Below are positions 1-64,000 of a stretch of DNA of 64,000 nt, piece after piece. A model generated the notes under the pieces. It was not told where the DNA came from. It was given only the letters and a program-made list of their open reading frames with translations, and made no database searches. The stretch comes from an uncultured Bacilli bacterium (lineage in GTDB: Bacteria > Bacillota_I > Bacilli_A > RF39 > UBA660). The position numbers were made by a program, and so were the translations under genes. Within the stretch, counting starts at the first letter, position 1; each line of letters opens with the position of its first letter. Where the stretch lies: NCBI GenBank assembly GCA_947631515.1, contig CANRLP010000001.1, positions 223 to 64,222 on the forward strand. The letters are read 5' to 3'.

Positions 1-2328
1 TATAAAATTAAGTTTATCAACATCAAGATTTTTATTAACTATTATTTTATTATCACTAATCAACTTGATTAATTCATTAGGCAATCCATAATCCATCATG
101 TCTTGATTTACAGTATCACACATTCCATTTTCAAAAAACATTGCAATTTTATATGGATTTATATCATCAGGATTTATATTAATCACTTTATTTTTAGTAA
201 CAAAAAGTTTATATATGCATGCAAAGAAATTAAGATAATATGGTATTTTATATTGCATAACATCAGAAATAAATTTAAAAGTGTCATTATAAACTTTGTT
301 ATCGTTTATGCTCATATCACTATTAATATAACTTAATATCCATTTTTTTTCATCACTAATTAATCTAACTAACTTATCTTTATCGTTATTTAAATAATTT
401 TTTTTACTTATGTTATCAATAATATCCTGAATATGTTTTTTCTTATAATATAATATTTCTTTTATGTTAGTAAACGAATGTAACTTATATAATCCCTTCC
501 ATACAAATGATCCGTTTGATGAAAAAGGTCTTATTTCTCCAACCTTGGTTTGAAAGATATTAATATTTTGAGTTTCAAAAGCATATTTCAAAATATTAAA
601 AATTACTTCTAGACTTTCAGCAATATTATTCCTATCATCACTTATTATATTATCAATCAATTTTTTACAATTTAAAATTTCATTACTGTCCATGTTTTTA
701 AAATAGTTGTATAGAACAAGTTTCCACAATTTTGGAACATTTAATGCAATATTTAATTCTTGTTCAGACAAACATAAAGTTTTTTGTAATTGAATAATAT
801 CCTTTTTCCTATTCAATTCATAATCATTCAAGAATTCATCTTCTATCATATCAATTTCATAATCATCTCTAACTACATCAGATATTTCATAGTTAGGATT
901 ATTTAAAAATATATCTGCTTTTTTCGCTCTATCCAAAATATCATATATATTTTTATTTATGGCTAAAATATTACCAATTGGAGATTCACCAAATCTTCCC
1001 GCTCTACCCATAACATTCAGCAAATCAATATTTTCTAATTTAACCGATTTTGCAGTAAAAACGCTTGTTATTATTATGTTTTCTGCATTGCTATTTACAC
1101 CCTCAACAAATGAAGTTGTAACTAATAAACTTGATATAACTTTATCATTAAATAATCTAATTATTTCTTTCTTTATATATCTTGGAATTGGTGACATGTA
1201 TATTCCAATACCTTTTTCTAGCCCTTTAATTACTTCCCATACCTGTAAATTTTCTACAGTATAGTTATTACATAAATGCTTGTAAAAAATATTAAACCTA
1301 GGATTTTTATTCAGTATTCCACAATCATATTCACAATTATTAATAATTTCAGATGCTGTTGACGAATTGGGAATATATACAATATTTTGCTTTCCAATCA
1401 ATCCTTTTAAGATTTTAATAGTTTTAGTTGGTACATTATCATCCGATAAATAAGATGATTTATTGATTTTAAAGAAATTATTAAATTCTTTTTGAGTGCT
1501 TATACAATATAATTCATGATTAATATAATCTGTTTTTCTAATTATGCTTTTAATTCCATATTTGTCAACAAAATTTTTCATTGATGGAGTCAAACAGTAT
1601 GCATATGGAGACAAAAAAATACATTTAGAATTAGAATTTGCTACTAATTCTAGCGATTTTCTGAATTTGTAAGATCTATTATTAACAACATCCGAAACAT
1701 ACCTATTTCTTGCATTCACTATCTTATACATTTCATCCATAACTAATAAATCTATTTTAAAATCATGATAAATTGAATTAAACATTAAAAATCTCTCAGG
1801 AGTAAGTATTAATAAATTTCTACTAAAATAATCAATTCGTGGAATTGTTGAAATTTTATAATCTAAATTAAATTCTTTATTTAATCTTAAAAACTTAATA
1901 TATAATTCTTCAATAAGAGAATTAGTTGGAATTATATATATCACATTATTAAATTCTTGATAATTACAAATCAAAAATTCATTAACCAAACTCGTTTTAC
2001 CAAATGAAGTTGGTGCTGAAATAAGCATTTTATTATTATTTTTAATTTCATCTAACAATGAAAGTTGTTCTATATTTAAATAATTAAATTGCTTCGACTT
2101 AAAGCATCCCATAATAAGTGATAATTTATTTGAATCAGAAAATTGCAAATAATCAAATTTTAAATACTTATCAAATCCAAATAACATTCCATTGTTAATT
2201 ATCATCATGATTAAGTCACGATTTTCTTCCGGATTTAAAAGTAATACATTCAAATCATTTATTATTTTGTTGCTATCATTTGTTATTGAAAATTCGTTAA
2301 GATCATTTAATACTTGTAATCTATCCAT
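1..2328 (-). CDS. SF2 DExH-box helicase, HamB-like (candidate Hachiman defence helicase); N-terminus at 2328, C-terminus runs off the window
   Basis: I translated the whole minus-strand frame from ATG (2326-2328) to position 1 and found no stop (>775 codons). It is absent from the ORF track because no stop lies in the window. Motif I ISAPTSFGKT (~2000-2030), motif II LLVMDEMY (~1715-1740), motif V VTTSFVEGVN (~1100-1130), motif VI MGRAGRFG (~985-1010). The start overlaps the upstream gene by 8 nt. Confidence 0.8.
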   Translation of the reverse strand, partial: MDRLQVLNDLNEFSITNDSNKIINDLNVLLLNPEENRDLIMMIINNGMLFGFDKYLKFDYLQFSDSNKLSLIMGCFKSKQFNYLNIEQLSLLDEIKNNNKMLISAPTSFGKTSLVNEFLICNYQEFNNVIYIIPTNSLIEELYIKFLRLNKEFNLDYKISTIPRIDYFSRNLLILTPERFLMFNSIYHDFKIDLLVMDEMYKIVNARNRYVSDVVNNRSYKFRKSLELVANSNSKCIFLSPYAYCLTPSMKNFVDKYGIKSIIRKTDYINHELYCISTQKEFNNFFKINKSSYLSDDNVPTKTIKILKGLIGKQNIVYIPNSSTASEIINNCEYDCGILNKNPRFNIFYKHLCNNYTVENLQVWEVIKGLEKGIGIYMSPIPRYIKKEIIRLFNDKVISSLLVTTSFVEGVNSNAENIIITSVFTAKSVKLENIDLLNVMGRAGRFGESPIGNILAINKNIYDILDRAKKADIFLNNPNYEISDVVRDDYEIDMIEDEFLNDYELNRKKDIIQLQKTLCLSEQELNIALNVPKLWKLVLYNYFKNMDSNEILNCKKLIDNIISDDRNNIAESLEVIFNILKYAFETQNINIFQTKVGEIRPFSSNGSFVWKGLYKLHSFTNIKEILYYKKKHIQDIIDNISKKNYLNNDKDKLVRLISDEKKWILSYINSDMSINDNKVYNDTFKFISDVMQYKIPYYLNFFACIYKLFVTKNKVININPDDINPYKIAMFFENGMCDTVNQDMMDYGLPNELIKLISDNKIIVNKNLDVDKLNFI

Positions 2329-3217
2329 ATAATTTCACCATATTATTCTTTAATAAAACTGAATCATTGGTTGTTGGTATAAATACTATTTCAATACTAT
2401 AGTTCTTAATAGTAGTTAATCCAATGGTTTTATCAAATGTATCTATTATATCTTTGTAATATTTTTCTATTTCATCAGGTTTTCTATAATTGGATTGGAA
2501 AATTGCAAAATACACAAATTTAAAACTATAATCTAAGTCATTCATTATATCAATAAATTGTTCATTCTTTTGAGCTATTATTAAATTAATCTTATTTAAA
2601 CATTCAATAATACCTTCAGAATATGTTCTTTCCATTGAATCGCTTTTTTTCATTGCAAAACCACAGTAACTATTAATAATTTCTGAATTTAAATGGCCAT
2701 GCTCACCATTAATGTCCGAAATTAAATCGCTTTTAGCAGCTGACAGTGTTGAAACAAATTTTGCTTCTGATAGTACAATTTCTAACTTATCATTGTTTAA
2801 TGAGCAGCCAATACAATCAATTCCTTTAAATTCTAATTTATCTCTATATATACCTTTAGAAGCGTAACAAGCAAGAATTTTTTTAGAACAAACAATTCGA
2901 GTATAAAAATCTAATAATAATTCTCCAAAAACTCCACTGGTATTTACATCTTTTCTCTTTATGTCATTTTTCCATAAAATTTTTGATTTTTCTATTAAAA
3001 ATTCTTCTTCGACTTTGTAATATTTTAGCATACCATAACTATCTGCATAAAATGGTAAATACATATTAAATGTTTTAGTAAAATAAACTATCTCGTTATT
3101 ATAGTCATATGTATAAAGTTTACAATAGTTTCTATTTGATAATTGAATTTCTTTATAAAATAATAATTTTTTATAATTCTTTGTATAATAATTTAATAAT
3201 TCCCCATATACATCCAT
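2321..3217 (-). CDS. HamA-like (DUF1837-like) putative PD-(D/E)xK nuclease partner of the helicase
   Basis: 298-aa ORF directly upstream of the helicase, overlapping it by 8 nt. GGGAG RBS 8 nt before the ATG at 3217. Candidate nuclease triad GID...(x12)...LSEAK. The small-protein-plus-SF2-helicase architecture matches Hachiman. Domain identity not verified. Confidence 0.5.
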   Translation of the reverse strand: MDVYGELLNYYTKNYKKLLFYKEIQLSNRNYCKLYTYDYNNEIVYFTKTFNMYLPFYADSYGMLKYYKVEEEFLIEKSKILWKNDIKRKDVNTSGVFGELLLDFYTRIVCSKKILACYASKGIYRDKLEFKGIDCIGCSLNNDKLEIVLSEAKFVSTLSAAKSDLISDINGEHGHLNSEIINSYCGFAMKKSDSMERTYSEGIIECLNKINLIIAQKNEQFIDIMNDLDYSFKFVYFAIFQSNYRKPDEIEKYYKDIIDTFDKTIGLTTIKNYSIEIVFIPTTNDSVLLKNNMVKLYG

Positions 3218-3375
3218 ATTCGAACTCCCAAATGTAATTTATATATTATATTTTATCACAAATAATTTATATTTAATAATTTTATCTCGAAGAAGGTTAT
3301 TTTACTACGATGTTCTTTTTTACCTCCTGCATTTATGTGATTAGACACAACTATTACATCATTTCTCTTACCATA

Positions 3376-3603
3376 TTAATCTTGTATTCTTTTAGGCCTA
3401 ACATCAAGCTCTAACGTTTCATTATTAGTTCGAGATAATTTATTATCAATTCCTAATTGATTTAGTTGATTATGCATGTATTCACTAATCTTCAAAGTTA
3501 AATCTTTTTCTGTAATCCCGTTAGCTATTGTGCCGGGGTCTTCTCCTCCATGGCCACTGTCAATTACAACCTTTTTAGTTACTCTATCATCCATGTTTAT
3601 CAC
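3376..3603 (-). pseudogene. truncated N-acetylmuramoyl-L-alanine amidase (Amidase_3) fragment, 75 aa
   Basis: VIDSGHGGEDPG motif and following residues align to the N-terminal ~75 aa of CwlD-type amidases (compare the intact paralog at 6816-7475). The frame stops after ...ELDVRPKRIQD, where a ~200-aa catalytic domain should continue. Confidence 0.6.
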
Positions 3604-3739
3604 CTAATATAAAGTATGTTTTTTAGCTATTTGGTGAAAATTTTATAAAGTTAATTTTTAATACTACATTATTACAAGAGATCGATAAACAGTCTTATTA
3701 ACGATACGTCGTTAATTGTTTGCAGTAAAAAAGCAACTA

Positions 3740-4828
3740 TTAACTAGCTGCTTCACTAAGTTCTATTGTAACTGTTTTTAATTCATTATTTCGATAAAAG
3801 GAAATGTTAACCTTATCACCAATATTATGTTTATATAATTGATATTTTAAATAAGCTAAACTACTAACATCATTATCTTCTATTTTAACGATTACATCGC
3901 CATTTTTTAAACCAGCTTTATCTGCAGGGCTATTTTTTTCAACACTTTCTATATATACGCCACTATCAATATCACTATTTAAAATATTCAAATCTGATAA
4001 ATTTATCATAGAAATTCCTAAATAAGGTCTTTCAATTTTTTTACCACTTTCTAAACTTTCTGCATATTTTAAAGCATCTTCAATAGGTATAGCAAATCCC
4101 ATACCTTCAATTGAACTACTGGCTAGTTTCATTGAAGTAATACCAATTATTTGACCATTAGAATTAGCTAAAGGTCCACCACTATTTCCTGAATTTATAG
4201 CAGCATCTGTTTGTAATACACTCATAACCCAATCGCTAACAGAAGAGTTTGTTAAACTTACCTCAACCAAACGATCTTTACCAGATAAAATCCCTCTAGT
4301 AACACTCCAAGAATAAGCACTACTATCTATAGGAGCTCCAACAGCAAATACTGTATCTCCAAGTCGAGTGGTCGAATTATCGCCAATTTCTGCTACACTA
4401 ATAATATTTTTACTATCTACAGCAAGAACTGCAATATCAGCATATTTATCACTACCTACAATTGTTGCTTCAACAGAAGATTGATTGGTAAATACTACTT
4501 TAACACTTGAACCACTTTCTATAACATGGTTATTAGTTAATATATAAGCTTTACTTCCCGCATCTTTATAAACAAAACCTGTTCCTGTAGCATATAAATT
4601 ACTGCCTTTATATGTCTCAACCGTAACAACGGCATCATAAACCTTTTCAACGGCATCCGCAATACCGGTTTCAGTTACTGTTACATCTTTAACTGTTTTA
4701 GTTACATTATTAGTTACTGTAGTTGGGTAATATCTAACAAGAGCAAACATTGCTAAAGCTCCAACGAAAAAAGCAATTAACAAAACTACTCCTGATTTCA
4801 TTTTATTTTCTGATTTATATTCTTTCAT
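3740..4828 (-). CDS. htrA: HtrA/DegP-family serine protease (TM anchor, trypsin domain, PDZ)
   Basis: N-terminal TM helix, GNSGGPL catalytic serine motif, C-terminal PDZ-like region. Likely ATG at 4828 with AAAGGA RBS. The ORF-track start at 4837 is TTG. Confidence 0.8.
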   Translation of the reverse strand: MKEYKSENKMKSGVVLLIAFFVGALAMFALVRYYPTTVTNNVTKTVKDVTVTETGIADAVEKVYDAVVTVETYKGSNLYATGTGFVYKDAGSKAYILTNNHVIESGSSVKVVFTNQSSVEATIVGSDKYADIAVLAVDSKNIISVAEIGDNSTTRLGDTVFAVGAPIDSSAYSWSVTRGILSGKDRLVEVSLTNSSVSDWVMSVLQTDAAINSGNSGGPLANSNGQIIGITSMKLASSSIEGMGFAIPIEDALKYAESLESGKKIERPYLGISMINLSDLNILNSDIDSGVYIESVEKNSPADKAGLKNGDVIVKIEDNDVSSLAYLKYQLYKHNIGDKVNISFYRNNELKTVTIELSEAAS

Positions 4829-4829
4829 C

Positions 4830-5759
4830 TTAATCAATCCTTTCTATATCCATAAAATTAGCAGGGAATCCCATTTTATCCATAACTTTTCCAATGCTAA
4901 TACTTTTTAACATTCCTTCTAACATACTAACCTCATAATCAATTTCTTTAATCATTTCTGAAAAATCATCTTTACGTAACATTTGTTTTAAAATAATTAT
5001 CAACGAAAATAAATCATCTTTACCATAAATATATTCACCATCCATTTTCGGAATACCTAAACGTTCATGATATTTTGTGTCATTAATTTGGCGTTGAACA
5101 CGATGGTCAAATAAAATTTCTTCATGAGCACATAAATTTCGATAATTAGATAATATTGGTAAATAAAGAGCTAAATCATCAGCATCAACATTAAAAAAAT
5201 TGGCAATTTCTTTTTGATCATTTGGTTTCAAAATAATATATAATTCCCCTACTATTCCAAAAGATAATACTTTTACAGCAATCCAAAGAGGAATATAACC
5301 ATAATTCATTTGATAATGCGCTGTGGCTGTATGAATGGAGGCATTAGCTCTTATTTGGCGTTTCATTTTTTTGATCAAATCATTTACCTGCCGATATTTA
5401 TCATTACTTCGATTAAAATTGGCTGGATTTAAATAATTACTTTCTTTAATTCCATAAGTTCGAGATAAATGATAGGAAATAATACTTTTTAAATTATTTT
5501 CAATTATCAATAAATTTTTAAATAAAATATTACGTATATGACGATCAAAATTAAATACCCCATATAATTCTCGAAAAGTTGAACCCGTAATAAAATGCTT
5601 TTCAGCTGGTGATTTCATAAATAAAGAGCGATACCCATTTATAAAGAAATAATTTTCACGTAAAAGTATCTCTTTAGTTAATGTTTCATCTTCGACAATA
5701 AGACCCTTATTTTTTAATATTTCCACCTGTTCATCTAACGTTTTGAATATCTTATTCAT
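4830..5759 (-). CDS. Abi_2 (AbiD/AbiF-like) abortive infection protein
   Basis: N-terminal FKTLDEQVEILKNKGLIVEDE...YFFINGYRSLF and central IPLWIAVKVLSFGIVGELY match the AbiD/AbiF family consensus. The stop abuts the htrA RBS. Confidence 0.7.
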   Translation of the reverse strand: MNKIFKTLDEQVEILKNKGLIVEDETLTKEILLRENYFFINGYRSLFMKSPAEKHFITGSTFRELYGVFNFDRHIRNILFKNLLIIENNLKSIISYHLSRTYGIKESNYLNPANFNRSNDKYRQVNDLIKKMKRQIRANASIHTATAHYQMNYGYIPLWIAVKVLSFGIVGELYIILKPNDQKEIANFFNVDADDLALYLPILSNYRNLCAHEEILFDHRVQRQINDTKYHERLGIPKMDGEYIYGKDDLFSLIIILKQMLRKDDFSEMIKEIDYEVSMLEGMLKSISIGKVMDKMGFPANFMDIERID

Positions 5760-5861
5760 ATGATCACCTTATTGTTTGATTATATCACATCAACTATCTG
5801 TTAGTATATATTTTTTAAATGATGTTTATGTTATAATATTGTGAAAGGATTGTGAAATTTT

Positions 5862-6827
5862 ATGCCTCTAATAACTACTCATAATTATTTTGCAAATGAT
5901 GTTTTTAATATAATTCCTAAAAAGATTAGTCAACAATTCTCTGATAAAAAAGGGGTATATGAATTGTTCGCTCAAGGTTTTGATTTATTTCAATTTTATG
6001 ATTTTTTTCGTCTTAAAAGAGAAAATTTATTAGATTATTGTCACAATCATTATACCGATCTATATTTTTTAAATTATATAAAAAATTTAAAAAAGTTAAA
6101 TTATCTTCAAAATCCTGAATTTTTAGCAGCTTTATATGGTCATTTAACTCACTATGTTCTAGATAGTAATTGCCACCCTTATATTGTTTATAAAACTGGT
6201 ATATGGAATCCTAAATTAAAAGAAACTCACAAATACAATGGATTACACTCTAAAATGGAAATGCAAATTGATGCTTATTTTTATGAACAAAAAAATCATA
6301 AGCCTTTTGAAAACTTTAAAATTCATAAATACTTAATTACCAAAGATAAACTTAGTAAAGAATTAATTAACCATTTGAATACTGTTTACTTAGAAACTTT
6401 CTCTATTAAAAATGGAGGTAAAAAATATAATATTGGCAAACGAAATATGTATTATTCTTACAAATTTTTAATTGAAGATAAAACTGGTATTAAAACTAAT
6501 TTTTATAAATTTATAGATATTTTTACACCTCACACCAACAAATTTCAAAATTATAGTGCTCATATAAAAGAAATTGACCAAAGCATTTTTAATGAAAATC
6601 ATGATTTTTGGTATCATCCATGGCTTGATAACGCAAAGTACAATACATCTTTTTTTGATATTTATAATAAAGCTTTAGAGGAAGCTAAAAATTTAATAAT
6701 TAAAACTGACGAATTTTTACATGATAAAATAACTGAAAAAGAATATTATACTTACTTACAAGATAAATCATATTTAACCGGATTATCATGGAAGAAAAAA
6801 GGTAAAATTAAACATTTAGAATTTTAA
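5862..6827 (+). CDS. zinc-dependent phospholipase C family protein (PF00882-like), cytoplasmic
   Basis: N-terminal MPLITTHNYF and GHLTHYVLDSNCHPY (HY..D...P.H) His/Asp clusters typical of the Zn-PLC / P1-nuclease fold. Convergent with cwlD and overlapping it by 12 nt. Confidence 0.5.
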   Translation: MPLITTHNYFANDVFNIIPKKISQQFSDKKGVYELFAQGFDLFQFYDFFRLKRENLLDYCHNHYTDLYFLNYIKNLKKLNYLQNPEFLAALYGHLTHYVLDSNCHPYIVYKTGIWNPKLKETHKYNGLHSKMEMQIDAYFYEQKNHKPFENFKIHKYLITKDKLSKELINHLNTVYLETFSIKNGGKKYNIGKRNMYYSYKFLIEDKTGIKTNFYKFIDIFTPHTNKFQNYSAHIKEIDQSIFNENHDFWYHPWLDNAKYNTSFFDIYNKALEEAKNLIIKTDEFLHDKITEKEYYTYLQDKSYLTGLSWKKKGKIKHLEF

Positions 6828-7475
6828 ACTTCCAATCGCTCGAGCAATTATTTTGGCTAATTTTTGTTGATAATCTTTAGTTATCAACAACGCTCTTTCG
6901 CGAGGATTTGATAAAAAACCACATTCTATCAACACGCCAGGAATATTTAACTTATCGTACATATAAGTTTTGATAGGTATCTTTTTTATTTCACGATCTG
7001 ATTTTAAAGACTTATTTAAGGCATTTTGAATTTGTTTGGCAATATCTTCATTACTTGTTTTTTTATTGTTATAAAAAACTTGAGGTCCAAAATAACTAGA
7101 ATCTTCTAAATAATTTAAATGAATTGAAAAATAGTAATTAGCTTTACTTTCATTAATTATTTTTATTCGATTGTCAAAATCGCTTTTTTTACGCATATAA
7201 GCATTAGGTTTAGATAAATCATAATCGCCACTACGAGTTAATATAACACTAGCTCCTAATTTACTTAATTCTTTTTCTAGCTCTAAAACTATTGCCAAAT
7301 TAATATCTTTTTCATAAATGTTTTTATACATAGTGCCAGGGTCGAGCCCACCATGACCACTATCTAAAATAATTACTTTTCCTATTAAGGGAAGACTTGC
7401 AAAAACAATTTTATTTGCCAAAAAACAAATTGCTACTAAAAAAAGAATGCATACTTTTATTAAATAGTTTTTCAT
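6816..7475 (-). CDS. cwlD: germination-specific N-acetylmuramoyl-L-alanine amidase CwlD-like
   Basis: Signal/TM N-terminus, ILDSGHGGLDPG motif, position downstream of rpsI as in Bacillus. Confidence 0.8.
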   Translation of the reverse strand: MKNYLIKVCILFLVAICFLANKIVFASLPLIGKVIILDSGHGGLDPGTMYKNIYEKDINLAIVLELEKELSKLGASVILTRSGDYDLSKPNAYMRKKSDFDNRIKIINESKANYYFSIHLNYLEDSSYFGPQVFYNNKKTSNEDIAKQIQNALNKSLKSDREIKKIPIKTYMYDKLNIPGVLIECGFLSNPRERALLITKDYQQKLAKIIARAIGSLKF

Positions 7476-7555
7476 ACTTAATATATATGCATTTCATAGT
7501 TAATATTACTTTTGAAATAATTATCTTTATCAACTTTTAAAAATTTTTGTAACAA

Positions 7556-7583
7556 AAAAAGCCCACAAAAGGCTTTTTGGAAA
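7556..7583. terminator. bidirectional intrinsic terminator (AAAAGCC-CACAAAA-GGCTTTT) downstream of rpsI
   Basis: 7-bp GC-containing stem flanked by an A-run and a T-run. Confidence 0.5.
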
Positions 7584-7599
7584 TATTGAATACGTAATT

Positions 7600-8034
7600 T
7601 TAACGTTTTGAGAATTGTGGTGCACGACGTGCTTTCTTAAGACCTGGTTTTTTACGTTCTTTAACTCTTGGATCACGAGTTACAAATCCTGCAACTTTTA
7701 AACGTTTACGATAAGCATCTTCACTAGTTTGATCAGAATTAGCATCATATTTTAATAATGCTCGAGTAATACCTAGACGAATTGCTCCAGTTTGACCAGA
7801 AAATCCGCCACCTTTAACATTAACAGTAATATCGAATTTATTTTCATTATTAGTTAAAACTAAAGGTTGTTTTAAATCCATTACTAAAGTAGCATAAGGC
7901 ATATATTCGTTAACATCTACACCATTAACTAAAATAATACCTGTACCACTAGTAAGAGTTACTTGAGCACTAGAACGTTTTCTACGTCCAGTAGCACTCC
8001 AACTTTGTTTTGTAGTAGTTTTTGCAGTAGCCAT
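7600..8034 (-). CDS. rpsI: 30S ribosomal protein S9
   Basis: [12 protein letters not shown] ... [13 protein letters not shown]-terminus. Confidence 0.95.
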
Positions 8035-8043
8035 ATTACCCTC

Positions 8044-8493
8044 CTAATCAACTTTCATTTCTATTGGTTTTTGAGCTTCATGTTTATGATTATCATCAGC
8101 ATATACAAATAACTTTTTAGCCATTTGTCTTCCTAAACGATTGTGAGGAAGCATACCTTTGATTGCTCTTTCCAACATTTCTTCAGGATAATTTTCAAGC
8201 ATTAATTTAGCATTACGCTCTCTAAGTCCTCCTGGATAACCACTATGGTTATAATACATCTTATCGTTTAATTTATTACCGGTTAAATTAACCTTAGAAG
8301 CATTTACAATAATTACATAATCTCCACAATCAACATGAGGAGTATAAGTAACTTTGTGTTTACCTCTTAAAACAGTTGCAGCTTTTGTAGCTACCCGACC
8401 TAAAGAAATTCCAGTAGCATCAATTACATACCATTTACGTTCAATATTTTCTTTTTTTTGCATGAATGTTTTCATGAATTTATTTCCTTTCAT
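8044..8493 (-). CDS. rplM: 50S ribosomal protein L13
   Basis: [34 protein letters not shown]. Confidence 0.95.
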
Positions 8494-8595
8494 TAGTCAT
8501 CCATATCTTCGCTTTCCCAAGGCTCAATACTTCATAACAAATAAAATGTACCAGTTAAAATTATATGCAATGAAACATAAAAAGTCAAATAAAAA

Positions 8596-8625
8596 TCACG
8601 ATTTTAACGTGACTTTCGATAATTT
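8596..8625 (-). terminator. intrinsic terminator after truA, in the rplM leader
   Basis: TCACG-TTAAAAT-CGTGA hairpin followed by a T-run on the minus strand. The ~210-nt leader before rplM carries a TATAAT -10. Confidence 0.4.
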
Positions 8626-8704
8626 TCGTCCAATTTTTGATACTCTATAAAGAAATCATCATAAAGATACCTAGGAATATCTAGTAATTTTCTTAAATGG
8701 TAAG

Positions 8705-9436
8705 TCATTTATCTTCATACAAAACTCCCTCTAAATATAAACCATTTGCTTTTGCACAACGTAAACTTTTATGAAAATATGATTCCATAACCATTCTCTT
8801 AATATCATAAATTTCACACTTATTCTCATTATAATCAAGCATCGCTCCTACTAAATTGCGCACCATATATCGATAAAAACCTTTACCATAAAAATGAATT
8901 TCTAAAAAATTAGCTTCACTTTTAAAACTAATATCAAAAATTTCATTATCATAATTTTTTCTTTTGCCCGAAACAAAATTATGAAAATCATGCTTACCAA
9001 TAAATATTTTCGCACATTCCTCTAATTTTTTTAAATTAAGTGGTTTATCATACATCAAATAATAATCATAAAGAAGAGGACTATAATCTCCTGTCCAAAT
9101 TTTATAAACATATTTTTTGCCTAAAGCATTATGTCTGGCATGAAAATCATTATTAACAATCTTACATTCTAAAACATAAATATAAGGAACTACTATCCGA
9201 TTTATCGCTCGTAACAATCTTTCTGGAGGAATTTGATTTTGCATATCGAAATGAGCACATTGAGCTAAAGCATGCACTCCTACATCCGTTCTTCCTGCTC
9301 CTTTTACTTCTACCGAATTTTTATCCAAAATAGTTAATGCTTCTTCTAAACTTTCTTGGACGCTAATCTTATCTTTTTGGCGTTGAAATCCGTAAAATTT
9401 ACTACCATCATAAGAAAATCGAATAAAATATCGCAA
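8705..9436 (-). CDS. truA: tRNA pseudouridine(38-40) synthase
   Basis: YDGS.F.G.Q.Q ... GAGRTD.GVHA motifs. Position upstream of rplM as in Bacillus. Confidence 0.9.
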   Translation of the reverse strand: MRYFIRFSYDGSKFYGFQRQKDKISVQESLEEALTILDKNSVEVKGAGRTDVGVHALAQCAHFDMQNQIPPERLLRAINRIVVPYIYVLECKIVNNDFHARHNALGKKYVYKIWTGDYSPLLYDYYLMYDKPLNLKKLEECAKIFIGKHDFHNFVSGKRKNYDNEIFDISFKSEANFLEIHFYGKGFYRYMVRNLVGAMLDYNENKCEIYDIKRMVMESYFHKSLRCAKANGLYLEGVLYEDK

Positions 9437-9438
9437 AA

Positions 9439-10041
9439 TTACACCTCCCGATAAATAGCTTTAATGAGTTCTTTAATATCTGTATAATCTCCTATCTTTT
9501 TTTTGTTTTGATTAACATATTTTACAAATGATATGATTGGAGGTACTGGCAAATACTTAGAAAACTCCTCACTAAAAAATTCATTTTTATTAAAACTCAT
9601 TATCTTATTACCATTATAAATTAAAATATTATCTGCTAAATCTAATAAAAAATTAACATTAGCATTCAAAAGAATAATAGTTTTATGATATTTACTGCTC
9701 AATTTTTTAAATAACTTTTTAAAAAAATCTAACTCTTTGTCCATAAAATAAGAATCAAAATATTTTAAAACAATTTCTTCTTTATTTTGAATTAAATTTA
9801 TAGCTAATTCCAATTTTTTTATTTCGCTGCTAGCTAAAGAATTAATTGCTTGTTCACAAATACTATCATTTAACATAACAAAGCGAAAACTAGAAATTAA
9901 TCTATTCTCCTCACAATGAAAATTTTTTAAAATATAATCTTTAACATTTTGTTCGGAATCAACTTCAAGATTAACACTATCAAAATTTAATCCATAAACT
10001 GCGTTAATTTTACCTTTTTGAATTTTTTCGTTTATTTCCAT
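9439..10041 (-). CDS. degenerate ABC ATPase-like protein (no intact Walker A), EcfA'-position paralog
   Basis: GKINAVYGLNFDS instead of GxxGxGKS/T. The C-terminal part resembles the ABC signature/D-loop region. Overlaps the upstream gene by 10 nt. Occupies the ecfA'-ecfT position before truA. Confidence 0.5.
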   Translation of the reverse strand: MEINEKIQKGKINAVYGLNFDSVNLEVDSEQNVKDYILKNFHCEENRLISSFRFVMLNDSICEQAINSLASSEIKKLELAINLIQNKEEIVLKYFDSYFMDKELDFFKKLFKKLSSKYHKTIILLNANVNFLLDLADNILIYNGNKIMSFNKNEFFSEEFSKYLPVPPIISFVKYVNQNKKKIGDYTDIKELIKAIYREV

Positions 10042-10748
10042 AAAGCATCAGCTAGCTCCTCTTTATTAAGATAGATTTTGTCAATCAAATTATATAAATT
10101 TAATTGAAGTGATACATCAATATAAAATGGTAATCCTATTCCTAGTCTTTTTAATAACTTTTCCTCTTTTAAAACTTGCATAGTTTTACCTTCGATTGCA
10201 ACATTACCACCGTTTAAAATAATCATGTATGGATAATCTAAAGCTAATTCAATATTTTTAGATATTATTACAGTTGTTATATCATTTTGTTCAAAATATT
10301 CATTAAATCTCTTTCTATCTTCTTGTTTTAAGAAAGTATAAATATCATCTATAAAAAAAAGATTAGCATTTTGATATAATTTAGCACAAATATTTAAAAT
10401 TTTTTGATCATAAAAAGATAAACTATTAGGATTTTGTTGTAACTTTTCTTCATTAAAAAACGAATTAACTAACAATCTTTGTTGTTCATTTAATAATAAA
10501 TATTTTACTTCATCAGCCACTTTTTCTGTATAAAATTTCCGATTATCTAATATTACTGCTACCTCACCTTTAGCTTTAATCGCTGCATTATTCTCTAAAA
10601 TAGCTTTTAACAGAGTTGTCTTACCACTTCCACTAACTCCACAGATAAAAGTATTAATACCTTTAAAAAAATTTAATGATAAGTCATTAATTATTAATTT
10701 ATTATTTTTAAAAATACGCATATTTTCAATTGTTAGAATCTGCTCCAT
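10032..10748 (-). CDS. EcfA-like ABC ATPase with degenerate signature motif
   Basis: Walker A GVSGSGKTT, Walker B LFFIDD. Signature LSGGQ is replaced by LSFYDQK and the H-loop His is missing. C-terminal LGIGLP resembles the EcfA C-terminal extension. Confidence 0.6.
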   Translation of the reverse strand: MEQILTIENMRIFKNNKLIINDLSLNFFKGINTFICGVSGSGKTTLLKAILENNAAIKAKGEVAVILDNRKFYTEKVADEVKYLLLNEQQRLLVNSFFNEEKLQQNPNSLSFYDQKILNICAKLYQNANLFFIDDIYTFLKQEDRKRFNEYFEQNDITTVIISKNIELALDYPYMIILNGGNVAIEGKTMQVLKEEKLLKRLGIGLPFYIDVSLQLNLYNLIDKIYLNKEELADALWK

Positions 10749-10802
10749 GCTATTTCACCACTTCCAAATATTATACAAATTAATTTCATAAAAAAAAAGA
10801 GT

Positions 10803-11111
10803 TTATTCACTCTTTGTTTCTGGTAATTTTATAATTACTTCATCGGGTAAGGAATATAAATATTTTTCTCTAGCATATCTTGCAACATAATCGCTATCTT
10901 GTAATTTAGTTATTTCTGACTGTAAGGATTCTGCATCATGTAATAAATTATTGTATTCATTGTTTAATAAAGTTATTTCGTTTTTATTATGAATTATTTG
11001 ACAAAAATCCTTAAAAACATTAGTAACTATTAACCCTACTAATAAAATAATAGCACAAGACAAAAATGTTAAACGTCGTTTGATAAACTTATTCATTTTC
11101 TTCTTTTTCAT
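10803..11111 (-). CDS. divIC: septum formation initiator DivIC/FtsB family
   Basis: N-terminal TM, coiled coil, YVARYAREKY C-terminal motif. Synteny yabP-yabQ-divIC. Confidence 0.75.
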   Translation of the reverse strand: MKKKKMNKFIKRRLTFLSCAIILLVGLIVTNVFKDFCQIIHNKNEITLLNNEYNNLLHDAESLQSEITKLQDSDYVARYAREKYLYSLPDEVIIKLPETKSE

Positions 11112-11151
11112 TTATATTCCCCTAGTCTATTAGAAGTATAACATGAAAATT

Positions 11152-11457
11152 TTAATCTTTCAATTTTTTACGTTTTATTTTACAAAAATTTCGCAATTTT
11201 TTACTATATAAACTAGCTGCAAAAAAACCTAAAAATAACATTATAATAAAATATATATGAACTACACCATAGTTAATATGATACATTGCTAAAATATACA
11301 AAAGGGCGATATCAAATATAAATACAATTGTTATTAAATAACGCAAAATTACAGGATATTTCCAAACTAATTTATAATTTAATTTACTGACAATATAAAA
11401 AAAATTACCAAAAATAAAAGAAAAAAGTAAAGAAATAATTTGAATTTTATAATCCAT
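11152..11457 (-). CDS. yabQ: spore cortex biosynthesis membrane protein YabQ
   Basis: Small multi-TM protein between yabP and divIC, as in Bacillus. Confidence 0.6.
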   Translation of the reverse strand: MDYKIQIISLLFSFIFGNFFYIVSKLNYKLVWKYPVILRYLITIVFIFDIALLYILAMYHINYGVVHIYFIIMLFLGFFAASLYSKKLRNFCKIKRKKLKD

Positions 11458-11756
11458 TATTTAAATAACTTCGTAAAGAATCCTTCTTTATTTTGATTTA
11501 ATTCTCCATCTAAATAACTAAAACTATCTATTTTTCCTTTTATTTTTACGTTTCCATCATGAGTATCAAGTTTTAAAATTTCTAAATTATGGCCTTTTAA
11601 TAAAATAACTCCCATATTACTTTCCATTAAAAATTCTTCATTATCAAAACTAGTTATTTTTTTAATTCCCGTTAAAAAGATTTCTCTTCGATCATTAATT
11701 CTTAATTCATGACTGCCTAGCATAATGTTGTCCACTTCTTTATCCATTATTAACAC
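11457..11756 (-). CDS. yabP: sporulation protein YabP
   Basis: LRINDRREIFLTGIKKITSFD...ILLKGHNLEI match the YabP family. Confidence 0.75.
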   Translation of the reverse strand: MLIMDKEVDNIMLGSHELRINDRREIFLTGIKKITSFDNEEFLMESNMGVILLKGHNLEILKLDTHDGNVKIKGKIDSFSYLDGELNQNKEGFFTKLFK

Positions 11757-11823
11757 GCTCCCATTACACTATATGAATTAATTTTATATTTATGCAAAAA
11801 AAATAAACCTATTTCTAGATTTA

Positions 11824-12081
11824 TTATTCTGCTTTTTCGTATTCGTCCAAAATGGCTTTTTGGAACATCGCACGTATATCAGTATTAATTGGATGAGCTA
11901 TATCTCTATATTCACCAGTAGCTGTTTTTCTACTAGGCATAGCAATAAATAATCCATTGTCTCCTTCAATAATTCTGATATCATGAATTGCAAAGGCATT
12001 ATCAAGTACTACAGTTGCAATACCTTTCATTCTGTTTCCTTCTTTTTCAAATTTACGAACCGTTACTGATGTAATTTCCAT
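11824..12081 (-). CDS. spoVG: septation protein SpoVG
   Basis: MEITSV..RK......[47 protein letters not shown] is near-identical to the SpoVG consensus. Confidence 0.92.
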
Positions 12082-12155
12082 AAGACACTCCTTCTAAAGT
12101 TTTCTAAGTAACTTAAATATATTGTAATTCATTCTTAAAAACATATCAAGTCTTT

Positions 12156-12368
12156 TTATAAATATTCTACATGTATTTCACCTGTTGCAATATCTGAATA
12201 GTTAAAACTTTTTTCCATCCCATCTTCATTAACTGTAAAAATACTTGGATATACGTTAGAAATATAACCATTTACTTGATAATTTTTATTTCGCATTCCA
12301 TAAACCGAAATTAAAACTCTTTCATGTAAATGATTTTTAATTTCTTCTTTTATTTTATCTAAACTCAT
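12156..12368 (-). CDS. veg: Veg family protein (DUF1021)
   Basis: YPSIFTV...EKSFNYSDI core, position between yabG and spoVG. Confidence 0.75.
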   Translation of the reverse strand: MSLDKIKEEIKNHLHERVLISVYGMRNKNYQVNGYISNVYPSIFTVNEDGMEKSFNYSDIATGEIHVEYL

Positions 12369-12377
12369 ATAACCTCC

Positions 12378-13157
12378 TTATCTTGGATAACCGACATACA
12401 TAAGACCATTACAAATAAGGCCACCCATGCCATCTTTTCCATACTTAGTTTTATCGAGTAACATAATTAAATCAATTTCTCGATTTCTTTCTGTAAGAGA
12501 AATATCAGTTGCAATAATAGCTGGATCTAAACAATGAATATTAACCCTTTTAGGACTTGAAGCAAAATTAGCTCCAGCTTTGATTAATTCTTCGTAATTA
12601 CTTTGACAAGCACCTGCAATAATAACCAACTTTTCATGGCTTTTTTCGTACTTGCGACATTCTTTAACTGCTTTTATAAAATTCTCCGTATTTTTATAAT
12701 TACGAATATCTTCAATATTTCCCTTCTTTTGATAATATGCATCATGACCCGTAATTATAACTATATCAGGTTTATATTCATCTAATAAATCTTTAATTTT
12801 ATATGGTATATCTACTTCATTTAGTCTTTTGCCAATTGCATATACATTGTGTTTTTTATAATATTCTAAACATCTATTTAAGTATTCATTATCACCATCA
12901 ATATGCAGTATTTTCCCTGGTAAATAAAAAAAATCGTTACGATCTAAATCAGTATCATCATTATCACTAACTTCTATTCTTAAATTTTTTTTATCTTCTT
13001 CAGTAGCTATTTTTAAATCCTTAACTTCACTATCGGCATATAAACGGACATCAATACCTTTCAAATAACAAGTTTCCCCTTTAATATTAACAACTTTAAA
13101 CAAAGTATCATTATGATAACTGTTACGAGTTACATAATCCCCTTTTTTAATTTGCAT
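12378..13157 (-). CDS. yabG: sporulation-specific protease YabG (peptidase U57)
   Basis: KPDIVIITGHDAY...VIIAGACQS...LIKAGANFASSP.RVNIH.LDP align closely to B. subtilis YabG. Confidence 0.9.
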   Translation of the reverse strand: MQIKKGDYVTRNSYHNDTLFKVVNIKGETCYLKGIDVRLYADSEVKDLKIATEEDKKNLRIEVSDNDDTDLDRNDFFYLPGKILHIDGDNEYLNRCLEYYKKHNVYAIGKRLNEVDIPYKIKDLLDEYKPDIVIITGHDAYYQKKGNIEDIRNYKNTENFIKAVKECRKYEKSHEKLVIIAGACQSNYEELIKAGANFASSPKRVNIHCLDPAIIATDISLTERNREIDLIMLLDKTKYGKDGMGGLICNGLMYVGYPR

Positions 13158-13205
13158 TTATACTTCACCAATAAATTATATGTTAAAAATCTAATTTTGA
13201 TGACT

Positions 13206-14009
13206 TTAATTGTTATAATAATTCCATAATTTTTTAAAATCTTCCTTATTTATTTCTTCTGCCCGAACATTTTCTGTATAATTCATTTCCTTTAAACCAT
13301 TTAAAATTTTATTCCAATCATAATTATACATATTATTTTTCAATGTTTTTCGTTTATTTTTAAAAGCATCTTTAATAAATTCGAAATAACCTTCTTCATT
13401 TATTACCTTACTTTCTTTATTTTTTTCTAACATTATAACAGCACTATCTACTTTGGGAACGGGAGAAAAATTATTTTTATTAACTAAAAACATTAATTTG
13501 GCTTTATAAAAATAATCCACATAAATAGTAAAAGCGTTATATTCTTTACTACCAGCTTCAGCTGTCAATCGTTCAGCAAATTCTTTTTGAACTAACAAAA
13601 CAATATTTTTAAAATTAACTCCACTTTGAATTAGTTTTAAAATTATTGGAGAAGTTATATAGTACGGTATATTAGCTATAACATATATATTATCGTATTT
13701 AGTTAAATCAAGATCTTTTTGTAAGTCATGTTTCATAAAGTCATCATAAATAAAATGAGTTTTTTCATTTTCCAACTTTTTTAAATAATCTTGCATTCTA
13801 GAATCTATTTCATAACCCCATAAATAACTATCTTTTTTAGTCAAATACTCGGTTAAGGCTCCCATACCAGGTCCAATTTCAATTATTAAATCATTATCAT
13901 TTACTTTTACCAAATTAGCAATATTTTCTAAAATTTCTTTATTTTTCAAAAAATTTTGACCATATTTCTTTATAGCTTTTAATTGTTGCATAAAAAATCC
14001 TCCAATCAA
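13206..14009 (-). CDS. rsmA: 16S rRNA (adenine1518/1519-N6)-dimethyltransferase
   Basis: KKYGQNFL motif, SAM-binding IEIGPGMGALT. Confidence 0.9.
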   Translation of the reverse strand: MIGGFFMQQLKAIKKYGQNFLKNKEILENIANLVKVNDNDLIIEIGPGMGALTEYLTKKDSYLWGYEIDSRMQDYLKKLENEKTHFIYDDFMKHDLQKDLDLTKYDNIYVIANIPYYITSPIILKLIQSGVNFKNIVLLVQKEFAERLTAEAGSKEYNAFTIYVDYFYKAKLMFLVNKNNFSPVPKVDSAVIMLEKNKESKVINEEGYFEFIKDAFKNKRKTLKNNMYNYDWNKILNGLKEMNYTENVRAEEINKEDFKKLWNYYNN

Positions 14010-14020
14010 AAAAAGGCTTA

Positions 14021-14614
14021 TTACCAGCCATTTCTTAATATATCATAAGTAATCGCAGAACGACCCACAGAAGAATACGCATAATCTAAATTATTAGTTA
14101 ATAAATCAATATCATTTCCCAAAACGCCTCGATCAAGTACAATTGCTATAACAGGATTTTCAGATATTGTCGGTTTATTAAAACGAATAATCGTTCCACA
14201 AGCCAAATTACTAGAAGATGCCACTATTCTAACATTTCCATAAGAAATATCTTGATAAGTTTCAACTCCTGATAAAACATTATAATTAGGTAAACAAGCT
14301 AAATGGCCACTACATAAAGGGCAGTCTGCTGTATAGCCAGTTAAATCTCCTGTGTATGTATCTTTAGCACTATATAAATCATTTGCTATATCTTCTTTTA
14401 ACTTCAAAGCCATTGTTGATAAATCTATTGATTTATTATAATTATCATTTAATACTTTCATTTCTACTTTCGTATTACTTGAATCAACTACAACCACAAG
14501 TGTAACGATTAATGCTACTTGAATCAATTTCCAAACATTTTTAATAAGATTTCGACCCACTTGCTTCCACCTCGTATCTATATTCATTTTAGCAAATAAT
14601 ACACTATATGTCAA
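14021..14614 (-). CDS. 3D-domain protein (YabE-like, membrane-anchored)
   Basis: N-terminal TM. C-terminal IAIVLDRGVLGNDIDL resembles 3D/MltA-like domain. Position between tatD and rsmA as for yabE. Confidence 0.5.
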   Translation of the reverse strand: MTYSVLFAKMNIDTRWKQVGRNLIKNVWKLIQVALIVTLVVVVDSSNTKVEMKVLNDNYNKSIDLSTMALKLKEDIANDLYSAKDTYTGDLTGYTADCPLCSGHLACLPNYNVLSGVETYQDISYGNVRIVASSSNLACGTIIRFNKPTISENPVIAIVLDRGVLGNDIDLLTNNLDYAYSSVGRSAITYDILRNGW

Positions 14615-15350
14615 AAAGCTCTGCTACATTTTGATTGGTAATTTTAGCTAATTCTTCTAAAGATACTTCGTATATTTCACCTAAAAACTTGGCTATTTCT
14701 TTTATTTTACTTGGATCATTTCGTTTACCACGGAATGGTACTGGTGTTAAATAAGGAGAATCGGTTTCTAATAAAATATATTTCAAAGGAATCTTCTTTA
14801 TTACTTCTTTTAAATTGCAATTTTTAAAAGTGATAACTCCATTTACTCCTAAATAAAAACCCATTTTTATATAAATTTTCGCCGTTTCTAAACTACCACT
14901 AAAAGAATGGATAACTCCCTTTACTCGATATTTTTTTAATATTTCTATCGTATCCAAAGTAGCTTCACGCGAATGAATAACTACCGGCAAATTATACTTT
15001 TCTGCTAAAGCTAATTGCTTTTCAAATAATTTTATCTGTTGCTCTTTATTTTCTTTTGTATAATGATAATCCAGCCCTATTTCTCCAATAGCCACTATTT
15101 TTTTATTTTTTAAATTTTGTTCTATAAATTGGATATCAGCATCAGTATAATTTTCAACTTCTTCTGGATGAATTCCTAAAGCTCCATATATTCCTTCCTT
15201 ATTCACAAGACTAAGAACTTCTTGATTAGAGGCATTGTTACAACCAGCAACTATATAACGAGTTACCTTATTATCTTTAGCTATGTTTATAATTTCATCA
15301 AGATCTTCATAATATTCTTGAAATAAATGACAATGGGTATCACAAAACAT
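14604..15350 (-). CDS. tatD: TatD-family metal-dependent DNase
   Basis: FCDTHCHL ... GEIGLDY ... HSF motifs. Confidence 0.9.
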   Translation of the reverse strand: MFCDTHCHLFQEYYEDLDEIINIAKDNKVTRYIVAGCNNASNQEVLSLVNKEGIYGALGIHPEEVENYTDADIQFIEQNLKNKKIVAIGEIGLDYHYTKENKEQQIKLFEKQLALAEKYNLPVVIHSREATLDTIEILKKYRVKGVIHSFSGSLETAKIYIKMGFYLGVNGVITFKNCNLKEVIKKIPLKYILLETDSPYLTPVPFRGKRNDPSKIKEIAKFLGEIYEVSLEELAKITNQNVAELFDI

Positions 15351-15371
15351 AAAAGCCTCCTATATTAATTT

Positions 15372-16892
15372 TTATTTTTCTATTTCAATTCTTTGGAACA
15401 ATATTTCTGGTTCATTTAAATCATAAATAGTATTTTCATTAAAGACAAAAATTTCATCTTTTGTATTTAATTGCTTCATAATATTTTCGCTTGTCGTTGG
15501 TAAATATGGATACAAGAAAACAGCACATACTCTTATAGCTTCGAGCAAATTATAAAGTACAGTTTCGAGTCTATCTTTTTTACTTTCCTCTTTAGCTAAA
15601 ATCCAAGGGGTTGTTTCGTCAATATATTTATTACTTCTTCTTAATACTTCAAAAATACAATCTATAGATGCCCCTATTTCTAAATTATTCATTTTTTCTT
15701 CAAGCTTGCTTGATAATTCATTAACTAGTGTTAAAAGTTCTTCATCAACATTGTCTTTAATACTTTTATTTTCAATATGACTATTAAAATATTTTTTCGC
15801 CATTGATATAGTTCTATTTACCAAATTTCCTAAAATATTAACTAAATCGCCATTTATTCTTTCTTCTAATAATTCTTTAGTAAATATACCATCTGAAGCA
15901 AAAGGAATTTCATGTAATAAATAGTATCTTACTGCATCAACACCATATTCATTAACTAAATCATCAGCATAAATAACATTTCCTTTTGACTTACTCATTT
16001 TACCATCTGCCATGATTAACCAAGGATGTCCAAATACTTGTTTAGGTAGAGGTAAATCCAAACTCATTAAAAAGCAAGGCCAATAAATTGTATGAAAGCG
16101 AATAATATCTTTTCCAATCAAATGTAAATCAGCTGGCCACCAAGAATTAAATTCTTCACTACTACCATCTGGATCATAACCAATATTGGTAATGTAATTA
16201 GTAAGAGCATCTAACCATACATAAACAACATGTTTTTTATCAAAATCAACAGGAATTCCCCAATCAAAAGAAGTTCTTGATACACATAAATCTTGTAATC
16301 CTAGTTTAATAAAATTATTAATCATTTCATTTTTTCTTGATTCTGGTTGAATAAATTCCGGATGATTTTCTATATATTCTATTAATTTATCTTGATATTT
16401 ACTTAATTTAAAAAAGTAAGCTTCTTCCTTTTTTTCTTGAACTTCTCTTCCACAATCCGGACACTTTCCTTGAACTAATTGTGATTCTGTCCAAAAAGAT
16501 TCACATGGAGTACAATAAAGTCCTTTATATTCTCCTAAATAAATATCACCTTTATCATACATTTTTTTAAATATCTTTTGAACTATTTTTTCATGATTTT
16601 CATCAGTTGTTCTAACAAATTTATCATAACTGGTATTCATAATATCCCAAATATTTTTAATTTCTTTAGATACTTTATCAACATATTCTTTAGGAGTTAC
16701 TCCCGCTTCTTTTGCTTTTAATTCAATTTTCTCACCATGTTCATCTGTACCAGTTTGAAAATAAACATCAAATCCCATTAATCTTTTATACCGTGCAATA
16801 CTATCAGCTAAAACAATTTCATAAGTATTTCCTATATGAGGTTTGGCAGAAGTATAAGCAATAGCAGTAGTTATATAATATTTTTCTTTCAT
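15372..16892 (-). CDS. metG: methionine--tRNA ligase (short form)
   Basis: PHIGN(HIGH-like), CxxC zinc knuckle CPDCG, KMSKS. Confidence 0.95.
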   Translation of the reverse strand: MKEKYYITTAIAYTSAKPHIGNTYEIVLADSIARYKRLMGFDVYFQTGTDEHGEKIELKAKEAGVTPKEYVDKVSKEIKNIWDIMNTSYDKFVRTTDENHEKIVQKIFKKMYDKGDIYLGEYKGLYCTPCESFWTESQLVQGKCPDCGREVQEKKEEAYFFKLSKYQDKLIEYIENHPEFIQPESRKNEMINNFIKLGLQDLCVSRTSFDWGIPVDFDKKHVVYVWLDALTNYITNIGYDPDGSSEEFNSWWPADLHLIGKDIIRFHTIYWPCFLMSLDLPLPKQVFGHPWLIMADGKMSKSKGNVIYADDLVNEYGVDAVRYYLLHEIPFASDGIFTKELLEERINGDLVNILGNLVNRTISMAKKYFNSHIENKSIKDNVDEELLTLVNELSSKLEEKMNNLEIGASIDCIFEVLRRSNKYIDETTPWILAKEESKKDRLETVLYNLLEAIRVCAVFLYPYLPTTSENIMKQLNTKDEIFVFNENTIYDLNEPEILFQRIEIEK

Positions 16893-16899
16893 TTTCTTT

Positions 16900-17185
16900 C
16901 CTCTTTTCTATTTACCATTATTTTTATTTAATTGCATTACAAACATAGTTCCCATTCTAAAAAATAAAAAAAATCATAAACTAAGGGCGAAAAAACCGCG
17001 GTACCACCTTAATTCATGATTTTATCATGCACTTTAAATTCGTAACGAGAATAACTCGATTTAACTCCAGAACCATCTTCATATTTCATAATCTACTTGT
17101 TTTCATCAACCACAAGCTTTCTATAAGATTATTAAAATATTACTCTTTCTTTCTCCGTTAATTATTTGTATAGTAACACAAAAAA
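16900..17185 (-). promoter_or_regulatory. T-box riboswitch leader of metG
   Basis: Minus-strand AATTAAGGTGGTACCGCGG (revcomp of 16996-17013) matches the T-box consensus AATTAGGGTGGTACCGCG. ~300-nt leader with AGAGA-like and AUG-containing Stem I candidates, and a T-rich tract after the motif. Confidence 0.8.
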
Positions 17186-17194
17186 AATTTACTT

Positions 17195-17719
17195 TCAAGC
17201 AATATCAATTTTATTAATTATAATACTTGAAATTAATTTTAATAAATCCATTTGATAATCCGGAATAGGACTTGATTCTTGATAAAGTAAAATAAGCCCT
17301 AAACAATCAATCGAAGAAATTATAGGCAAGATTAAAAAATAACCAGTTAAATCTTCTTCTTTAAAATTATATGTATCTAAAACACTTTTAGTTACAGATT
17401 CTCGATTATGAATGTATTTAATTAATTTTTCACCTATTTCCTGATTATTTTTAATTTTATCTACTCCTGAATACAAAGCTTTATCTCGATCGGTAATAAT
17501 TATTTTAAAATCATAAGTATTATCTACAATATTAGCCAAATTTTTAACTATTTCACTATAATCTTGCATTTTAGAATATTTTTTTAACACAATATGATCA
17601 TTTTCAACAAATATTTCTAAATTTTCGCCATCTCGTATCCCTAAATTTCTTCGAATTTCTTTCGGTAAAACAATCCTTCCTAATTCATCAATTTTTCTAA
17701 TAACTCCTGTAGATTTCAA
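17195..17719 (-). CDS. spoVT: stage V sporulation protein T (AbrB-N + GAF)
   Basis: MK.TG..R.ID.LGR.V.PKEIRR.L.IR.G..LEIFV aligns to SpoVT. Position after mfd. Confidence 0.85.
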   Translation of the reverse strand: MKSTGVIRKIDELGRIVLPKEIRRNLGIRDGENLEIFVENDHIVLKKYSKMQDYSEIVKNLANIVDNTYDFKIIITDRDKALYSGVDKIKNNQEIGEKLIKYIHNRESVTKSVLDTYNFKEEDLTGYFLILPIISSIDCLGLILLYQESSPIPDYQMDLLKLISSIIINKIDIA

Positions 17720-17785
17720 AAGAAAACCAACTCCTCTGTATTTTAGTTTGAGTAAAGTTAATTTTTTTATTCGAAAAATCAGAAA

Positions 17786-20700
17786 TTATTTAGCATTTTC
17801 TAAATCTTTTAAAATTATTTCTAATAAAGGCACCATGGAATATAAGAAATGTTTATCATTAGGTTTTAAATTTAAAGTAATTATTATTTTCTTATTAACA
17901 TATTTAAATTTAAAGTTAGGATTAATATTATAAGATTCTAAAAATAACTTTTCTCCTTTTATTAAACTTGAATATTTTTCAGGTATTTCTATTTCAATAT
18001 AACGTTCATTTTGAAAAACGTTAGTAATTTCTAAATTCTTGGCTAATTTTTCAAACCATTCTTCATACATATAGATTTCAATTTCTTCTGTAATTTTACC
18101 AAATCTATCTTCTAAAATATGTTTAATTCTTTGCAATGATTCTTTATTTTCTACTTCATTTATAAGTTGATGGATTTCGATTTTTACTTCTTCATCACTA
18201 ACATAGTCATCACTAATATGAGTACTTACATTAACTAAAGATTTAGAATCATTATCTTCATCTTCTACTTCTTCGCCATTAAGTCGCTTAATTTCTTCAT
18301 CAATCATTCGCATATAAAGTGATATACCAACAGAATCTACGAATCCAGCTTGCTCACTACCTAATATGTCTCCTGCTCCTCTTAAAGACAAATCACGCAT
18401 AGCTATTCGATAACCACTACCAAGTTCTGTAAAATCTTTAATAGCTTGCAAACGTTTAATTGCAATGTCATTTAAAACCTTTTTCTTATCATACAATAGA
18501 TAAGCGTAAGCAATCCGATCACTTCTTCCCACTCTACCTCGTAATTGATAAAGTTGACTTAATCCAAAATGATCAGCATCATAAATAATTAAAGTATTAG
18601 CGTTTGGAATATCTATACCTGTTTCGATAATAGTTGTACAAACTAAAATATCAAAATCCTGATTTATAAATGATTCCATTATTGAATCTAGTTCCTTTTT
18701 TGTCATTTGGCCATGAGCAAAACTAACTCTAGCTTCGGGAATTATTAGTCGGATGCGATCACAAAATTCCTCTATAGAAGCAACTTTATTGTACAAAATG
18801 AATATTTGTCCTTTACGAGATAGTTCTTTATAAATTGCATCTTTAATTATTAAATCATTTTCACTAGTAACATAAGTTTGTACCGGGTAGCGATTTATTG
18901 GAGCAGTATCTATAATAGATAAATCTCTTAAACCACTCATTGCCATTTTTAATGTTCGAGGAATAGGAGTAGCAGATAAAGTCAAAACGTTAATATCATT
19001 TTTAAATTGTTTTATTTTTTCTTTATGAGTAACCCCAAATCGTTGTTCTTCATCAACAACTAATAAACCTAAATCCTTACAAACAATATCATTACTTAAC
19101 AATCGATGAGTCCCGAATAAAATATCTATTTTACCCATTTTTAAATCATCTAATATTTTCTTTACTTCCTTGGTTGTAGTAAAGCGATTCAATAAAGCGA
19201 TTTCTATAGGATAAGATTTAAATCTATTCAAAGCTGATGTATATTGTTGCTTAGAAAGAATTGTTGTCGGGCATAAATATAATACCTGCTTGTTATTTAA
19301 AACTGTTTTAAAAATAGCTCTAAATGCCACTTCTGTTTTACCAAAACCTACATCCCCACATAAAAGGCGATCCATTGGAACTTGACTTCGTAAATCATTT
19401 TGAACCTCTTCTATAGCTCGTAATTGATCTTTGGTTTCTTCATAAGGAAATAAAGATGCAAAAATATCTTCCTCAGGATAATCTTTATAAGCAATTCCTT
19501 TAGTATTACTTCGTATGGCATATAACTTCATCAATTCTTCAGAAATATCTCGAATTTTTTTCTGTACTTGGCGTTTTTTAATTTCCCAAGAAGTACTATT
19601 TAACTTATTGATTTTAGGCTTAACTCCATCATTATCAGTATATTTAAATATAGTTGAAATTTTCTCAACAGGAATATATACTTTGTCATTACCAAAATAA
19701 TTAATTTGAATAAAATCCTTTAACATTCCTTTTTGATTTAAAGTAACTACACCATTATAAATACCTATTCCATGACTACGATGAACTACATAATCTCCCA
19801 ATTTTAAATTATTAATAGAATTTAATTTTTTACCTATTTTTAAAGTATTTCGGTATTTTATTTGCTCGTTTTTAACATTTTCAATATCAAATTCTGATAA
19901 AACTATATAATTATCGAATTGAAAACCCTTATTTAACTTATGCATAATAATTGTTATATTATCTTTTTCAGGATTTTCTTTTATAACAGCAGTTGGAAAT
20001 AAATATAAAATTTGCTTCTTTTGACTTTCTTTAGATAAGCAAAAAATTACTTGTTTTTTTTGAGCAAGCCAAATGTTTACTTTTTCTTGTAATAAATCAT
20101 AATTGGAATTAAAATTCTCTATATCTTTGGAATTATATTTACTTATAGGATAATCTTTATTTTGGGTGTTATTTAAACTTTCTAAATAAACAATTTTCTT
20201 AGATTGCAAATCGGCAAAATCAAACATAAAATTAGTTTCTTTAAAATCTTCATTGTTTTCTTTATATTCCAAAATATCATTACTTAATTTTAAATATCCT
20301 GCTTTAATTTGTTGATAATCATAATAAATCAAAATAGGATCATGCAAATATTCTAATAAAGAGCTATGTTTATCACTAACCAATTCTTTAAAAGGATAAA
20401 TAGAAATAGAATCAGTTTCATGTAAAGATAACTGAGTATTCTCATCAAAATACCGGATTGATTCAATTGTATTGCCAAAAAATTCAAACCGCAAAGGGTG
20501 TTCTTCTTCAATTAAAAATACATCTAAAATAAAACCTCGAATCGCATAAGTACCTGTAGAAGTTACAATACTATCTTTCGTATAGCCAAACTCTTCTAAA
20601 ACTTCGACTAATTTGTCTCGATTAAATTCTTGATTTTTCTTAATATTTTCCACTTTTTTTTGAGATAATGGGGCTAAGAATTTCAGATAACCATTTAAAT

Positions 20701-21010
20701 TAGCAATAACAATATAATGACCATTTTCTATTAAACGTAAAGTTTCTAACCGCTTGATTTGTAAATCAGGTGAGGTAGCTAAAGCAACTGAAGATAAAAA
20801 ATCATCCATGGGAAAAAGCAGGACATTGTTTGTATACGTACTAAGTCCTGAAAAAATACGGTTACTTTCATAAAGAGAATTTGTTACTACTAATATATTT
20901 TCTTGATATTTATTAAACATCGCTAAAATATAAAGAAGATTAAGCTCATTAGTTAAACCTGTAACCTGAATATTCTTATCTAATTTGAAATTTTTAGTTA
21001 ACCAGTCCAT
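17786..21010 (-). CDS. mfd: transcription-repair coupling factor
   Basis: GDVGFGKTEVA, DEEQRFGV, TTIIETGIDIPNANT helicase motifs. UvrB-homology N-terminus. 1074 aa. Confidence 0.95.
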   Translation of the reverse strand: MDWLTKNFKLDKNIQVTGLTNELNLLYILAMFNKYQENILVVTNSLYESNRIFSGLSTYTNNVLLFPMDDFLSSVALATSPDLQIKRLETLRLIENGHYIVIANLNGYLKFLAPLSQKKVENIKKNQEFNRDKLVEVLEEFGYTKDSIVTSTGTYAIRGFILDVFLIEEEHPLRFEFFGNTIESIRYFDENTQLSLHETDSISIYPFKELVSDKHSSLLEYLHDPILIYYDYQQIKAGYLKLSNDILEYKENNEDFKETNFMFDFADLQSKKIVYLESLNNTQNKDYPISKYNSKDIENFNSNYDLLQEKVNIWLAQKKQVIFCLSKESQKKQILYLFPTAVIKENPEKDNITIIMHKLNKGFQFDNYIVLSEFDIENVKNEQIKYRNTLKIGKKLNSINNLKLGDYVVHRSHGIGIYNGVVTLNQKGMLKDFIQINYFGNDKVYIPVEKISTIFKYTDNDGVKPKINKLNSTSWEIKKRQVQKKIRDISEELMKLYAIRSNTKGIAYKDYPEEDIFASLFPYEETKDQLRAIEEVQNDLRSQVPMDRLLCGDVGFGKTEVAFRAIFKTVLNNKQVLYLCPTTILSKQQYTSALNRFKSYPIEIALLNRFTTTKEVKKILDDLKMGKIDILFGTHRLLSNDIVCKDLGLLVVDEEQRFGVTHKEKIKQFKNDINVLTLSATPIPRTLKMAMSGLRDLSIIDTAPINRYPVQTYVTSENDLIIKDAIYKELSRKGQIFILYNKVASIEEFCDRIRLIIPEARVSFAHGQMTKKELDSIMESFINQDFDILVCTTIIETGIDIPNANTLIIYDADHFGLSQLYQLRGRVGRSDRIAYAYLLYDKKKVLNDIAIKRLQAIKDFTELGSGYRIAMRDLSLRGAGDILGSEQAGFVDSVGISLYMRMIDEEIKRLNGEEVEDEDNDSKSLVNVSTHISDDYVSDEEVKIEIHQLINEVENKESLQRIKHILEDRFGKITEEIEIYMYEEWFEKLAKNLEITNVFQNERYIEIEIPEKYSSLIKGEKLFLESYNINPNFKFKYVNKKIIITLNLKPNDKHFLYSMVPLLEIILKDLENAK

Positions 21011-21011
21011 A

Positions 21012-21566
21012 TCAACCTCTACTATTATATTTGCTTATAGTTTTATCGAAACCATTTAGGACAAAAGATTCTATAATTTCTCCAAAAAGAGCCATATTAT
21101 CATTTAAATATTGTTGTTCTTTCTTGGAAAATTTACCTAGTACATAATTAATAGTATCTCCATTTTGATCATGAGATATACCAATTTTTAATCGTCCAAA
21201 AGATTGAGTATTTAAGGAATTTATAATTGATTTAATACCATTATGTCCTCCGGAAGAACTATTATTCTTTAATTTAAATTTTTCAAAAGGAAGGTCCATA
21301 TCATCTTGGATTATTAAAATATCTTCAGGTTTAATATTATAAAATTGGACAGCTTTTAAAACTGAATTTCCAGACAAATTCATAAAAGTTTGAGGTTTTA
21401 AAAAAAGAACCTTTTCCTCATTAATTTTTCCCATTTGATATAATCCATCAAACTTCTTTTTCCAATCATTATTATTTAAATATGCATCAAGAACCATAAA
21501 TCCGACATTGTGTCGAGTCATTTCATATTCTTTTCCTGGATTCCCTAGACCAACAATTAGTTTCAA
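21012..21566 (-). CDS. pth: peptidyl-tRNA hydrolase
   Basis: LIVGLGNPG.EY..TRHN.GF. Confidence 0.95.
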   Translation of the reverse strand: MKLIVGLGNPGKEYEMTRHNVGFMVLDAYLNNNDWKKKFDGLYQMGKINEEKVLFLKPQTFMNLSGNSVLKAVQFYNIKPEDILIIQDDMDLPFEKFKLKNNSSSGGHNGIKSIINSLNTQSFGRLKIGISHDQNGDTINYVLGKFSKKEQQYLNDNMALFGEIIESFVLNGFDKTISKYNSRG

Positions 21567-21571
21567 TCATA

Positions 21572-22279
21572 TCACTTCCTAAAAATATTTTTATAACTGG
21601 ATATATTTTCAATAAATAAAGGTGAGCAAATTTTAACACCATTATTTGCCCCTTTAATACATTTTAACAAAACTATATTAGCACTTTTATCGTTTTTTGT
21701 ATAAACAAATTGAATTTTTTTAGCTTTTATGTGATATTTTTCACATAAATATAATATTTCTTCTAATCTTTCAGGAAGATGAACTAAATAAAAACTACCT
21801 TTATTTTTTAAAGTATAACTAACTATACGAAATAAATCTTCTAAACATAAATTTATTTCATGTCGAGCAACAGCTTTAATTGAATTACTATTTATCAACG
21901 ATGAATTTTGGTATTTATAATAAGGTGGATTAGCTACTATAACATTAAAATTATTTCCCGGGAAATAATTTTGGATATTTTTTATATCATCATTAATTAT
22001 ATTTATTTGTTTTTCTTTATGATTTAACAAGATAGATTCTTGAGCTAATAAGCTGATTTCTTTTTGCAATTCAAAAGAAGTTATTTTGTTTTGAAAATAA
22101 TAAGATAATATTAATGAAACGGCACAATTTCCCCCACATAATTCCAGTATCTTATCATTTTTATTCACACTATCCACAAATTCTGCTAATAATATTGAAT
22201 CTAAAGAAAATTTAAAGTATTTCTCATTTTGGGCAATTTTAAAATTTTCATAATCATATAAGTCATTAATTACTTTCAT
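21572..22279 (-). CDS. SAM-dependent N6-adenine methyltransferase (YabB/TrmN6-like)
   Basis: VIVANPPYY (NPPY) motif. Synteny with yaaT and holB. Confidence 0.6.
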   Translation of the reverse strand: MKVINDLYDYENFKIAQNEKYFKFSLDSILLAEFVDSVNKNDKILELCGGNCAVSLILSYYFQNKITSFELQKEISLLAQESILLNHKEKQINIINDDIKNIQNYFPGNNFNVIVANPPYYKYQNSSLINSNSIKAVARHEINLCLEDLFRIVSYTLKNKGSFYLVHLPERLEEILYLCEKYHIKAKKIQFVYTKNDKSANIVLLKCIKGANNGVKICSPLFIENISSYKNIFRK

Positions 22280-23051
22280 TATTTAAATTTATCTCCACAA
22301 TTTCATTACCAGTATCAATTTTTATTTTACGATTTAATATATCAATTGCTGTTACTTTTCCCGATACTCCTTCAAAATTAACATTTGATCCAATACTAGG
22401 AAGTCCTTTACGAGCAATTTCATAACACTCATCTTCATATGCTAGACAACACAATAATCTCCCACAACAACCATTTATTTTGGCTGGATTTAAAGCTAAA
22501 TTTTGATTTTTGGCCATGTTCATTGAAACTGATTCAAGTGTTTTTAAAAAAGAACTACAACATAATTCTTTGCCACAAGAACCAATTCCTCCCACTAAAC
22601 TTGCTTTATCTCGAGCTCCTATTTGCCGTAATTCAATTCGAGTTCGATAAATGCTAGCTAATTTTTTGGTTAACTCTCGAAAATCAACTCGTTCATCAGA
22701 GGTAAAATTTAATAATAATTGTTTTCGATCAAAAGTAAAAGAAGAAGATAAAAAACGCATATCTAAATTTAATTCATTTGCTATTTTTTGAGCATTTTTT
22801 AAAGCTTGATCCGCATCTTTTAAATTTTTTAAATATTGCTTATAATCATCCTTTGTAGTTAAACGAATAATATTCTTTATATTGTCTAAAGAACCTATTT
22901 TGTTTTGCTCAACTTTTTCTACGACTTTACCATATTGTAAACCTTTTTCGGTCTCTACAATAACATTAACATTTAAGTGAATATTTATGTTTGAGGCATT
23001 AAAATAATATACTTTCCCATGATCATTAAATTTAACTCCGTAGATATTCAT
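22266..23051 (-). CDS. ricT: PSP1-domain stage 0 sporulation protein YaaT/RicT
   Basis: YGVKFNDHGKVYYFNA...VIVETEKGLQYGKVV matches the PSP1 C-terminal domain. Downstream of holB. Confidence 0.8.
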   Translation of the reverse strand: MNIYGVKFNDHGKVYYFNASNINIHLNVNVIVETEKGLQYGKVVEKVEQNKIGSLDNIKNIIRLTTKDDYKQYLKNLKDADQALKNAQKIANELNLDMRFLSSSFTFDRKQLLLNFTSDERVDFRELTKKLASIYRTRIELRQIGARDKASLVGGIGSCGKELCCSSFLKTLESVSMNMAKNQNLALNPAKINGCCGRLLCCLAYEDECYEIARKGLPSIGSNVNFEGVSGKVTAIDILNRKIKIDTGNEIVEINLNNESN

Positions 23052-23052
23052 T

Positions 23053-23874
23053 TTAATCCTCCAATCTTAACACAAAATCATCCAATAATAAGTTTATATT
23101 TATATTATAATTCATTTTATCTAATAGTTCATTAACCAATTGAATTCTTTTTAAAATCTCTTTTGGTTGTAATTTTTGTAATTTAGTTAAACTTTCATAA
23201 TCCAAAACCCCATTTAACAGATGCAAATAAAATTGTAATATAATTTGAAACATTTCCATTATTTCCGATTTTTCATACTTTTTTTCGATTATTTTTTTAT
23301 TTACTACAATACTTTTATTTTTTAATATTTCAATATCATATAAATAAGAAATTGCGAAATTGACCAACTCTTCCGACCAATGAAAATCATTTAATATATA
23401 ATTAGCTTTTATAATTTCACAACGACTTTTTATTGTTGATATAACATTTTCTTTATTATTTGTAATTAAAAAACCTACTGTATTTTTTAAAGGTTCTTCG
23501 ATAAATTTTAACATAGTATTAGCCGAAAAAGCATTGAATTTTTCCGCATCATTTATAATATAAACATTATATTTACTTATATAGGGTATATGAGAAAAAG
23601 TCATTTTCAAATTTTCCATTTGTTGTTTTTTAATAGCTTGTCCATCAGGATAAATAACTTCTAAAGTAGGAAGATTATTGGTATCTACTAAATGACATAT
23701 ATTACATTTATTACAATTTTCTTGATAATTATTAGGACAATCCATTATCTTTATTAAATTTAATATATCTAGTAAAGCATTTTCTTTAGCATTTGTTTCC
23801 ACCAAAAAAACATGAGAAAGCTTATTCTCACGGAATTTATCAACCAATTTTTTAATACTATCATTTTGTATCAT
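23053..23874 (-). CDS. holB: DNA polymerase III delta' subunit
   Basis: AAA+ clamp-loader fold with zinc-binding CxxC...C segment. Synteny. Confidence 0.8.
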   Translation of the reverse strand: MIQNDSIKKLVDKFRENKLSHVFLVETNAKENALLDILNLIKIMDCPNNYQENCNKCNICHLVDTNNLPTLEVIYPDGQAIKKQQMENLKMTFSHIPYISKYNVYIINDAEKFNAFSANTMLKFIEEPLKNTVGFLITNNKENVISTIKSRCEIIKANYILNDFHWSEELVNFAISYLYDIEILKNKSIVVNKKIIEKKYEKSEIMEMFQIILQFYLHLLNGVLDYESLTKLQKLQPKEILKRIQLVNELLDKMNYNININLLLDDFVLRLED

Positions 23875-23881
23875 ATAACAC

Positions 23882-24100
23882 CTATCTTACTATGAAAAAC
23901 ATGGCTATTAAAGAAACTAATCCAGGAACTCCCAAAACTGTAATAGTCGAAATTGTAAATAAATTTATTGGAATTACTACGTTGAAAGAATTTACTAATA
24001 AATTCAATCCGTATAATAATAAAAATGCAAAAATAACTTTTTTAACAACATTCAATAGTTTATTAATCATAAGATCACCTATAAAACTATATGTTGACAA
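23882..24100 (-). CDS. bofA: pro-sigma-K processing inhibitor BofA
   Basis: Two-TM 72-aa protein. VIPINLFTISTITVLGVPGLVSLIA aligns to BofA (HVPINLVTTAISGILGIPGIAAL). Position after recR. Confidence 0.7.
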   Translation of the reverse strand: MSTYSFIGDLMINKLLNVVKKVIFAFLLLYGLNLLVNSFNVVIPINLFTISTITVLGVPGLVSLIAMFFIVR

Positions 24101-24109
24101 GCTATCAAT

Positions 24110-24712
24110 TTATTCGGAAATTTGTTTACGATCATCTAAGGCTGTTTTTAAAGTAATCACATCGATATAATCTATATCAGCACCCATTGGTATACCATAA
24201 GCAAGTCTTGATATAACTACTTCTTTGCCTTCAAAAATTTTTTTTATAAATAATGTAGTTGTTTCTCCTTCAATGCTTGGTTTTAAAGCTAATATTAATT
24301 CTGGATGGTCTAATTTTTCTACTCTATTTATTAAACTTGATAAATTAATGTCTTCATAACCTATTCCCTCTGTTGGAGATATTAATCCATTAAGAACATG
24401 ATAAGTTCCTTGAAAGTTACCTACTTTTTCAAAAGTAAAAACACTTTTAGAATCTTCAATAACACATATTAAATTTTTATCCCGATTTTCATCTTTACAA
24501 ATATCACAAATTTCTTGATCTGTTAAATGTCCACAAATACTACAAGGACGCAATTTTTCTTTTGCATCTACCAAAGAATTACTAAAATCTTTTATTTGGT
24601 CATCGGATAGTTCTAATGTTGCTAAAGCTAATCTTTCGGCACTTTTTTCCCCAATACCTGGTAATTTTTTATAAAATTCAATAATAGATTCTAATTTTTT
24701 GGGGTAAATCAT
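24110..24712 (-). CDS. recR: recombination protein RecR
   Basis: LPGIGEKSAERLA HhH, C4 zinc finger, Toprim. Confidence 0.95.
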   Translation of the reverse strand: MIYPKKLESIIEFYKKLPGIGEKSAERLALATLELSDDQIKDFSNSLVDAKEKLRPCSICGHLTDQEICDICKDENRDKNLICVIEDSKSVFTFEKVGNFQGTYHVLNGLISPTEGIGYEDINLSSLINRVEKLDHPELILALKPSIEGETTTLFIKKIFEGKEVVISRLAYGIPMGADIDYIDVITLKTALDDRKQISE

Positions 24713-24714
24713 TG

Positions 24715-25044
24715 CTAAAATAAACCACCTAAACCAGATCCAAGAGAACCCATTTTATCTTCTATTTCTTTATCAACTTTAGTTAAAGCATCCTTAATAG
24801 CTATTTGAATCATGTCTTCAAGCATTTCCACATCGTCTTCTTCATAAGCTCTTTTTGATATTTTAATTGAAACTAATTCTTTTTTACCATTAAATACTAC
24901 ATCCACAAATTCACTTTTGCCTTCAAATAATGTTTTATCAATTTCATCTTTCTTTTTTTGTAAATCTCTTTGCATTTTTTGAGCTTGAGCCATTAAATTT
25001 TGCATATTCATAATTAAATTTCCTTCTTTCTTATTGAATTTCAA
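24715..25044 (-). CDS. ebfC: nucleoid-associated protein YbaB/EbfC
   Basis: ~109 aa with MQ.L..QAQKMQ and C-terminal GLF. Between dnaX and recR. Confidence 0.9.
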   Translation of the reverse strand: MKFNKKEGNLIMNMQNLMAQAQKMQRDLQKKKDEIDKTLFEGKSEFVDVVFNGKKELVSIKISKRAYEEDDVEMLEDMIQIAIKDALTKVDKEIEDKMGSLGSGLGGLF

Positions 25045-26701
25045 CTTTTTCTTGATTGAATATATTTATTATATCACTAGATTTTAATTCTTGGTGATTT
25101 TCTTCATTTGTATTTTTATTTTGGAATGTTTCTTTCAAAGTAGGTTCTTCTTGTATTTTATATTTATAATTATTTTTTAAATTTTCCATATATATATTTT
25201 TTTCTTTTTCCCATTGATTAAGGGATAAAGCTAAAAATTTTTTATTTGTATGAAATAAATTTTCATATTCTTGTTCAATTTGTTTTAAAGAGTAATTGAA
25301 TCTTTCTGCTACAGTTTTTTGGGAACTAGCCACAATATTTATATCATCTGATGCCAAGACAATATTACAATCAATAATAATTGCTTTTAGTTCAGGCGAA
25401 CTTATGTTTGTAATAAAATTTTGCCAATTATCTTTAGCTTTTTGTAAATGATTTTTATCAGCTTGAGCAAAGCAATTATTAATTCGAATAGGAATTAACT
25501 TTTCCAAATATTCAGGATTAATATTAGATGTTTCACGTGAAACATTATCTTTAATAGTTTCAACTTCTTTTTTTGGAACATTCTTTATTGGATTATCTTT
25601 AATTATTTTATCATCAGTTTCTGAGTGAGATATTGGTTTATTTATCATTGATTCTTTTGTAGTCATTTTATCTGCAAATATCATAAAAATTAACAAAAAT
25701 GGATCAATATTTATATTTATTTTATTTAATAAATCATTAAGTTCAAAAACTATATTTTTTATTTCATTATAATTAATATTATCATTTTTATTTTTAAAAT
25801 TTAAAGCTTTTATAAACAACTTATCAACTAATTTTTTTATAAAGGTTTTATAATCAACAGAACTTTGTTGTAGATTTTCAAAAATATTTTGAATTTGTTG
25901 AAAATCATTATTTAAATAAGCATCAATGATAGAATTTATTTGAATTAGTGAAACAGATCCATAATTATTTAAAACTGATTCTAATGTTATTGTAGCTTCA
26001 CTTGTTGATAACTGATTTAAAATACTTAAAGCATCTCTTAATCCACCCTCTGCTAAGTAAGTAATTTCTTTTAGAGCATCATCAGTTATTTCTATTTTTT
26101 CTTTTTGACATACATTTTTTAAATGATTAAAAATATCTTCATCAGTTATTTTTTTGAAATCATATCTTTGACAACGAGATAAAATAGTTATTGGTACACT
26201 TTCAATATTAGTTGTTGCTAAAATAAAAATTACATGTTTAGGTGGTTCTTCTAATGTTAATAACAAAGCATTAAAAGCACTTTGTGAAAGCATATGAACT
26301 TCATCTATAATATATACTTTATATTTACTAAATGAAGGAGTTATTTTAACATTATTAATAAGTTCTCTTATTTCATCAACTCCATTATTAGATGCGGCAT
26401 CTATCTCGATGATATCAGCATTTTGATTTATATTTTGACAATTAATACATGTTCCACATGGAACACCATTTTGTGGATTCTCACAATTAATTGTTTTTGC
26501 AAAAATCTTAGCTGTACTAGTTTTTCCTGTTCCTCTGGGTCCAGTAAAAATATAAGCATGAGATAATTTATTATTAATAATTGCATTTTTTAACATTTTT
26601 ATCGTAAATTTTTGACCAATAATTTCGTCAAAATTAGTTGGACGATATTTTCTATAAAGTACCTTATAATCTGTTTCCATAAGCTTTTTCCTCACCAGCA
26701 T
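25031..26701 (-). CDS. dnaX: DNA polymerase III subunit tau/gamma
   Basis: GPRGTGKTS Walker A, zinc module C..C..C.C, IIDEVHML. Confidence 0.95.
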   Translation of the reverse strand: MLVRKKLMETDYKVLYRKYRPTNFDEIIGQKFTIKMLKNAIINNKLSHAYIFTGPRGTGKTSTAKIFAKTINCENPQNGVPCGTCINCQNINQNADIIEIDAASNNGVDEIRELINNVKITPSFSKYKVYIIDEVHMLSQSAFNALLLTLEEPPKHVIFILATTNIESVPITILSRCQRYDFKKITDEDIFNHLKNVCQKEKIEITDDALKEITYLAEGGLRDALSILNQLSTSEATITLESVLNNYGSVSLIQINSIIDAYLNNDFQQIQNIFENLQQSSVDYKTFIKKLVDKLFIKALNFKNKNDNINYNEIKNIVFELNDLLNKININIDPFLLIFMIFADKMTTKESMINKPISHSETDDKIIKDNPIKNVPKKEVETIKDNVSRETSNINPEYLEKLIPIRINNCFAQADKNHLQKAKDNWQNFITNISSPELKAIIIDCNIVLASDDINIVASSQKTVAERFNYSLKQIEQEYENLFHTNKKFLALSLNQWEKEKNIYMENLKNNYKYKIQEEPTLKETFQNKNTNEENHQELKSSDIINIFNQEKVEIQ

Positions 26702-26725
26702 TTATTATAACATAAAAAGTTATAA

Positions 26726-27151
26726 TTACCTTTTATTTTTAAAAAAAGTTGTTAATATTTGTTGATAATTACTAATAAATTTTTCATTGTCTTTATATAT
26801 CATTTCAGTTTTATCATATTCCTTTTTATTTTCAGGTTTATTCAAATAATAATAGACACATTTTATTCGACTTTGTTTAATAATATTGTTACACATGGAA
26901 CATGGTTTTAATGATACATACATTGAGCAATCACTTAAATTCCATCTTTTTAATTTTTTTGCAGCTTTTTTAATAGCAATTACTTCGGCATGAGCAGTAA
27001 CATCATGCAATTTTTCTCTTTTATTATAAGCCGAAGAGATAATTTTATTTTTATAGATAATTAAAGCAGATATAGGAACTTCTTTTCTTCGTGCGGCTTT
27101 TTGAGCTAATTTTATTAATTTTTTTAGAATTATATTTTCATTCATAATCAT
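26726..27151 (-). CDS. tadA: tRNA-specific adenosine deaminase
   Basis: HAEVIAI...PCSMC zinc motif. The ORF-track N-terminus (to 27292) overlaps the SRP RNA. Likely start is one of the ATGs at 27157, 27151 or 27145. Confidence 0.8.
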   Translation of the reverse strand: MIMNENIILKKLIKLAQKAARRKEVPISALIIYKNKIISSAYNKREKLHDVTAHAEVIAIKKAAKKLKRWNLSDCSMYVSLKPCSMCNNIIKQSRIKCVYYYLNKPENKKEYDKTEMIYKDNEKFISNYQQILTTFFKNKR

Positions 27152-27159
27152 CACCATAA

Positions 27160-27250
27160 AAAAAGTGCACACGAATAGGGATTGATATGGCTGCTGTCTT
27201 CCAACTCTGACCAGATTACAATATATCCGTTGCACTTTGTAATGATAACA
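27160..27250 (-). ncRNA. ffs: signal recognition particle RNA (small 4.5S type)
   Basis: Minus-strand CUGGUCAGAGUUGGAAGACAGCAGCCA matches SRP domain IV (CAGGUCAGGUCCGGAAGGAAGCAGCC). Closing helix AAAGUGCA/UGCACUUU. Position between gyrA and tadA-dnaX, as scr is in Bacillus. Confidence 0.7.
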
Positions 27251-27315
27251 TTTTATTATATTTAATGCAACATGTTTCACGTGGAACATCAATTATAATT
27301 TAATTTATTTTTACT

Positions 27316-27344
27316 AAAAAAAATATGTTTCACGTGAAACATAT
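27316..27344 (-). terminator. gyrA intrinsic terminator (perfect palindrome ATATGTTTCACGTGAAACATAT plus U-run)
   Basis: The hairpin starts 1 nt after the gyrA stop and is followed by 8 T on the minus strand. Confidence 0.7.
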
Positions 27345-29789
27345 TTAATCTATTTCTTCATTTTCTATAGATTCTTCAGTTTTATCAACCAAACTTAAAG
27401 TAGAAACTTGTTGATTATCTTTTAAATTTATTAAACGTACACCTTGAGTTACCCGGCCTAATACATTAATTTGATCTAATGGAACTCTTATAATCATTCC
27501 AGTATCGGTTACTATAATCAAATCATGATTTTCTTTTGCTAGTTTAAATGCTGCCATATCACCATTTTTATCAGTAATATTTAAAGCTTTGACACCTTTA
27601 CTTCCTCTCTTAGTTTGTCGATATTCACGAACATTTGTTTGCTTGCCATAACCTTTTTTCGTTACTATAATCAAAGAATCATTATCAGTAGCTTTTTCGG
27701 CACCAATACAAGTACTTCCTTCTAAAGTTATACCTTTAACTCCACTAGCAGTTCGCCCCATAACTCTTACTTCATCTTCGGAAAATTTAACCATTCTACC
27801 ATTGCTAGATCCTAATAAAATTGAATCATTTCCTGTAGTCTTTTGAACTGATATTAATTCATCATTATCTTTTAAACTAATACAAATTTTACCGCTTGTT
27901 CGAATATTTTCGAATTCGCTAATAGCAGTTCTTTTTACAATTCCTTGTTTTGTTGCAAAAAGTAAATATTTTGCAGAATCTTCTCTTTGAATACTTAAAA
28001 TAGAATTAATTTTTTCTTCTTTATCAATTTGAAGTAAGTTAATAATAGGTAATCCCTTAGATTGACGACTAAATTCAGGAATTTCATAACCTTTTAATCT
28101 ATAAACCTTTCCTTTATTTGTAAAGAACAAAATGTAATCATGAGTAGATAATGATTCTAAATGTTCAACAAAATCTTCTTCATTTGTATTCATACCCTTA
28201 ACACCTACACCACCACGTCTTTGTGATTTAAATGTATCAGCTGTTGTTCTTTTAATATAACCATTATGTGTAAGAGCAATCATTATATCTTGTTCTGGAA
28301 TTAAAGATTCATCTTCAATAAATTCAATTGCTGACATATCAATATTTGTTCTTCTTTCATCAGCGTATTTATTTTTAATTTCAATCAATTCTTCACGTAT
28401 GATGGCCAATACTTTTTCTTCGCTAGCCAAAATACTACGATATTCATCAATAGCCTTCAATAAATCAGCAAGTTCATTTTCAATTTTATCTCTTTCTAAA
28501 CCAGTTAAACGACGTAATCTCATATCTAAAATAGCTGTAGCTTGAATATCATCAAGTCCAAATCTACTCATTAATTGTTCTTTTGCCACTACATCTGTTT
28601 CAGCTTCTCTAATTATTTTAATTACTTCATCTAAATTATCTAAAGCAATTTTCAAGCCTTCTAAAATATGAACACGCTCTTCAGCTTTATTTAAATCATA
28701 TTTTGTACGACGAATAATAATTTCTTTTTGATAATCAATATATTTAACTATTATATCTTTAAGAGGCAATATTTTTGGACTTTTTTGATCAATCATTAAG
28801 AAATTAATACCATAAGTTGTTTGAAGTTGAGTATATTTATATAAATTATTAAGTACTACATTAGCATTAGCATCCTTTTTTATGTAAATAACTACTCGTA
28901 CGGGATTTTCTAAATTTGATTCCTCATGAATGTCACTAATTCCATCAATAATTTTATCACGAACTAATTCGCCAATTCTTGTTTGAAATTCGGCTTTATT
29001 TACTTTATAAGGAAGAGCTGTAACAATAATTCTTGTCTTTCCATTAACTTCTTCTATATTCGCTGTACCTCGAATAGTTATTGAACCTCTACCAGTTTCA
29101 TAAGCTTTCTTAATTCCACTATTTCCTAAAATACTAGCACCTGTTGGAAAATCTGGACCTTTAATATATTGCATAAGCCCATCTGTATCAATATCAGGAT
29201 TATCTATATATGCAACACATCCATCAACAACCTCTCCTAAATTATGAGGTGGAATATTTGTAGCCATTCCAACTGCAATACCCATTGTTCCATTAACTAA
29301 TATATTAGGAAATCTACTTGGTAAAATAGTTGGTTCATTTTCTGTTTCATCAAAGTTTGGAACAAAATCAACAGTATTTTTATTTAAATCTCGAACCATT
29401 TCCAAAGATAGTTTTGATAACCGAGCTTCGGTATAACGCATGGCTGCGGCACCATCACCATCCATATTACCAAAATTTCCGTGACCATCAACTAACATGT
29501 GGCGATAAGTAAAATTTTGGGCCATTCCAACCATTGCTTCATAAATGGAAGAATCACCATGAGGATGATATTTACCCATAACATCTCCAACTACTCTCGC
29601 ACTCTTACGATGAGGTTTATCGGGAGTATATCCTGCTTCAAACATTGAATACAAAATACGACGATGTACCGGTTTTAATCCATCACGTAAATCGGGGATT
29701 GCACGAGCAACAATAACACTCATGGAATAACGAATAAAAGAATTTTTGAATTCTGATACAATATTATTTTCTACAATTTTATCCATCAA
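27345..29789 (-). CDS. gyrA: DNA gyrase subunit A
   Basis: [15 protein letters not shown], active-site YxxT region (MRYTEARL), C-terminal beta-pinwheel repeats. Confidence 0.97.
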
Positions 29790-29798
29790 CTACACCTC

Positions 29799-31718
29799 CT
29801 AAATATCCAAATCCTCAGCTTCATGGCCATGTTCTTCAATATATTGTTTTCTTGGTAAAACATCATCACCCATAAAATCACTAATGATTTTATCAGCTTC
29901 CATCGCATCTTCAACCGTAACTCTTCTTAAAATACGATTACTTATATGCATTGTTGTATCTCTTAAATCTTCTGCTTCCATTTCACCTAAACCTTTAAAA
30001 CGTTGAACAATTGGCTTAGCATTACTTGGTAAAGTAGTTCGATAAGACTCTAATTCTTCTTCTGTTTGAAAATATTTATTAGTTTTACCATAAGTTATAC
30101 GGAATAATGGTGGTTGAGCAACATATACATACCCACCTTCAATAATTGGTCTAAAAAAGCGATAAAATAATGTTAATAACAAAATTTGAATGTGAGAACC
30201 ATCAACATCAGCATCGGTCATGATAATTATTTTATGATATCTTAATTTACTTACGTCAAAATCATCGCCGATACCTGTACCAAAAGCCGTAATCATAGTT
30301 CTAATTTCTTCATTAGATAATGCTCTATCAAGACGAGCCTTTTCTACATTTAAAATTTTACCACGTAAAGGCAATATAGCTTGAGTTTGAGGAATTCTAG
30401 CTAGTTTAGCATTCCCTCCGGCACTATCTCCTTCGACAATAAATATCTCCGAAATAGAAGCATCTTTACTTGTACAATCAGCAAGTTTTCCTAACGTATT
30501 TATAGAATCTAAAACTGTTTTTCTTCTTGTAATTTCCCGAGCTTTTTTAGCAGCAAGACGAGCATGTAAAGCCGTCATAGACTTATCAACAATTAATTTT
30601 GCTTCTTCAGGATTTTCCATTAAAAATCTTTCAAAACCTTCACTAAACACATCGTCAGCTATTTTTCTTACTTCACTATTACCAAGTTTCGTTTTAGTTT
30701 GACCTTCAAATTGAGGATCAGGATGTTTACAAGAAATAATCATTGTAAGACCTTCCCTAACATCTTCTCCTGTTAAAGCATCATCATTATCTTTTAAAAT
30801 TTTGGCATTTTTAGCATAATTATTAATAATTCTAGTTAAAGCTCTTTTTACTCCGTCTTCGTGAGTTCCACCTTCATAAGTATTAATGTTATTAGTAAAA
30901 GAATAAAGATTAGCATTATAAGAGTCATTGTATTGCATAGCAACTTCTATTTCAATACCATCCTCAGTTCCTTCAACATATATAACTTCATCATGAAGTA
31001 CTTTTTTATTTTTATTAAGCATTTTTACATATTCAATAATTCCACCATGATACAAAAATTCATCTTTTTTATCTTCTTCACGTTCATCAATTAAAACAAT
31101 TCGAATTCCTTTATTCAAAAAAGCAAGTTCTTGTAAACGTTTAGCTAATGTATCGTAATTATAAATTGTTGTTTCTGTAAAAATTTCTGGATCAGCTTTA
31201 AAAGTTACGGTTGTTCCAGTTCTATTTTCTTCACAAGTTCCAATTTCTTTCAAAGGTTCAACCGGATGGCCACCATTTTCAAATTTTTGATAAAAAATCT
31301 TACCTTCCCTGTAAATAGTAACTTCAAGCCATGTTGATAAAGCATTAACGACACTAGCTCCAACACCATGTAATCCTCCACTAACTTTATAACCACCGCC
31401 GCCAAATTTTCCACCAGCATGCAAAACGGTAAATATTGTTTCAACAGTAGATAAGCCAGTTTTTTGATTGATTCCTGTTGGCATACCTCTTCCATCATCT
31501 TTAACTGTAATTGTATTGCCTTTACCAACAACGACTTCTATATCGTCACAATATCCTGCTAAAGCTTCATCAATAGCATTATCAACAATTTCCCAAACTA
31601 AATGATGCAATCCTTTTTCACTAGTTGTACCAATATACATTCCCGGACGTTTTCTAACAGCTTCTAAGCCCTCTAATACTTGAATATCACTATCATCATA
31701 ATGTTTATTTTCGTCCAT
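29799..31718 (-). CDS. gyrB: DNA gyrase subunit B
   Basis: GHKL ATPase, Toprim [17 protein letters not shown]. Confidence 0.97.
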
Positions 31719-32812
31719 TATTCTACCTCCTCTAATAAACCATTCGAAATAAAAAACTTTTTATAATTTTTATCTTTTAATAAAAATGATAATTTTTCTA
31801 TTTCCGTTGTTGTTATAAATGTTTGAATATCTTGTTCAATAAATTGCAAAATATTTTTGATTTTTTCAACATCTAATTCACTTAATAAATCATCTAATAT
31901 TAATATGGGAGTAACATTTTTCTCTTTTTTAAAAATACATATTTCACTAAATTTCCAAGCAATTACCGCATTTTTTTGTTGACCTTCAGATCCATAATCT
32001 TTTAAATCATATTCATCTAAATATAAATGAAAATCATCATGATGAATACCAATATTGGTTTTGCCAAATGCTAAATCTCTTTTCAAATTTTTATTATATA
32101 AGTTAATTAATTCCTTTCGAGATTTATTTTGATAATCACTATCATATTGAACTACCAAATCCCCATCTAAAGCTATTTTTTTATAAATATCTTTTAAATA
32201 TAAGTTAAGATTTTTTAAATAATTTTCGCGCATTTGATAAATTTCTAAGCCTGAATCAATTAATTTTTCCGTAATAACTTGTAAATAAGTCGTCATAGCA
32301 TTACCATTTAAATACATTTGTTTTAAATAAGCATTACGAATTTTCAGAAGTTTATTATAATCATTTAATTTTTTTAAATACTCAATATGAAGTTGAGACA
32401 AACCAATATTCAAATATTTTCGACGAATACTGGGAGTATCTTTAATCATTTTTAAATCATTCGGATTAAATAAAACTACATTAATTTTCGAAACATAATC
32501 ACTAATTCTTGTTATCTTATTATTATTAATTTTAACTTTTTTACCATCATTATTAATAATAATCTTGAAAGTAGTTTGAAATTCATCATTTAACATACCT
32601 TCTATTTTAGTCAAATTTGTTCCGGATTTTATTAAGGTTTTATCATTTATTTGGCGAAAACTTCTTGTAATTGCAAGTACATATATTGCTTCTACTAAAT
32701 TTGTTTTACCACTACCATTTTTACCATAAATAATATTTAAATGATTATCAAAGGTAACTGCTAATTGATTATAATTTCGAAAATTTAGTAATTTCAAATT
32801 CTGTATTTGCAT
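31718..32812 (-). CDS. recF: DNA replication and repair protein RecF
   Basis: GKNGSGKTN Walker A, C-terminal signature and Walker B. Confidence 0.95.
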
Positions 32813-32844
32813 TTTTGGCCTCTTTTACGCTCATATAATAAAAT

Positions 32845-32874
32845 AATAGGTATTTATGTACTCCTATACCTATT
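32845..32874 (-). terminator. hairpin after comK-like gene (AATAGGTAT...ATACCTATT, 9-bp stem)
   Basis: Inverted repeat in the 77-nt gap between the comK-like stop and recF start, followed by a T-rich tract on the minus strand. Confidence 0.35.
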
Positions 32875-32889
32875 AAAATTATAACATAT

Positions 32890-33363
32890 TTAAGCATTTT
32901 TTTGTATCTTTTTTTCAAGTTTTCGGCCATTTAAGACAGATTCTAAGCGCGTAGCCCTCATAACTTGATTATCCACAATTCCATATGTGGTATCTAATGA
33001 TAATTTATCGCCATTTTTAAATACTACTATTAAATGATTTTTTTCATAATAGTAGCGATCAATACTACTAAGTCTTAACCACGAGCATTCTGGAAGTCTA
33101 GGAGAAGTTGTGGGAAAAAATATTATACTATTGCTTTCTTCAACTATAATGGGAGCTTTGTAAGAAACTCCAATTAAATTTTCTGTTCCTTTTTTTCTTC
33201 CAGCTAAACTACTTCCAAAATATTCACAACTTTCTTCCATAATTTCATTAGCACACTTATTAACAATGAAATTAGAATCTTCTTCATATACTCGTGTTTT
33301 ATTTCCCATAGCATATAAAGCAACGGTATTATTATTAATTTCATAATTTTCCATCCATTTCAC
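32890..33363 (-). CDS. comK: ComK-family competence transcription factor homolog
   Basis: YEINNNTVAL, FGSSLAGRKKGT, KAPIIVEESNSIIFFPTTSPRLPECSW align to B. subtilis ComK (FGSSYAGRKAGT; KPPIMVDPSNQIFLFPTLSSTRPQCGW). AGGGGG RBS. Confidence 0.75.
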   Translation of the reverse strand: MKWMENYEINNNTVALYAMGNKTRVYEEDSNFIVNKCANEIMEESCEYFGSSLAGRKKGTENLIGVSYKAPIIVEESNSIIFFPTTSPRLPECSWLRLSSIDRYYYEKNHLIVVFKNGDKLSLDTTYGIVDNQVMRATRLESVLNGRKLEKKIQKNA

Positions 33364-33409
33364 CCCCTAACTTTGGAAAATTGTTTATTACCTTAACAGA
33401 TAAATATTA

Positions 33410-33445
33410 AATTTTTTGTCGAAAAAAAAGCTTACTAACAATTTA
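33410..33445 (-). terminator. intrinsic terminator after dnaN
   Basis: CTTACTA-acaatt-TAGTAAG hairpin followed by T8 on the minus strand. Confidence 0.6.
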
Positions 33446-33452
33446 GTAAGTT

Positions 33453-34571
33453 TTATTTATTAAATATTGGTAAAACTAGTTGAATTAAAGATTCATCTGT
33501 TAAAGATTTTATAATTATTGGTTTAACATCCGTATTTAGTAAAATTAATATTTCTTCCTCTTTTATAGCTTTTAATGCTTCTAACATATAGCGAGAACTA
33601 AAGTAAATTTCAATATTAGAACTAGCATCTGTATCTACAGTCAATTTTTCTTCAACTTTTCCAATTTCGCTAGCTGATGAAGAAATTTGCATCTCTTTAT
33701 TTTCAATCTTCATTTTAATTATATTTTTATCTTTTCCTTGAGTTAATAAGGCTGCTCTATCTACACTTGCCATAAATTCATCTTTATTCATTTTTATTAA
33801 AATAGCAAATTCAGTTGGAATTAAATTAGAAGTATTAGGATAAGTTCCAGAAAGAAGATTTGTTTGAAATTTTATATTTTTATATTTAAACAACACTTTA
33901 TTACTAAAAATGTGCATTTCAACATTTTCATCATCCGTAATTATTTTTTCTAATTCCATAATATTTTTACCAGGTATAACAATATTTATATCGTTTGTAA
34001 CTGGGGTTGATAACTTAATATTTTTTTTAGCTAAACGATAAGAATCAGTTGCTATAAATATTAAAATATCTCCGGTAATAGTGACATTTATACCTGTTAA
34101 TAGCGGCCGTAATTCTTGATTAGATATAGCAAAAACAGTTTGATTAATTAATGACTTTAAGACATCTCCTTTTAAAATAATTGGATCTTTATGTTCATCT
34201 ATTCTTAAATTTGGATAATCATTAGCATCTAAACAATTCAAATTATATTGGTTATTTTCTGTATAAATTCTAATTTTTAAACCATCTATAACTTCAAAGT
34301 GAATAATATCACTAGGCATTTTTCTTATTATTTCTAATATATATTTACTTTGAATAACTATTGTTCCTGTACTTTCAATACTTTTAATTTCTTTATTACT
34401 AATAAAGGCATTAATCGTAAGTTCACTATCACTAGCAGTTAAAGATAATCCTTCATTGGTTAAATCAAATTTAATTCCATTTAAGACTGGTATTACATTC
34501 TTAGTCGATACTCCTTTTATTACATGATTTAAATTTTCTAATAAAATGTTTTTATCAATTGTAAATTTCAT
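33453..34571 (-). CDS. dnaN: DNA polymerase III beta sliding clamp
   Basis: 372 aa with three-domain beta-clamp architecture, immediately after dnaA. Confidence 0.95.
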   Translation of the reverse strand: MKFTIDKNILLENLNHVIKGVSTKNVIPVLNGIKFDLTNEGLSLTASDSELTINAFISNKEIKSIESTGTIVIQSKYILEIIRKMPSDIIHFEVIDGLKIRIYTENNQYNLNCLDANDYPNLRIDEHKDPIILKGDVLKSLINQTVFAISNQELRPLLTGINVTITGDILIFIATDSYRLAKKNIKLSTPVTNDINIVIPGKNIMELEKIITDDENVEMHIFSNKVLFKYKNIKFQTNLLSGTYPNTSNLIPTEFAILIKMNKDEFMASVDRAALLTQGKDKNIIKMKIENKEMQISSSASEIGKVEEKLTVDTDASSNIEIYFSSRYMLEALKAIKEEEILILLNTDVKPIIIKSLTDESLIQLVLPIFNK

Positions 34572-34726
34572 TGTTCATTCCTTCTTTCTTTTTATTAATT
34601 TATTTTATTATGTTTATAATGCTGTTGATAAAGTGAATAACTCTATTTTTTCTTTATTTTATCGTATTTTAGCTATTTTTTTATTAGTGCATAAGCAAGT
34701 TTATTTTAAGTTAATTATCAACAATA
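34572..34726. promoter_or_regulatory. dnaA-dnaN intergenic DnaA-box cluster / AT-rich unwinding region (oriC part 2)
   Basis: TGTTGATAA (~34644) and TTATCAACA (~34706) boxes in a very AT-rich 155-bp spacer. Confidence 0.55.
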
Positions 34727-36118
34727 TTAAATTCTATTCTTAATTTCATTAATTTCAAATTCTATTTTTTTATTTTCCTTAATCTCCTTTTCAATTTTTT
34801 CATAAGCATGAATTACTGTTGAATGATCTCTTCCGCCAAATTCAAAACCTATTTTAGGAAAAGTTTCTTCGGTTAGCATTCTTGCTAAATACATGCCAAT
34901 TTGTCGTGGATAAGCAATTTTATTACTCCTTTTCTTACCTTTCAAATCTTCAACTGTTAAATTGTAATAACTTGCTACAGCTTGTTGAATATTTTGAATA
35001 CTATTTTCTGAGTAAATGTTATTACCTATATAGTCTTTAATTGCTTCATTGGCAAATTCTAAATCTATTTTATCTGGTACCATCATAGCTGTATAAGCCA
35101 TTAATCTATTTAAAGTTCCTTCTAGAAATCTTATATCATTAGGACAACAATTAGCAATAAATTCAATAACTGTTTCATCTAATTTGTCTGCTATACTGGT
35201 ATTTTTAATTTTTTGTTTTATGATTCGACAACGTAAATCTAAGTCTGGAGGATAAATATTAACAGGTAATCCCCACATAAAACGGCTTTGTAATCTTTCT
35301 TCTAATAATTTTAAATCCATAGGACTTCGATCAGAACTAATAATAATTTGTTTATTAGCTTGATGTAAAATATTAAAAGTATAAAAGAATTCTTGTTGGG
35401 TTTTTTCGGCCCCTACTAAGTATTGAATATCATCAATAATTAAGACATCAACATTTCGATATTTGTTTTTAAAATTATTGGCATAATCAATGGAATTCGG
35501 CCCTTTTTCAACATAAGCAATTCCCGTAAAATCATTCATAAACATATCACTTGTTGTGTATAAAACTTTTTTATTGGTCGTTTGAGTTATAAAGTTTCCA
35601 ATGGCATGCATTAAATGAGTTTTACCTAATCCACTTTTTCCATATATAAATAAAGGATTATGTAATTTTCCAGGTTGTTCAGCTACTGCCATCGCCGCAA
35701 TTTTAGCCAAACGATTTGTATCACCTACTACAAAGTTATCAAAATTAAGATTTGGCTTTAAATTACTTTCCCAAACTTCATTCTGCTCTTCTTTTTCTTT
35801 GGTTTGTGGATAAGTATCTATAGGAGTATTTTTATTTTCGATTTCATCTTCTAAAACAAATTTAATATCATAATTTATATTGGTTATTTTTAATAAAATA
35901 TCTTCAATTAATGAATAATAATTGTCACTTAAAATATTTCGGTGAATATCCATAGGGACTTGAATAGTTATTAAATTATTTTCAATGCTAATTAATTTTA
36001 AGTCATTAAACCAAGCATAATAAGATGCTGAATTTATCTCATTTTTAATATTTTCTAAAAATTTATTCCATATTTCTTCAACTAACAAATCCATCACCCC
36101 GCTTGTTATTATTACCAA
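34727..36118 (-). CDS. dnaA: chromosomal replication initiator DnaA
   Basis: AAA+ GKSGLGKTHL, box VII, C-terminal DNA-binding signature. Confidence 0.97.
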   Translation of the reverse strand: MVIITSGVMDLLVEEIWNKFLENIKNEINSASYYAWFNDLKLISIENNLITIQVPMDIHRNILSDNYYSLIEDILLKITNINYDIKFVLEDEIENKNTPIDTYPQTKEKEEQNEVWESNLKPNLNFDNFVVGDTNRLAKIAAMAVAEQPGKLHNPLFIYGKSGLGKTHLMHAIGNFITQTTNKKVLYTTSDMFMNDFTGIAYVEKGPNSIDYANNFKNKYRNVDVLIIDDIQYLVGAEKTQQEFFYTFNILHQANKQIIISSDRSPMDLKLLEERLQSRFMWGLPVNIYPPDLDLRCRIIKQKIKNTSIADKLDETVIEFIANCCPNDIRFLEGTLNRLMAYTAMMVPDKIDLEFANEAIKDYIGNNIYSENSIQNIQQAVASYYNLTVEDLKGKKRSNKIAYPRQIGMYLARMLTEETFPKIGFEFGGRDHSTVIHAYEKIEKEIKENKKIEFEINEIKNRI

Positions 36119-36449
36119 TTTAATTGTAGCTCAAACCACTTAAATTGAAAAGTCTAAAATAATTATTCACTCTAATTCACATGTTATCAACAGCAAATTT
36201 TTCCTTATTCTATCTGATTTTAGAATATTTATCAACATTATCCACAAATTTTCAAATAATTTTTATGCACATTGTTTATATAATTTATCAACAATAATGT
36301 TAATATGTTGATAAAGACTAAATTTCCTTTAATTTAATGATTAGATATAAACATTTTTATAAACTAGTGTATTTTTCAAACATCTTCTTGACTTTTTTTA
36401 TGCACTAATATTATAATAAGGAAGCTTAGATTTAAAGGAGGAAGAAAAA
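36119..36449. promoter_or_regulatory. oriC DnaA-box cluster between dnaA and rpmH
   Basis: Perfect TTATCCACA at 36238-36246. TTATCAACA at 36184-36192, 36229-36237 and 36285-36293, and TGTTGATAA at 36306-36314. The coding strand switches here. Confidence 0.75.
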
Positions 36450-36575
36450 ATGTTTAGTACTTATCACCCAAATAAAAGAAAAAAAGCTAAAAAACATGGA
36501 TTTTTTGCACGTAAAGAAACTAAAATTTTAAAAAATAGAAGAAAAAAAGGTCGTAAAAATTTAATAACTAAATAA
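36450..36575 (+). CDS. rpmH: 50S ribosomal protein L34 (41 aa; below ORF-track size cut-off)
   Basis: MFSTYHPNKRKKAKKHGFFARKETKILKNRRKKGRKNLITK. GGAGG RBS at 36436-36440. Confidence 0.9.
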   Translation: MFSTYHPNKRKKAKKHGFFARKETKILKNRRKKGRKNLITK

Positions 36576-36598
36576 CCACTAATTATGTGGTTTTTTTA
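36575..36598 (+). terminator. hairpin plus T-run between rpmH and rnpA (terminator/attenuator)
   Basis: ACCAC-TAATTAT-GTGGT followed by T8. The ORF-track GTG start for rnpA (36587) lies inside this hairpin. Confidence 0.45.
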
Positions 36599-36616
36599 TT
36601 AAAAAGGATGATTTTA

Positions 36617-36943
36617 ATGAAAAAAAAAGAAGTTGTTAAAAAAAAGGAAGAATTTAATAATATAATTAAAACTTGTCCTTATAAAAAAAATAAATATTTT
36701 ACTATATATATAAGGAAAAGAGAAAATGCAATTGCTCGTTTTGGTCTAGCAATAAGTAAAAAAGTTGGAATTGCTGTTGTTCGTAATCGTTTAAAAAGAC
36801 AATTACGAGCTATAATTGATAAAAATAAAGGTATCTTTTCAAATAGTTGTGATTATATTATAATGATTAAGAAAGATTGTGTTAATTCATCTTTCCAAAT
36901 TTTAGAAAAAAATTTAATTAATTTATTAAAGGAGACAAAATGA
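36617..36943 (+). CDS. rnpA: ribonuclease P protein component
   Basis: MKKKEVVKKKEEFNNIIK... matches the RnpA N-terminus (MKK.NRLKKNEDFQKVF). Start chosen at ATG 36617 with AAGGA RBS. Confidence 0.85.
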   Translation: MKKKEVVKKKEEFNNIIKTCPYKKNKYFTIYIRKRENAIARFGLAISKKVGIAVVRNRLKRQLRAIIDKNKGIFSNSCDYIIMIKKDCVNSSFQILEKNLINLLKETK

Positions 36944-37896
36944 AATATAAAAAAATTACCGTGTTAATAGCATTAATTTTATTATTTACGACAGGGTGTG
37001 GAAATTCTAACTATATTCAAGATAATAAAAAGATTGTTACTAATGAAGAAACAGGTCAAAGTTTACAAAATAATATTTTATGTAAACCGACAGAAAAAGA
37101 ATTATATGAGATTTATGAAAAATATAATGATCAATTAAAGACAAAATTGGAAGATTTACCAACATGTCAAGAATTTACTCCTAACAAAATAGCTTATCAT
37201 GGCTTATGGGAATCTTTATTTGTTAAACCATTAGCTTATATAATTTTAAAATTAGGAATGTTAGTAAAAAATTACGGTATATCAGTTATGTTAGTAGGTT
37301 TAGGTATTAGATTGATATTAATGCCATTTTCTAAAAAGAGTATGGATCAATCTGAAAATATGAAAAAAGCTACTCCAGAAATTCAAAAAATTGAAAAAAA
37401 ATATGCAAACAAAACTGATACTGATTCAATGATGATGAAAAGTCAAGAAACAATGTTAGTTTATAAAAAATATAATATAAATCCAGTATCGGGTTGTTTA
37501 ATTGCTTTTATCCAACTTCCTTTATTTTTTGCTTTCCTCCAAGCTATTAATAGAGTACCTGCTATATTTGAAGATAGTTTGTTAGGCATGAAATTAGGAA
37601 TGACTCCATGGATAGGTATTAGCAAAGGAAATTATATTTATATAATTTTAATTATCTTAATAATTTTAACTACGTATTTATCATTTAAGAATTCTATGAA
37701 ACAAACAGGAACAAATAGTGAAATGGAACGTCAAATGCAATTTTCTTTGAAATTTATGATTATTATGATATCAATTGCATCATTTAGTTTACCAACAGCT
37801 ATAGCTTTATACTGGGTGGTTACTAATGGCTTTATTGTAATTCAAAATTACATATTTAAAAAAATGAATGAAAAAAGTTCCAAAAAGAGAGGTTAA
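36940..37896 (+). CDS. yidC: membrane protein insertase YidC/SpoIIIJ (lipoprotein)
   Basis: Lipobox LLFTTGCGNS, multi-TM 60-kDa-IMP domain. Confidence 0.9.
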   Translation: MKYKKITVLIALILLFTTGCGNSNYIQDNKKIVTNEETGQSLQNNILCKPTEKELYEIYEKYNDQLKTKLEDLPTCQEFTPNKIAYHGLWESLFVKPLAYIILKLGMLVKNYGISVMLVGLGIRLILMPFSKKSMDQSENMKKATPEIQKIEKKYANKTDTDSMMMKSQETMLVYKKYNINPVSGCLIAFIQLPLFFAFLQAINRVPAIFEDSLLGMKLGMTPWIGISKGNYIYIILIILIILTTYLSFKNSMKQTGTNSEMERQMQFSLKFMIIMISIASFSLPTAIALYWVVTNGFIVIQNYIFKKMNEKSSKKRG

Positions 37897-37898
37897 TT

Positions 37899-38510
37899 AT
37901 GAAAGAAGTAGAATTAAGTGCTAAATCAAAAGAAGAGGCTTTAAAAAAAGTAGAAGAAGCTTTAAATGCTAGTGTAGATGAAATTATTTATCATATAACT
38001 GAAGAAAAAGGTAAGTTATTTAAGAGTCCAACTTACACTATTAAAGCTATTACATATGATGAAGTAAATAAAATAATTTTGGCATATTTAGAAGAAGTAA
38101 TTAAAAATTTAGGATTACATCCTACTATTGAATCTAAGATAGTTGAAAAAAAATTTGAGATACAAATGACTTCTGATAATAATCCTCTTTTAATTGGTAA
38201 GAATGGTCAAACTTTAAAAGCTTTAGAAGTATTAGCTAGACAATACATATTTAATAAATATAAATATTATATAAACATTAATATAGATATTGAAAATTAT
38301 AAAGAAAAACGTATTAAAAATTTAGAATATTTAGCTAAAAAAACTGCTAAAGAAGTTGTTATTACTCAAATAGAAGTAAAATTAGAAAACATGAATTCTT
38401 TTGAAAGAAGAATTGTTCATAATTCATTAACTGATTTTAAAGGTGTTACAACATTAAGTGAAGGAGAAGAACCTAATCGCCATGTTATAATCAAACCTGT
38501 TGCTAAATAA
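37899..38510 (+). CDS. jag: Jag/KhpB (KH + R3H RNA-binding protein)
   Basis: Jag-N, KH and R3H (NSFERRIVHN) motifs. Synteny. Confidence 0.85.
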   Translation: MKEVELSAKSKEEALKKVEEALNASVDEIIYHITEEKGKLFKSPTYTIKAITYDEVNKIILAYLEEVIKNLGLHPTIESKIVEKKFEIQMTSDNNPLLIGKNGQTLKALEVLARQYIFNKYKYYININIDIENYKEKRIKNLEYLAKKTAKEVVITQIEVKLENMNSFERRIVHNSLTDFKGVTTLSEGEEPNRHVIIKPVAK

Positions 38511-38597
38511 GCAATGGGTTTTTATATTAGTTATCAACAAATTATTTCCCGGGAAATATTTTTGTGTTATAATACCCACGAAAAAGGAAGTGCTAAC

Positions 38598-39953
38598 ATG
38601 AACGATAATGATACTATTGTTGCTATTTCTTCAGCTATGGGAAAAGGAGCAATTTCTATTATTCGATTAAGTGGAGAAAATTCAATTTCTATAGTTAATA
38701 AAATATTTAAAGGCAAAGATTTAAGTAAAGTACAATCTCATACTATTCATTATGGTTTTATAGTTGATGAAGAAAAAGAAATAGATGAAGTTCTTGTATC
38801 TGTAATGCTAGCTCCCAAAACTTATACTACAGAAGATATTGTGGAAATTAATTGTCATGGTGGTATATCTACAACTAATAAAGTTTTAGAATTAGTTATT
38901 AAAAATGGTGCACGTCTGGCTGAACCAGGGGAATTTACTAAAAGGGCATTTTTAAATGGGCGAATTAATTTAGTAGAGGCTGAAGCGGTTGGTGATTTAA
39001 TTGCTGCCAAAAGTGAAAAACAAAGAGCTGTAGCAATTAATGGGGTAAATGGTCGTTTAACTAAATTAATATCCAAGCAAAGAACAATTTTATTAGATTT
39101 ATTAGCTAATATTGCTGTTAATATTGATTATCCTGAATATGATGATGCTCTTGTTGTAACTGAAGAATATTTAAAAGAAAAATTGACAAATATTAAATTA
39201 GATTTAGAAATTTTATTAGAAAATGCGAAAATTGGTAAAATTATTAAATCAGGTATAGATATAGCTATAGTAGGAAGACCAAATGTTGGTAAAAGTAGTT
39301 TATTAAATGCTTTTTTAAATGAAGATAAAGCAATAGTTACCGATATATCAGGTACAACAAGAGATATAATAGAAGCAACAACTAACTTAAACGGAATTGA
39401 AATTAACTTAATAGATACCGCGGGAATAAGAAAAACAGATGATTTAGTAGAAAAAATAGGTGTTGATAAAAGTAAAAAAATAATAGATACTGCTGATTTA
39501 ATTATTTTAGTATTAAATAATAATGAGTTATTAACTAAAGAAGATGAAGAATTATTACAAAAAGTTTCCAAAAAACCTCATATTATTTTTGTTAATAAAA
39601 ATGATTTAGCAAAAAAATTAGAATTACCAAAAAATATAAAAAGTATCATGGGAAATACTCAAGAGTTAAATGGTTTAGAAGCTTTAAAAAAAGAAATTAT
39701 TACTATGTATAATTTAGATAAAATAGATGAAAAAGATAGTACTTACTTATCTAATATTCGTCAAATAAATTTAGTAAAAGAAGCTCTAGAAGAAATAAAT
39801 ATTGCTTTAACTGATCTTTCAAACCATATTCCTATTGATATGTTAGAAATTCATATTCGTTCTTCTTGGGAAAAATTAGGTATTTTAATTGGAGAAAATT
39901 ATGAAGATGAATTAATAGATAAATTATTTAAAAATTTTTGTTTAGGAAAGTAG
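38598..39953 (+). CDS. mnmE: tRNA modification GTPase MnmE
   Basis: GRPNVGKSSLLN, DTAG, C-terminal CLGK. Start at ATG 38598 after AAAGGAAG RBS. The ORF-track start at 38514 runs through the promoter. Confidence 0.93.
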   Translation: MNDNDTIVAISSAMGKGAISIIRLSGENSISIVNKIFKGKDLSKVQSHTIHYGFIVDEEKEIDEVLVSVMLAPKTYTTEDIVEINCHGGISTTNKVLELVIKNGARLAEPGEFTKRAFLNGRINLVEAEAVGDLIAAKSEKQRAVAINGVNGRLTKLISKQRTILLDLLANIAVNIDYPEYDDALVVTEEYLKEKLTNIKLDLEILLENAKIGKIIKSGIDIAIVGRPNVGKSSLLNAFLNEDKAIVTDISGTTRDIIEATTNLNGIEINLIDTAGIRKTDDLVEKIGVDKSKKIIDTADLIILVLNNNELLTKEDEELLQKVSKKPHIIFVNKNDLAKKLELPKNIKSIMGNTQELNGLEALKKEIITMYNLDKIDEKDSTYLSNIRQINLVKEALEEINIALTDLSNHIPIDMLEIHIRSSWEKLGILIGENYEDELIDKLFKNFCLGK

Positions 39954-39961
39954 ATGAAAAT

Positions 39962-41827
39962 ATGAAATATGACATTATAGTTGTTGGTGGTGGCCATGCT
40001 GGTTGTGAAGCTTCTCACATCGCCGGATTTATGGGTAAAAAAACTTTACTTATTACCATGAATAAACAAAATATCGCTGATATGCCTTGTAATCCTTCAA
40101 TTGGAGGAACAGCCAAAGGAATTATAGTTCGAGATATTGATGCCTTAGGGGGATTAATGGGTAAAATAGCTGATAAGTCTCACTTTCAAATGAAAATGTT
40201 AAATAGTAAAAAAGGTCCAGCAGTTCAATCTCTTCGTTGTCAAGCTGATAAAAAATTATATCCTCGCAATATGTTAGCAGCTTTAGAAGAAACATCTAAT
40301 TTAGAAATTATGGAAGGTCTTGTAGAAGATATAATTGTCAAAAATAATAAAATAGAAGGAATAATTTTAAATAATAAAGAAAAAATCTTTTGTGATGCCT
40401 TAATTTTAACCACAGGAACTTATTTAAAAAGTAATATTTTAAGGGGTGCTAAAAACACCAAAGGAGGACCTCATGGTGAGGGAAGAAGTAATTTTTTAAG
40501 TGATAATTTAAGAAAGTTAGGATTTACAATTCAAAGATTAAAAACTGGTACTCCTCCTCGAATAAAAAAAGATTCAATAGATTTTTCAAAATGTCAAGAA
40601 GAGTTAGGTGACCATAAATATTATACATTTTCTCATGATGATGAACCATTTTACGATATTGATAAACAAGAAAAATGTTATTTGGTTTATACTAATGCTA
40701 AAACTCATGAAATCATTTTAAATAATTTAGATAAATCTAGTATGTATGGTGGATATGTAACAGGTATAGGACCTAGATATTGTCCTTCTATCGAAGATAA
40801 AATTGTTCGTTTTAAAGATAAGGAAAGACATCAACTATTTTTAGAGCCGGAAAGTAAAGAGTATGATGAATGGTATTTACAAGGTTTTTCGACTAGTATG
40901 CCTGAAGATATTCAAGAACAAATGGTTCATAGTTTAAGTGGCTTAGAAAATGCAGTAATAACTAAATATGCTTATGCTATTGAATATGACGCTATTGATC
41001 CTTTACAAATGAAACCTTCTTTGGAATCGAAAGTTGTGGAAAATATTTTTACGGCTGGTCAAATTAATGGAACAAGTGGTTATGAAGAAGCTGCCGGACA
41101 AGGTTTAATAGCTGGTATAAATGCAGTTTGTAAATTAAATCAAACTCAACCTCTAATTTTAAAAAGAAATGAATCTTATATAGGAGTTTTAATTGATGAT
41201 TTAGTAACAAAAGGTACAAAAGAACCATATCGCATGTTAACATCAAGAGCGGAATATCGTTTATTACTTCGCCATGACAATGCCATTCTACGTTTGCGGC
41301 CCATTGCCCATAAATATCAAACAATAACTGATAAAATGTATCAAAATTATTTAAATTTGGTAACAGATATTGAAAAGTTAAAAAAATTCTTAACTAATAC
41401 CAAATTAGAATTGACTAATGAAAATAAAAAACTATTTATTCAAAATAATTATCAATTACCTCCTAATAAAATAAGTTTTTTAGATTTATTAAAAAGACCT
41501 GAAATTACAATGGAATTTTTAAATCAGTTTACCAATATAGATTTTCCTATAAATGTAAAAGAAGAAGTAGAAATTGAAATTAAATATGAAGGGTATATAA
41601 AAAAGACGGAAAAAGAAATAAGTAAAATGTTAAAATTAGAAGAAAAACAAATTCCTTCTGATATTGATTATCAAAAAGTTAAAAATTTAGCAAGTGAAGC
41701 TCGTCAAAAACTAGAGCAAATTAGACCTTTATCAATTGGCCAAGCAGCTCGAATTAGTGGTGTTAATCCGGCAGATATCTCTATTTTAGCTGTCTATTTA
41801 AAAAGGGAATATAGTAAAGATGAATAA
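39962..41827 (+). CDS. mnmG: tRNA uridine 5-carboxymethylaminomethyl modification enzyme MnmG
   Basis: MKYDIIVVGGGHAGCEA FAD motif. The ORF-track TTG start at 39938 overlaps mnmE. Confidence 0.95.
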   Translation: MKYDIIVVGGGHAGCEASHIAGFMGKKTLLITMNKQNIADMPCNPSIGGTAKGIIVRDIDALGGLMGKIADKSHFQMKMLNSKKGPAVQSLRCQADKKLYPRNMLAALEETSNLEIMEGLVEDIIVKNNKIEGIILNNKEKIFCDALILTTGTYLKSNILRGAKNTKGGPHGEGRSNFLSDNLRKLGFTIQRLKTGTPPRIKKDSIDFSKCQEELGDHKYYTFSHDDEPFYDIDKQEKCYLVYTNAKTHEIILNNLDKSSMYGGYVTGIGPRYCPSIEDKIVRFKDKERHQLFLEPESKEYDEWYLQGFSTSMPEDIQEQMVHSLSGLENAVITKYAYAIEYDAIDPLQMKPSLESKVVENIFTAGQINGTSGYEEAAGQGLIAGINAVCKLNQTQPLILKRNESYIGVLIDDLVTKGTKEPYRMLTSRAEYRLLLRHDNAILRLRPIAHKYQTITDKMYQNYLNLVTDIEKLKKFLTNTKLELTNENKKLFIQNNYQLPPNKISFLDLLKRPEITMEFLNQFTNIDFPINVKEEVEIEIKYEGYIKKTEKEISKMLKLEEKQIPSDIDYQKVKNLASEARQKLEQIRPLSIGQAARISGVNPADISILAVYLKREYSKDE

Positions 41828-42524
41828 ACAAGAATTTCTTAATGCTTTGAAAAAAATGGCAATAAATATCACAGAAGAACAATTAAATAGTTTAGAAACT
41901 TATAAAAATCTTCTTATTGAATATAATAAACATACTAATTTAACAGCTATTAAAGATGAAGAAAGTATATTTTTAAAACATTTTTATGATTCACTTACTA
42001 TTAATAAATATTTAAAAAATAACGAATTAGTTTTAGATATTGGAACAGGTGCTGGATTTCCTGGCATGGTCTTAGCTATTATAAATCCAAATATCAATTT
42101 TGTATTACTTGATTCTAACAATAAAAAGATTAAATTTTTGGAATATTTAAATAATAATTTAAATTTAAAAAATGTAACTTTTGTTAATCAAAGAGCAGAA
42201 GATTATGTGCATGGAAATCGGGAAAAATTTGATATTGTAACTTCTCGAGCAGTAGCTGATTTGCGCATATTATCAGAATTATCACTTCCTGCTTTAAAAA
42301 TAGGAGGTCTTTTTGTAGCGATGAAAGGCGATATTTCTGAGGAATTAAATAATTCTCGGGAGACTATTAATATTTTAGGAGGAAGCATTCAAAAAATTGA
42401 AAAAATCCTATTACCTTTCGAGAATAGTAATAGAACAATAATAACTATCTCACATAATTTCAAAACAAATGAACTTTATCCAAGAAGCTACGACAAAATT
42501 CTTAAAAAGCCATTGAAAAAATAA
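41820..42524 (+). CDS. rsmG: 16S rRNA (guanine527-N7)-methyltransferase
   Basis: DIGTGAGFPG SAM motif. Overlaps mnmG by 8 nt. Confidence 0.93.
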   Translation: MNKQEFLNALKKMAINITEEQLNSLETYKNLLIEYNKHTNLTAIKDEESIFLKHFYDSLTINKYLKNNELVLDIGTGAGFPGMVLAIINPNINFVLLDSNNKKIKFLEYLNNNLNLKNVTFVNQRAEDYVHGNREKFDIVTSRAVADLRILSELSLPALKIGGLFVAMKGDISEELNNSRETINILGGSIQKIEKILLPFENSNRTIITISHNFKTNELYPRSYDKILKKPLKK

Positions 42525-42568
42525 GTAAAGTACGATATATTAATAGTAGGCTAAAGGGGCTGATTAGT

Positions 42569-43924
42569 ATGAATATGGATAAAAATATTCAAGAAATCCC
42601 AATTGAGGATATAATTCCTAATAGATTTCAACCAAGACTTGCATTCAATGAAGAAGGATTGAATGAACTTTCTGATTCCATAAAACAACATGGAATAATT
42701 CAACCCCTTGTTGTACGTAAACTTGGCGATAAATATGAAATAATTGCTGGAGAAAGAAGATATAAAGCTGCTACTCAAGCCGGATTAACTAAAGTGCCTG
42801 CTATAATTTCTGATATAGATGATAATAAAAGCGCCGAGGTAGCTTTAGTAGAAAATATTCAAAGAAGAAATTTAACAGCTATTGAAGAAGCTAAATCATA
42901 TAAAAATTTATTAGACAGAGGTTATTTAACTCAAGAACAATTAGCAGCAAAGATGGGAGTATCTCAATCTTCAATTGCAAATAAATTAAGACTATTAAAC
43001 TTAGCTCCAGAAGTTCAAGATGCCTTATTAAATGAAAAAATATCAGAACGTCATGCTCGAGCATTGTTAAGTTTAGATGATATGGAAGAGCAAAAAAAAT
43101 GGTTACAAAAAATAATTGATGAACGTATGACTGTTCGGCAATTAGATATGGAATTAAAAAAATATAAAGAAGATCCTGATGACGAAGGAAATGATATACC
43201 TTTAGTTAATATAAATCCCGATATAGATAGCATTTTAAATAGTGCAGAAGATATTAATGTTACTAGAGAAGCACACGATGTAGCTAGTATGTTAATGCCG
43301 GACCAAGCCATGAATCAAAATGAAGTTACTGACCAAAATTTGCCACCAGAATCACCTTCAAAAATGCCTAATAAATTCTTTAATTTTTTAGAAGATGAAC
43401 AAGCAAATATGGATATTGGTGAACCTGATGAGATATTTACGAATTTTACTCCAACTTCTTTAGAAGAATCAGAACCAAAAATTCCAGAAAATACTATGCA
43501 ATCTGTAGAAGTATTAGATGATTTAGATAATATCGATACTGATGATAAGCCTGAAGATACGACACCATCAACACCTCAAGAATTACCGGAAGAACCACAA
43601 AATGTTGAGTCTTTTGAAAATATATTTGAATCGACACCAAACTTAGAAAATAATTCTACGGAAATTGTAAACGAACCAATAAGTCAACCAGTAGTAAAAG
43701 AAAATACTTTTGTAGATCCTATGGATAGTGTTGTAAAATTAGAACCAGATTATGAAGAAAAACAAGAAGAATTAGCTGGCACGGATTTAAAAAGTGCAAT
43801 AAATACTATTAGAGAAACAATTGATGCGCTAAATAAAAAAGGATTTACAATAGAAATGGAAGAAGCCGATTTAGAAGATTTGTATCATATAACAATTAAA
43901 ATCGATAAAAACCAAGAAGAGTAA
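42569..43924 (+). CDS. ParB/Noc-like nucleoid partition/occlusion protein with long acidic disordered insert
   Basis: ParB N-terminal box IAGERRYKAA, HTH (QEQLAAKMGVSQSSIANKLRLL). A ~180-aa D/E/P-rich low-complexity region follows, then a short C-terminal domain. No parA downstream. Confidence 0.8.
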   Translation: MNMDKNIQEIPIEDIIPNRFQPRLAFNEEGLNELSDSIKQHGIIQPLVVRKLGDKYEIIAGERRYKAATQAGLTKVPAIISDIDDNKSAEVALVENIQRRNLTAIEEAKSYKNLLDRGYLTQEQLAAKMGVSQSSIANKLRLLNLAPEVQDALLNEKISERHARALLSLDDMEEQKKWLQKIIDERMTVRQLDMELKKYKEDPDDEGNDIPLVNINPDIDSILNSAEDINVTREAHDVASMLMPDQAMNQNEVTDQNLPPESPSKMPNKFFNFLEDEQANMDIGEPDEIFTNFTPTSLEESEPKIPENTMQSVEVLDDLDNIDTDDKPEDTTPSTPQELPEEPQNVESFENIFESTPNLENNSTEIVNEPISQPVVKENTFVDPMDSVVKLEPDYEEKQEELAGTDLKSAINTIRETIDALNKKGFTIEMEEADLEDLYHITIKIDKNQEE

Positions 43925-43996
43925 TCTTCTTTTTTTGGTAATTGAAAATGGCAAGTAAATGAATTATAATTAAATTAATAATAGAGGAGGATTTAT

Positions 43997-45311
43997 ATGA
44001 AGAAAGCAAAAAATAACCTCCCAACCAGACTAACTCTGGGGGGGTATATCAAATAAGAAAGAAGACCTAGAGTTAGAAAAGTTTACTAAGAACAAAAAAA
44101 GAAAATTTATTTTAATAGGATTAATATTAGGAATAAGCGTAACTATTGGTGGAATATTCTTATATAAAAGTTATGCCTATTATGAAAATGAAAAAGAGTA
44201 TAACGTAATAAAAGGAATAATACCCGATTTTTCGTATGATGTGAAGTTTGCCATAACCGTGGATGATGAAACAAAAGAATCAATCCCAACAGAGCCAAAA
44301 GATGCTAACAAATCAAATTATTATAAAGTAACGGCTACTTGTGATAATGGTATAAAAGCAGAATGGGATTATAATGCCTGGAACTTAAAAGTAGAAGATA
44401 TTCAAAAAGGAACAAAATGTAAATTAGCATTTAATAGTACCTTAACCGAAGCAGATTACAAAAATTACATTGACGCAGGAGTTGCATATAGAAGAAATAC
44501 ATATAGAGGCAAAGATATTACCAGTAAATTAAAAGATGGTAGTTTATTCACAGAAATAGAGAGTGGTCATTTCGACGATATATTTGTTGGAGATTACATA
44601 ACAAGTTCAAGTGGCCAAAAAGATTTAAGTAACAAAACAGTAGTATGGTTAATAGCTGATCTAGATAATTATTTATATACTGGAGACGGAGGTATTGTGT
44701 TAAATAAGCATCATGCGACAATAATACCAGCAATTCCTTTAATGAAAGCTTCAATGAATTCCACGAATACAACTGTAGGAGGATATGCCGGAAGTGAAAT
44801 GGTAGGGTATGAAGTAGACGAAAATGGAAAAGCTACCCAAGAGAAAAAAGAAGAAGGAGGAACATTAGATACAGTATTAAGTAAATATATAGAGCCTGAT
44901 TTTGGAGCTAGTAATCCTAGTGGTGATAAACAAAATCATATAATAGAATATCGAAATATAATAACTGTTCAAGTGGATAAAACAAGAACAAATCGATTTG
45001 GACTTACCGATGGTACAAGCTCTAATTTTGAATGGTATAATAGAAAATTAGATTTCATGAGTGAAATGAATGTGTATGGAGGAATCATTTGGTCATCATC
45101 AGGCAGAGATATCGGCATAGACAATATGCAATATGCCATATTTCAACTAAAGCCAGGTTTTAGAGATTCTTACGGAACTTATAGATTTCATTACTGGTTA
45201 AAAGATGTAGCCAAAATGAATAATTTTGCGTATTCCGACGCCTATGGTGTGTCGGGCGTCTACGGTGCGAATGGCCTTATTGGAGTCCGCCCCAGATTCT
45301 TAATCGGTTAA
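43997..45311 (+). CDS. hypothetical membrane-anchored (type II) secreted protein; reading frame interrupted at an A7 homopolymer (44093-44099)
   Basis: ATG 43997 with GAGGAGG RBS encodes MKKAKNNLPTRLTLGGISNKKEDLELEKFTKNKK in frame 2. The frame-0 ORF opens at 44076, encodes TM helix FILIGLILGISVTIGGIFLY, and continues 44241-45311. Deleting one A in the A7 tract fuses the two. No in-frame ATG exists for the downstream part. Confidence 0.55.
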
Positions 45312-45427
45312 CATTTTCTTTTTGAGCAAATGTTTTTTTTAGTTGTTAAACATTGCTATTTTAATAAAAATAACTTTTTTATAAAACTTAAGCGTGTTAT
45401 AATTAGAATAATGGAAGAGGGTTAAAC

Positions 45428-46963
45428 ATGACTAAGTATGATGCTATATTTATTGGGGCCAATAATAGTAATTTAATAGCGGCATTAAGACTAGCTAAAA
45501 ATGGCTATAAAGTATTAATGTTAGAAAAGAATCATATTCCTGGTGGATGTTCTACTAGTTTTATTAGAGGACGTTTTGAATTTGATGCTTCTTTACAAGA
45601 ATTATATGAATATGGATCAACAGAGGAACCAGGTTTATTATATAAATTATTTCAAAGTTTGGATTTAAATGATCAGATACGTTTTGCAGATATCCCTAAT
45701 GCTTTTCATGTTTATGTTAGTTCTAATCATGAAAATTATAAATTGCCTTTTGGGCTACGTAATTTTATTGATAAGATGGAAGAATATGTAAGTGATAGTA
45801 GAGAGTCTTTAGAAAAGTTCTTTCAATTAGGTTTAGAGTGCCGAAATGCTTTAAAATATATTGGTAAACATAAAGCAAATACTCGTTACGAAGTTTTATT
45901 GAGTGATTATCCACATTTTATGAAAATAGCAAATTTATCAGTTAGTACAGTTTTGAATGCTATAAATATGCCTCGTAAAGCTCAAGAAATATTAGCTGCC
46001 AATTGGAGTTATTTTGGCAGTCCGATTGATACTTTATCTTTTGTCCAATTTTCTTCCACTTTTTATTCATACATTGCTAGGGGAACGAAGATACCTCGTA
46101 AAACTAGTTTTGAGATTAGTTTAGTTTTAGCTGAAAATATAGTTGATAATGGTGGATATATTAAGTACTTATCAACAGTTGAAGAAATTTTATTTGAAAA
46201 TGACAAAGTAAGTGGAGTTAAGCTTAGTAATGGGGATATTTATGAAGCACCATATATTATTTGTGGCGTATCTCCTAATGAAGTTTATGGCAAAATGATA
46301 CCATCTAAATATATTCCTAAAAATGCTCTTAAACTTACTAATTCACGGGTTTTAGGAGGTAGAGGTTTTGCTATTTATTTAGGTTTAAATCAAAGTGCTA
46401 AAGAAATAGGATTGAATGATTATTCTTATATAATTACTAATACTTTGGATAGTCGTAAAGAATATGAAAAAATGGGAACAACGAATGTAGAACATTTTAG
46501 AGTATCAGTTATCAACAATGCAAATATTGCAGCATCTCCTAAAAATACATGTATTATGCAATTTTCTACTTTTTTTACTAATGATTGTTTTATGAAACTA
46601 GCTAATCCAAGTAATTATTATGAATTAAAAGAACAAATTGCCAATCGTTTAATTACTCTTTTTGAAGATATGACAGGAATTATTATTAAACCTTTTATTG
46701 AAGAAATTGAGATTTCTTCTCCAGAGACTTTTGCCAGGTATACTAATCAACCTGAAGGGACAATTTATGGCTTTAAAGCAACAGGTTTAGATAATCTTTT
46801 ACCACGAATGATTAATGAAGAAAATGAACAATTTATTGATAATTTGAAATTTAATAGTGGTTTTGGCACTTATTTAAGTAGTTATGCAACGACATATTTG
46901 ACGGGAAATGAATTAGCCATGAATATCCTAGCTAGTAGAGAAGGGGTGGATGCAAATGAATAA
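45428..46963 (+). CDS. FAD-dependent oxidoreductase, phytoene-desaturase (CrtI)/amine-oxidase family
   Basis: N-terminal dinucleotide-binding DAIFIGANNSNLIAALRLAKNGYKVLMLEKNHIPGG. ~510 aa, typical for the CrtI family. Confidence 0.65.
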   Translation: MTKYDAIFIGANNSNLIAALRLAKNGYKVLMLEKNHIPGGCSTSFIRGRFEFDASLQELYEYGSTEEPGLLYKLFQSLDLNDQIRFADIPNAFHVYVSSNHENYKLPFGLRNFIDKMEEYVSDSRESLEKFFQLGLECRNALKYIGKHKANTRYEVLLSDYPHFMKIANLSVSTVLNAINMPRKAQEILAANWSYFGSPIDTLSFVQFSSTFYSYIARGTKIPRKTSFEISLVLAENIVDNGGYIKYLSTVEEILFENDKVSGVKLSNGDIYEAPYIICGVSPNEVYGKMIPSKYIPKNALKLTNSRVLGGRGFAIYLGLNQSAKEIGLNDYSYIITNTLDSRKEYEKMGTTNVEHFRVSVINNANIAASPKNTCIMQFSTFFTNDCFMKLANPSNYYELKEQIANRLITLFEDMTGIIIKPFIEEIEISSPETFARYTNQPEGTIYGFKATGLDNLLPRMINEENEQFIDNLKFNSGFGTYLSSYATTYLTGNELAMNILASREGVDANE

Positions 46964-48116
46964 AATTGAATTAAAAGGTTTAAATAATGATAAAAATTTT
47001 CAAAATATGGGCAAAGAAAGAGAAAAAATTATTCATAAGTCTTCTTCTAAACCAATTGTAACAGAATATAAAGCTAATGCTTTAGCTAAGAAATTACATC
47101 CAGAAGAGCAATATGTTAAAGTAGAAAAAATTATTAAAGAGAATGATGATGTTAAAACGTTTGTTTTAGTACCAGATAAAAGTGAAAATACTAATTCCTT
47201 AGCTTATTTTCAAGCTGGACAATACATAACTATTATCGTTGAAATTGATGGAGGAATTTATAGAAGACCTTATACTTTAAGTTGTAGTCCTAAACATGCC
47301 TTAAATCACGAATATATGATTACAATTAAACGGGTTAGAGGGGGAATAATTTCTAATTATTTTTTAGACGAAGTGCAAGAAGGTTTTTCTTTTAAAATTT
47401 CTGCTCCTTTAGGAAATTTTTGCTATTCAACAATTAGAGATTGTAAACATGTATTAGCACTAGCTAGTGGAAGAGGAATTATCCCTTTTTTATCTATGGC
47501 TGAAGCTATCTATGATGGTAATTTAAAATGTAATTTAACAATTCTTTATAAAGCTAAGACTAAAGATGATTTGTTATTTCGTGAAAAATTAGATGATATT
47601 ATTTGTAAAATGGAAAATGTAAATGTAGTGTATGTTTTGAGTGAAGAAGATGACAATGAATTTTTGAGTGGCGACATTGATGAAGATTTAATAAGACAAT
47701 ATTCTACGGAAGAAACATCATATTTTGTTAGTGGTTCTCCAGATTTTTATTCTCATATTAATGAAGTTTTAAAAAATTTGGATATTCCGAAAAAGTTTGT
47801 TCGACATGATTTATTTAAGGGAGAAATTGAGTTAAAGAGTAATGAAGAGTATTTACTTACAGTTATAAGTGATGAAAGAGAATATTCTCTTAAATGTCAT
47901 GGTAAAGAAACATTATTACAAGCCATTGAAAAAAGTGGTATTGATATAAAAAGTGGTTGTCATGTTGGAGTTTGTGGTTTATGTCGCAGTAAGTTAATTA
48001 GTGGGAAAGTAAAAACTATTGACGAAAATTTGAGAGCTATTGATAAATCATATAATTATATTCATCCATGTATAACTTATCCGGAAAGTGATGTAATATT
48101 AAAATTACCTAATTAA
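46950..48116 (+). CDS. FNR-type FAD/NAD(P)-binding reductase with C-terminal plant-type 2Fe-2S ferredoxin domain
   Basis: RPYTLS FAD-binding motif, GIIPFLSM NAD motif, C-terminal CHVGVCGLC...C cluster. Overlaps the upstream gene by 14 nt. Confidence 0.65.
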   Translation: MQMNKIELKGLNNDKNFQNMGKEREKIIHKSSSKPIVTEYKANALAKKLHPEEQYVKVEKIIKENDDVKTFVLVPDKSENTNSLAYFQAGQYITIIVEIDGGIYRRPYTLSCSPKHALNHEYMITIKRVRGGIISNYFLDEVQEGFSFKISAPLGNFCYSTIRDCKHVLALASGRGIIPFLSMAEAIYDGNLKCNLTILYKAKTKDDLLFREKLDDIICKMENVNVVYVLSEEDDNEFLSGDIDEDLIRQYSTEETSYFVSGSPDFYSHINEVLKNLDIPKKFVRHDLFKGEIELKSNEEYLLTVISDEREYSLKCHGKETLLQAIEKSGIDIKSGCHVGVCGLCRSKLISGKVKTIDENLRAIDKSYNYIHPCITYPESDVILKLPN

Positions 48117-48130
48117 TTTTTGGCAAATAA

Positions 48131-48162
48131 AAAAAATCGTTTATTAGAAAAACGATTTTTTT
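48131..48162. terminator. bidirectional intrinsic terminator between the reductase gene and rpsD
   Basis: ATCGTTT-attagaa-AAACGAT hairpin flanked by A8 and T7. Confidence 0.6.
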
Positions 48163-48763
48163 ATCTGTTGTAGAATTCAACAATAAGACTTTCATCAATT
48201 TCTTGATTTAATTCACTACGATCAGGAAGTCTAACGTATGAACCAGACATCTTTTTAGCATCAAAGTCAACATAAGCCGGACGACTTAATGTAGCTTCTA
48301 AAGCTTCTTTTATTGCTTTATGATCAAGTGAATTTTCTTTTACACTGATAGTATCTCCTGGTTTAACAGTATATGATGGAATATTTACTTTTTTACCATT
48401 TACTAAAATATGACCATGGTTAACTACTTGTCTAGCTCCCCGTCTAGTTTTAGCAAGTCCCATCCGATAAACTAAATTATCTAAACGACTTTCTAATAAC
48501 TTAAGTAAATTTTCTCCAGCTACACCTTTCATTTTAGAAGCACGATCAAAAACTCTTCTAAATTGTTTTTCGGTTAAACCATACATTAAACGTACTTTTT
48601 GTTTTTCTTGTAATTGGACACCATATTCACTAAGTTTCTTACGACGATCTGCTCCATGAACACCAGGGGCATAAGGACGACGTGCAAGTTCACGACCATT
48701 TTCTAAAAGAGAAAAATTTAATCTTCTTGCTTTTTTATAAGCAGGTCCAGTATATCTTGCCAT
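48161..48763 (-). CDS. rpsD: 30S ribosomal protein S4
   Basis: MARYTGP..K..RR, S4 domain. A 250-nt leader upstream fits S4 autoregulation. Confidence 0.95.
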
Positions 48764-49025
48764 AAAATTACTCCTTTCTAATTTTGCTATAAGTTAAGAT
48801 AAAAATTAATTTAATAGGGAGTTTATACGAATCATTTCCTAAAAGGCAGTTTAGTACTTTGAATTGAATTATAAACACGTTACTAAATATAATTTTCGCT
48901 GCCAACTCATGCACTAATAATTTATCACTATATTCTTATTATGTCAAATATAATTTTATGATATGATAGCTGGATTTTCTTTTATTTTTAAATAAAAAAA
49001 TGATATACTATCTTTGGGTGTCATT

Positions 49026-50120
49026 ATGAACGAAACTGCCAAAAAAATATTACAAAAATTAAATGATAATGGCTTTAAAGCTTATTTAGTTGGGGGCTAT
49101 GTTAGAGATTTATTACTGGGAAGTGAAAGTAATGATATTGATATTTGTACAAATGCACAGGGTAAAGATTTAATTTCTTTGTTTTCTGGTAAAGAAAATG
49201 GTTATGGTTCTTTTAATGTCCAAGTTAATAAGTATAATATTGATATAACGACATTTAGAAAAGAAAATAGTTATCAAAATAGTAAATTAGTAGATTATGT
49301 TTTTATTGATGAATTAGAACAAGATCTTTTACGAAGAGATTTTACAATTAATACAATTTGCATGGATGCTAGGGGAAAAGTATATGATTTTTGGCACGGA
49401 ATAGATGATTTAAATCATAATATAATTAAAGCAGTTGGTGATGCCGATACTCGTTTAAAAGAAGATCCTTTACGAATATTAAGAGCAATTCGCTTTGCTA
49501 CAGTATTAGATTTTGAGCTAGATAAAAACTTAGAAACTGCTATTATTAAAAATAAAAATTTAATTAAAACTATTAGTTATTATCGCGTTAAGGAAGAAGT
49601 ATCTCGAATTTTACTATCGTTAAATTTCCAAAAAGGATTGGATTTATTAAAAAAATATGGTTTAGATAATATATTACAATTATCATATGTTCATGTTATA
49701 TATACCAAAGATTTATATGGTATGTGGGCTCAAATTCAGTATCCCGAAAGTTATCCATTTACAAAACAAGAAAAAGAGATTATATTAAACATACAAGATA
49801 TTATAAAGGATGGTTCTATAACTAATGGTACTTTATATCATCATGGTTTGTATTTATGCTTAGTAGCAGGGGAAATATTGGGAATAGATAAAAATACCAT
49901 ATATAAAATAAATGATAATATTCCTATTCATGAGCGAAAAGATTTAGCAATTTCTTATTTGGAACTAGGTACTATATTAGATATTAAACCTTCTAAAAAA
50001 TTAAAGGAAATAGAGAAGGAAATTATTGATAAAATATTACATGGTCATATTAAAAATACTAAAAATGAAATTAAAAATTATTTATTAGATAATAAAGAAA
50101 GGTGGAATAGTGATGAGTAA
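49026..50120 (+). CDS. cca: CCA-adding tRNA nucleotidyltransferase
   Basis: GGYVRDLLLG...DIDI head motif, HD-less class II bacterial type. Confidence 0.85.
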   Translation: MNETAKKILQKLNDNGFKAYLVGGYVRDLLLGSESNDIDICTNAQGKDLISLFSGKENGYGSFNVQVNKYNIDITTFRKENSYQNSKLVDYVFIDELEQDLLRRDFTINTICMDARGKVYDFWHGIDDLNHNIIKAVGDADTRLKEDPLRILRAIRFATVLDFELDKNLETAIIKNKNLIKTISYYRVKEEVSRILLSLNFQKGLDLLKKYGLDNILQLSYVHVIYTKDLYGMWAQIQYPESYPFTKQEKEIILNIQDIIKDGSITNGTLYHHGLYLCLVAGEILGIDKNTIYKINDNIPIHERKDLAISYLELGTILDIKPSKKLKEIEKEIIDKILHGHIKNTKNEIKNYLLDNKERWNSDE

Positions 50121-50739
50121 AAAATTAATGCAAGAAAAAAATTTAGTAATTCCATCTTACATTTTTTCTATAGTTAATCAACTGCATTTAACAACCAATG
50201 AATTTTTGTTATTAATATATTTTTGGAATAATCCTGATACGTCTTTTGATATTTTGGAAATTTCGCGAGTTTTAAAGTTAAAAGAAGAAGAAATAATGCT
50301 CGATTTTAAGGGCTTATTGAATAAAAAAATAATTACTTTAACTGCTTTAAAGGATAGTAATGGTAAAAGAACAGAAATAGTTAATTTGGATATTTTATAT
50401 GCAATGCTTGAAGAAAATTTTAGAGTGGAAACAAAAAAAGAAGAAAATGATAATATTTATAGTATATTTGAACATGAATTTGGACGTACTTTATCTTCTA
50501 TGGAGTATGAAATTATTAAAAATTGGTTAGAGAAAGGGTTTAATGAAGAGTTAATTTTAGGAGCTTTAAAAGAGGCAGTTTATAACGGAGTGAATAATTT
50601 ACGTTATATTGAAGCAATTTTATATGAATGGAATAAGAAAGGCTATAAAACAATGAAAGAGGTAAATAGTCGAATTACTAAACCTAAAGAAGAAACGGAA
50701 AAGTTGTTTGATTATAATTGGTTAGATGATAACGAGTAG
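50110..50739 (+). CDS. dnaD: replication initiation/membrane attachment protein DnaD
   Basis: DnaD-domain C-terminus (YxxxIxxxW, RYIEAILYEW). Synteny dnaD-nth. Confidence 0.75.
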   Translation: MMSKKLMQEKNLVIPSYIFSIVNQLHLTTNEFLLLIYFWNNPDTSFDILEISRVLKLKEEEIMLDFKGLLNKKIITLTALKDSNGKRTEIVNLDILYAMLEENFRVETKKEENDNIYSIFEHEFGRTLSSMEYEIIKNWLEKGFNEELILGALKEAVYNGVNNLRYIEAILYEWNKKGYKTMKEVNSRITKPKEETEKLFDYNWLDDNE

Positions 50740-51361
50740 AAAAGTTAAGAATTATTTAAATGAATTATTTCCTGATGCTTCTTGTGAGCTTTTATATAAT
50801 AAAGATTATGAATTGTTGATTGCTACGGTTTTAAGTGCACAATGTACCGATAAAAGAGTTAATATGGTTACTAAAGAATTGTTTCAAAAATATGATATTT
50901 TTTCTTTAGCTCAAGCTGATTTGAATGATATCGAAAGAATTATAAGACCAGTAGGTACTTATACGAGAAAAGCTTTGTACATTAAAAGTATAGCTAAAGA
51001 TTTGGTTTTAAATTATAACGGAACTGTTCCCAATAATCGAGCTTATTTGGAAAGTTTACCAGGTGTGGGACGAAAAACTTGTAATGTAGTTTTAGCTAAT
51101 ATTTATAATGTTCCGGCGATAGCTGTTGATACTCATGTTTTACGAGTTTCTAAAAGGTTAGGACTTGCTGATTTAGAAGATAGTGTTTTGGCTGTCGAAA
51201 AAAAATTGATGGCGTTTTTTCCTAAAAAAGATTGGAGTAGATTACATCATCAATTAGTATTATTTGGCCGGTACAAGTGCAAAAGTATTGCACCGATTTG
51301 TCAAGATTGTCATTTCCAAAATTATTGTCAATATTATAATAAGAAAAAAAGTACTAAATAA
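50726..51361 (+). CDS. nth: endonuclease III
   Basis: HhH-GPD, catalytic LPGVGRKT, C-terminal 4Fe-4S Cx6Cx2Cx5C. Confidence 0.92.
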   Translation: MITSRKVKNYLNELFPDASCELLYNKDYELLIATVLSAQCTDKRVNMVTKELFQKYDIFSLAQADLNDIERIIRPVGTYTRKALYIKSIAKDLVLNYNGTVPNNRAYLESLPGVGRKTCNVVLANIYNVPAIAVDTHVLRVSKRLGLADLEDSVLAVEKKLMAFFPKKDWSRLHHQLVLFGRYKCKSIAPICQDCHFQNYCQYYNKKKSTK

Positions 51362-51377
51362 ATATTTAGCACTTTTT

Positions 51378-54062
<2,685 letters not shown>

Positions 54063-54063
54063 A

Positions 54064-54627
54064 TTATTCCTCCTTAAAGTATATTTCATCCACAACTTTT
54101 AAATAATCGAGAGGTGGACGATAACCATATTTAATCAAATATCCCGTATTTTGAATAAATGAATAAGGGATGCTTTTACGATTGTTATTATCTATAAATT
54201 CAATAAAATCAAAACCTTTTAATAAATATACTAAATCATTAATTTTTATAATTAAAAATACAATTCCTTGATGTCTTAATATATTTCTAATATGATTTAT
54301 TTGATGATGATGGATATTGGCTAGAGGAAAAGATGTTTTATTTTGGGTAACTTTAGCTTCAAATTCAATATATTTGCCCCGATAAAGGCCATTATAGTCG
54401 AGGGTTGATTGTTCTTTAAAGTAACCTTTTTCAATTACTTTTCCGTGTAAATTATATGAAACATTAGCAACTCCGATGGGAGTAGGTTTTTTATAAATAT
54501 AAGCTTTATCAATTTCAATATAGTATTCGTTACTTAAATTTAACTCTTCTTCTAAATCCATTCCACGGTTTTTATAGGAAATAGGGGTTTGGTGCACGTC
54601 TTTTTTTATGTTATTTGGATAATTCAT
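54064..54627 (-). CDS. recU: Holliday junction resolvase RecU
   Basis: RecU family length and motifs. recU-ponA operon as in Bacillus. Confidence 0.85.
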   Translation of the reverse strand: MNYPNNIKKDVHQTPISYKNRGMDLEEELNLSNEYYIEIDKAYIYKKPTPIGVANVSYNLHGKVIEKGYFKEQSTLDYNGLYRGKYIEFEAKVTQNKTSFPLANIHHHQINHIRNILRHQGIVFLIIKINDLVYLLKGFDFIEFIDNNNRKSIPYSFIQNTGYLIKYGYRPPLDYLKVVDEIYFKEE

Positions 54628-54968
54628 AAAACCACCTATTAAAATTATACTATATTTTCTTTGATTTTACTATAATTAAGGAAAGAGATTGACAAAAATC
54701 TTTTTGCTATCTTTTGTCGAATTTATTTCAATTATTTTACAATTTAGTAAGATGGTTATTAGAAGGTGAATGTATGTTTAGAATGGAAGTTTTTTTGAAT
54801 GATATGATTGAAAAAATTAATGAGGCCGAATTATTAATAGATAGTAAAAAAATAAAAGTTCAGGAAAAATAAATTTTTATAAAGCATATAATATAAGTAA
54901 TAGTATACTCCATAACTTGACAATTTTACTACTTATTTATTATAATTAGGACGTAAGAAGGTGGTAGA

Positions 54969-55301
54969 ATGTATAGTGAAAAAGTTACTTTAACCAAAGA
55001 AGATATCTTGAATAAAGATTTTAAGGTTGATGCAAGAGGATATCGTCCTCAAGAAGTAGATGATTTTTTAGATACAATTATTGATGATTATACAGCTTAT
55101 ACTACCATTATTAGAAGACAGGAAAATGAAATCCGGGCTTTAACAGAAGATAATATTAAATTAAAACAAGAATATCATAAACTTCGGAGTCGTTTAGAAG
55201 CGGCAGAAGATGCTTCTTCTAATTCAAGTCCTGTTAATAATGTTGATTTGTTAAGAAGAATTAGTCAACTTGAAAAAATTGTATTTGGAAAAAATGAATA
55301 A
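54969..55301 (+). CDS. gpsB: cell-cycle protein GpsB (DivIVA-domain)
   Basis: LTKEDILNKDFKVDARGYRPQEVDDFLD matches the GpsB N-terminus. Followed by rnpB, as in B. subtilis. Confidence 0.88.
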   Translation: MYSEKVTLTKEDILNKDFKVDARGYRPQEVDDFLDTIIDDYTAYTTIIRRQENEIRALTEDNIKLKQEYHKLRSRLEAAEDASSNSSPVNNVDLLRRISQLEKIVFGKNE

Positions 55302-55650
55302 TTTGTAGGCAAATGCTGCATTTTTAAAAAAATGTAGAGGAAAGTCCATGCTCACACAGTCTGTGATGATTGTAGTGTTCGTGCTTAGGGAAAAAATAAC
55401 CTAAGGCAAAAAATTTTTTTGACGGCGGAAAATTTACCTTAAATGGTAATAGTATCCATAAAGTGCCAAAGAGACGAGCTTGCTTGGAAACGAGCAAGGA
55501 TGGAACGTGGTAAACCCCGCGAGTGAGAAACCCAAAATTTGGTAGGGGAGTTTTTGCTGATAAGAAGAATGAAGCAAAAAAGAGTAATCTAGATAAATAT
55601 TTGCCACACGAATTTTTCGTGTACAGAACATGGCTTATTCAGGTTATTTA
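55300..55650 (+). ncRNA. rnpB: RNase P RNA, type B
   Basis: GAGGAAAGTCCATGCTCACAC...GTGTTCGTGC and AGTGCCA..GACGA....GGAACG.GGTAAACCCC.CGAG.GAGAAACCCAAA.TTGGTAGGGGA plus ACAGAACATGGCTTA match the B. subtilis M1 RNA. T-run at 55650-55659. Confidence 0.88.
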
Positions 55651-55683
55651 TTTTTTTTATTTACAAAAAAGGAGTGAAAAATC

Positions 55684-56154
55684 TTGAACGAAATTGGTGA
55701 ACTCTTTCGAGTGACCAGGGAGGATGCTGGAGTATCAATTAATGAAGCCAGCAAAGATTTGGATATAAAAGAGGTTATTTTAGAAAATATCGAGGAAGGT
55801 AACATAGGGTGCTTTAAAGATATTTTTATATTAAAAGATTATATTTATGATTATGCTAAATATTTGGGAATAAATCCTGATAAAATTATTGATGACTTTA
55901 ATGAGTATATGTTTGAATATACTTCTAAAATACCAGTCAAAGAAATTGAACGTCAAATAGAAGAACAAGAAGCTAGACAAGAAAAAAAAGAAATATCTTC
56001 TCCATATACAGTTCAATCTAAAAAGAAAAATCGCAATTTTTATATTATTCTTTATTCTGTAATTATTTTTCTTTTAGTTTTAGTTGTTTTTTGGAGTGTT
56101 AAACAAATAACAGTTAATCAAGCGACAACTTCAGTAATTAGTTATGTAAAATAG
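55684..56154 (+). CDS. rodZ: RodZ-like XRE-HTH membrane protein (YmfM-like)
   Basis: N-terminal HTH, single TM near the C-terminus. Position before pgsA. TTG start with GGAG RBS. Confidence 0.6.
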   Translation: MNEIGELFRVTREDAGVSINEASKDLDIKEVILENIEEGNIGCFKDIFILKDYIYDYAKYLGINPDKIIDDFNEYMFEYTSKIPVKEIERQIEEQEARQEKKEISSPYTVQSKKKNRNFYIILYSVIIFLLVLVVFWSVKQITVNQATTSVISYVK

Positions 56155-56165
56155 GAGTGATACTA

Positions 56166-56759
56166 ATGAATTTACCTAATAAAATAACCATATCAAGAAT
56201 AATTTTATCGATTATAACTTTAATACTTTTAGTTATTCCGTGGTATCAATTTGGTATACCAACAAAAACTTTTGTTATTGCCGGAAAAATTGTTGTGAAT
56301 GTTAAATATTTAATTGCCGGTTTTTTCTTTATAATTGCTTCTGTAACTGATTTTTTAGATGGTTACTTAGCAAGAAGTCGTAATATGGTAACCGATTTTG
56401 GAAAAGTTATGGATGCGATTGCTGATAAGATTTTGGTTAATGGAGTTTTAATTATTTTGGCTTGCCAAGGCTTTATTAGTGTGTTAGTACCTCTTATTAT
56501 TATTACGCGAGATACATTTGTGGATTCAATTAAAATGGCTAGTGGTAATAAGGGTAAAGTAGTAGCAGCAAGTTATTTAGGCAAAGCAAAAACTATGTGT
56601 ATGATGATCGGTGTTTCTTTGATGTTATTTTATAATTTACCATTTGAACTTATTGGAATACCTGTAGCTGATATTTTAATTATTGTAGCTTGTATATTAT
56701 CTGTTGTATCAGGATGTCAATATTATTATAATGCTAAGGATTTAATTTTTTCCAAATAG
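56166..56759 (+). CDS. pgsA: CDP-diacylglycerol--glycerol-3-phosphate 3-phosphatidyltransferase
   Basis: MNLPNKITISRI, DFLDGYLARSRN CDP-alcohol phosphatidyltransferase motif. Confidence 0.92.
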   Translation: MNLPNKITISRIILSIITLILLVIPWYQFGIPTKTFVIAGKIVVNVKYLIAGFFFIIASVTDFLDGYLARSRNMVTDFGKVMDAIADKILVNGVLIILACQGFISVLVPLIIITRDTFVDSIKMASGNKGKVVAASYLGKAKTMCMMIGVSLMLFYNLPFELIGIPVADILIIVACILSVVSGCQYYYNAKDLIFSK

Positions 56760-56854
56760 ACAAAATTTGAAAATTATTAAGAAAAAGTAAACAAAAAAAG
56801 AAAATTTATAGTTTACTTTTTATTTTTTTGGAAAAAAATAGATTCAAATTTTAA

Positions 56855-56868
56855 CAAACATATGTTTG
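56855..56868. promoter_or_regulatory. candidate LexA (Cheo/SOS-box-like) operator CAAACATATGTTTG upstream of recA
   Basis: Perfect 14-nt palindrome of form AAAC-N4-GTTT (Bacillus consensus GAAC-N4-GTTC). Lies 10 nt upstream of the TTGACA -35 at 56878-56883. Confidence 0.4.
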
Positions 56869-56933
56869 ATAAAAGTGTTGACAAACAATTTTTAATATAA
56901 TAAAATGAAGATGTACTGAAAGCGAGGATAAAC

Positions 56934-57986
56934 ATGAAATTATCAAAAGATACTAAAGACAAAGATAAAGATAAAGCGTTAGAGCAAGTGCTTGCCGATA
57001 TTGAAAAACAATTCGGTAAAGGTGCAATTATGAAACTTGGAGAAGAAGAACACATGGAGATCGATGTTACTAGTAGTGGTTCTTTAACTCTAGATGTAGC
57101 TTTAGGAGTAGGTGGTTACCCTAAAGGTCGAATTATTGAAATATATGGTCCTGAATCTTCAGGAAAAACGACATTTGCCTTACATGCTATTGCAGAAGTG
57201 CAAAAAGAAGGCGGACGGGCAGCATTTATAGATGCCGAACATGCTTTTGACCCTGTATATGCTAAAAATTTGGGGGTTAATATTAATGAATTATTATTTT
57301 CTCAACCAGATACCGGAGAACAAGCTTTAGAAATATGCGAAGCCCTAGTTAGAAGTGAAGCAGTTAATATTGTAGTAATCGATTCTGTTGCGGCCTTAGT
57401 TCCTCAAGCGGAAATTGATGGAGAAATGGGAGATTCTCATGTTGGTTTACAAGCCAGATTGATGAGTCAAGCCTTGCGTAAGTTATCAGGAACAATTAAC
57501 AAAACAAAAACTACAGCAATATTTATTAATCAATTAAGAGAAAAAGTTGGTGTAATGTTTGGTAATCCTGAAACCACACCAGGAGGTCGGGCTTTAAAAT
57601 TTTATTCTACAATTCGGTTAGATATCCGTCGGGCTGAACAAATTAAACAAGGAGATCAAGTAATTGGAAATCGGACCAATATCAAAGTTGTTAAAAATAA
57701 AGTCGCTCCACCATTTAAATCAGCTACAGTTGATATTATGTATGGAGAAGGTATTAGCCATGAAGGTGAAATAATTGATATTGCTAGTGAGTTAAATATT
57801 ATGGAAAAAAGTGGAGCATGGTATTCCTATAATGGCGAAAAAATTGGCCAAGGTAAAGAAAATACTAAAATATTTTTAAAAGAAAATCCACTAATTCGGG
57901 ATGAAATTGAACAAAAAGTACGTGAACATTATGGTTTTAACTCTAATAAAAGTCAAACAACAGTTAAGGAAGAAGAAAAAGAATAA
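56934..57986 (+). CDS. recA: recombinase RecA
   Basis: GPESSGKTT Walker A, L1/L2 loops, [16 protein letters not shown]-terminus. Confidence 0.97.
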
Positions 57987-58109
57987 TTTTTCTTTTTTTT
58001 GATACAAAAAATATTATTGATAAATTTTTGATAAAACTTTATAATTAATATAAGATAGATTTGTGTAATATGAATTTGTTGATATATAGAAAAATAATGG
58101 AGGGATAAA

Positions 58110-59666
58110 ATGAGTTTAAACTTAATGTCCATTATTTTAACTTTAATTATAGGTGCTTTTATTGGAGCAATAATTGTTTTGTTGATAGAATATATTAAAG
58201 GAAATAACGCTGAAAAAAAAGCCGAAAAATTATTATTAGATGCTAAAAAAGATGCTGATAAATATAAAAGAGATTCTTTATTAGAGTTAAAAGAAGAATC
58301 TTACAAATTAAAACAAGATGCTGATCAAGAAATAAAACAAAAAAAAGAAGAATTAAAAGATTCGGAATCTCGAATTAATCAAAGAGAAATGAACTTAGAT
58401 AAACGGGAAGAAATGTTACAAAAAAGAGATTCATTACTTGATGAAAGAGATAATAATTTATTAACAAAGCAAAAAGAACTATCTGAAAAAGAAGTTAAAA
58501 TGGACGAAATGTTAAAAAAAGAGATGCAACAATTAGAAGAAATTGCTAAGTTTTCTCGCGATAAAGCGCATGATATGATAATGAAACGTGTTGAAAATGA
58601 AATGGCTTTAGAAGTGGCCAGCTATATTAAAGAACGAGAAAGAGAAGCCAAGTTAGTAGCAAATGAAAATGCTAAAGATTTAATTGTTACTAGTATGCAA
58701 CGTTATTCGGAAGATGTTGCAAGTGAACAAACTGTAAGTACAATTACTCTACCTAGTGATGAAATGAAAGGCCGTTTAATTGGTAGAGAAGGAAGAAATA
58801 TTAGAACTATTGAATCTGTTACAGGAGTTGATTTAATTATTGATGATACTCCGGAAGCTATTGTAATTTCTAGTTTTGATCCTTATCGAAGAGAGATTGC
58901 TAAAAATACTATTGAAACTTTAATAAAAGATGGGCGAATTCATCCATCAAGAATTGAAGAAGTTTATGATAAAGTTTCTAAGGATATCAATGAAAAAATA
59001 ACGGAAATGGGAACAGATACTTTATTTAATTTAGGTATTACAAATGTTGATCCAGAATTAGTTCATTTAATCGGTAAATTGCATTTTAGAACGAGCTATG
59101 GTCAAAATGCTTTACAACATTCTATTGAAGTAGCTAATTTAACCGGTCTTATGGCTTCTGAACTAGGAGAAAATGTAATGCTAGCTAAAAGAGCAGGTTT
59201 ATTGCATGATATTGGTAAAGCTATAGATTTTGAAATCGAAGGCTCTCATGTCGAAATAGGAGTTGAGATTGCTAAAAAATATCATGAAGATGAAGTAGTT
59301 ATTAATGCTATAGCATCTCATCATGGTGATGAAAAACAAGGTACGGTAATTGCTACTTTGGTCCAAATCGCTGATACTTTATCAGCTGCCAGACCAGGCG
59401 CTAGAAATGATTCTTTAGAAAATTATATTAAACGTTTAGAACAATTAGAAGAAATTGGAAATTCTTTTGAAGGCGTTGAAAAAACGTTTGCAATGCAAGC
59501 GGGAAGAGAAGTAAGAGTTATGGTAAAACCAGATGAAGTAGATGATTCAAAAAGTTATAAAATAGCTCGAGACATAAAAGAAAAAATTGAATCAGAAATG
59601 CAATATCCAGGAACAATTAAAATTACAGTTATAAGAGAAACTAGAGCTCAAGAGGAAGCAAAATAG
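58110..59666 (+). CDS. rny: ribonuclease Y
   Basis: N-terminal TM, coiled coil, KH, HD domain (HHGD). Confidence 0.95.
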   Translation: MSLNLMSIILTLIIGAFIGAIIVLLIEYIKGNNAEKKAEKLLLDAKKDADKYKRDSLLELKEESYKLKQDADQEIKQKKEELKDSESRINQREMNLDKREEMLQKRDSLLDERDNNLLTKQKELSEKEVKMDEMLKKEMQQLEEIAKFSRDKAHDMIMKRVENEMALEVASYIKEREREAKLVANENAKDLIVTSMQRYSEDVASEQTVSTITLPSDEMKGRLIGREGRNIRTIESVTGVDLIIDDTPEAIVISSFDPYRREIAKNTIETLIKDGRIHPSRIEEVYDKVSKDINEKITEMGTDTLFNLGITNVDPELVHLIGKLHFRTSYGQNALQHSIEVANLTGLMASELGENVMLAKRAGLLHDIGKAIDFEIEGSHVEIGVEIAKKYHEDEVVINAIASHHGDEKQGTVIATLVQIADTLSAARPGARNDSLENYIKRLEQLEEIGNSFEGVEKTFAMQAGREVRVMVKPDEVDDSKSYKIARDIKEKIESEMQYPGTIKITVIRETRAQEEAK

Positions 59667-59674
59667 TTTCTTTT

Positions 59675-59712
59675 TTTATACTAAAATAAAAAATCCAATC
59701 AAATTAAAGATT
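59675..59712. terminator. bidirectional terminator between rny and rnjA (convergent)
   Basis: CCAATC-aaattaaa-GATTG hairpin flanked by A and T runs. Confidence 0.4.
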
Positions 59713-59719
59713 GAATTTT

Positions 59720-61396
59720 TTAATCATTTTTTTTAACTTCCATAATTACTGGTAAAACAATTGGATGCCGACCAGTTAGTTCACTTATATATGGGTGAAG
59801 TTCTAAAATAATTTGATTTTTTAAATCAGTATAATTATAGTTATTATTTTCTAAAGTATTATTAACAATATAAGTTATTTTTCTTTCAATTTTATTAATT
59901 AATTCACCATTTTCATTAACCATTACAAATCCTCTAGTAGTTACATTTGGTTTGATAAGTAATTTTTTAGTAAAAGGGTTAATATTTAAAATAACTAATA
60001 AAATACCATCATTACTCATTAATTTGCGATCTTTAATAACTACTGAACCAATATCACCGATTCGTGAACCATCAACATATACATCACCAGCTTGAACGCT
60101 TGGCCCCATATGAGCACCATTTTTATCTAAAATAACTGAATCGCCATTTTTGCAAATAAATATATTTTCTTTAGGTATTCCACACATAACTCCTAATTCA
60201 GCATGTTTTTTAAGCATCCGATATTCACCATGACAAGGCATAAAATATTCCGGATTAATTAAACGCAACATTAATTTTTGTTCTTCTTGTTTACCATGTC
60301 CAGAGGCATGAATATCACTAAATTCACTATTGGTAAAAACATGAACGCCTTTTAAATATAATTTATTAATTACCCGATTAACACTACTAGCATTTCCCGG
60401 AATAGGGTTTGAAGAAAATACTACTAAATCATCTGGCATTAAGGTAATTTGTTTATGAACACCATTAGCTATACGAGAAAGTGCTGCTAAAGGTTCACCT
60501 TGACTACCTGTACATAAAATACATACTTCATTTTTCTTTAAAGTTTTAGCTTTATTATAATCAATTATTATTGTTTTATCTTCTAAAAGACCATTATTCA
60601 TAGCTAGTTCAATAGTAGTTTCCATGGAACGACCAAAAACAACAATTTTACGATTATGTTTTCGACAAGTTTCTACGATATGTTTAATCCGATAAATATT
60701 TGAAGCAAAAGTAGCAATAATTATCCGAGCTGGATGTTTACTAACAATACTTTCTAAAGCTTCATCAACCATACTTTCACTAGTAGAAAAACCAGGAGAT
60801 AAAGCGTTGGTAGAATCACTCATTAATATTTTAACTCCCCGTTTACTAATTTCGGCCATTTTATGAAGATTAGCCATTGGACCAATTGGAGTTAAATCAA
60901 ATTTAAAATCTCCTGTTTCAAAAATAGTTCCATTAGGAGTATGAATAGCTATAGCATAAGAATCAGGAATAGAGTGCGTAGTTTTAACAAATTCAATTTC
61001 AAAATGATTGGTTTTAATTACAGTTTCTTCATTAATAATTTCAATATCTTGATATTTTATATTTTGATCAATTAATTTTTTATTTATTAAATCGGCCGCA
61101 ATTTTAGCAGCGTATATCTTAGGTATTTTGATACTTTGAAGAATGTAAGGTATACCTCCAATATGGTCTTCATGACCATGGGTAATAACTAAACCAACTA
61201 TTTTCTCTTCATTTTGTTTTAAATAAGTAATATCTTGAATAACGGCATCGACACCTAGTAAATCTTCAGTAGGGAACATTACACCAGCATCAATGATTAA
61301 AATTTCGTTTTTGTGAGTTACCACATACATATTTTTTCCGACTTCGCCTAAACCGCCTAAAGCGATAATAGACGTACTTGTATTATCTTCTTTCAT
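59720..61396 (-). CDS. rnjA: ribonuclease J (beta-CASP metallo-beta-lactamase)
   Basis: HGHEDHIGG motif, beta-CASP, 558 aa. Confidence 0.93.
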   Translation of the reverse strand: MKEDNTSTSIIALGGLGEVGKNMYVVTHKNEILIIDAGVMFPTEDLLGVDAVIQDITYLKQNEEKIVGLVITHGHEDHIGGIPYILQSIKIPKIYAAKIAADLINKKLIDQNIKYQDIEIINEETVIKTNHFEIEFVKTTHSIPDSYAIAIHTPNGTIFETGDFKFDLTPIGPMANLHKMAEISKRGVKILMSDSTNALSPGFSTSESMVDEALESIVSKHPARIIIATFASNIYRIKHIVETCRKHNRKIVVFGRSMETTIELAMNNGLLEDKTIIIDYNKAKTLKKNEVCILCTGSQGEPLAALSRIANGVHKQITLMPDDLVVFSSNPIPGNASSVNRVINKLYLKGVHVFTNSEFSDIHASGHGKQEEQKLMLRLINPEYFMPCHGEYRMLKKHAELGVMCGIPKENIFICKNGDSVILDKNGAHMGPSVQAGDVYVDGSRIGDIGSVVIKDRKLMSNDGILLVILNINPFTKKLLIKPNVTTRGFVMVNENGELINKIERKITYIVNNTLENNNYNYTDLKNQIILELHPYISELTGRHPIVLPVIMEVKKND

Positions 61397-61503
61397 CTAA
61401 ATTTTCCTTTCAAAATAAAAAAATAAAGTTTTTTCTTAACGAAGTTATTATAGCGCAAAATATTTGGATTGTCCACTATTTCATGATATACTACTATAAG
61501 TAG

Positions 61504-61941
61504 GTGAAAAAAATGATACAAAATAAAAAGGGATTTACATTAGTAGAACTTATGGCAGTAATTGTAATTTTAGCGATTATTATTACCGTTGCTTCTTCTA
61601 GTATTTTTGCCACAGTCAATAGAGCTAAAAAAGGAACAGCTGAAGAGATGCGTGGTAGTCTATCGGATATTGCAATCACCTATGTTTTGGATAATTATCA
61701 CTTAAAAAAATGCTCTGATAGTTTTTCCAAAGAAATGATTCAAGGTAAAACAACTAATTTAGCAACTAATGGTAATTGTGCTAAAAAAATTACAGTTGAT
61801 ACTTTAATAAAAGAAGGTTTATTTGAAGATAAAAAGGGATATTGTAAGAATACTGATTTTGTAATTGTCTATCGTTATTCTAATGGTGATGATAGTGAAT
61901 ATAAAGCTTATGCATCTGATACTGTGTGTACTAATTTTTAA
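61504..61941 (+). CDS. type IV prepilin / competence pseudopilin (ComGC-like), stand-alone
   Basis: Class III signal KKG|FTLVELMAVIVILAIIITVA, followed by a Cys-containing C-terminal globular domain. Confidence 0.75.
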   Translation: MKKMIQNKKGFTLVELMAVIVILAIIITVASSSIFATVNRAKKGTAEEMRGSLSDIAITYVLDNYHLKKCSDSFSKEMIQGKTTNLATNGNCAKKITVDTLIKEGLFEDKKGYCKNTDFVIVYRYSNGDDSEYKAYASDTVCTNF

Positions 61942-61959
61942 AAATTAAGGAGGATTTAT

Positions 61960-62946
61960 ATGGTAATCTTTGATAAATTAAAAAAAATAGTAAATAAAAA
62001 AAATGAAAACGAAGATTTAGCAAAAACAGAAGAGATTTATGACAAAGGTCTTTCCAAAACTCGAGAAGAATTTGTTTCTAAATTAAGTTTATTAGGAATT
62101 AAATATACTAAAATCAGTGAAGAATATTTTGAAGAATTGGAAGATTTATTAATTTCGGCTGATATTGGTGTCAATACAGTATTTTCATTTATGGAACGTT
62201 TAAGAAAAAGAGTTAGTACAGAAAAAATTCAAGATACTAAAATGTTAAATGAAATTATTGTCGATGAATTATTTATTATTTATGTTAATAATGAATCTTT
62301 AACGACAAAGATTAATATGAATGAAAATGGCCCAACAGTCATTTTGATGGTAGGGGTAAATGGAGTTGGTAAAACAACAACAATTGGTAAATTAGCTCAT
62401 AAATATCAACAAATGAATAAAAAAGTAATGATGATTGCTGGTGATACTTTTAGAGCAGGGGCTTTAGAGCAATTAAAGATTTGGGCTGATAAAACTAATT
62501 CGTTATTTTATGGCAAAGAAAATATTGATCCTGCAGGAGTAATTTTTGATGGACTTGAATCAGCCCTTAATGAGAAAGCTGACATCATTTTAATAGATAC
62601 TGCCGGCCGATTACAAAATAAAGTTAATTTAATGAAAGAATTAGAAAAAATAAATAAAGTTATTGATCGAGTTATTCCCGGAGCACCTCATGAAACTCTT
62701 TTAGTAATTGATGCTTCAACTGGTCAAAATGGAATAATGCAAGCTGTATCGTTTAAAGAAATTACTAATATTACCGGAATAGTATTAACTAAGTTAGATG
62801 GAACTGCTAAAGGTGGTATAGTTTTAGCTATAAAAGAAGAAGTTGATATTCCTGTTAAATTTATTGGTTTAGGAGAAAAAATGGAAGATTTACAAACTTT
62901 TGATATTGAAGAATATATTTATGGTTTATTTAAGGACTTGATGTAA
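61960..62946 (+). CDS. ftsY: signal recognition particle receptor FtsY
   Basis: SRP GTPase GVNGVGKTTT, DTAGR. Confidence 0.95.
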   Translation: MVIFDKLKKIVNKKNENEDLAKTEEIYDKGLSKTREEFVSKLSLLGIKYTKISEEYFEELEDLLISADIGVNTVFSFMERLRKRVSTEKIQDTKMLNEIIVDELFIIYVNNESLTTKINMNENGPTVILMVGVNGVGKTTTIGKLAHKYQQMNKKVMMIAGDTFRAGALEQLKIWADKTNSLFYGKENIDPAGVIFDGLESALNEKADIILIDTAGRLQNKVNLMKELEKINKVIDRVIPGAPHETLLVIDASTGQNGIMQAVSFKEITNITGIVLTKLDGTAKGGIVLAIKEEVDIPVKFIGLGEKMEDLQTFDIEEYIYGLFKDLM

Positions 62947-62947
62947 A

Positions 62948-63256
62948 ATGGATAAAGCCGAAAAATGTATATATTATAATGATTTATATGATTTATATGG
63001 TAATCTCTTAACTGAACGAGAAAAAGAAATATTTGTCTTATTTTATGAAGAAGATTTATCTTTACAAGAGATTGCTGATGCTAAAAAAGTAAGTAAAAGC
63101 GCTATTGGAAAAGCCATTCAAACTATTACTAACAAATTAGAAACTTATGAAGAAAAATTACACTTTTTAGCCAAGATAGTTAAAGTTAATCAAGAATTAA
63201 AAACTATAAATAATTGTAATATTGAAGAAAAAATAAATGCTATATTGAAAGATTAG
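62948..63256 (+). CDS. ylxM: YlxM/UPF0122 HTH protein (SRP operon)
   Basis: LTEREKEIFVLFYEEDLSLQEIAD matches the YlxM family. Immediately upstream of ffh. Confidence 0.85.
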   Translation: MDKAEKCIYYNDLYDLYGNLLTEREKEIFVLFYEEDLSLQEIADAKKVSKSAIGKAIQTITNKLETYEEKLHFLAKIVKVNQELKTINNCNIEEKINAILKD

Positions 63257-63265
63257 GTGAACTTT

Positions 63266-64000
63266 ATGTTTGAATATATGGGAGATCGAATAAGTAATGC
63301 AATAAAAAATATTCGGGGATTAGGTCGTATAACTGAAGAAAATATAGGAGACGCTTTAAGAGAAATTCGTATGGCTCTTTTAGAAGCAGATGTTAACTAT
63401 ACTGTTGTCAAAGAATTTATTAATCATGTTAAAGAAAAGGCTTTGGGTGCTGAAGTAGAAAAAAGTTTAAAACCTGATGAACTATTTATTAAGATTGTAA
63501 AAGATGAATTGGTAGAATTATTAGGTGGCGATTATGTTCCTTTAGAAACAAAGAAAAATCCTACTATTTTAATGTTAGTAGGTTTACAAGGTAGTGGTAA
63601 AACAACTACATCCGCTAAATTGGCTAATTTCTTGCGAAAAAAGCATGCCAAAAATCCTTTATTAATTGCTTGTGATATTTATCGACCAGCGGCCATAACT
63701 CAATTAGAAACATTAGGTAAAGAATTAAATATCTCTGTATTTGCTGAAGGAACAACTAGTCCCGTTCAAATTGTTAATGATGCCTTAAAATTTGCCAAAG
63801 AAAATCATCATGACTACCTTATTATAGATACTGCTGGACGTTTACAAATTGATGAAGCATTAATGCAAGAATTAAAAGATATTAGTGAAAGTGTTCATCC
63901 TGATGAAACTATTTTAGTAATTGATGCAATGATGGGTCAAGATGCCATTCACGTTATTAATGGATTTAACGAAGCTTTAACTTTAACAGGAGCCATTTTA
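63266..64000 (+). CDS. ffh: signal recognition particle protein Ffh (5' part; runs off window)
   Basis: ATG 63266 with AGGTGA RBS, GLQGSGKTTT, DTAGR. No stop before 64000. Confidence 0.93.
   Translation, partial: MFEYMGDRISNAIKNIRGLGRITEENIGDALREIRMALLEADVNYTVVKEFINHVKEKALGAEVEKSLKPDELFIKIVKDELVELLGGDYVPLETKKNPTILMLVGLQGSGKTTTSAKLANFLRKKHAKNPLLIACDIYRPAAITQLETLGKELNISVFAEGTTSPVQIVNDALKFAKENHHDYLIIDTAGRLQIDEALMQELKDISESVHPDETILVIDAMMGQDAIHVINGFNEALTLTGAIL

What the first reader, a model, noticed from the sequence alone, without database searches (positions are those of the whole stretch)
1..3217. Hachiman-like two-gene module: HamA-like putative nuclease overlapping an SF2 DExH helicase at the window edge
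The 298-aa protein (2321-3217) carries a PD-(D/E)xK-like signature (GID...LSEAK). Its stop overlaps by 8 nt the start of a large SF2 helicase with motifs I, II, V and VI. That helicase is >775 codons with no stop inside the window, and the ORF track does not list it. A small DUF1837-like effector followed by an overlapping SF2 helicase is the defining architecture of the Hachiman antiphage system. The module sits in an accessory patch next to an Abi gene and a truncated amidase, away from core synteny. It may instead be an unclassified helicase-nuclease defence pair.
Basis: partly seen in the sequence, partly recalled or inferred. Interest (0 to 1): 0.7.

Follow-up and report, generated by a model that had tools for sequence, protein, structure and literature searches.

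The report
Hachiman defence pair on mobile island
The two overlapping genes at the window edge are a genuine but ordinary Hachiman (HamA nuclease plus HamB helicase) anti-phage system, and they ride as swappable cargo at the end of a small mobile island inserted into a cell-wall amidase gene of an uncultured gut bacterium.

Summary

Both genes are under purifying selection (dN/dS 0.15-0.20). The pair is absent from this locus in 80 related species. This is a type I(-A) Hachiman, a new member of a known kind.

- Motif II reads DEMY, not DExH.
- The neighbouring Abi-like gene is core synteny (69 of 80 relatives), not accessory.
- The "truncated amidase" is the integration site itself.

The LysM-amidase gene is cut exactly after ...NHINAGG in many species, and different defence cargo follows each time. 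A complete 8.0-kb sibling island carries Lamassu in the slot where hamAB sits here. It also carries a large serine recombinase and ends at the amidase 3' half. A recombinase in this window's own island is inferred, because that end lies outside the window.

The parts
2321..3217 (-). hamA: 298-aa DUF1837 / PD-(D/E)xK nuclease effector. Catalytic-motif codons: D134 = 2816-2818, E151 = 2765-2767, K153 = 2759-2761.
1..2328 (-). hamB: Ski2-like SF2 helicase, 776 of about 792 codons (3' end outside the window). Motif I 1993-2016, motif II DE 1732-1737, motif V 1093-1119, motif VI 988-1008.
2321..2328 (-). 8-nt overlap ATGGATAG of the hamA stop and the hamB start (translational coupling).
   Evidence: The same 8-nt overlap is seen in L002-L005 and in the divergent pair of L059.
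3225..3229 (-). GGGAG ribosome-binding site 7 nt upstream of the hamA ATG.
   Evidence: Read from the sequence. Conserved in L001-L004.
3276..3321 (-). Island-end arm: the first ~46 nt of the inserted element next to the crossover. It is homologous to the same position in L002 and in the Lamassu-carrying island of L089. The cargo cassette starts after it.
3317..3322 (-). Left junction of the island (attL-like). The amidase coding sequence ...CACATAAATGCAGGAGGT ends here and island sequence begins.
   Evidence: The same break point after ...SNHINAGG occurs in window, L002, L008, L010, L023, L024, L025, L059 and L089, whereas L015, L019 and L027 read on with G(D/E)GAE.... L015 and L023 are collinear at 92% nt identity exactly up to this point.
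3322..3603 (-). 5' stub of the interrupted LysM-type N-acetylmuramoyl-L-alanine amidase gene, carrying an in-frame TAA at 3376-3378 (pseudogene).
   Evidence: Pfam Amidase_3 57.2 bits for residues 12-73, matching model positions 1-63 of 174. Full-length orthologues of 405-471 aa with LysM repeats occur in L015, L018, L019, L028 and L086. Stop codon seen.

Best explanation
The region encodes a two-gene type I Hachiman anti-phage system. It corresponds to type I-A in the scheme of PMC11914072: a stand-alone DUF1837 HamA with an intact nuclease motif, plus HamB. SHOWN HERE: family membership by profile and by fold, intact catalytic and helicase motifs, translationally coupled operon structure, purifying selection, and absence from the same locus in related species. 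Also shown is the location at the left end of foreign DNA inserted at a recurrent break point in the LysM-amidase gene downstream of htrA. INFERRED from the characterised E. coli systems (PMC12278908, PMC11914072): HamB binds HamA through its N-terminal helical domain and keeps the nuclease restrained while the complex surveys intact dsDNA. When a free 3' ssDNA end or damaged/replicating phage DNA enters the helicase, ATP hydrolysis ratchets HamB and activates or releases HamA (D134/E151/K153, metal-dependent). HamA then degrades phage and host DNA indiscriminately, aborting the infection. INFERRED from a complete sibling element (L089): hamAB is an exchangeable cargo cassette of an ~8-9 kb island moved by a large serine recombinase (LSR). 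The recombinase gene and the amidase 3' half would lie beyond the window start.

For: Operon: an 8-nt overlap, and HamA-HamB adjacency is kept in every relative inspected at 29-98% HamB identity.

Selection: dN/dS is 0.20 for hamA and 0.15 for hamB against 97.5%-identical copies.

Accessory and mobile nature: no HamA or HamB at this locus in 80 related species, apart from one divergent Hachiman in L059 at the same site. A 97.5%-identical cassette in L002 sits behind a very different amidase stub, meaning a different host background. The break point after NHINAGG is shared by at least nine loci with different cargo. L089 shows the full element: stub, then LmuA/LmuB in the hamAB slot, MTase and REase fragments, a 554-aa LSR, and the amidase 3' half; it is 8,001 bp between junctions. 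The sequence just after hamB in L003 is 86% identical to the sequence just after lmuB in L089.
Confidence: 0.9

Rival explanations
1. A housekeeping Ski2/Hel308/RecQ-type repair helicase that happens to follow an unrelated small gene.
Against: HamB-specific profiles match end to end at E = 1e-62 to 1e-65. The NCBIfam 'ATP-dependent DNA helicase' equivalogs score 39.9 and 21.8 bits against cut-offs of 891 and 887. The partner is a bona fide HamA by profile and fold. The pair is missing from 80 related species at this locus and sits inside inserted DNA.
Confidence: 0.01
2. A decaying, non-functional relic of a Hachiman system. The neighbouring amidase stub and the MTase/REase fragments of this island family are relics.
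For: The island backbone is littered with gene fragments: an in-frame stop in the amidase stub and MTase and REase fragments. No clear promoter was found.
Against: Both ORFs are full length relative to homologues, with 100% query coverage to 792-aa proteins. All catalytic and helicase motifs are intact. dN/dS is 0.15-0.20. A GGGAG RBS and the coupled start are conserved.
Confidence: 0.05
3. A different Hachiman-related architecture: an AbpAB-like (type I-B) system in which DUF1837 is an inactive scaffold and another nuclease does the cutting, or a PADLOC type II system with a third gene.
Against: HamA is only 298 aa with no N-terminal Cap4 or other domain, and it keeps D134/E151/K153, whereas AbpA's DUF1837 lacks them (PMC11914072). 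The best PADLOC hits are HamA1/HamB1. In near-identical copies the next gene after hamB is a convergent MTase fragment, not a co-directional third gene.
Confidence: 0.04
4. The module serves mainly the island rather than the host, for example as an addiction/stabilisation or anti-competitor-MGE function, with phage defence secondary.
For: It is the cargo nearest the island end in an element family whose only constant genes are a recombinase and small unknown ORFs. Hachiman is triggered by DNA damage or free DNA ends in general, not by phage-specific cues (PMC12278908).
Against: The equivalent slot in sibling islands holds other classical anti-phage systems: Lamassu, Ietas, R-M, AbiE and a retron-type RT. 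Experimental Hachiman systems protect against many phages (PMC12278908, PMC11914072). Nothing here tests addiction.
Confidence: 0.1

Closest known systems
Type I-A Hachiman, HamAB (E. coli ECOR31, PDB 8vx9/8vxy, PMC12278908; E. coli DEC14B, PMC11914072)
   Different: Only 10-11% identity to the solved HamA. HamB is about 792 aa against 1174 aa for the ECOR31 chain, and it matches that chain by sequence only around motifs V-VI (E = 4e-5). Motif II is DEMY, not DEGH. The host is an AT-rich uncultured gut Bacilli lineage.
AbpAB / type I-B Hachiman of E. coli K-12 prophage CP4-57 (PDB 8zue; PMC11914072, PMC10732053)
   Different: AbpA carries an N-terminal Cap4 nuclease and a catalytically dead DUF1837. 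Here there is no extra domain and the DUF1837 active site is intact and invariant.
SCC-like cassettes moved by Ccr large serine recombinases that carry anti-phage defences in staphylococci (PMC11470126)
   Same: Small non-conjugative cassettes with a large serine recombinase, inserted site-specifically in a conserved chromosomal gene. They carry diverse defence systems and are sometimes in tandem. Both amidase sites are occupied in L002.
   Different: The target is the coding sequence of a LysM-amidase, which is cut in two, rather than the 3' end of orfX/rlmH. The host lineage differs. The recombinases were not compared with Ccr. For the window's own copy the recombinase is inferred, not seen.
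Sibling island in L089 carrying Lamassu (LmuA-Cap4 + LmuB)
   Same: Same break point in the amidase gene, a homologous ~45-nt island arm, and the same MTase fragment after the cargo (96% aa with P0157; 86% nt between the L003 tail and L089).
   Different: The two-gene slot holds Lamassu (LmuA 1.1e-75, LmuB 1.4e-180) instead of Hachiman. The amidase gene lies in a different chromosomal neighbourhood there.

Membership tests
Hachiman (HamAB), type I / I-A | Small protein belongs to DUF1837 / HamA (PF08878) | tested here: met
   Pfam 38.6 bits against gathering score 25, E = 1.4e-9, model positions 24-229 of 230. Four PADLOC HamA models hit, best 4.6e-7. 29 of 32 homologue clusters carry PF08878.
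Hachiman (HamAB), type I / I-A | HamA has the HamA fold (PD-(D/E)xK core plus HamB-binding insertions) | tested here: met
Hachiman (HamAB), type I / I-A | Intact D...E-x-K catalytic motif in HamA and no extra N-terminal effector domain (I-A as opposed to I-B/C/D) | tested here: met
   D134, E151 and K153 are invariant in 22 sequences. The protein is 298 aa with one Pfam domain. Definition taken from PMC11914072.
Hachiman (HamAB), type I / I-A | Partner is a HamB-type Ski2-like SF2 helicase with complete ATPase/helicase motifs | tested here: met
Hachiman (HamAB), type I / I-A | HamB has the N-terminal alpha-helical domain that binds HamA, which other Ski2-like helicases lack | tested here: inconclusive
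Hachiman (HamAB), type I / I-A | hamA directly upstream of hamB in one operon | tested here: met
   8-nt overlap. The same order holds in all relatives inspected.
Hachiman (HamAB), type I / I-A | HamA and HamB form a complex, show ATP- and DNA-end-dependent nuclease activity, and protect against phages | not testable with these tools
   Known for the E. coli systems (PMC12278908, PMC11914072). Only inferred here.
AbpAB-type (type I-B) Hachiman | HamA carries an N-terminal Cap4 nuclease domain and a DUF1837 lacking the catalytic residues | tested here: not met
   298 aa, no second domain, and the catalytic triad is present.
Hachiman type II (PADLOC HamA2/HamB2 plus a third gene; recalled from memory of PADLOC's scheme) | Best matches to HamA2/HamB2 models and a co-directional third gene | tested here: not met
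   HamA1/HamB1 models score best: 4.6e-7 against 9.8e-5, and 4.6e-65 against 4.3e-50. In 97.5%-identical copies the next gene is a convergent C5-MTase fragment.
Housekeeping Hel308/RecQ/DinG helicases | Reaches a curated equivalog cut-off and is conserved across related genomes | tested here: not met
   39.9 bits against a cut-off of 891. Absent from the locus in 80 related species.
Large-serine-recombinase integrative island (SCC-like cassette) | Foreign DNA bounded by a precise junction in a conserved target gene, with empty sites in relatives | tested here: met
   Junction after ...AATGCAGGAGGT. Intact genes in L015, L019, L027 and others. L015 and L023 are collinear at 92% up to the junction.
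Large-serine-recombinase integrative island (SCC-like cassette) | Element encodes a large serine recombinase and ends at the other half of the target gene | tested here: inconclusive
   Met in the sibling L089 (LSR 554 aa, attR, amidase 3' half). L023 has an LSR with Resolvase + Recombinase + Zn_ribbon_recom domains, 54% identical to that of L089. For the window itself the distal part lies outside the sequence and longer contigs were not found.

The most novel reading that the evidence does not exclude
The LysM-amidase gene of this group of uncultured gut Bacilli is a dedicated landing pad with at least two recombinase-specific sites, one after the GHG codons and one after the NAGG codons, plus a third insertion site in the first LysM repeat. 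The elements that land there are a family of very small (~8 kb) large-serine-recombinase cassettes. Their only substantial cargo is a plug-in defence module next to the attL end: Hachiman here, a second Hachiman lineage in L059, Lamassu in L089, Ietas in L025, R-M, AbiE or a retron-type RT elsewhere. The module is exchanged between a conserved ~45-nt island arm and a conserved C5-methyltransferase gene fragment. This would be an SCC-like system for shuffling immunity in a reduced-genome, uncultured lineage. The short MTase fragments might act as the homology handle for cargo exchange.
Probability: 0.5. Interest if true: 0.45.

Novelty: new member of a known kind. Interest (0 to 1): 0.3.

Why it matters
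As a Hachiman system, this adds little. The family is found in more than 5% of prokaryotic genomes (PMC12278908), its mechanism has been worked out in E. coli, and standard tools (Pfam, PADLOC) recognise both genes. Two points are modestly useful. First, it is a clean example of a compact clade (HamA ~300 aa, HamB ~795 aa) that is abundant in gut Bacillota. Its helicase is nearest to AbpB, yet its DUF1837 nuclease is active and unfused. That makes it a natural intermediate for asking how the Cap4 fusion and DUF1837 inactivation arose. Second, the context gives a concrete, testable picture of how defence modules move in an uncultured, genome-reduced gut lineage. Small serine-recombinase cassettes target a cell-wall amidase gene, and Hachiman and Lamassu occupy the same slot in sibling elements. 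It is also a caution for annotation: an Abi_2/AbiD hit beside a defence system is not evidence of a defence island, because here it is a core gene.

Tried and rejected
- The promoter/terminator scan is uninformative in this AT-rich DNA: 43 sites against 39.6 expected, and no terminator.
- Attempts to extend the contig beyond the window start failed. Exact look-ups of HamA and of the Abi-like protein returned only 1.8-4.1 kb contigs, and cluster look-up gave no accession or name.
- Close relatives of the cassette were sought on sequenced plasmids, phages and IMG/VR viral contigs. Only distant helicases of at most 30% identity turned up, and no HamA relative. There is therefore no evidence for a phage or plasmid vehicle.
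- I looked for inverted-repeat symmetry between the two island arms of L089, as expected for a serine-recombinase attP. It gave only 20 of 36 matches, so I make no claim.
- The hairpin motif AACTTC..GAAGTT seen after the recombinase gene in L023 is absent from the window.
- The idea that the Abi_2 gene, the PLC-like gene and the second amidase form an accessory patch was rejected by the synteny table.
Full report
OBSERVATION. ORF 2321-3217 on the minus strand encodes 298 aa. The minus-strand frame starting at the ATG at 2328 runs 776 codons to base 1 without a stop. The two genes share the 8 nt ATGGATAG. The region is about 23% G+C, so a stop codon is expected every ~10 codons. Open frames of 298 and 776 codons have chance probabilities of about 1e-14 and 1e-37. 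The quoted motifs exist at G132-I-D134 and S150-E-A-K153. One detail is wrong: helicase motif II reads M-D-E-M-Y, so the protein is not a DExH helicase in the strict sense.

WHAT THE TWO PROTEINS ARE. The 298-aa protein matches Pfam HamA/DUF1837 (PF08878) at 38.6 bits, above the gathering score of 25 and over almost the whole model. It also matches four PADLOC HamA models. In an alignment of 22 homologues at 32-69% identity, D134, E151 and K153 are invariant, together with G95, G98, E99, D103, E129, G132, D168 and H175. This is the D-E(x)K motif that defines the HamA nuclease. Mutating its E and K residues abolishes defence in E. coli ECOR31 (E138/K140, PMC12278908) and in DEC14B (E150/K152, PMC11914072).

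The helicase matches PADLOC HamB1 profiles at 4.6e-65 (residues 90-758 on profile positions 108-737 of 767) and at 1.2e-62 (residues 4-771). Its best solved relative by sequence is the Hachiman helicase AbpB (8zue_B, 4.9e-17). PolQ and Mtr4 follow at about 1e-7, and ECOR31 HamB (8vx9_B) at 4e-5. The NCBIfam 'ATP-dependent DNA helicase' equivalogs score 39.9 bits against a cut-off of 891.

Relatives at 98% identity are 792 aa, so the window lacks only DEYQKLMLKEFIEVML and the stop.

IS IT LIKELY FUNCTIONAL? Both ORFs are full length relative to homologues. A GGGAG ribosome-binding site precedes hamA (3225-3229), and the coupled start of hamB is conserved. Against three 97.5%-identical copies from other samples, dN/dS is 0.20 for hamA and 0.15 for hamB. 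HamA-HamB adjacency is kept in every relative inspected, from 98% down to 29% HamB identity. No promoter or terminator could be called in this AT-rich DNA.

MECHANISM (inferred from the characterised systems, not tested here). HamB holds HamA through its N-terminal helical domain and restrains it while scanning intact dsDNA. Entry of a 3' ssDNA end triggers ATP hydrolysis and a ratchet movement that activates or releases HamA. HamA then degrades phage and host DNA, which aborts the infection (PMC12278908). HamA-only DUF1837 proteins with the intact motif are the majority class, type I-A (PMC11914072). The present pair fits that class. Its helicase is nearer to AbpB (type I-B) than to ECOR31 HamB, but its HamA has no Cap4 fusion and keeps the catalytic residues that AbpA has lost.

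The window is core chromosome. It holds dnaA, dnaN, gyrB and gyrA at 27.3-36.1 kb and a class B RNase P RNA, as in Bacillota. A scan of one genome per species with the HtrA protein (3740-4837) returned 80 loci. They come from uncultured 'Bacilli / Tenericutes / Mycoplasma sp. CAG / Clostridium sp. CAG' MAGs, with best identity 76%. A tblastn table shows that truA, rplM, rpsI and a CwlD-like amidase recur upstream of htrA across these relatives, with the PLC-like gene in roughly half of them, and that the Abi_2/AbiD-like gene sits directly upstream of htrA in 69 of 80 species at 56-75% identity. In the window its 3' end overlaps the TTG-start htrA ORF by 8 nt. The 'Abi gene' is therefore a core gene here, not a marker of an accessory patch. 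HamA and HamB, by contrast, are found in none of the 80 loci, except for a divergent pair in L059.

THE TRUNCATED AMIDASE IS THE INSERTION SITE. In L015, L018, L019, L028 and L086 the gene downstream of htrA is a 405-471-aa amidase with LysM repeats. In the window and in L002, L008, L010, L023, L024, L025 and L059 it stops making sense at exactly the same place, after ...SNHINAGG. At the DNA level the shared sequence ...CAYATAAATGCNGGAGGT is followed by at least four unrelated sequence classes. L015 and L023 are sister species that are collinear at 92% nucleotide identity precisely up to this point and unrelated after it. What follows the junction is defence cargo each time:
- L059: a second Hachiman lineage (HamA at 40.1 bits, HamB1 at 8.7e-81, again with an 8-nt overlap).
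- L025: IetA/IetS plus Fic- and HipA-like genes.
- L023: a D12 MTase with TdeIII endonuclease, an Mrr-like gene, an AAA_13 ATPase and a large serine recombinase.
- L008: AbiEi/AbiEii, a type IIG enzyme and PDC-M30A.
- L010: DUF6119, Fic and type I R-M.

In the window the stub (3322-3603) also has an in-frame TAA at 3376-3378.

A COMPLETE SIBLING ELEMENT. In near-identical copies, hamB is followed by a convergent C-terminal fragment of a C5 DNA methyltransferase. All 177 relatives of that fragment are similarly short, at 57-119 aa. One of them, 96% identical, lies on a 277-kb contig (L089) that shows a whole island. In order it has:
- the amidase stub ...NAGG|GKGFCGKLTFFEKM*;
- LmuA (Cap4 nuclease, 1.1e-75) and LmuB (1.4e-180), in other words Lamassu, in the slot where the window has hamAB;
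- the MTase fragments, a restriction-enzyme fragment and an 81-aa ORF;
- a 554-aa large serine recombinase and a 254-aa ORF;
- ...CATCAGGTGGC|GATGGTGCTGAAG, continuing into the amidase 3' half with LysM repeats.

The distance between junctions is 8,001 bp. The first ~45 nt of the island are homologous between window, L002 and L089. The sequence immediately after hamB (L003) is 86% identical to the sequence immediately after lmuB (L089). So the two-gene defence module is an exchangeable cassette in a shared backbone.

The recombinases of the two islands at this site (L089, L023) are 54% identical. The recombinase of an island at a second site in the same gene (L007, after ...DSGHG) is only 29% identical to them. 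In L002 the same Hachiman cassette (97.5% nt) sits behind an amidase stub that is unalignable at the DNA level and is itself cut at that second site. That indicates horizontal transfer into another host and tandem occupancy. The closest described analogue is the SCC-like cassettes moved by Ccr serine recombinases that carry defence systems in staphylococci (PMC11470126). For the window's own island the recombinase and right end are inferred, because they lie outside the sequence and longer contigs could not be retrieved.

VERDICT. The added value lies in three things: the corrected context (core Abi_2 gene, amidase as target), the evidence that the module is under selection and horizontally mobile, and the identification of a small serine-recombinase island family with a plug-in defence slot. 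Interest is modest (0.3). The island-family reading would deserve about 0.45 if confirmed.

Noticed in passing
window 4830-5759 (-): The Abi_2 / AbiD-like gene (Pfam 136.6 bits; PADLOC AbiD 5.7e-56) is conserved directly upstream of htrA in 69 of 80 related species at 56-75% identity. In the window its 3' end overlaps the htrA ORF by 8 nt. An 'abortive infection' family member behaving as a core, operon-linked gene of a whole lineage is unexplained.
   Followed up: partly
L007 11155-11200 and 19790-19830; L002 40-90: There is a second insertion site in the same amidase gene, after the codons ...D-S-G-H-G. L007 has an 8.6-kb island there with a retron-type reverse transcriptase (RT_VI 8.2e-47), an HTH_36 protein and a 542-aa large serine recombinase. 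The right-end junction peptide FW(I/T)FPIP(P/A)HGG is shared by L007 and L002.
   Followed up: partly
L007 20396-20450; L027 14028-14090 and about 18440: There is a third break point in the first LysM repeat of the amidase (GD..F(L/M)GNNEY). In L027 an inverted copy of GGGAATAATGAGTAT lies about 4.4 kb away, suggesting a transposon with terminal inverted repeats.
   Followed up: no
just outside window position 1 (seen in L002 3694-3786, L003 3400-3606); L089 9663-10279; L097 4708-5055: Short C-terminal fragments of C5 DNA methyltransferase (57-119 aa; 177 cluster representatives, all short) recur at the edge of defence cassettes. They lie after hamB, after lmuB, and directly upstream of hamA in Ruminococcus bicirculans. 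One representative also carries a Resolvase domain. Whether they are relics of a decayed R-M module or a recombination handle is unresolved.
   Followed up: partly
L023 20760-21068: Directly after the large serine recombinase gene there is a run of ~28-nt imperfect palindromes of the form AACTTC...GAAGTT. The motif was not found in the window and was rare in the other loci.
   Followed up: partly
window 3376-3378 (-): An in-frame TAA lies inside the amidase stub (..RIQD*YGKRND..). It is also present in the 99.8%-identical contig L001. The stub is therefore a decaying pseudogene, although stubs in other species remain open.
   Followed up: yes
window 27345-37896: This is the replication-origin neighbourhood: gyrA, gyrB, dnaN and dnaA on the minus strand, then yidC on the plus strand from 36940. 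The Hachiman island lies about 31 kb from dnaA.
   Followed up: partly
window 16980-17164, 27156-27241, 55301-55641: A T-box leader lies upstream of a methionyl-tRNA synthetase gene (15372-16892). There is also a small SRP RNA and a class B RNase P RNA. No tRNA genes occur in the 64 kb.
   Followed up: no
L006 1-12361; L097/L098 1-14391: More distant members of the same HamAB clade (57% and 40% HamB identity) sit in classical defence islands. L006 has NERD, BglII R-M, MazG-like and SLFN-like helicase genes. L097/L098 have BsuBI/PstI R-M, dynamin-like GTPases, a NACHT-like ATPase, recombinase fragments and a reverse transcriptase.
   Followed up: no

Follow-up and report, generated by a model that had tools for sequence, protein, structure and literature searches.

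AbiD/F proteins are now understood as HEPN toxins restrained by RNA and as likely ancestors of Cas13. The characterized members all act as antiphage HEPN toxins and have an RNA antitoxin (PMC12373285, PMC13064643), and the role of the many chromosomal copies is described as an open question in the former study. The AbiF, AbiD, and AbiD1 type III TA-like systems include AbiFCd-RCd22 of C. difficile and the Prevotellaceae protein PbAbiF, which is represented in the PDB as a dimer bound to its ncRNA (8vz6_A). A different type of system, CssRS of B. subtilis, controls htrA genes (PMC12826053), and its CssR box is given as TTTTCACA in a further study (PMC6749698). Both types of system are relevant to the locus described here, in which an Abi_2 gene directly precedes htrA. 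The window, i.e., the whole stretch of DNA that was analyzed, is 64 kb long, and the following genes were identified in it.

1-3217, minus strand: Hachiman-like pair, with HamA at 2321-3217 and a helicase at 1-2334 that runs off the window start
3290-3603 (lower bound approximate), minus strand: truncated and frameshifted Amidase_3 remnant, edge of the variable region
3740-4828, minus strand: HtrA gene, 362 amino acids counted from the ATG at 4828, second cistron
4826-4844, minus strand: Abi_2/htrA junction, with Shine-Dalgarno GAAAGGA (4844-4838), TAA (4832-4830), a single G, and ATG (4828-4826)
4830-5759, minus strand: gene for an HEPN protein of the Abi_2 (AbiD/F) family, 309 amino acids, first cistron
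5862-6827, plus strand: gene for a protein with the zinc-phospholipase-C fold, 321 amino acids, divergent from Abi_2
6816-7475, minus strand: CwlD-like Amidase_3 gene (PF01520, 6.4e-44), conserved upstream neighbor

The Abi_2-htrA gene pair

The original prediction had assigned Abi_2, htrA, and the phospholipase C (PLC)-like gene from the sequence alone, and the coordinates and family assignments of all three were borne out by Pfam and PADLOC profiles. The Abi_2 profile match on which that proposal depended was obtained over the full profile (PF07751, 1.5e-39, positions 1-184 of 184), and the PADLOC AbiD model was matched at 5.7e-56. The HEPN catalytic motif R207-N-L-C-A-H212, encoded around 5126-5141 on the minus strand, has an intact R-x4-H; it is conserved to at least 97% among 70 orthologues, and R207 and H212 are invariant in a 41-sequence alignment. 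Sequence comparison with PDB 8vz6 (4.4e-14) aligns RNLCAH with RNSCCH of that protein, and 8vz6_A was also the sole significant PDB match of the AF2 model (pLDDT 84.7), with an E value of 1.5e-10 and TM scores of 0.74/0.77. Across the 70 species, 97 of the 309 positions are at least 97% invariant.

The second cistron was matched by Trypsin_2 (3.3e-27) and PDZ_2 (1.8e-22) of Pfam and by the HtrA/DegP models of NCBIfam (best 3.3e-78; TIGR02037 2.3e-75). The motifs of the catalytic His, Asp, and Ser (TNNHV, DIAVL, and GNSGGPL) as well as an N-terminal hydrophobic segment at residues 13-32 are kept in the 70 orthologues, and the protein is, as read from its sequence, a membrane-anchored serine protease of the HtrA/DegP family. 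Since the anchor, the triad, and the PDZ domain are those of a housekeeping Gram-positive HtrA, the protease domain is predicted to be extracytoplasmic. This domain also matches PADLOC protease models, for example RT-Protease_XI and LmuA, with a coverage of the generic trypsin fold only.

It had been proposed that the Abi_2 stop codon abuts the htrA ribosome-binding site. The tight abutment is indeed seen, but the abutted element is the htrA start codon, whereas the Shine-Dalgarno GAAAGGA is situated within the last Abi_2 codons; the mechanical ORF call for htrA starts at TTG 4837 and produces an 8-nt overlap with Abi_2 instead. In all 70 loci that have Abi_2 directly upstream, the distance from the Abi_2 stop to the htrA start is between -17 and +9 nt (junction values of 47-79 nt in the spacing table correspond to an internal ATG picked by the script), and a GAGG/AAGGA motif is found within the final Abi_2 codons. 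The tight coupling is thus real. In a consensus scan, intrinsic terminators were detected neither between the two genes nor downstream of htrA. The view that this coupling is unusual is also supported, in that HtrA is not mentioned in the available text of a survey of abiF/abi_2 neighborhoods in 7,828 genomes (PMC12373285). A literature search on Abi_2 and HtrA yielded nothing but work on human ABI2.

The pair had been considered accessory, a reading that depended on its not being a common feature of all relatives at this locus. To assess its distribution, 80 species-representative loci out of at least 504 were fetched via HtrA, a sample that comprises only loci reachable by an HtrA scan. In 70 of them, with HtrA identities down to 52%, htrA is immediately preceded by Abi_2, so the accessory reading of the pair has to be abandoned; the remaining 10 loci contain other HtrA forms or other contexts. 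The same adjacency was found in three independent look-ups with differing flanks, and the CwlD-like gene is located upstream of Abi_2 in most loci. Mean pairwise identities were 0.65 for Abi_2, 0.56 for HtrA, 0.54 for CwlD, 0.39 for the PLC-like protein, and 0.80 for RpsI. Abi_2 identity exceeds HtrA identity in 98% of the pairs, the two being correlated (Pearson 0.79), and the dN/dS of Abi_2 is 0.02-0.18 in seven unsaturated pairs, in five of which it is below that of HtrA. Abi_2 hence evolves more slowly than HtrA and CwlD. Taken together with the explanation developed below, we consider it probable that Abi_2-htrA is a vertically inherited two-gene operon shared by a large clade of gut Bacilli that are uncultured and have small genomes, among which is Candidatus Coprovivens (GTDB order RF39). 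Being the conserved and slowly evolving first gene of the predicted htrA operon, Abi_2 is a case in which a defense toxin family has seemingly become fixed in a housekeeping operon.

The patchy distribution over mobile elements and defense islands that is typical of AbiD/F was not observed for this Abi_2. In a library clustered at 50% identity, its orthologues collapse into one full-length representative, and identity to the next full-length relatives does not exceed 41%. The best phage and plasmid matches have 33% and 29% identity, respectively, and a search of 2.9 million viral contigs revealed no subfamily member. Homologue searches and contig look-ups placed relatives of about 40% identity in prophage-like contexts, none of which adjoins htrA, and the protein of the nearest outgroup (P0127) gave no matches in a metagenome scan.

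Control region and search for an RNA antitoxin

The intergenic region upstream of Abi_2 is about 100 nt long and is filled by conserved promoter-like elements:

5770-5764, minus strand: Abi_2 ribosome-binding site AAGGTGA
5779-5787, minus strand: promoter-like P2, extended -10 TGATATAAT, about 20 nt before the start codon of Abi_2
5803-5834, minus strand: promoter-like P1, -35-like ATAACA (5834-5829), 18-nt spacer, TATATA(CT) (5810-5803)
5829-5837, plus strand: possible extended -10 TGTTATAAT for the PLC-like gene, overlapping the P1 -35 on the opposite strand
5841-5856, minus strand: direct repeat TTCAC-N6-TTCAC (TTTCACAATCCTTTCACA), likely response-regulator site resembling the CssR box

The repeat occurs once in the window, where 0.04 matches are expected; related loci totaling 1.08 Mb contain 59 exact matches, 55 of which are directly upstream of Abi_2. 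Its distance to the extended -10 is 68 nt in 36 loci. The P1 consensus is conserved across 67 anchored loci, and the P2 extended -10 (TGNTATAAT) is kept in 69 of 70 loci and missing from htrA loci that lack Abi_2. In five such loci (L056, L057, L063, L066, and L085), TTTTCACAA-N4-TTAACA is found about 50 nt upstream of htrA. This direct association of the box and the -35 with htrA indicates that Abi_2 occupies the interval between htrA and its probable conserved promoter; the gene may have been inserted there, or may later have been lost from the genomes without it. A hairpin centered on the TGATATAATCA palindrome was also considered, but it is not kept in loci with different flanking bases, so that the element is read as a promoter.

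Boxes of the TTTTCACA type at the promoter of an htrA gene, a feature of the CssRS regulon, are present at this locus. P1 and P2 are predicted to be active promoters, and Abi_2 and htrA are predicted to be cotranscribed under a putative CssR-like regulator. No OmpR-type regulator is encoded in the 64-kb window; NCBIfam does not contain a CssR-specific model, and CssR-type proteins are not separable from other OmpR-family regulators by its models. In three loci (L003-L005), an RR-HK pair adjoins the cluster and a further pair of boxes is located just 3' of it, an observation that is suggestive only.

No match to the Rfam abiF motif (RF03085) was obtained in the whole window at E <= 1, at window positions 3000-8000 with the cut-off relaxed to E <= 10, or, using the gathering score, in 11 related loci. 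Control scans upstream of three prophage-borne Abi_2 relatives did not detect it either, so the sensitivity of the search is doubtful and its negative outcome is weak evidence. In addition, the extended -10 is so close to the Abi_2 start codon that a promoter-ncRNA-terminator unit of the RCd22 kind would hardly fit.

Flanking genes and the variable defense region

The original prediction had combined Abi_2, htrA, and the PLC-like gene with the Hachiman-like pair into a small defense island at a conserved site. The PLC-like protein passed the proposed check against Zn_dep_PLPC (PF00882; 9.1e-10, 39.2 bits versus a gathering cut-off of 26.8). Its assignment to the zinc-dependent PLC family is therefore sound, and a cytoplasmic location is deduced from the fact that neither a signal peptide nor a transmembrane segment is present. 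The protein has an invariant M-P at its N-terminus and its first helix from residue 4, and possesses the PLC/P1-nuclease fold with the conserved His/Asp/Glu metal ligands; it does not have the arrangement of the secreted PLCs, in which the mature N-terminus is part of the metal site. It differs from zinc-dependent PLCs and S1-P1 nucleases, such as B. cereus PLC, Listeria PlcB, and clostridial alpha-toxin, in the missing signal peptide and in an additional helical C-terminal half of about 160 amino acids; it is 11-17% identical to solved PLCs and has no sequence-level PDB match. The gene is present and divergent in about two-thirds of the loci and is located downstream of htrA in two. It is a lineage-specific, semiconserved divergent neighbor that shares the control region, a placement that does not correspond to island behavior and does not support the supposed defense patch.

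At its other end, the PLC-like gene converges on the CwlD-like amidase gene, and the reported 12-nt overlap is seen at 6816-6827. The amidase, which had been named cwlD, is of the Amidase_3 family and CwlD-like, but its TIGR02883 score (190.7 bits) is below the curated cut-off of 221.55, so it is not a confirmed equivalog.

Downstream of htrA, a 75-aa ORF matches positions 1-63 of the Amidase_3 profile, and the sequence VVSNHINAGG continues in another frame. Stubs of this gene with 97-118 amino acids, followed by differing cargo, were found in L009, L010, L013, L016, and L022, and the gene is intact in L011 (453 amino acids, with LysM). The Hachiman-like pair beyond the remnant is real: HamA is matched by PF08878 (1.4e-09) and by the PADLOC HamA model, and the helicase ORF has a DEAD domain. 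HamA had no match in any of 90 related loci, and the relatives carry AbiE, Cas9, PDC-S72, R-M, PrimPol/mREase, or AAA+S8+Fic downstream of htrA. Variable, defense-enriched content is thus found downstream of htrA but not for Abi_2-htrA. A hotspot at a conserved site does exist, as had been proposed, but the variable defense island, with Hachiman as its cargo in the window, begins beyond htrA, next to the truncated Amidase_3 gene, and a patch made up of Abi_2, htrA, and the PLC-like gene is not supported. The island site is a usable anchor for mining variable defense cargo. Automated defense finders, in turn, will report "AbiD" in essentially every genome of the clade, which inflates the defense system counts of these gut bacteria.

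Possible roles of the pair and comparison with known systems

The explanation that we favor, and consider somewhat more probable than its rivals combined, is that the Abi_2-htrA operon is under CssRS-like stress control and that its RNase has a host role rather than one in mobile defense. Abi_2 and HtrA would be coproduced in response to envelope or secretion stress through a CssRS-like system, with a basal promoter acting in addition, and the RNase would have a function tied to envelope stress instead of being a mobile phage-defense toxin. It might throttle or process cytoplasmic RNA, with HtrA removing misfolded proteins on the outer side of the membrane. Genes that are neighbors in a small, compact genome do not necessarily share a function, which is a caveat for any such reading of an operon.

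The strongest alternative, which we regard as unlikely though deserving serious attention, is that Abi_2 is an ordinary AbiD/F abortive-infection gene that became fixed in the lineage, that its position at htrA is a by-product of genome compaction, and that an unrecognized RNA or protein silences it until phage infection. It would agree with the full AbiD/F membership by sequence, motif, and fold, with the antiphage, RNA-restrained nature of all characterized relatives (PMC12373285, PMC13064643), and with the defense hotspot next door; a gene fixed in a lineage can still serve defense, and the Rfam negative is indecisive in view of the negative prophage-borne controls. However, the gene is inherited vertically throughout the order at one site, in contrast to the turnover of its closest relatives, Abi_2 has a low dN/dS and is better conserved than the neighboring housekeeping protease, mobile copies were not found in the phage, plasmid, and viral-contig searches, and the promoter-filled intergenic region has hardly any space for an RCd22-like unit. 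Another alternative, which appears very improbable, is that Abi_2 and HtrA form a two-component defense system, comparable to sensor-protease defense systems, with the HEPN protein as the sensor or signaling component and the trypsin-like protease as the effector. The invariant adjacency and the translational coupling in 70 loci would fit this possibility, as would the matches to PADLOC protease models; yet these matches are limited to the generic trypsin fold, HtrA is the standard housekeeping form with a protease domain predicted outside the cytoplasm, and htrA genes of similar identity to that of the window, with the same promoter box, occur without Abi_2. The idea of a patch acquired horizontally, in which Abi_2, htrA, and the PLC-like gene form one island with Hachiman, is hardly credible. 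In its favor, Abi_2 is of a defense-associated family, Hachiman follows htrA at a distance of 500 bp, and about one-third of the related loci lack the PLC-like gene; but synteny refutes it for Abi_2-htrA, as the pair is conserved together with its promoter region in 70 of 80 related species, base composition marks none of the three genes as foreign, and HamA had no match in the related loci, the cargo downstream of htrA differing among all loci examined.

A bolder version of the favored host-role explanation, which we offer as a distinctly doubtful proposal, is that the Abi_2 RNase was exapted in RF39-like Bacilli to serve the envelope/secretion stress response on the cytoplasmic side, using a CssR-like switch together with HtrA. 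If so, Abi_2 would cut mRNAs or other RNAs and lower the translational or secretory load, as a bacterial counterpart of IRE1-dependent mRNA decay, and would do so with no RNA antitoxin of the kind by which its mobile relatives are restrained. The RNase domains of IRE1 and RNase L have reportedly been placed in the HEPN superfamily by Anantharaman et al. in 2013. The likeness, by analogy only, would be that of an HEPN-superfamily RNase linked to the response to misfolded secretory proteins; Abi_2 has no kinase or sensor domain, and operon membership alone would form the link.

With AbiF-type systems, such as PbAbiF and AbiFCd-RCd22, the Abi_2 of the window shares end-to-end homology, the aligned R-x4-H, the fold, the size of about 300 amino acids, and the single-domain architecture. 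It differs from them in being chromosomal, vertically inherited at a single fixed site, and slowly evolving, in its apparent translational coupling to htrA behind a CssR-box-like promoter, and in an identity of no more than 41% to family members outside its own subfamily; these systems have an upstream ncRNA, whereas the weak Rfam scan detected none upstream of Abi_2, where there is very little room. With the CssRS-controlled htrA and htrB of B. subtilis, the locus shares a membrane-anchored HtrA gene behind TTTTCACA-like boxes that abut a putative sigma-A-type promoter. Here, the boxes are a TTCAC-N6-TTCAC direct repeat, no regulator gene is beside the operon within the window, and an HEPN RNase gene intervenes between promoter and htrA. 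The subfamily is thus a testable case of either a domesticated defense toxin or a defense gene under envelope-stress control.

Gene layout and genomic setting

The window is strongly AT-rich, with a G+C content of approximately 25%. On the minus strand, read from right to left, truA, rplM and rpsI are followed by a CwlD-like amidase gene, from which the locus continues as follows:

6816-7475 (-), CwlD-like Amidase_3 gene
5862-6827 (+), gene for a 321-aa zinc-phospholipase-C-family (PLC-like) protein, divergent
4830-5759 (-), gene for the 309-aa AbiD/AbiF-like Abi_2 protein
3740-4828 (-), HtrA gene, with Trypsin_2 and PDZ profile matches
3290-3603 (-), Amidase_3 stub; the ORF ends after 75 aa and the VVSNHINAGG motif continues in another frame
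2321-3217 (-), HamA gene, then a helicase ORF extending past the left end of the window

Profile searches confirm the original prediction in its assignment of the Abi_2, HtrA and zinc-PLC families: the 309-aa protein matched the PF07751 Abi_2 profile over its whole length (1.5e-39) as well as PADLOC AbiD (5.7e-56), and the 321-aa protein matched PF00882 Zn_dep_PLPC over the gathering score (9.1e-10). The proposed 12-nt overlap between the PLC-like and CwlD-like amidase genes was confirmed. The Abi_2 stop had been thought to abut the htrA ribosome-binding site; only one base indeed separates the stop TAA (4832-4830) from the htrA ATG (4828), but this site, GAAAGGA, is located within the final Abi_2 codons.

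One solved structure, 8vz6 (PbAbiF), was matched by the Abi_2 sequence (4.4e-14), and the RNxCxH motifs align. An AlphaFold model of the protein generated from 41 orthologues (pLDDT 84.7) had a sole significant PDB match, 8vz6_A, "PbAbiF dimer bound to ncRNA", over the full length (TM 0.74/0.77). AbiD/F proteins are at present described as HEPN RNase toxins that are kept inactive by an upstream ncRNA with an abiF motif, and a kinship with the ancestor of Cas13 is also ascribed to them (PMC12373285, PMC13064643, PMC3710099). The PLC-like protein, in which H7, D41, H97, D101, H105, H129, E133 and D137 are invariant among 42 homologues, is without a signal peptide, and its C-terminal half is a helical region of approximately 160 aa without a recognised relative. 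The most fitting description is that of a predicted PLC/P1-fold metalloenzyme.

Several observations concern the wider surroundings. Within 27345-37896, the minus strand carries dnaA (34727-36118), dnaN, gyrB and gyrA, and the plus strand carries yidC (36940-37896). The genes change orientation at ~36.1-36.9 kb, and the GC skew is negative over the 16 kb profiled to the left of this point. The replication origin is probably located at ~36.1-36.9 kb, which would place the Abi_2-htrA operon at a distance of ~30 kb from oriC, with its genes running in the direction of replication. The CwlD-like gene lies just downstream of rpsI and scores under the CwlD equivalog cut-off. Related loci have SpoVG and YabP homologues in their conserved upstream region (1-621 in L009 and L010), and the window ORFs at 11457-12081, in the same position, look like the same genes; SpoVG, YabP and the CwlD-like protein represent sporulation-associated families, here in genomes of ~1.2 Mb. 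Rfam matches above the gathering score were a T-box leader at 16980-17164 (-), a small SRP RNA at 27156-27241 (-) and RNase P class B at 55301-55641 (+).

Conservation of the Abi_2-htrA pair and the adjoining variable segment

Abi_2 homologues number in the thousands, and the best 120 grade smoothly from 89% to 63% identity, nearly all having 307-317 aa. This smooth series suggests vertical descent, not a patchy defence gene. Three homologue contigs (77%, 65% and 67% identical) were found to possess the same trio, namely, the divergent PLC-like gene, then Abi_2, then HtrA, with differing outer flanks. The idea that Abi_2 and htrA are accessory did not survive the comparison of synteny across species. 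A scan with the HtrA protein, in which each species was represented by a single genome, provided 80 of at least 504 loci, with HtrA identities of 76% down to 52%, and tblastn located Abi_2 directly upstream of htrA in 70 of these 80. The other 10 have different HtrA N-termini and different contexts: htrA follows a response-regulator/kinase pair, with streptococcal CiaR-type boxes (TTTAAG-N5-TTTAAG), in three of them, and follows a tRNA gene or adjoins metG in five. In related MAGs (loci L030, L035 and L037), the different HtrA form comes after a response-regulator/histidine-kinase (RR-HK) pair, and TTTAAG-N5-TTTAAG direct repeats precede htrA as well as the regulator gene. The PLC-like gene is divergent from Abi_2 in ~45 loci, missing in ~23 and downstream of htrA in 2.

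Over the 70 Abi_2-htrA loci, mean pairwise protein identity was 0.80 for RpsI, 0.65 for Abi_2, 0.56 for HtrA, 0.54 for the CwlD-like protein and 0.39 for the PLC-like protein. Abi_2 identity exceeds HtrA identity in 98% of the pairs, and the two are correlated (Pearson 0.79), which is the expectation if both are inherited together. At least 97% invariance was seen at 97 of the 309 Abi_2 positions, among them R207-N-L-C-A-H212, so the catalytic motif is intact. The dN/dS of Abi_2 was 0.02-0.18 in seven pairs with unsaturated synonymous sites, below that of HtrA in five of the seven.

The htrA-linked Abi_2 proteins form a discrete subfamily. In an exhaustive search of a 50%-clustered library, the orthologous group was reduced to one full-length representative (57% identical) and fragments, and the next full-length Abi_2 family members there were at most 41% identical. 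Further results also speak against mobility of this subfamily. The top phage match was 33% identical and the top plasmid match 29%; no relative was found in 2.9 million viral contigs searched with subfamily-specific peptide patterns. P0127 is the nearest family member outside the htrA-linked subfamily, and identity among its own homologues falls steeply, from 72% to 46%. Together with two relatives, it adjoins endolysin, repressor, integrase or SocA-type genes and is preceded by 200-380 nt of non-coding DNA; none of these three contexts showed htrA adjacency.

The proposal that a conserved site harbours a defence island holds for the segment left of htrA, where the cargo differs among relatives, but not for Abi_2, htrA and the PLC-like gene. 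This cargo (1-3603 in the window) differs between all loci examined:

Cargo downstream of htrA in the window and related loci
Window: Hachiman
L009: R-M genes and TnpV
L010: AAA, S8 protease and Fic
L013: AbiEi/AbiEii and PDC-S72
L015: Cas9 and two ORFs resembling cas1 and cas2 by position alone
L016: PDC-S72
L022: PrimPol and a type IV restriction-like protein (PrimPol/mREase)

In several loci the edge of the variable segment is a 97-118-aa N-terminal Amidase_3 stub, and related locus L011 has an intact Amidase_3 gene of 453 aa with LysM repeats. Since the stub of the window is frameshifted on top of its truncation, it is a decaying remnant. No integrase was seen at the hotspot junctions examined.

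Control region upstream of Abi_2

Approximately 100 nt upstream of Abi_2 are conserved in most loci and contain the following elements:

Conserved elements upstream of Abi_2
5841-5856, direct repeat TTCAC-N6-TTCAC(A)
5829-5834 (-), -35-like TTAACA or ATAACA
5810-5803, -10-like TATA(C/A)T, ~18 nt beyond the -35-like element; TATATA(CT) in the window
5787-5779, extended -10 TTTGTGATATAAT; window copy TGATATAAT
Abi_2 ribosome-binding site, AATAGGTGA

TTCAC-N6-TTCAC occurs a single time in the 64-kb window versus 0.04 expected by chance, and 55 of its 59 exact occurrences in 1.08 Mb of related loci are at the Abi_2-upstream position. The canonical CssR box of B. subtilis is TTTTCACA (PMC6749698), and CssRS regulates htrA genes in this species under secretion and heat stress (PMC12826053). 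Five htrA loci lacking Abi_2 (L056, L057, L063, L066 and L085) carry TTTTCACAA-N4-TTAACA at ~50 nt before the start codon of htrA, and TTTTCACAAAATATTAACA is identical letter for letter in L056 and the Abi_2 locus L060. The extended -10 is missing from all five. The simplest reading of these sequences is that Abi_2 separates htrA from a conserved htrA stress promoter and may also have its own promoter; it may have been inserted there or have later been lost from the Abi-less lineage. No candidate regulator gene is encoded within the 64-kb window, and NCBIfam does not separate CssR from other OmpR-family regulators. A second TTCAC-N6-TTCAC pair is present in three loci of one species (L003:2421-2436, L004:5928-5943 and L005:2421-2436), 1 nt past the stop of a histidine-kinase gene. 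The kinase gene belongs to an RR-HK pair, with a regulator of OmpR type in L003, that lies next to the cwlD-PLC-Abi_2-htrA cluster on its upstream side; this pair may be the cognate two-component system.

The conserved ATTATAACA element can be read as a -35 of the Abi_2 promoter on the minus strand (5829-5834) and as an extended -10, TGTTATAAT, on the plus strand (5829-5837), and the latter could serve the PLC-like gene. Because TGTTATAAT overlaps the Abi_2 -35, the two genes may be reciprocally regulated. The ribosome-binding region of the PLC-like gene overlaps the TTCAC boxes, and the putative promoters are face to face, so that regulator binding could have opposite effects on both genes.

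Rfam searches did not find the abiF motif in the 5-kb region (E<=10), the whole window (E<=1) or 11 related loci (gathering score); the same scans were also blank on three prophage-borne relatives with long leaders, and this negative is hence weak. The stronger argument against an upstream ncRNA is the spacer size: the extended -10 is ~20 nt from the Abi_2 start codon, and the boxes and upstream promoter fill the remainder of the ~100-nt spacer, which would leave no room for a promoter-ncRNA-terminator unit like that of RCd22.

Predicted function and relation to known systems

Abi_2 and htrA would be co-transcribed and translationally coupled, in an operon under the control of a CssR-like regulator and, in addition, a basal promoter. 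Such control would tie the RNase to a host role in envelope stress. This role seems more likely than a plain antiphage one, since Abi_2 has stayed at one site, evolving slowly and by vertical descent, although the two readings can coexist. By analogy, the system might be seen as a bacterial counterpart of IRE1-dependent mRNA decay, which we consider quite improbable. Among ncRNA-controlled relatives, C. difficile AbiFCd, for which RNAs were reportedly identified by sequencing after co-purification, has RCd22 as its partner, and a promoter-ncRNA-terminator unit of that type would not fit the Abi_2 upstream spacer here. Abi_2 belongs to a known family, of which it is a variant, and its conserved housekeeping context is unexpected.

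Follow-up and report, generated by a model that had tools for sequence, protein, structure and literature searches.

A short ComK-family gene held between dnaN and recF in uncultured gut Bacilli, with a candidate Spo0A box in its promoter

Introduction

Why a gene of the ComK family lies between dnaN and recF, beside the replication origin of an uncultured Bacilli bacterium, is the question raised by the 64-kb stretch of DNA analysed here (hereafter the window). In the textbook gene order of B. subtilis, the slot between these two genes is occupied by yaaA. To our knowledge, work on ComK has been confined almost entirely to Bacillus, Staphylococcus and Listeria; the studied proteins are about 190 residues long and are controlled mainly by MecA/ClpCP proteolysis and by autoregulation. 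That homologues of the window protein are annotated as ComK is already known, and the literature searched contains no description of a ComK between dnaN and recF.

Results

A ComK-family gene in the yaaA slot

The minus-strand ORF at positions 32890–33363 encodes 157 residues when read from GTG 33363, the length assigned to it in a preliminary description of the window. That codon, in frame with ATG 33354, overlaps the Shine-Dalgarno sequence, and P0001, a database protein of identical sequence, begins with the ATG, so that the ORF length stands whereas the product has 154 residues. The proposed family membership was borne out by a profile search, in which the protein matched Pfam ComK (PF06338) over practically its full length with 138.8 bits (E = 1.6e-40, profile positions 1–150 of 152; gathering cut-off, 22.3 bits), and neither an S4 domain nor any other significant Pfam match was found in this ORF. 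The possibility that a yaaA ortholog had been overlooked was also checked: the slot contains no S4/yaaA-like ORF, and an overlapping 53-residue ORF has no Pfam match. An Rfam search of the slot gave nothing at the gathering cut-off or at E ≤ 10. Since dnaN and recF flank the ORF (Table 1), the gene does occupy the slot of B. subtilis yaaA, as had been described. The yaaA gene (rlbA) of B. subtilis and many Bacillota shares with it the slot and the organization as a small single gene, but the encoded protein is unrelated.

The motifs FGSS.AGRK.GT and K.PI.V...FFPT.S.R...C.W, cited in the preliminary description, are present in the window protein and make up the invariant family core in the alignment, in which T10, E24, C43, G52, R53, K66, P68, F80, P81, T82, C90, W92, Q130 and L137 are unchanged across short and long ComK forms. 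The dN/dS ratio against the nearest species is 0.07–0.11, with dS near saturation, and the AF2 model of the 154-residue protein has a pLDDT of 90.7; a PDB sequence search with the protein returned no match. Judged from its sequence, the ORF is a functional ComK-family member under purifying selection.

The gene lies about 1.3–3 kb from clusters of DnaA boxes, matches to which number 45 in the window (21.9 expected) and are concentrated upstream of dnaA. Beyond the genes listed in Table 1, the window has the content typical of an origin region in Bacillota, with rpmH, rnpA, yidC, jag, trmE, gidA, gidB and parB on one side and tadA, SRP RNA, dnaX, ybaB, recR and holB on the other. A perfect DnaA box inside the comK ORF (32969–32977) was considered and rejected as a coding coincidence, being present at that codon in 3 of 86 orthologues; TGTTGATAA, found at codon 29, where it follows the peptide IVDK, is commoner among the orthologues.

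Table 1. Coordinates of the short comK gene, its signals and its neighbours in the window
Feature	Position	Strand	Remarks
DnaA-box cluster (oriC / dnaA promoter)	36184-36314		upstream of dnaA
dnaA	34727-36118	-	ORF call
Two further DnaA boxes	34623-34631, 34715-34723		dnaA-dnaN spacer
dnaN, upstream neighbour	33453-34571	-	DNA_pol3_beta domains in identical locus L001; synteny
dnaN intrinsic terminator	33422-33450	-	stem CTTACTAA/TTAGTAAG 33450-33431, T-run 33429-33422
Candidate 0A box TTCGACAAA	33415-33423	-	perfect reverse complement of TGTCGAA core, A/T flanks
Extended -10 TGTTAAGGT	33390-33398	-	TG 33398-33397, hexamer TAAGGT 33395-33390
Strong Shine-Dalgarno AGGGGGTG	33361-33368	-	6 nt from base 33361 to ATG 33354
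Short ComK-family CDS	32890-33354	-	ATG 33354, TAA stop 32892-32890; 154 aa
recF promoter, consensus extended -10 TGTTATAAT	32878-32886	-	starts 4 nt past comK stop
Hairpin AATAGGTAT-(AGGAGTACATAA)-ATACCTATT	32845-32874	-	then T-rich tail 32844-32835
recF, downstream neighbour	31718-32812	-	SMC_N/AAA_23 domains; synteny
gyrB	29799-31718	-	next after recF
gyrA	27345-29789	-	next after gyrB

The position is conserved throughout the lineage

The gene had been taken for an independent insert, and a recent horizontal insertion into the dnaN–recF spacer of the source genome might be supposed from its own terminators, promoter and ribosome-binding site and from the presence of a different gene in the slot of model Bacilli. 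In a survey of 92 related loci (32–100% protein identity, metagenome loci included), however, dnaN and/or recF flank the gene in every one as far as the contigs reach, some of the short contigs showing one flanking gene only. The exact protein and its homologues of 73% and 62% identity are encoded in the order dnaA-dnaN-ComK-recF-gyrB-gyrA. When one genome per species was scanned, 544 genomes proved to encode a relative, and the best 80 of these (49–88% identity) have the order dnaA-dnaN-ComK-recF-gyrB wherever the contig extends. All of these 80 are metagenome-assembled genomes of uncultured gut organisms assigned to Bacilli, Tenericutes, Mollicutes, Erysipelotrichaceae or Ca. Ventrenecus, the last being incertae sedis at NCBI; the genomes of this lineage of gut Bacilli with the short comK are AT-rich.

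The slot is retained even at 39–43% identity (L091–L094) and at 32–39% identity (L090, L095 and L096), and among the related loci the identity of the ComK-like protein declines in step with that of DnaA, DnaN and RecF. The spacers on both sides of the gene measure about 90 nt, and the exceptions (L024, L029, L033, L042, L053 and L091) are additions only, with one more ORF or a lengthened spacer. Neither repeats nor mobile-element genes were found flanking the gene. The loci share ancestry, so that counts of loci, here and below, are not independent events. The fixed slot down to 32% identity and the divergence parallel to that of the neighbouring genes together indicate that short comK is an old, vertically inherited gene of this lineage. 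The synteny survey thus refutes the reading as a recent insertion, to which we assign next to no probability.

A short ComK subfamily lacking the C-terminal tail

The window protein has more than 1,550 homologues, mostly of 146–160 residues. A HMMER search of 1.84 billion representative sequences gave 961 clusters (50% identity), of which the nearest 100 or so contain proteins of 140–157 residues, whereas the canonical ComKs of about 190 residues match the window protein only at about 1e-18 to 1e-22. Clustering on the core columns of the alignment likewise splits a short group (median 150 residues) from a long one (median 192 residues). By these measures, the proteins of about 146–160 residues constitute a distinct short ComK subfamily.

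For a residue-level comparison, a sequence was used that we take to be that of B. subtilis ComK; it is 56% identical to a 192-residue database ComK (P0262) and 36% identical to the window protein over 149 residues. Relative to Bacillus ComK (alignment A3), the short form retains the entire conserved core and lacks about 8 N-terminal residues, a loop of 4–5 residues and the last 25 residues. The window protein ends about 10 residues past the last core helix, about where those 25 residues begin, and the tail is absent from all short forms. The protein is thus shorter than the 192-residue B. subtilis ComK, as had been pointed out. The two belong to the same PF06338 family and have all invariant core residues in common. 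In B. subtilis ComK, the C-terminal tail contains the MecA degron FMLYPKEERT...GERY (PMC8138137), and its last 25 residues, as summarized in PMC3128618 with Susanna 2006 as the source, are required for comG activation in vivo and not for DNA binding. Short ComK therefore differs from B. subtilis ComK in lacking both the degron and the activation tail.

Short comK is a one-gene transcription unit

The preliminary description had also assigned to the gene transcription and translation signals of its own, and this part of it holds. In the direction of transcription, the dnaN terminator is followed by an extended -10 promoter, the Shine-Dalgarno sequence, the comK coding sequence and a terminator hairpin overlapping the recF promoter. 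The hairpin behind dnaN is real, its position being 33450–33431 plus a T-run at 33429–33422 rather than 33410–33445 as first given; it has an AT-rich stem of 8 bp with 2 GC pairs (-6.6 kcal/mol upon folding), and by a loose rule an equivalent hairpin and T-run are present in 73 of 85 related loci. The pattern TGnTAnnnT of the extended -10 element recurs in the same register across the related dnaN–comK spacers, and no -35 hexamer is found at 17 nt from the -10 of comK. The ribosome-binding site that had been proposed is present (AGGGGGTG, 33368–33361), and (A)GGGGGTGA or GGAGGTGA serves as the Shine-Dalgarno sequence in nearly all related loci.

Downstream of comK, the recF promoter is conserved as TGnTATAAT in essentially all related comK–recF spacers, including those around the homologues of 32–43% identity. 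The hairpin noted earlier in front of recF (32874–32845) was recovered with its T-rich tail, and its stem of 9–10 bp folds at -8.7 kcal/mol. Across 29 diverse sequences, 86% of the cells are paired, with compensatory changes at 3 pairs, and the loop motif GTATAGGAGTAC is kept even in loci that have lost the 3' arm. RNAalifold applied to the recF leader returned a 4-bp inner hairpin only; the 9-bp outer stem was checked directly. We infer that this hairpin terminates comK transcription and also forms a structure in the 5' leader of recF, whose transcript would start within the 5' arm of the hairpin. From the arrangement of these signals, short comK is a one-gene transcription unit. Generic promoter and terminator scanning was uninformative in such AT-rich DNA: 46 promoter-like sites were counted against 41.7 expected, and a simple terminator scan misses AT-rich terminators, including the dnaN hairpin because its stem has 2 GC pairs only.

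A conserved candidate Spo0A box in the comK promoter

The T-run of the dnaN terminator leads straight into the 9-mer TTCGACAAA, with 21 nt between it and the -10 hexamer of comK further downstream. Its core is the reverse complement of TGTCGAA, which with A/T flanks constitutes the 0A box for Spo0A of both Bacillus (B. subtilis) and C. difficile (PMC3485338). In the forward orientation, the 7-mer TTCGACA occurs in 52 of 85 dnaN–comK spacers, which contain only one reverse copy; its density in these spacers is 5.36/kb, as compared with 0.065/kb per strand elsewhere (about 650 kb), an enrichment of about 80-fold. The full 9-mer, present in 34 of the 85 spacers, is about 550-fold denser there than elsewhere (0.006/kb). 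The 21-nt gap between box and -10 was counted in 56 cases over the 85 loci, the box is repeated two to three times with a period of 10–11 nt in distant loci (e.g., L055, L063, L067, L072, L079, L086, L092 and L093), and it is still present around homologues of 32% identity.

Within the window, the only other intergenic exact copy of TTCGACAAA is at 54713–54721, upstream of recU-ponA, and among about 9 relatives, 3 likewise have the box ahead of recU. This second site is consistent with a global regulator, and we regard it as suggestive, not decisive.

The arrangement resembles a known promoter class. At spoIIG-type promoters, 0A boxes lie over a displaced -35 with a spacing of 22 bp, and in these Spo0A-activated sigma-A promoters the 0A core is likewise found in one orientation and in tandem with a period of 10–11 nt. 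The short comK promoter is similar in that 21 nt separate its candidate box from the -10 and that a proper -35 is missing at 17 nt.

The same observations bear on which protein reads the box, which could belong to another factor than Spo0A. The TTCGACAAA repeats might instead be bound by the ComK-like protein as its own operator, conferring positive autoregulation as at the B. subtilis comK promoter (PcomK), in which case the recU-ponA site would mark a small recombination regulon. However, the motif matches the extended Spo0A box at 9 of 9 positions, rather than the A/T-tract ComK box, and both the tandem 10-nt phasing and the position overlapping the -35 region are typical of Spo0A sites; we therefore give autoregulation little credence.

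Alternatively, the CGACA boxes might be phased low-affinity DnaA boxes, through which expression of short comK would track DnaA-ATP or replication stress. The sequence TT[AT]TCGACA differs from TTWTNCACA at a single position, and a few loci have, upstream of dnaA, CGACA boxes phased with DnaA boxes. In one subclade, TTATCAACA or TTTTCAACA stands at the position of the box, a change that removes a contact critical for Spo0A and agrees with the DnaA-box variant of the gut lineage, whose main oriC box variant is TTATCAACA. In several distant loci (e.g., L037, L063, L065 and L091), perfect DnaA boxes (TGTGGATAA) also lie directly next to the promoter or to the end of the gene. Both the subclade and these adjoining boxes count against control by Spo0A. 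On the other hand, the oriC clusters of the window itself contain no CGACA variant, the density of TT[AT]TCGACA is 3.15/kb in the dnaN–comK spacer and 0.05–0.10/kb in the region upstream of dnaA and the dnaA–dnaN spacer, and more than 60 lineages keep the G without exception, contrary to what one would expect of a weak box with degenerate sequence. Since CGACA is absent from oriC and about 30–60 times denser at the comK promoter, control by DnaA is kept as a minor and very improbable alternative.

Sporulation genes are encoded in the window

Gene content is known for the 64-kb window and for the origin-region loci of relatives. Two genes of the window pass the NCBIfam equivalog cut-offs for sporulation proteins, namely YabG (285.7 bits; cut-off, 270.4) and YabP (91.3 bits; cut-off, 75.4), and SpoVT-, CwlD- and YabQ-like genes have best matches below the cut-off. 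Because sporulation-specific genes are encoded here, the source organism is probably a spore-former possessing Spo0A.

Little points to a role in competence

The preliminary description had presented the protein as the master competence regulator. In that capacity it would be a canonical activator that binds paired AAAA-N5-TTTT boxes and turns on comG, comE and comF as well as recA and related genes. Its clear membership of the ComK family with all core motifs, the label 'competence protein ComK' that its homologues bear in the sources, the presence of recA, recU, recR and recF within the same window, and a prepilin-type gene at 61504–61941 are all compatible with this idea. The prepilin-type gene, which had been put forward as a hint of competence, scores 22.5 bits against the ComGC cut-off of 75 and is thus not a ComGC match, and recA carries a LexA-like palindrome instead of ComK boxes. 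A search of the 64 kb for pairs of AAAA-N5-TTTT boxes at N8 or N18 spacing, allowing up to one mismatch, gave chance levels, with 1 type I and 0 type II pairs against 0.5 and 0.6 expected, although the motif of the short form may differ. In particular, none was found near the pilin gene, where a search for ComK boxes had been suggested, nor near recA or the short comK promoter, the last in contrast to B. subtilis, nor does the window show a competence operon.

A further point against this role is the lack of the last 25 residues, which in B. subtilis ComK are required for comG activation. A ComK truncated in the same region is known from B. cereus, where ComK2, lacking 22 C-terminal residues, decreases comG expression (PMC3128618). 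From the genomic data in hand, nothing beyond homology supports a role in competence, and we consider the canonical activator function unlikely.

Discussion

The results described above lead us to favour, at slightly better than even confidence, a reading in which the gene encodes a short ComK-like regulator that is gated by Spo0A, is free of proteolytic control through MecA, and is an old fixture beside oriC. In the first step of the proposed mechanism, phosphorylated Spo0A would drive transcription of short comK as at spoIIG-type promoters; we infer this from the perfect, orientation-fixed box 21 nt from the -10, together with the sporulation genes encoded in the window. Direct binding of Spo0A~P to B. 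subtilis PcomK, at three sites that activate and two that repress (PMC3297582), provides a precedent for such control, and the two promoters share Spo0A-type boxes. The protein would then appear upon entry into stationary phase or sporulation and, through its conserved core, may bind DNA as an oligomer of the ComK type with a LytTR-like β-fold. With the LytTR domains themselves (AgrA, ComE and 3d6w), short ComK has 11–13% identity and no relationship at the sequence level, and it has no receiver domain. Because the degron is absent, the level of short ComK would be set by transcription and not by MecA/ClpCP proteolysis.

[quoted passage not shown] Action as a repressor or anti-repressor, in the manner of B. 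cereus ComK2, would be equally possible. B. cereus ComK2 (BC5250), a ComK paralogue with a natural truncation at the C-terminus, sets an example of a short ComK acting in a non-canonical way. It coexists, however, with a full-length ComK1 and is encoded away from the origin, whereas in the loci studied here no ComK other than the short form was encountered, and this form is found lineage-wide. The position also distinguishes short comK, fixed between dnaN and recF, from B. subtilis comK, which is at a distal locus.

As a reason for the conserved position, one may speculate that a gene adjacent to oriC would be present in the most copies while cells replicate and would be captured early in the forespore. 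A competence-family regulator is likewise kept beside oriC in S. pneumoniae, where the comCDE genes encode members of a different protein family. For comCDE, gene dosage has been put forward as the link between replication stress and competence, a model that is disputed (PMC8394987). No link of short comK to replication stress was seen in the present loci, and the analogies with comCDE or with sporulation position effects are speculation. A wider proposal would combine these elements into a switch for natural transformation, or for a stationary-phase recombination programme, in an entire order-level lineage of uncultured gut spore-formers, gated directly by Spo0A~P, independent of MecA/ClpCP and tied to oriC through dosage or forespore capture; we regard it as rather doubtful. 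Were it true, this lineage would possess a second ComK control architecture, simpler than that of B. subtilis, and the gene would allow gene exchange to be predicted for hundreds of gut species not yet cultured.

With respect to the literature searched, the new elements are the short subfamily as the dominant form among near neighbours, its universal dnaN–recF slot, the loss of degron and activation tail, and the promoter with a conserved 0A box. Automatic annotation as 'competence protein ComK' implies a function beyond the evidence, which is corrected here. Most of the near ComK relatives in public data are of the form of about 150 residues without degron and activation tail, and this form is held in the dnaN–recF slot in hundreds of uncultured gut species. 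If the proposed control by Spo0A is true, short comK would offer a testable handle, consisting of one box and one small protein, on how an uncultured gut lineage regulates stationary-phase and competence-like processes, a natural experiment on the ComK core without its tail, and another case of a developmental regulator sited at the replication origin.

Conserved elements around comK

The spacer between comK, the short ComK-family gene, and recF is unusually conserved in the window and in the related loci compared with it (L010–L096), presenting a consensus extended −10 (TGnTATAAT) followed by a hairpin, the loop motif of which, GTATAGGAGTAC, is retained even in loci that lack the 3′ arm. In one subclade, both arms of this hairpin are wholly replaced by other sequence (ATATATTTGT/ACAAATATAT) around a GTAT-GGGG-ATAC core. 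No Rfam family matched the element, which may do more than terminate transcription and could, for instance, act as a leader element of recF/gyrBA. The dnaN–ComK–recF arrangement is otherwise fixed, with additional sequence or an unknown ORF in a few lineages: the comK–recF spacer is enlarged to 943 nt in L024 and 539 nt in L029, the dnaN–comK spacer reaches ~560–640 nt in L033, L042, and L053, and L091 carries an additional 187-aa ORF that has no match in Pfam.

Several distant lineages have perfect or near-perfect DnaA boxes (TGTGGATAA, TTATCAACA) directly bordering either the comK promoter or the end of the gene (dnaN–comK and comK-downstream spacers of L037, L056, L058, L063, L065, L077, L078, and L091; the loci concerned also include L045, L047, L084, and L088). 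In L091, inverted pairs of these boxes flank comK on either side, and one subclade has a DnaA-type box in place of the CGACA box, the Spo0A-box-like motif of the comK promoter, in the same 21-nt register. The box lying inside the ComK ORF of the window probably reflects chance in the coding sequence (VDN codons), because only 3 of 86 ComK orthologues have it at the corresponding codon.

Coordinates of features in the window
Feature	Position	Strand	Remark
T-box leader, small SRP RNA, class B RNase P RNA	16980–17164, 27156–27241, 55301–55641		listed jointly
Sporulation-specific genes	6816–7475, 11152–11756, 12378–13157, 17195–17719		
comK–recF spacer element	32845–32886	−	
DnaA box TTATCCACA	32969–32977		perfect; within ComK ORF
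Class A PBP gene	51378–54095		
recU	54064–54627		
Spo0A-box-like TTCGACAAA	54713–54721	−	second intergenic exact copy; upstream of recU and class A PBP gene
Palindrome CAAACATATGTTTG	56855–56868		upstream of recA
recA	56934–57986		
Lone prepilin-type gene	61504–61941		145 aa; N_methyl motif

Other features of the window

The Spo0A-box-like site preceding recU is followed 14 nt downstream by an inverted near-copy, TTTTTGTCAAT, and such a site recurs 81–128 nt upstream of recU in three of about nine related metagenome loci (L101, L102, and L106). Immediately upstream of the recA promoter (TTGACA-17-TAAAAT), the palindrome looks like a LexA (Cheo) box of the Bacillus type in which AAAC stands in place of GAAC, and this likeness suggests SOS rather than ComK control of recA. 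The prepilin-type gene, situated between RNase J and ftsY with no pilus assembly genes nearby, scores weakly against ComGC (22.5 bits) and GspG (33.1 bits), far under the cut-offs.

The three structured RNAs, including the T-box leader upstream of metS, are ordinary Bacillota features. YabG and YabP score above the cut-offs of NCBIfam, and the window also has CwlD-like, YabQ-like, and SpoVT-like genes; judging from these sporulation-specific genes, this AT-rich ‘Tenericutes/Bacilli’ MAG lineage is probably an endospore former.

Follow-up and report, generated by a model that had tools for sequence, protein, structure and literature searches.

The window analysed here, a 64-kb stretch of DNA, carries a complete gene of the Noc clade of the ParB family at 42569..43924 (+). 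Its open reading frame begins with ATG, preceded at about 10 nt by a Shine-Dalgarno-like AAAGGGG, and an in-frame stop occurs 30 codons 5' with no alternative start codon in between. The gene is near oriC and is directly preceded by rsmG (gidB; 41820-42524), and about 65 out of 80 related genomes share the gene order rnpA-yidC-jag-mnmE-mnmG-rsmG-noc. The window also encodes PBP1A, GpsB and a RodZ-like protein; judging from these genes, the organism is one with a cell wall and division machinery. The features of the locus are:

42569..43924 (+): complete Noc-clade ParB-family gene, 451 aa (open reading frame; Pfam ParB_N and HTH_ParB; TIGR04285; PDB)
42569..43168 (+): CTP-binding N-terminal domain and helix-turn-helix DNA-binding domain, residues 1-200, with no N-terminal extension (Pfam, PDB alignment, AlphaFold2)
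43178..43750 (+): acidic, proline-rich linker, predicted to be disordered, residues ~204-394, with conserved short motifs (composition, pLDDT, family comparison)
43358..43411 (+): invariant motif SKMPNKFFNFLEDEQANM, residues ~264-281, a candidate amphipathic membrane- or partner-binding helix (alignment, hydrophobic moment, AlphaFold)
43751..43921 (+): Noc-type C-terminal (dimerisation) domain, residues ~395-451 (Noc model positions 205-255; AlphaFold2)
38543..38558 (no strand): perfect 16-bp Noc-binding site (NBS) TATTTCCCGGGAAATA, predicted as cognate loading site; jag-mnmE intergenic, 4 kb 5' of the gene
21952..21967 (no strand): second perfect 16-bp NBS, within a methyltransferase-like open reading frame (exact match)
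25529..27341 (no strand): cluster of five parS sites (25529, 26450, 26887, 27273 and 27326; at most 1 mismatch)

Pfam places ParB_N at residues 6-98 (E 6e-36) and HTH_ParB at residues 101-200 (E 8e-34). An AlphaFold2 model from a 48-sequence alignment is confident for residues 1-201 and 395-445, and gives the C-terminal domain a helix-helix-strand-strand fold (pLDDT 78-92). A preliminary description of this DNA had noted the position after gidB, a ParB box and helix-turn-helix of about 230 aa, a long acidic, proline-rich disordered insert, and a short structured C-terminus. The position is borne out here and in the related genomes, and the two N-terminal domains are confirmed by Pfam, but the folded part stops near residue 200. 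Composition and pLDDT agree with the insert, and the model confidence and the match to the Noc model agree with the structured C-terminus.

Assignment to the Noc clade

The NCBIfam model TIGR04285 (nucleoid_noc), made to separate Noc from Spo0J and with a curated cut-off of 315 bits, scores the native protein at 306 bits and the protein without residues 204-395 at 318.2 bits; the 9-bit shortfall of the native form probably reflects the cost of the insertion. With these residues excised, there is a single continuous match over all 255 positions of the model, which marks the stretch as a true insertion into the canonical Noc or ParB layout and not, as the preliminary description had allowed, ordinary conserved ParB sequence. 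The C-terminal 60 aa on their own match positions 205-255 (E 2.7e-8). The generic ParB model gives 189 bits, below the 306-318 bits of the Noc model. Against the PDB, Noc is matched by sequence at 206 bits and Spo0J/ParB at 164-174 bits, the top five Foldseek hits are Noc chains, narrowly ahead of ParB, and the best matches by both sequence and fold are Noc 7ng0, 7nfu and 7ol9. On these matches, the comparison with Noc and Spo0J that had been proposed earlier favours Noc.

The residues that determine site specificity give a similar picture. In B. subtilis Noc these are Q158, K164, K169 and R186 (PMC7383237); their equivalents in the alignment are Q133, K139, N144 and R161, so that three of four are Noc-type and the second permissive lysine of Noc is replaced by N144. 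For recognition of the NBS, Q and R suffice given at least one permissive K, the second permissive lysine is almost invariably K in Noc, and R is constant at the first position of parS-specific variants (PMC7383237). Of 270 family members, 268 have Q, 266 have K, 233 have N and 269 have R at the respective positions, and 229 carry the full QKNR combination. The CTP-binding and clamp-closing motifs (GERRxRA with R89 and N121 in Noc; here G61 E62 R63 R64 and E95 N96) are present in every one of the 270, and R91 of Noc corresponds to K66 here. The earlier label of 'ParB/Noc-like' was right as to the ParB family but understated the case, given that the protein is Noc-type by model, by specificity residues and by its cognate NBS. 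We consider it probable that the gene is the Noc orthologue of an uncultured, low-GC, walled member of the gut Bacilli.

The protein belongs to a family of at least 270 homologues (330-686 aa), in which the same N-terminal domain, linker and C-terminal domain are encoded in one frame. Clustering at 50% identity leaves at least 150 groups, and the genomes that carry them, about 80 at species level, are of animal and human gut origin. In databases, family members are named 'ParB/RepB/Spo0J family partition protein', an annotation that likely needs correcting to Noc type.

Noc recruits DNA to the membrane, inhibiting division over the nucleoid, and in the canonical protein CTP binding frees the N-terminal helix from the N-terminal domain. 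The canonical N-terminus, with the helix at about aa 1-15, reads MKHpFSRFFGlGEKE. In the PDB alignment, residue 6 of our protein pairs with Noc residue 27-28; about 22 N-terminal residues of Noc are therefore missing, the membrane helix included. Nearly all 270 members, like this one, begin about 17 residues ahead of PNRFQPR, and an FSRFF-like N-terminal membrane-targeting helix was found in 0 of the 270. When the 74-aa Noc N-terminus was used as query, all matches were fragments of at most 121 aa, fit for an N-terminal profile but not full-length canonical Noc. The literature searched yielded no relevant account of a Noc with a long linker or without the helix. The helix is extremely conserved in Noc, and Noc without it is non-functional (Adams et al. 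2015, PMC4331003), so a helix-less protein may not perform nucleoid occlusion. This absence, overlooked in the preliminary description, is probably the most unusual feature of the protein.

The acidic linker and its conserved motif

Residues 206-400 are rich in E (15%), N (11%), P (11%) and D (10%) and have a net charge of -41, and AlphaFold2 pLDDT falls below 50 at residues 205-212, 246-262 and 289-378. Among family members, the linker could be delimited in 219; in each of these it is acidic, with a length of 88 to 436 aa. The insert had been described as low-complexity sequence; it is acidic and predicted to be disordered, but it is not uniform, with conserved islands at residues ~209-244, 264-282, 313-320, 348-354 and 372-400.

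Two possible origins of the linker were considered and rejected. Expansion of a DNA-level repeat finds no counterpart in the gene, which has no tandem or long direct repeats, the direct repeats being just pairs of 19-27 nt with 74-84% identity. Internal duplication was tried by hhalign of the linker against the N-terminal-domain profile, which aligned 5 columns (MPNKF to IPNRF; E 0.28).

The island at residues 264-282 contains the motif SKMPNKFFNFLEDEQANM, in which K269, F270, F271, N272, F273, L274, E275, E277 and M281 are invariant in 48 sequences. The top hydrophobic moment of the linker (0.69-0.72) falls in this motif, AlphaFold predicts a helix at residues 271-280, and the 11-residue stretch from residue 264 has a net charge of +2; the KMPNKFFNFLEDEQ island is the most amphipathic and the sole cationic patch of the linker. 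In 134 representative linkers, [KR]FF occurs in 71, compared with 2.9 in shuffled sequences, and about half are without a clear [KR]FF. Acidic residues come right after the motif, within a linker of charge -41, and this setting should disfavour binding to anionic membranes.

As a sequence, KMPNKFFNFLEDEQ may be said to be loosely similar to FSRFFGLGEKEQ of Noc. Statistical homology to the Noc N-terminal helix was rejected: a phmmer search of the PDB with residues 249-297 did not recover Noc, and hhalign of 20 canonical Noc N-termini with the linker profile reached P = 0.03, with the best alignment at another motif, PFKSIFF. We keep a kinship between motif and helix as a hypothesis, on the grounds of biophysical similarity.

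Binding sites and partners near the gene

A scan for parS and NBS sites, suggested in the preliminary description, found both kinds in the window. The two perfect NBS (ATTTCCCGGGAAAT) compare with 0.01 expected, and both are at most 21 kb from the gene. When the window is combined with 80 related loci, taken as 10 kb on each side of noc (1.42 Mb), there are 21 perfect NBS where 0.003 are expected; the sampled DNA thus has roughly one per 57 kb. About 17 related loci have an NBS with 0-1 mismatch at the equivalent spot, some 4 kb upstream of noc.

The five parS sites (at most 1 mismatch; 0 in 100 shuffles) lie 15-17 kb from the gene, and a parS cluster downstream of gyrA is also present in the related loci L035, L050, L065 and L078. 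This cluster is predicted to be read by a protein other than the one described here, and the sites imply that another part of the genome encodes a true ParB that binds parS. It had been noted that a single ParB-like gene is present; this holds for the window, but the parS sites point to a ParB outside it. A second ParB was found neither in the window nor in the 80 related loci, the sole extra candidate being a weak 40-bit ParB-like open reading frame in L014.

The lack of soj/parA reported in the preliminary description is upheld: six-frame translation of the window and of the 80 related loci (1.42 Mb) yields no Walker A motif KGGxGK[ST], and spo0J is not adjacent either. To our knowledge Noc never has a ParA partner, and the absence of ParA is thus expected rather than odd. 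In L078, noc is followed by a 253-aa open reading frame, which matches Soj in length; this candidate was rejected because it reads as a short-chain dehydrogenase. The motif (L/F/I)G[KR]G(L/F/I), by which ParB binds ParA (PMC12704722), is found in 0 of the 270 family members, this protein included.

Possible roles and relation to known systems

We suspect that the protein works in the general manner of a ParB-family clamp. The helix-turn-helix domain would recognise the palindromic NBS TATTTCCCGGGAAATA, the intact CTP-binding N-terminal domain would shut the dimer as a clamp that slides along DNA and spreads from such sites, and the C-terminal domain would keep the dimer together. Compared with its counterpart in Bacillus, the protein has lost the amphipathic N-terminal helix that targets Noc to the membrane, and the linker, short in Noc, has been enlarged to a strongly acidic, predicted disordered tether of about 200 residues with conserved short motifs, which could contribute reach and excluded volume. 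The change in bridging or condensation suggested in the preliminary description would be speculative. The most conserved of the motifs, KMPNKFFNFLEDEQ, is the best candidate for linking the clamp on DNA to the membrane or to a division-related partner. One possibility, which we put forward tentatively, is that the Noc membrane helix has been shifted to, or re-invented within, the acidic tether (KMPNKFFNFLEDEQ compared with FSRFFGLGEKEQ), or that the motif recruits a division or segregation partner, making the protein a Noc-derived adaptor. If a membrane helix does sit in the middle of the tether, the geometry of DNA-to-membrane coupling differs from that of Noc, and its control logic probably does as well.

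A descendant of Noc could also act outside nucleoid occlusion and have no membrane role, as a CTP-dependent clamp that regulates or organises in the manner of KorB, for instance by autoregulating mnmE-mnmG-rsmG-noc or by recruiting a partner. We regard this as rather unlikely, although it would account for the family-wide loss of a membrane helix that Noc requires. Flanking the conserved NBS are a terminator-like hairpin downstream of jag and, ahead of mnmE, a TGnTATAAT-like element; the placement of this NBS is the same in many genomes. However, this promoter was recognised by eye only, a consensus scan omits it and promoter-like sites are not enriched, and a density of about one NBS per 57 kb resembles chromosome-wide scatter more than a single operator. 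The invariant polar residues of the motif (N272, E275, E277 and N280) suggest a specific protein contact over generic lipid binding, and the acidic context speaks in the same direction; yet the Noc helix is likewise extremely conserved, so that conservation is compatible with membrane binding, and the candidate partner is only hypothetical.

It is considerably less probable that the protein is a chromosomal ParB (Spo0J) that loads at parS near oriC without ParA, with the linker modulating condensation. Chromosomal ParB does work without ParA in streptococci, the parS cluster lies in the same origin region as the gene, no further ParB-like open reading frame was evident in the window or the 80 related loci, the CTP motifs are intact, and the native score is just under the Noc cut-off. 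Against this, Q133 takes the place of the R (R173 in Caulobacter numbering) that is invariant in parS-specific variants, R161 stands where ParB typically has G, the Noc model exceeds the generic ParB model by score, the C-terminal domain is Noc-type, the ParA-binding motif is missing family-wide, and the perfect, positionally conserved NBS need a reader. That the long form is an artefact of assembly, frameshift or gene calling, or a decaying pseudogene with a junk linker, we consider hardly credible. The linker is indeed highly variable in sequence and length, but the reading frame is uninterrupted, the C-terminal domain is a genuine Noc C-terminus, the gene is without tandem or long direct repeats, and the conserved islands, including the invariant 14-residue motif, indicate purifying selection. 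A frameshift fusing two open reading frames, raised in the preliminary description, is ruled out because the homologues share the same layout, with all three parts in frame in independent assemblies.

Under the assignment to Noc that we favour, the family keeps the DNA-reading head, CTP motifs and cognate sites of Noc, without the N-terminal helix and with a long acidic tether. It may therefore serve as a natural experiment on whether nucleoid occlusion must involve membrane tethering, on the weight of linker length, and hence of clamp lumen size, in ParB-family clamps, and on the role of acidic disordered regions in DNA-sliding proteins.

Among known systems, KorB has an extended flexible linker ahead of its C-terminal domain. 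Its structure (8qa8) matches the fold (E ~5e-11), although identity is just 26%, and unlike our gene it is plasmid-borne, has another DNA site and works with a partner, KorA, for which no counterpart was identified here. KorB of plasmid RK2 belongs to the CTP-dependent clamps of the ParB family, does not stimulate ParA and acts in long-range regulation (PMC11790492). With ParB/Spo0J (TIGR00180; 6sdk, 1vz0 and 4umk) the protein shares the fold, the CTP motifs and the three-part layout; it differs in having Q and R instead of R and G, no ParA-binding peptide and a Noc-type C-terminal domain, and its scores against ParB are below those against Noc.

The gene arrangement is unlike that of Bacillus, where soj-spo0J lies downstream. 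In Staphylococcus aureus, noc also follows gidB with no adjacent soj, and we know of no Soj/ParA in that genome; S. aureus Noc is of canonical length, and was reportedly included in the set of Adams et al. The Noc of B. subtilis has 283 aa altogether and a basic linker. Unlike Noc, the protein described here is without the ~22 N-terminal residues that include the helix MKHSFSRFFG, has an acidic linker of about 195 aa where that of Noc is short, and has N instead of K at one specificity position. The closest relationship is nonetheless to Noc (B. subtilis and Geobacillus thermoleovorans; 7ol9, 7nfu, 7ng0 and 6y93): the N-terminal CTP-binding and helix-turn-helix domains are 50-53% identical, the ParA-binding motif is absent from both, and the type of C-terminal domain, the specificity residues Q, K and R, the 16-bp NBS palindrome in the genome and the position directly after rsmG/gidB near oriC are all shared.

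Layout of the protein and its acidic linker

42569-43924, + strand: noc-like ORF, ATG start, 451 aa
Residues 6-98 of its product: ParB_N (Pfam)
Residues 101-200 of its product: HTH_ParB (Pfam)

The start codon of noc is secure, because an in-frame stop lies 30 codons upstream with no ATG, GTG or TTG in between, and AAAGGGG occurs about 10 nt upstream. The preliminary description had proposed a ParB box plus HTH, an acidic, proline-rich disordered insert and a structured C-terminus. Pfam, composition and AlphaFold2 agree with this layout, with the correction that the N-terminal folded part ends near residue 200, not ~230. Residues 206-400 contain 15% E, 11% N, 11% P and 10% D and carry a net charge of -41. 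In an AlphaFold2 model built with a 48-sequence alignment, confidence is high for residues 1-201 and 395-445, pLDDT drops under 50 at residues 205-212, 246-262 and 289-378, and weak helices are placed at 219-225, 239-242 and 271-280.

Deletion of residues 204-395 yields a single unbroken match to all 255 positions of the Noc model TIGR04285 (NCBIfam). Because the match is restored in this way, we read the long stretch as an insertion in the linker that joins the DNA-binding domain to the C-terminal domain; the alternative that it is ordinary conserved ParB sequence is ruled out. A word-indexed search returned at least 120 homologues of 400-639 aa, and an exhaustive search of 50%-identity representatives at least 150 more, nearly all of 325-686 aa (the few shorter entries are apparently truncated proteins). 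In the 219 members with both flanking domains delimitable, the linker spans 88-436 aa (median 211) and is net acidic in every one of them (-0.05 to -0.25 per residue), proline making up ~10%. Neither tandem nor substantial direct repeats were found in the noc gene. The same layout in at least 270 homologues, the always-acidic linker and the repeat-free gene rule out an artefact, and a frameshift fusing two ORFs does not apply to a layout so widely shared. The observation as a whole is thus borne out by Pfam, composition, AlphaFold2 and these homologues.

The insert had also been described as low-complexity sequence. It is acidic and disordered but not featureless: comparison of the 120 homologues listed reveals conservation islands at about 209-244, 264-282, 313-320, 348-354 and 372-400.

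Noc-type specificity residues and the parS cluster

The native protein scores 306 bits on TIGR04285, a Noc-specific 'exception' model (cut-off 315), versus 189 bits on the generic ParB model; without the insert it reaches 318.2 bits. The last 60 residues suffice for a match to Noc model positions 205-255 (E 2.7e-8). Among solved structures, Geobacillus and Bacillus Noc are the best matches by sequence (206 and 180 bits, versus 164-174 for Spo0J/ParB) and also by fold. Four residues set specificity for the Noc-binding site (NBS) versus parS, namely Q158, K164, K169 and R186 in Noc, with R at the first and G at the last position in ParB; Q and R recognise the NBS only together with one or more permissive K, and parS-specific variants invariably retain the first-position R (Jalal et al. 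2020, PMC7383237). Alignment to solved Noc gives Q133, K139, N144 and R161 as the equivalents, and across the 270 matches listed these positions hold Q in 268, K in 266, N in 233 and R in 269. GERR and E-N, whose equivalents Noc needs for CTP binding and clamping (PMC8429893, PMC4331003), are present in all 270 members listed, and the protein is presumably a CTP-dependent clamp. Databases label family members as generic 'ParB/RepB/Spo0J' partition proteins.

38543-38558: perfect 16-bp NBS TATTTCCCGGGAAATA, jag-mnmE intergenic region
21952-21967: perfect 16-bp NBS TATTTCCCGGGAAATA, second copy in the window

These two sites compare with 0.01 expected. Across the window and 80 related loci (1.42 Mb, 27.8% GC), 21 perfect NBS 14-mers were observed versus 0.003 expected, and the jag-mnmE site recurs ~4 kb upstream of noc in ~17 genomes. 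Of the preliminary label, ParB/Noc-like, the family model, structures, specificity residues and NBS uphold the Noc side and not the ParB side; we assign the protein to the Noc clade, with predicted NBS-type binding. The jag-mnmE site is flanked by a terminator-like hairpin 3' of jag (38493-38521) and an extended -10-like element, TGTGTTATAAT, ~25 nt before the ATG at 38598, which is the likely true start of mnmE; the mechanical ORF call (38514) probably starts too early. A DnaA-box-like TTATCAACA (38531-38539) abuts the site. The protein may influence transcription of the mnmE-mnmG-rsmG-noc block.

25529 and 27326: perfect parS TGTTTCACGTGAAACA
27273: perfect parS TGTTTCACGTGGAACA
26450 and 26887: parS with one mismatch

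The preliminary description had noted a single ParB-like gene and no soj/parA. The Walker A motif KGGxGK[ST] was indeed not found in the window or the 80 related loci, which cover 10 kb each side of noc. Noc is not known to work with a ParA, and none of the 270 members listed contains the ParA-binding motif of PMC12704722. For both reasons the missing ParA does not make this protein an orphan ParB. A family profile of the N-terminal domain likewise found no second ParB-like ORF in the window or related loci, except for a weak match (40 bits) in one locus, L014: a 316-aa ORF (19404-20354, + strand) located ~8 kb beyond noc in the downstream direction. This ORF has diverged too far for a Spo0J and may be part of a mobile element.

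The single-gene claim holds for the window but not, we suspect, for the genome. The five parS sites at 25529-27341 (none in 100 shuffles) start immediately downstream of gyrA and span the SRP RNA gene (ffs), tadA and dnaX; a post-gyrA cluster also occurs in four related loci (L035, L050, L065, L078). Since the present protein, carrying Q where parS is read, would not be expected to bind this cluster, a genuine parS-binding ParB should be encoded outside the window. The mechanically listed tadA-like ORF (26726-27292, - strand, 188 aa) overlaps the bacterial small SRP RNA gene (27156-27241, - strand; Rfam RF00169, 56.9 bits); since its deaminase domain begins at residue 50, tadA itself probably begins downstream of the RNA gene.

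Origin neighbourhood and cell context

34727-36118, - strand: dnaA
41820-42524: rsmG/gidB, directly before noc (Pfam GidB, E 8e-52)
44241-45311, + strand: 356-aa ORF directly 3' of noc, without Pfam or NCBIfam match
32890-33363, - strand: ComK-family ORF between recF and dnaN (Pfam ComK, E 1.6e-40)
55301-55641: class B RNase P RNA
61504-61941: prepilin/ComGC-like ORF

The noc gene lies in an origin-proximal block, with dnaA running in one direction and rnpA-yidC-jag-mnmE-mnmG-rsmG in the other, and the GC-skew minimum falls between them near 36 kb. DnaA-box-like 9-mers, six in the dnaA-rnpA intergenic region (36184-36314) and two in the dnaA-dnaN spacer (34623-34723), coincide with this minimum and likely form a bipartite oriC ~6 kb from noc. 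The window, where two blocks diverge from oriC, differs from L035, L050, L065 and L078, where the strand carrying rsmG-noc continues with dnaA-dnaN-recF-gyrB-gyrA-parS (with a short-chain dehydrogenase gene between noc and dnaA in L078). Synteny 3' of noc is not kept across the clade; the 356-aa ORF has a counterpart in only one of the 80 loci (L018) and appears lineage-specific.

Closely related MAGs carry the labels uncultured Bacilli, Tenericutes or Erysipelotrichaceae; they include Candidatus Ventrenecus and Candidatus Caccenecus and come from gut samples of rabbit, mouse, chicken, ruminant and human (Hadza). The window, at 23-32% GC, reads as long ORFs with the standard code (table 11). 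An envelope/division cluster at 51378-56759, which includes the RNase P RNA, encodes a PBP1A-family penicillin-binding protein, RecU, GpsB, a RodZ-like protein and PgsA. The PBP1A-family protein, GpsB, the RodZ-like protein and PgsA mark the organism as a Firmicute with a cell wall, a conventional division apparatus and synthesis of anionic phospholipids, which makes 'Tenericutes' a misleading label for some related MAGs. A nucleoid-occlusion function would be plausible in such a cell. The ComK-family ORF, which has a ~150-aa counterpart in the same slot of L078, and the prepilin/ComGC-like ORF hint at natural competence.

The missing membrane helix and an internal motif

The extreme N-terminus of Noc (about aa 1-15) is very highly conserved, and removal of 10 N-terminal residues abolishes function (Adams et al. 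2015, PMC4331003); CTP regulates membrane binding by this helix (Jalal et al. 2021, PMC8429893). Canonical Noc begins MKHSFSRFFGLGEKEQ in B. subtilis and MKHPFSRLFSFGEKEQ in Geobacillus, with close variants in ~18 more sequences. The protein studied here begins MNMDKNIQEIPIEDIIPNRFQPR, and its residue 6 aligns with Noc residue 27-28. Judging from sequence, the helix considered defining for the Noc mechanism is missing from the whole clade, because none of the 270 members listed has an FSRFF-like N-terminus and the start points of nearly all family members agree to within a few residues.

Within the 264-282 island, K269, F270, F271, N272, F273, L274, E275, E277 and M281 are invariant in the 48-sequence alignment. 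[KR]FF occurs in 71 of 134 linkers (representatives <50% mutually identical) versus 2.9 in shuffled linkers, at variable distance from both flanking domains. Within the linker, the helical hydrophobic moment peaks at SKMPNKFFNFL (0.69-0.72), a segment with a hydrophobicity of 0.5 and a net charge of +2 in a region that otherwise carries -41. B. subtilis Noc residues 1-11 (0.50, 0.58, +2) and MinD membrane-targeting sequences have comparable values. The AlphaFold helix at 271-280 has pLDDT ~55-64, versus ~35 for most of the remaining linker, and KFFNFLEDEQ, aligned ungapped by eye with RFFGLGEKEQ, shares 5 of 10 positions plus R/K and L/F. However, phmmer with the motif region did not retrieve Noc from the PDB, and hhalign between the profiles of the canonical N-terminus and of the linker gave P = 0.03, with its best alignment on another aromatic motif (PFKSIFF consensus). 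Because the likeness to the Noc helix is not statistically supported, we keep a relocated or re-invented membrane anchor as a hypothesis, and a rather doubtful one. A partner-binding motif is the main alternative; both the invariance of polar residues and the acidic context speak for this reading. There is likewise no support for the linker having arisen by duplication of the N-terminal domain.

Our literature search for a long-linker or helix-less Noc found no description of this variant. The preliminary reading, a chromosome-segregation or nucleoid-occlusion protein with an unusual linker, was partly right and can be sharpened to a helix-less Noc-clade protein, with a separate ParB implied by the parS sites. 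What is new is a predicted Noc-clade protein with a long acidic tether bearing conserved short motifs, and it would gain interest should the internal motif turn out to be the membrane or partner anchor. Relative to canonical Noc, the protein shows two changes: loss of the membrane helix at the N-terminus and acquisition of a long tether that is acidic and disordered.

Follow-up and report, generated by a model that had tools for sequence, protein, structure and literature searches.

In a stretch of 64,000 nucleotides of bacterial DNA (hereafter the window), we find a gene whose ribosome-binding site and start codon are out of register with an otherwise intact reading frame at a run of seven guanines (G7), and we consider it probable that this gene is subject to slipped-strand phase variation and is in the OFF state here. 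It belongs to a known kind of locus, the poly-G contingency locus, within a lectin-fold family that is as yet undescribed; a search of the literature found neither an account of this family nor a case in which DGR and slipped-strand switching are combined in one family. The features on which this reading is built are as follows.

43942 to 43970, forward strand: candidate sigma-70-like promoter (TTGAAA-17 nt-TATAAT), assigned by its match to 11 of 12 consensus positions alone and lying 27 nt 5' of the ATG
43984 to 43990, forward strand: Shine-Dalgarno sequence GAGGAGG, read directly from the sequence
43997 to 44056, forward strand: frame A, with the true start codon and 19 codons (MKKAKNNLPTRLTLGGYIK), whose first 16 residues show homology with the undisrupted N-termini of L044, L086/P0010 and L024/P0019
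44034 to 45311, forward strand: frame B, with 425 intact codons plus TAA and all family-invariant residues present
44038 to 44044, forward strand: G7 frameshift site and putative slipped-strand switch (G6/G9 ON, G7 OFF)
44094 to 44100, forward strand: A7 run inside frame B (AAC AAA AAA AGA), not the site of disruption
44106 to 44165, forward strand: signal-anchor TM helix FILIGLILGISVTIGGIFLY, preceded by KNKKRK and modelled as a helix over residues 21-51
44193 to 44444, forward strand: membrane-proximal beta-sandwich-like domain (frame-B residues ~54-137), from the secondary structure of the model
44448 to 45308, forward strand: predicted DUF6273/C-type-lectin-like ligand-binding domain (frame-B residues ~139-425)
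45204 to 45290, forward strand: hypervariable, GC-rich, VR-like segment ahead of an invariant VRPRFLIG C-terminus, where the columns of the family alignment reach their highest entropy

Reading of the sequence between 43800 and 45500 and translation of its three forward frames locate the disruption precisely. The ATG at 43997-43999 opens frame A and, as initially annotated, is well placed behind its GAGGAGG, from which it is separated by a 6-nt spacer. Frame A runs for 19 codons up to TAA 44054-44056, rather than for the 56 codons it had been assigned. Frame B does lie in the +1 frame and does end at 45311 (TAA 45309-45311), but it is open from 44034, immediately after TAA 44031-44033, and not from 44076. 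The two frames overlap solely at 44034-44053, and the G7 run is situated within this overlap, at codons 14-16 and thus in the 5' coding region. Removal of one G from the run, or addition of two, yields a continuous 437-aa ORF (MKKAKNNLPTRLTLGGISNKKEDLELEKFTKNKKRKFILIGLILGISVTIGGIFLYKSY...). Tract length hence sets the frame of the start codon: with G7, translation meets a stop after 19 codons, whereas G6 or G9 gives 437 aa. Frame B encodes the signal-anchor TM helix, and its earliest ATG, GTG or TTG is indeed GTG 44241, which has no Shine-Dalgarno sequence and lies downstream of the membrane anchor. Because frame B offers no start codon ahead of the anchor, the G7 allele should be a true null unless frameshifting occurs. 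In public protein sets, the product of the gene is represented by P0001, a 356-aa fragment beginning at GTG 44241 and labelled 'hypothetical protein'. The window holds no second copy of the gene.

The initial annotation had let the two frames overlap across the A7 run and had joined them by removal of one A. The A7 run, which actually occupies 44094-44100, is found 38 nt past the frame A stop, inside frame B; frame A has already ended there, so that removal of an A is unable to connect the frames, and a model of slippage at A7 was accordingly discarded. The size proposed for the repaired type II protein, ~438 aa, agrees with the 437 aa obtained here by coincidence, since the route to it is deletion of a G and not of an A. 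What the comparative data presented below do bear out is the general notion of a surface or membrane gene cut at a homopolymer, be it by phase variation, pseudogene formation or an indel, with G7 in place of A7 as the tract concerned.

Is the G7 run more than a chance occurrence? It is the sole G/C run of six or more in the entire 64-kb window, whose GC content is 27%. Under an iid model, 0.03 G runs of at least seven are expected in the window; by contrast, 67 A runs of that length are present, and 133 A/T runs in total. The codon usage of the long ORFs points in the same direction, with GGG making up 6.6% of Gly codons and GGG-GGG being found in 0 of 61 Gly-Gly dicodons. The long leader devoid of a start codon is similarly exceptional. 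Six of the 72 open frames of at least 100 codons in the window have a start-less leader of at least 25 codons, and the gene described here, with a leader of 69 codons, is alone among these six in exceeding 115 codons. The other five measure 103-115 codons and look spurious. The window contains no further open frame of at least 200 codons with a long start-less leader, and since this holds in the presence of 133 A/T runs of seven or more, the assembly does not appear to be generally prone to frameshifts.

The repaired product of 437 aa was modelled with AlphaFold2 on the basis of 120 homologues (pLDDT 87.4, pTM 0.80). In the model, a short Lys-rich cytoplasmic tail is followed by the signal-anchor helix, then by a small beta domain and finally by a large alpha/beta head, with pLDDT values of 48-59 over residues 41-70 and of 84-95 from residue 71 onward. 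According to the positive-inside rule, the protein would adopt an N-in, type II topology, and it is probably exposed at the cell surface. A Foldseek search against viral models retrieved DUF6273 and receptor-binding proteins with E values down to 5.5e-22, and from this structural similarity we predict that the ectodomain is a DUF6273/C-type-lectin-like fold. In the literature, DUF6273 appears in two settings: as a C-type-lectin-like domain in phage receptor-binding proteins diversified by DGRs (PMC10743442), and in the IgA protease of Thomasclavelia ramosa, where it forms the N-domain (PMC12402451). At the level of sequence, PF19789 did not match the window protein at E values up to 1 and was matched weakly by 20 of the 120 homologues (best E 6e-6); Pfam, NCBIfam and PHROGs gave nothing significant for the repaired protein, and a profile search against PDB sequences matched no chain. 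An all-against-library HMMER search recovered 2271 representatives at E values up to 1e-3 and 31 at up to 1e-30; judged by these sequence matches, the head domain is widespread and the full architecture is confined to a small clade. There is no Cys in the first 100 residues, and the N-terminus has the character of a TM signal-anchor with no lipobox, which sets the protein apart from lipoproteins of the Mycoplasma type.

From ORF translations and gene order, the window probably spans the replication-origin region. It contains a dnaA-like ORF at ~34.7-36.1 kb and, upstream of the gene, a Jag/MnmE/MnmG/RsmG/ParB-like gene order; the gene itself is flanked by a ParB-like ORF (42569-43924) and a FAD-oxidoreductase-like ORF (45428-46963). 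The sporulation genes spoVG, yabP/Q-like and yabG-like are located at ~11.4-13.2 kb, and RNase P class B, T-box and SRP RNA are likewise found in the window. Together, the sporulation genes and these RNAs indicate a spore-forming low-GC Firmicute as host, and not a mollicute with an altered genetic code. An alternative code in which TGA is read as Trp was also considered as the cause of the split and rejected: both relevant stops are TAA, and the long ORFs are intact under table 11.

A protein search returned 412 relatives of the window protein; the five closest homologues, P0002-P0006, are possibly paralogues in the same genome. Among species-representative genomes, 116 family loci were confirmed, and the best 80 of these 116 are found in nine MAGs recovered from the gut of rabbit and mouse and labelled 'uncultured Bacilli/Tenericutes'. 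Counted over the best 80 of 116, there are at least 33 loci in Lapin-002 bin30, 18 in Lapin-005 bin63, 11 in MGBC121705, eight in Lapin-005 bin86 and five in MGBC128534. Family copies frequently lie at contig ends. In 405 kb of loci at 29% GC, 54 of the 61 G/C runs of seven or more lie towards the 5' end of the coding sequence of family genes; of those 54, 49 measure exactly G10. In some copies, including that of the window, the tract falls within the part encoding the cytoplasmic tail; in others it coincides with the GG of the TM helix, which in the window is spelled GGT GGA. Each family copy has its own Shine-Dalgarno sequence and ATG, and promoter-like elements were found at L044 and L024, the loci that were read upstream. 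Relative to this start, ~45 tracts exceed the in-frame length by one G and are OFF, and nine have an in-frame length (L012, L022/L037, L053, L059a, L024, L044, L086 and L088). A -1 state was found in 0 of ~55 complete tracts, shortened G7 and G4 tracts included. Six family members do not have any tract.

Could the uniformity of G10 simply reflect collapse of paralogues during assembly? This explanation is partly valid for Lapin-005 bin63, where a block of 35+10+21 nt (~66 nt) is identical among paralogues and the G10 calls may not be independent. It fails for Lapin-002 bin30, in which paralogues already differ from one another 2-4 nt away from the tract; because of this divergence, the G10 calls of that genome are independent.

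The window gene can be aligned directly to several of these loci. Its N-terminus is homologous to that of L044 (MKEKRKRILPTRVSLGG...; MKEKRKRILPTRVSLGGILGKKKDPELERFTKNKK), which carries G6 and is ON, as well as to those of L024 (G6, in frame) and L086 (G10, in frame), and all of these tracts occupy the same site as the window tract in the DNA alignment. L044 and L024 are the two N-termini most similar to that of the window, and both are G6 and in frame. In other paralogues, the homologous site ranges from G4 to G10, being G10 or G4 in the paralogues of MGBC121705. In the clade of the latter, the tract is preceded by AT, so that a tract of G(3n+1) creates a further ATG, which reads into the anchor in frame (MGGGLLETNN...). 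The window tract is not preceded by AT and has no second start. Other copies are decaying, as judged by interrupted tracts (L016, L019, L089 and L090), a second frameshift (L090) or a 5' deletion (L091), and the copy at L069 is broken by multiple frameshifts. In a collection of metagenome contigs, the exact flanking DNA of the window locus had 0 matches, and a protein-guided metagenome scan yielded five short fragments only.

Do such tracts change length in nature? Length variants within protein clusters of 90% identity trace to the tract, and between-sample polymorphism is seen at homologous family loci, which are distinct from the window's own locus. At the ftsH-X-gmk locus, three samples have G7 and four assemblies have G10, while the DNA is 99.2% identical over 1.75 kb. 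At the CSD-X-S30AE locus, L088 (P0177) has G9 and is ON, with a 406-aa product from the Shine-Dalgarno-associated ATG; L089 and L090 have G3AG6 and are OFF, L090 with an additional frameshift; and L091 has lost the whole 5' end by a microhomology deletion. In this family, then, tract length varies from one population to another, ON and OFF alleles exist side by side in nature, and a number of copies are undergoing decay.

How might the tract control the gene? We envision that slipped-strand mispairing at replication alters the number of G residues. With G6 (or G9), translation from the ATG next to the ribosome-binding site would continue as far as the stop at 45311 and yield a protein for display; with G7, as assembled, translation would stop after 19 codons and the gene would be OFF. 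Conceivably, this G7 switches reversibly in its own population. With a 5' G tract on most family copies, each cell would display few of many lectin-like heads, which would differ from one another mainly in the C-terminal binding loop. Selection might come from host immunity, from phage or from variable adhesion targets. That promoter, Shine-Dalgarno sequence and ATG are intact, that 425 codons run without a stop despite the AT-rich genome and that all invariant residues are retained argue for an inactivation that is either recent or reversible. Counting against a switch, the family typically has G10, which is longer than G7 and hence more mutable, and OFF copies are all +1 and none -1, which simple symmetric slippage would not predict. 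The existence of decaying family copies also makes a fixed pseudogene a real alternative.

An OFF switch and a young pseudogene differ solely in reversibility. If a single G was recently inserted into a formerly in-frame G6 and became fixed, then the gene would now be decaying. Such a history is suggested by the in-frame G6 tracts of L044 and L024, from which G7 is one insertion away, by the evident decay of L069, L091, L090, L016 and L019, by the single copy in the window and by the comparatively slow mutation of a G7 tract. We nevertheless think it unlikely, because the 425 downstream codons are stop-free at 27% GC, because invariant residues, promoter and Shine-Dalgarno sequence are all intact, and because the alternation of the ftsH-X-gmk locus between G7 and G10 across samples implies that tracts of such lengths do change. 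Quite improbable, in our estimate, is an assembly or sequencing indel, whereby the true sequence would be G6 or a mixture of G6 and G7 and the consensus would contain one G too many. Consensus indels are commonest at homopolymers, the contig apparently stems from a metagenome assembly, its relatives being MAGs, and the closest N-termini are G6; however, a short-read consensus normally calls a G7 as short as this one correctly, none of the many A/T runs in the window has produced another frame of at least 200 codons with a start-less leader, and +1 is the commonest state of the family in independent assemblies from several studies.

A further explanation is expression without mutation, either by +1 ribosomal frameshifting on rare GGG or by loss of one G through slippage of RNA polymerase, so that some full-length protein would arise from the G(3n+1) allele and the '+1 state' would be the normal low-expression form. 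In its favour, the out-of-frame tracts are all +1, with -1 in none of the ~55 complete ones, GGG is rare, and a P-site tRNA-Gly could perhaps re-pair perfectly one base downstream within the run; the second in-frame ATG created by AT + G(3n+1) in the MGBC121705 clade is also in line with expression from a +1 tract. We regard this route as quite improbable too: in the window gene, no AT is present ahead of the tract and hence no second start, and the in-frame alleles at L012, L022, L024, L044, L053, L086 and L088 demonstrate that shifting is not obligatory. A hairpin between the conserved CCUCCC and the G run (CCUCCC/GGGGGG), considered both as a structure sequestering the Shine-Dalgarno sequence or the tract and as a stimulatory element, folds no better than shuffled sequences (z -1.3); given also the in-frame alleles at L024, L044, L086 and L088, a programmed +1 frameshift gene resembling prfB was rejected. 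For the slipped-strand switch that we favour, the restriction of the OFF state to +1 may have several origins. By analogy with C. jejuni (PMC3401435), it may result from a mutational mode of G9 to G10, which also accounts for the +1 excess; in the MGBC121705 clade, it may be related to the second ATG, from which the anchor is read in frame; alternatively, some +1 frameshifting may take place on rare GGG codons, and the strictness of the '+1 only' state may hint at leaky expression.

Variability in the family alignment peaks in the ~27 residues preceding the invariant VRPRFLIG, and tract-less family members are nearly identical except in that segment. In the window, GC content reaches 63% at 45234-45293, against 32% for the gene, and V-R-P is spelled GTC-CGC-CCC, each codon having a usage of ~5%. 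One family locus, L015, carries a full DGR, in which the target gene is accompanied by an accessory ORF, by three copies of the TR in tandem and by an RT that has a GxxxSQ motif. Mismatches between its VR and TR3 affect 10 of 22 adenines and 2 of 73 other bases, as is characteristic of a DGR target, and its variable region is the segment homologous to window 45204-45290. The window, on the other hand, has no RT-like ORF in its 64 kb and no TR, since nothing longer than 32 nt from the 3' 412 nt of the gene is repeated; the status of the window gene as a DGR target is therefore not supported within the window. Templating of the window 3' end by the L015 TRs was rejected on account of 21 non-A mismatches out of 59, and the poly-G paralogues in the MAG of L015 (MGBC121705) do not fit as targets of these TRs.

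Tentatively, and as a proposal somewhat more apt to fail than to hold, we suggest a two-way diversification within one genome. One copy, furnished with three tandem template repeats, would be rewritten by the DGR, and it would be accompanied by up to 30 or more paralogues with their differences concentrated in the same C-terminal binding loop. Each paralogue would be gated by a poly-G tract at its 5' end, and the modal length of these tracts, G10, would deliberately be an out-of-frame one. One or few heads would then be exposed per cell, in an Opa-like manner but on a DGR-target scaffold. The window gene would be a gated copy, and its GC-rich 3' end might be a DGR relic or a remote target.

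How does this family relate to known switching systems? Homopolymer switches are also found in Haemophilus, Neisseria and Helicobacter. The poly-G tracts of C. jejuni have a modal length of G9, which is set by the mutational pattern, and high switching rates (PMC3401435). The contingency genes of C. jejuni and the family described here have in common an AT-rich genome, a G run of at least seven near the 5' end of the coding sequence of a surface-related gene, ON/OFF control by length modulo 3, a narrow modal length (G9 there, G10 here) and many loci per genome. They differ in that the tracts here are nearly all in one paralogous family and not in unrelated glycosylation, capsule or restriction-modification genes, in that the host is an uncultured spore-forming gut Firmicute, and in that switching is putative here.

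The Opa proteins of Neisseria are multigene surface adhesins, each switched by CTCTT repeats in the region coding for the leader peptide. The family described here resembles Opa in being paralogous, with a promoter and a slippery repeat in the N-terminal export or anchor region for each copy, by which few of many copies would be expressed, independently and stochastically; the repeat is a mononucleotide G run here and a pentamer there, copies can exceed 30 per genome here, and a type II membrane-anchored lectin fold in a Gram-positive-type host takes the place of an outer-membrane beta-barrel. The Mycoplasma families Vlp, Vsa and VlhA are lipoproteins whose repeats (poly-A, GAA) are usually located in promoters. 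They share with the present family the large number of surface proteins, small AT-rich Firmicute-derived genomes and switching by simple repeats, whereas the present gene lacks a lipobox, has its tract within coding sequence and comes from an organism with sporulation genes.

With respect to the scaffold, the nearest comparisons are C-type-lectin targets of DGRs, such as Mtd of Bordetella phage, Treponema TvpA and the DUF6273 'tentaclins'. The window gene has no TR or RT within 64 kb, and its diversity device would be a poly-G switch combined with paralogy, not retro-mutagenesis. When compared with the DUF6273 N-domain of the T. ramosa IgA protease (PDB 9qa6; PMC12402451), the window protein has no M64 peptidase domain, is anchored by an N-terminal TM helix and not by a sortase motif, and has no match in the PDB at the level of sequence.

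For annotation, the gene is better recorded as one frameshifted or phase-variable gene of 437 aa than as a 356-aa cytoplasmic protein starting at GTG 44241. A poly-G-gated repertoire, if it exists, may also explain why assemblies of these MAGs are frequently interrupted at family copies, many of which are found at contig ends. Our findings add an uncultured lineage of spore-forming, AT-rich gut Firmicutes to the users of poly-G contingency loci, and they link the poly-G mechanism to the DUF6273/C-type-lectin scaffold, described before in targets of DGRs, in receptor-binding proteins of phages and in an IgA protease. The part that we consider worth following is situated at the level of the family, namely a poly-G-gated repertoire on a DGR-target scaffold. 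If the idea of such a repertoire is true, then these commensals would stochastically vary a ligand-binding surface that faces host or phage, with a bearing on IgA evasion, phage resistance and colonisation.

At the 5′ ends of the family genes in the homologous loci L001-L098, every out-of-frame poly-G tract is in the +1 state, whether written as G10, G7, G4, G4AG5 or G3AG6, and no complete tract was found in the -1 state. G8 and G11 tracts occur in these loci at contig edges only. In the clade typified by the MAG MGBC121705 (L042, L046, L050, L059, L038, L080, L089-L098), the tract is directly preceded by AT, so that G(3n+1) gives rise to an additional ATG whose frame matches that of the anchor; the corresponding products are called as MGGGLLETNN... 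or MGGLLETNN.... It is possible that G(3n+1) in this clade represents a low-expression state instead of a full OFF state.

A CCTCC(C) motif is conserved 15-30 nt 5′ of the G run in the window gene (44017-44044), in L044 and L086, and in the Lapin clades. It is able to pair with the G run in the RNA fold (MFE -14.7 kcal/mol), with a z of -1.3 that is not significant, and pairing of the motif with the SD would be just as possible.

Three alleles have decayed. L091 (480-520) has lost its whole 5′ end, anchor included, through a deletion between a pair of 'tttggttatga' microhomologies; L090 (470-520) carries an additional frameshift at an A run, and L069 (2850-3080) is frameshifted multiple times.

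At the 3′ end of the window gene, positions 45234-45293 form an island of 63% GC (gene, 32%; window, 27%), which codes for the hypervariable loop and spells the conserved V-R-P with the rare codons GTC-CGC-CCC. By its composition, the island resembles the variable region/IMH of a diversity-generating retroelement (DGR); no TR or RT to accompany it was found within the 64 kb window. A complete DGR does lie at L015:3004-6986 (MGBC121705 contig CAJTYF010000005), where it targets a tract-less family member:

about 4017-4117, VR
4191-4754, accessory ORF
4865-4965, 5147-5244 and 5424-5524, three TR-like copies in tandem
5799-6986, RT with motifs IGSQISQ and YMDD

VR and TR3 mismatch at 10 of 22 A and at 2 of 73 non-A positions. 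The TR-like copies are unusual in being three in tandem, and the same 3′ sequence follows each of them.

Elsewhere, the window holds the following features:

55301-55641 (+), RNase P RNA class B
16980-17164 (-), T-box leader
27156-27241 (-), small SRP RNA
3376-3603 (-), 75-aa ORF, judged by eye to be like the N-terminal part only of N-acetylmuramoyl-L-alanine amidase
1-2334 (-), long open frame, 778 codons or more

The three RNAs are ordinary housekeeping RNAs and together place the organism among the low-GC Firmicutes. The 75-aa ORF may be a truncated gene, and the long frame is absent from the ORF listing because it continues past the left window edge.

Family copies form tandem pairs in L003, L011, L029 and L059, and many lie at contig ends, which fits with assemblies having been broken by the conserved 5′ block. 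G10, G9 and C8 runs are also found beyond the family genes (L041:313-322, L073:2942-2951, L029:2685-2693, L015:4958-4965). One of them, ATGgaaaaaattgcaaatG10 in L041, looks like a different gene with a 5′ poly-G. These MAGs may harbor further contingency loci beyond the family genes.
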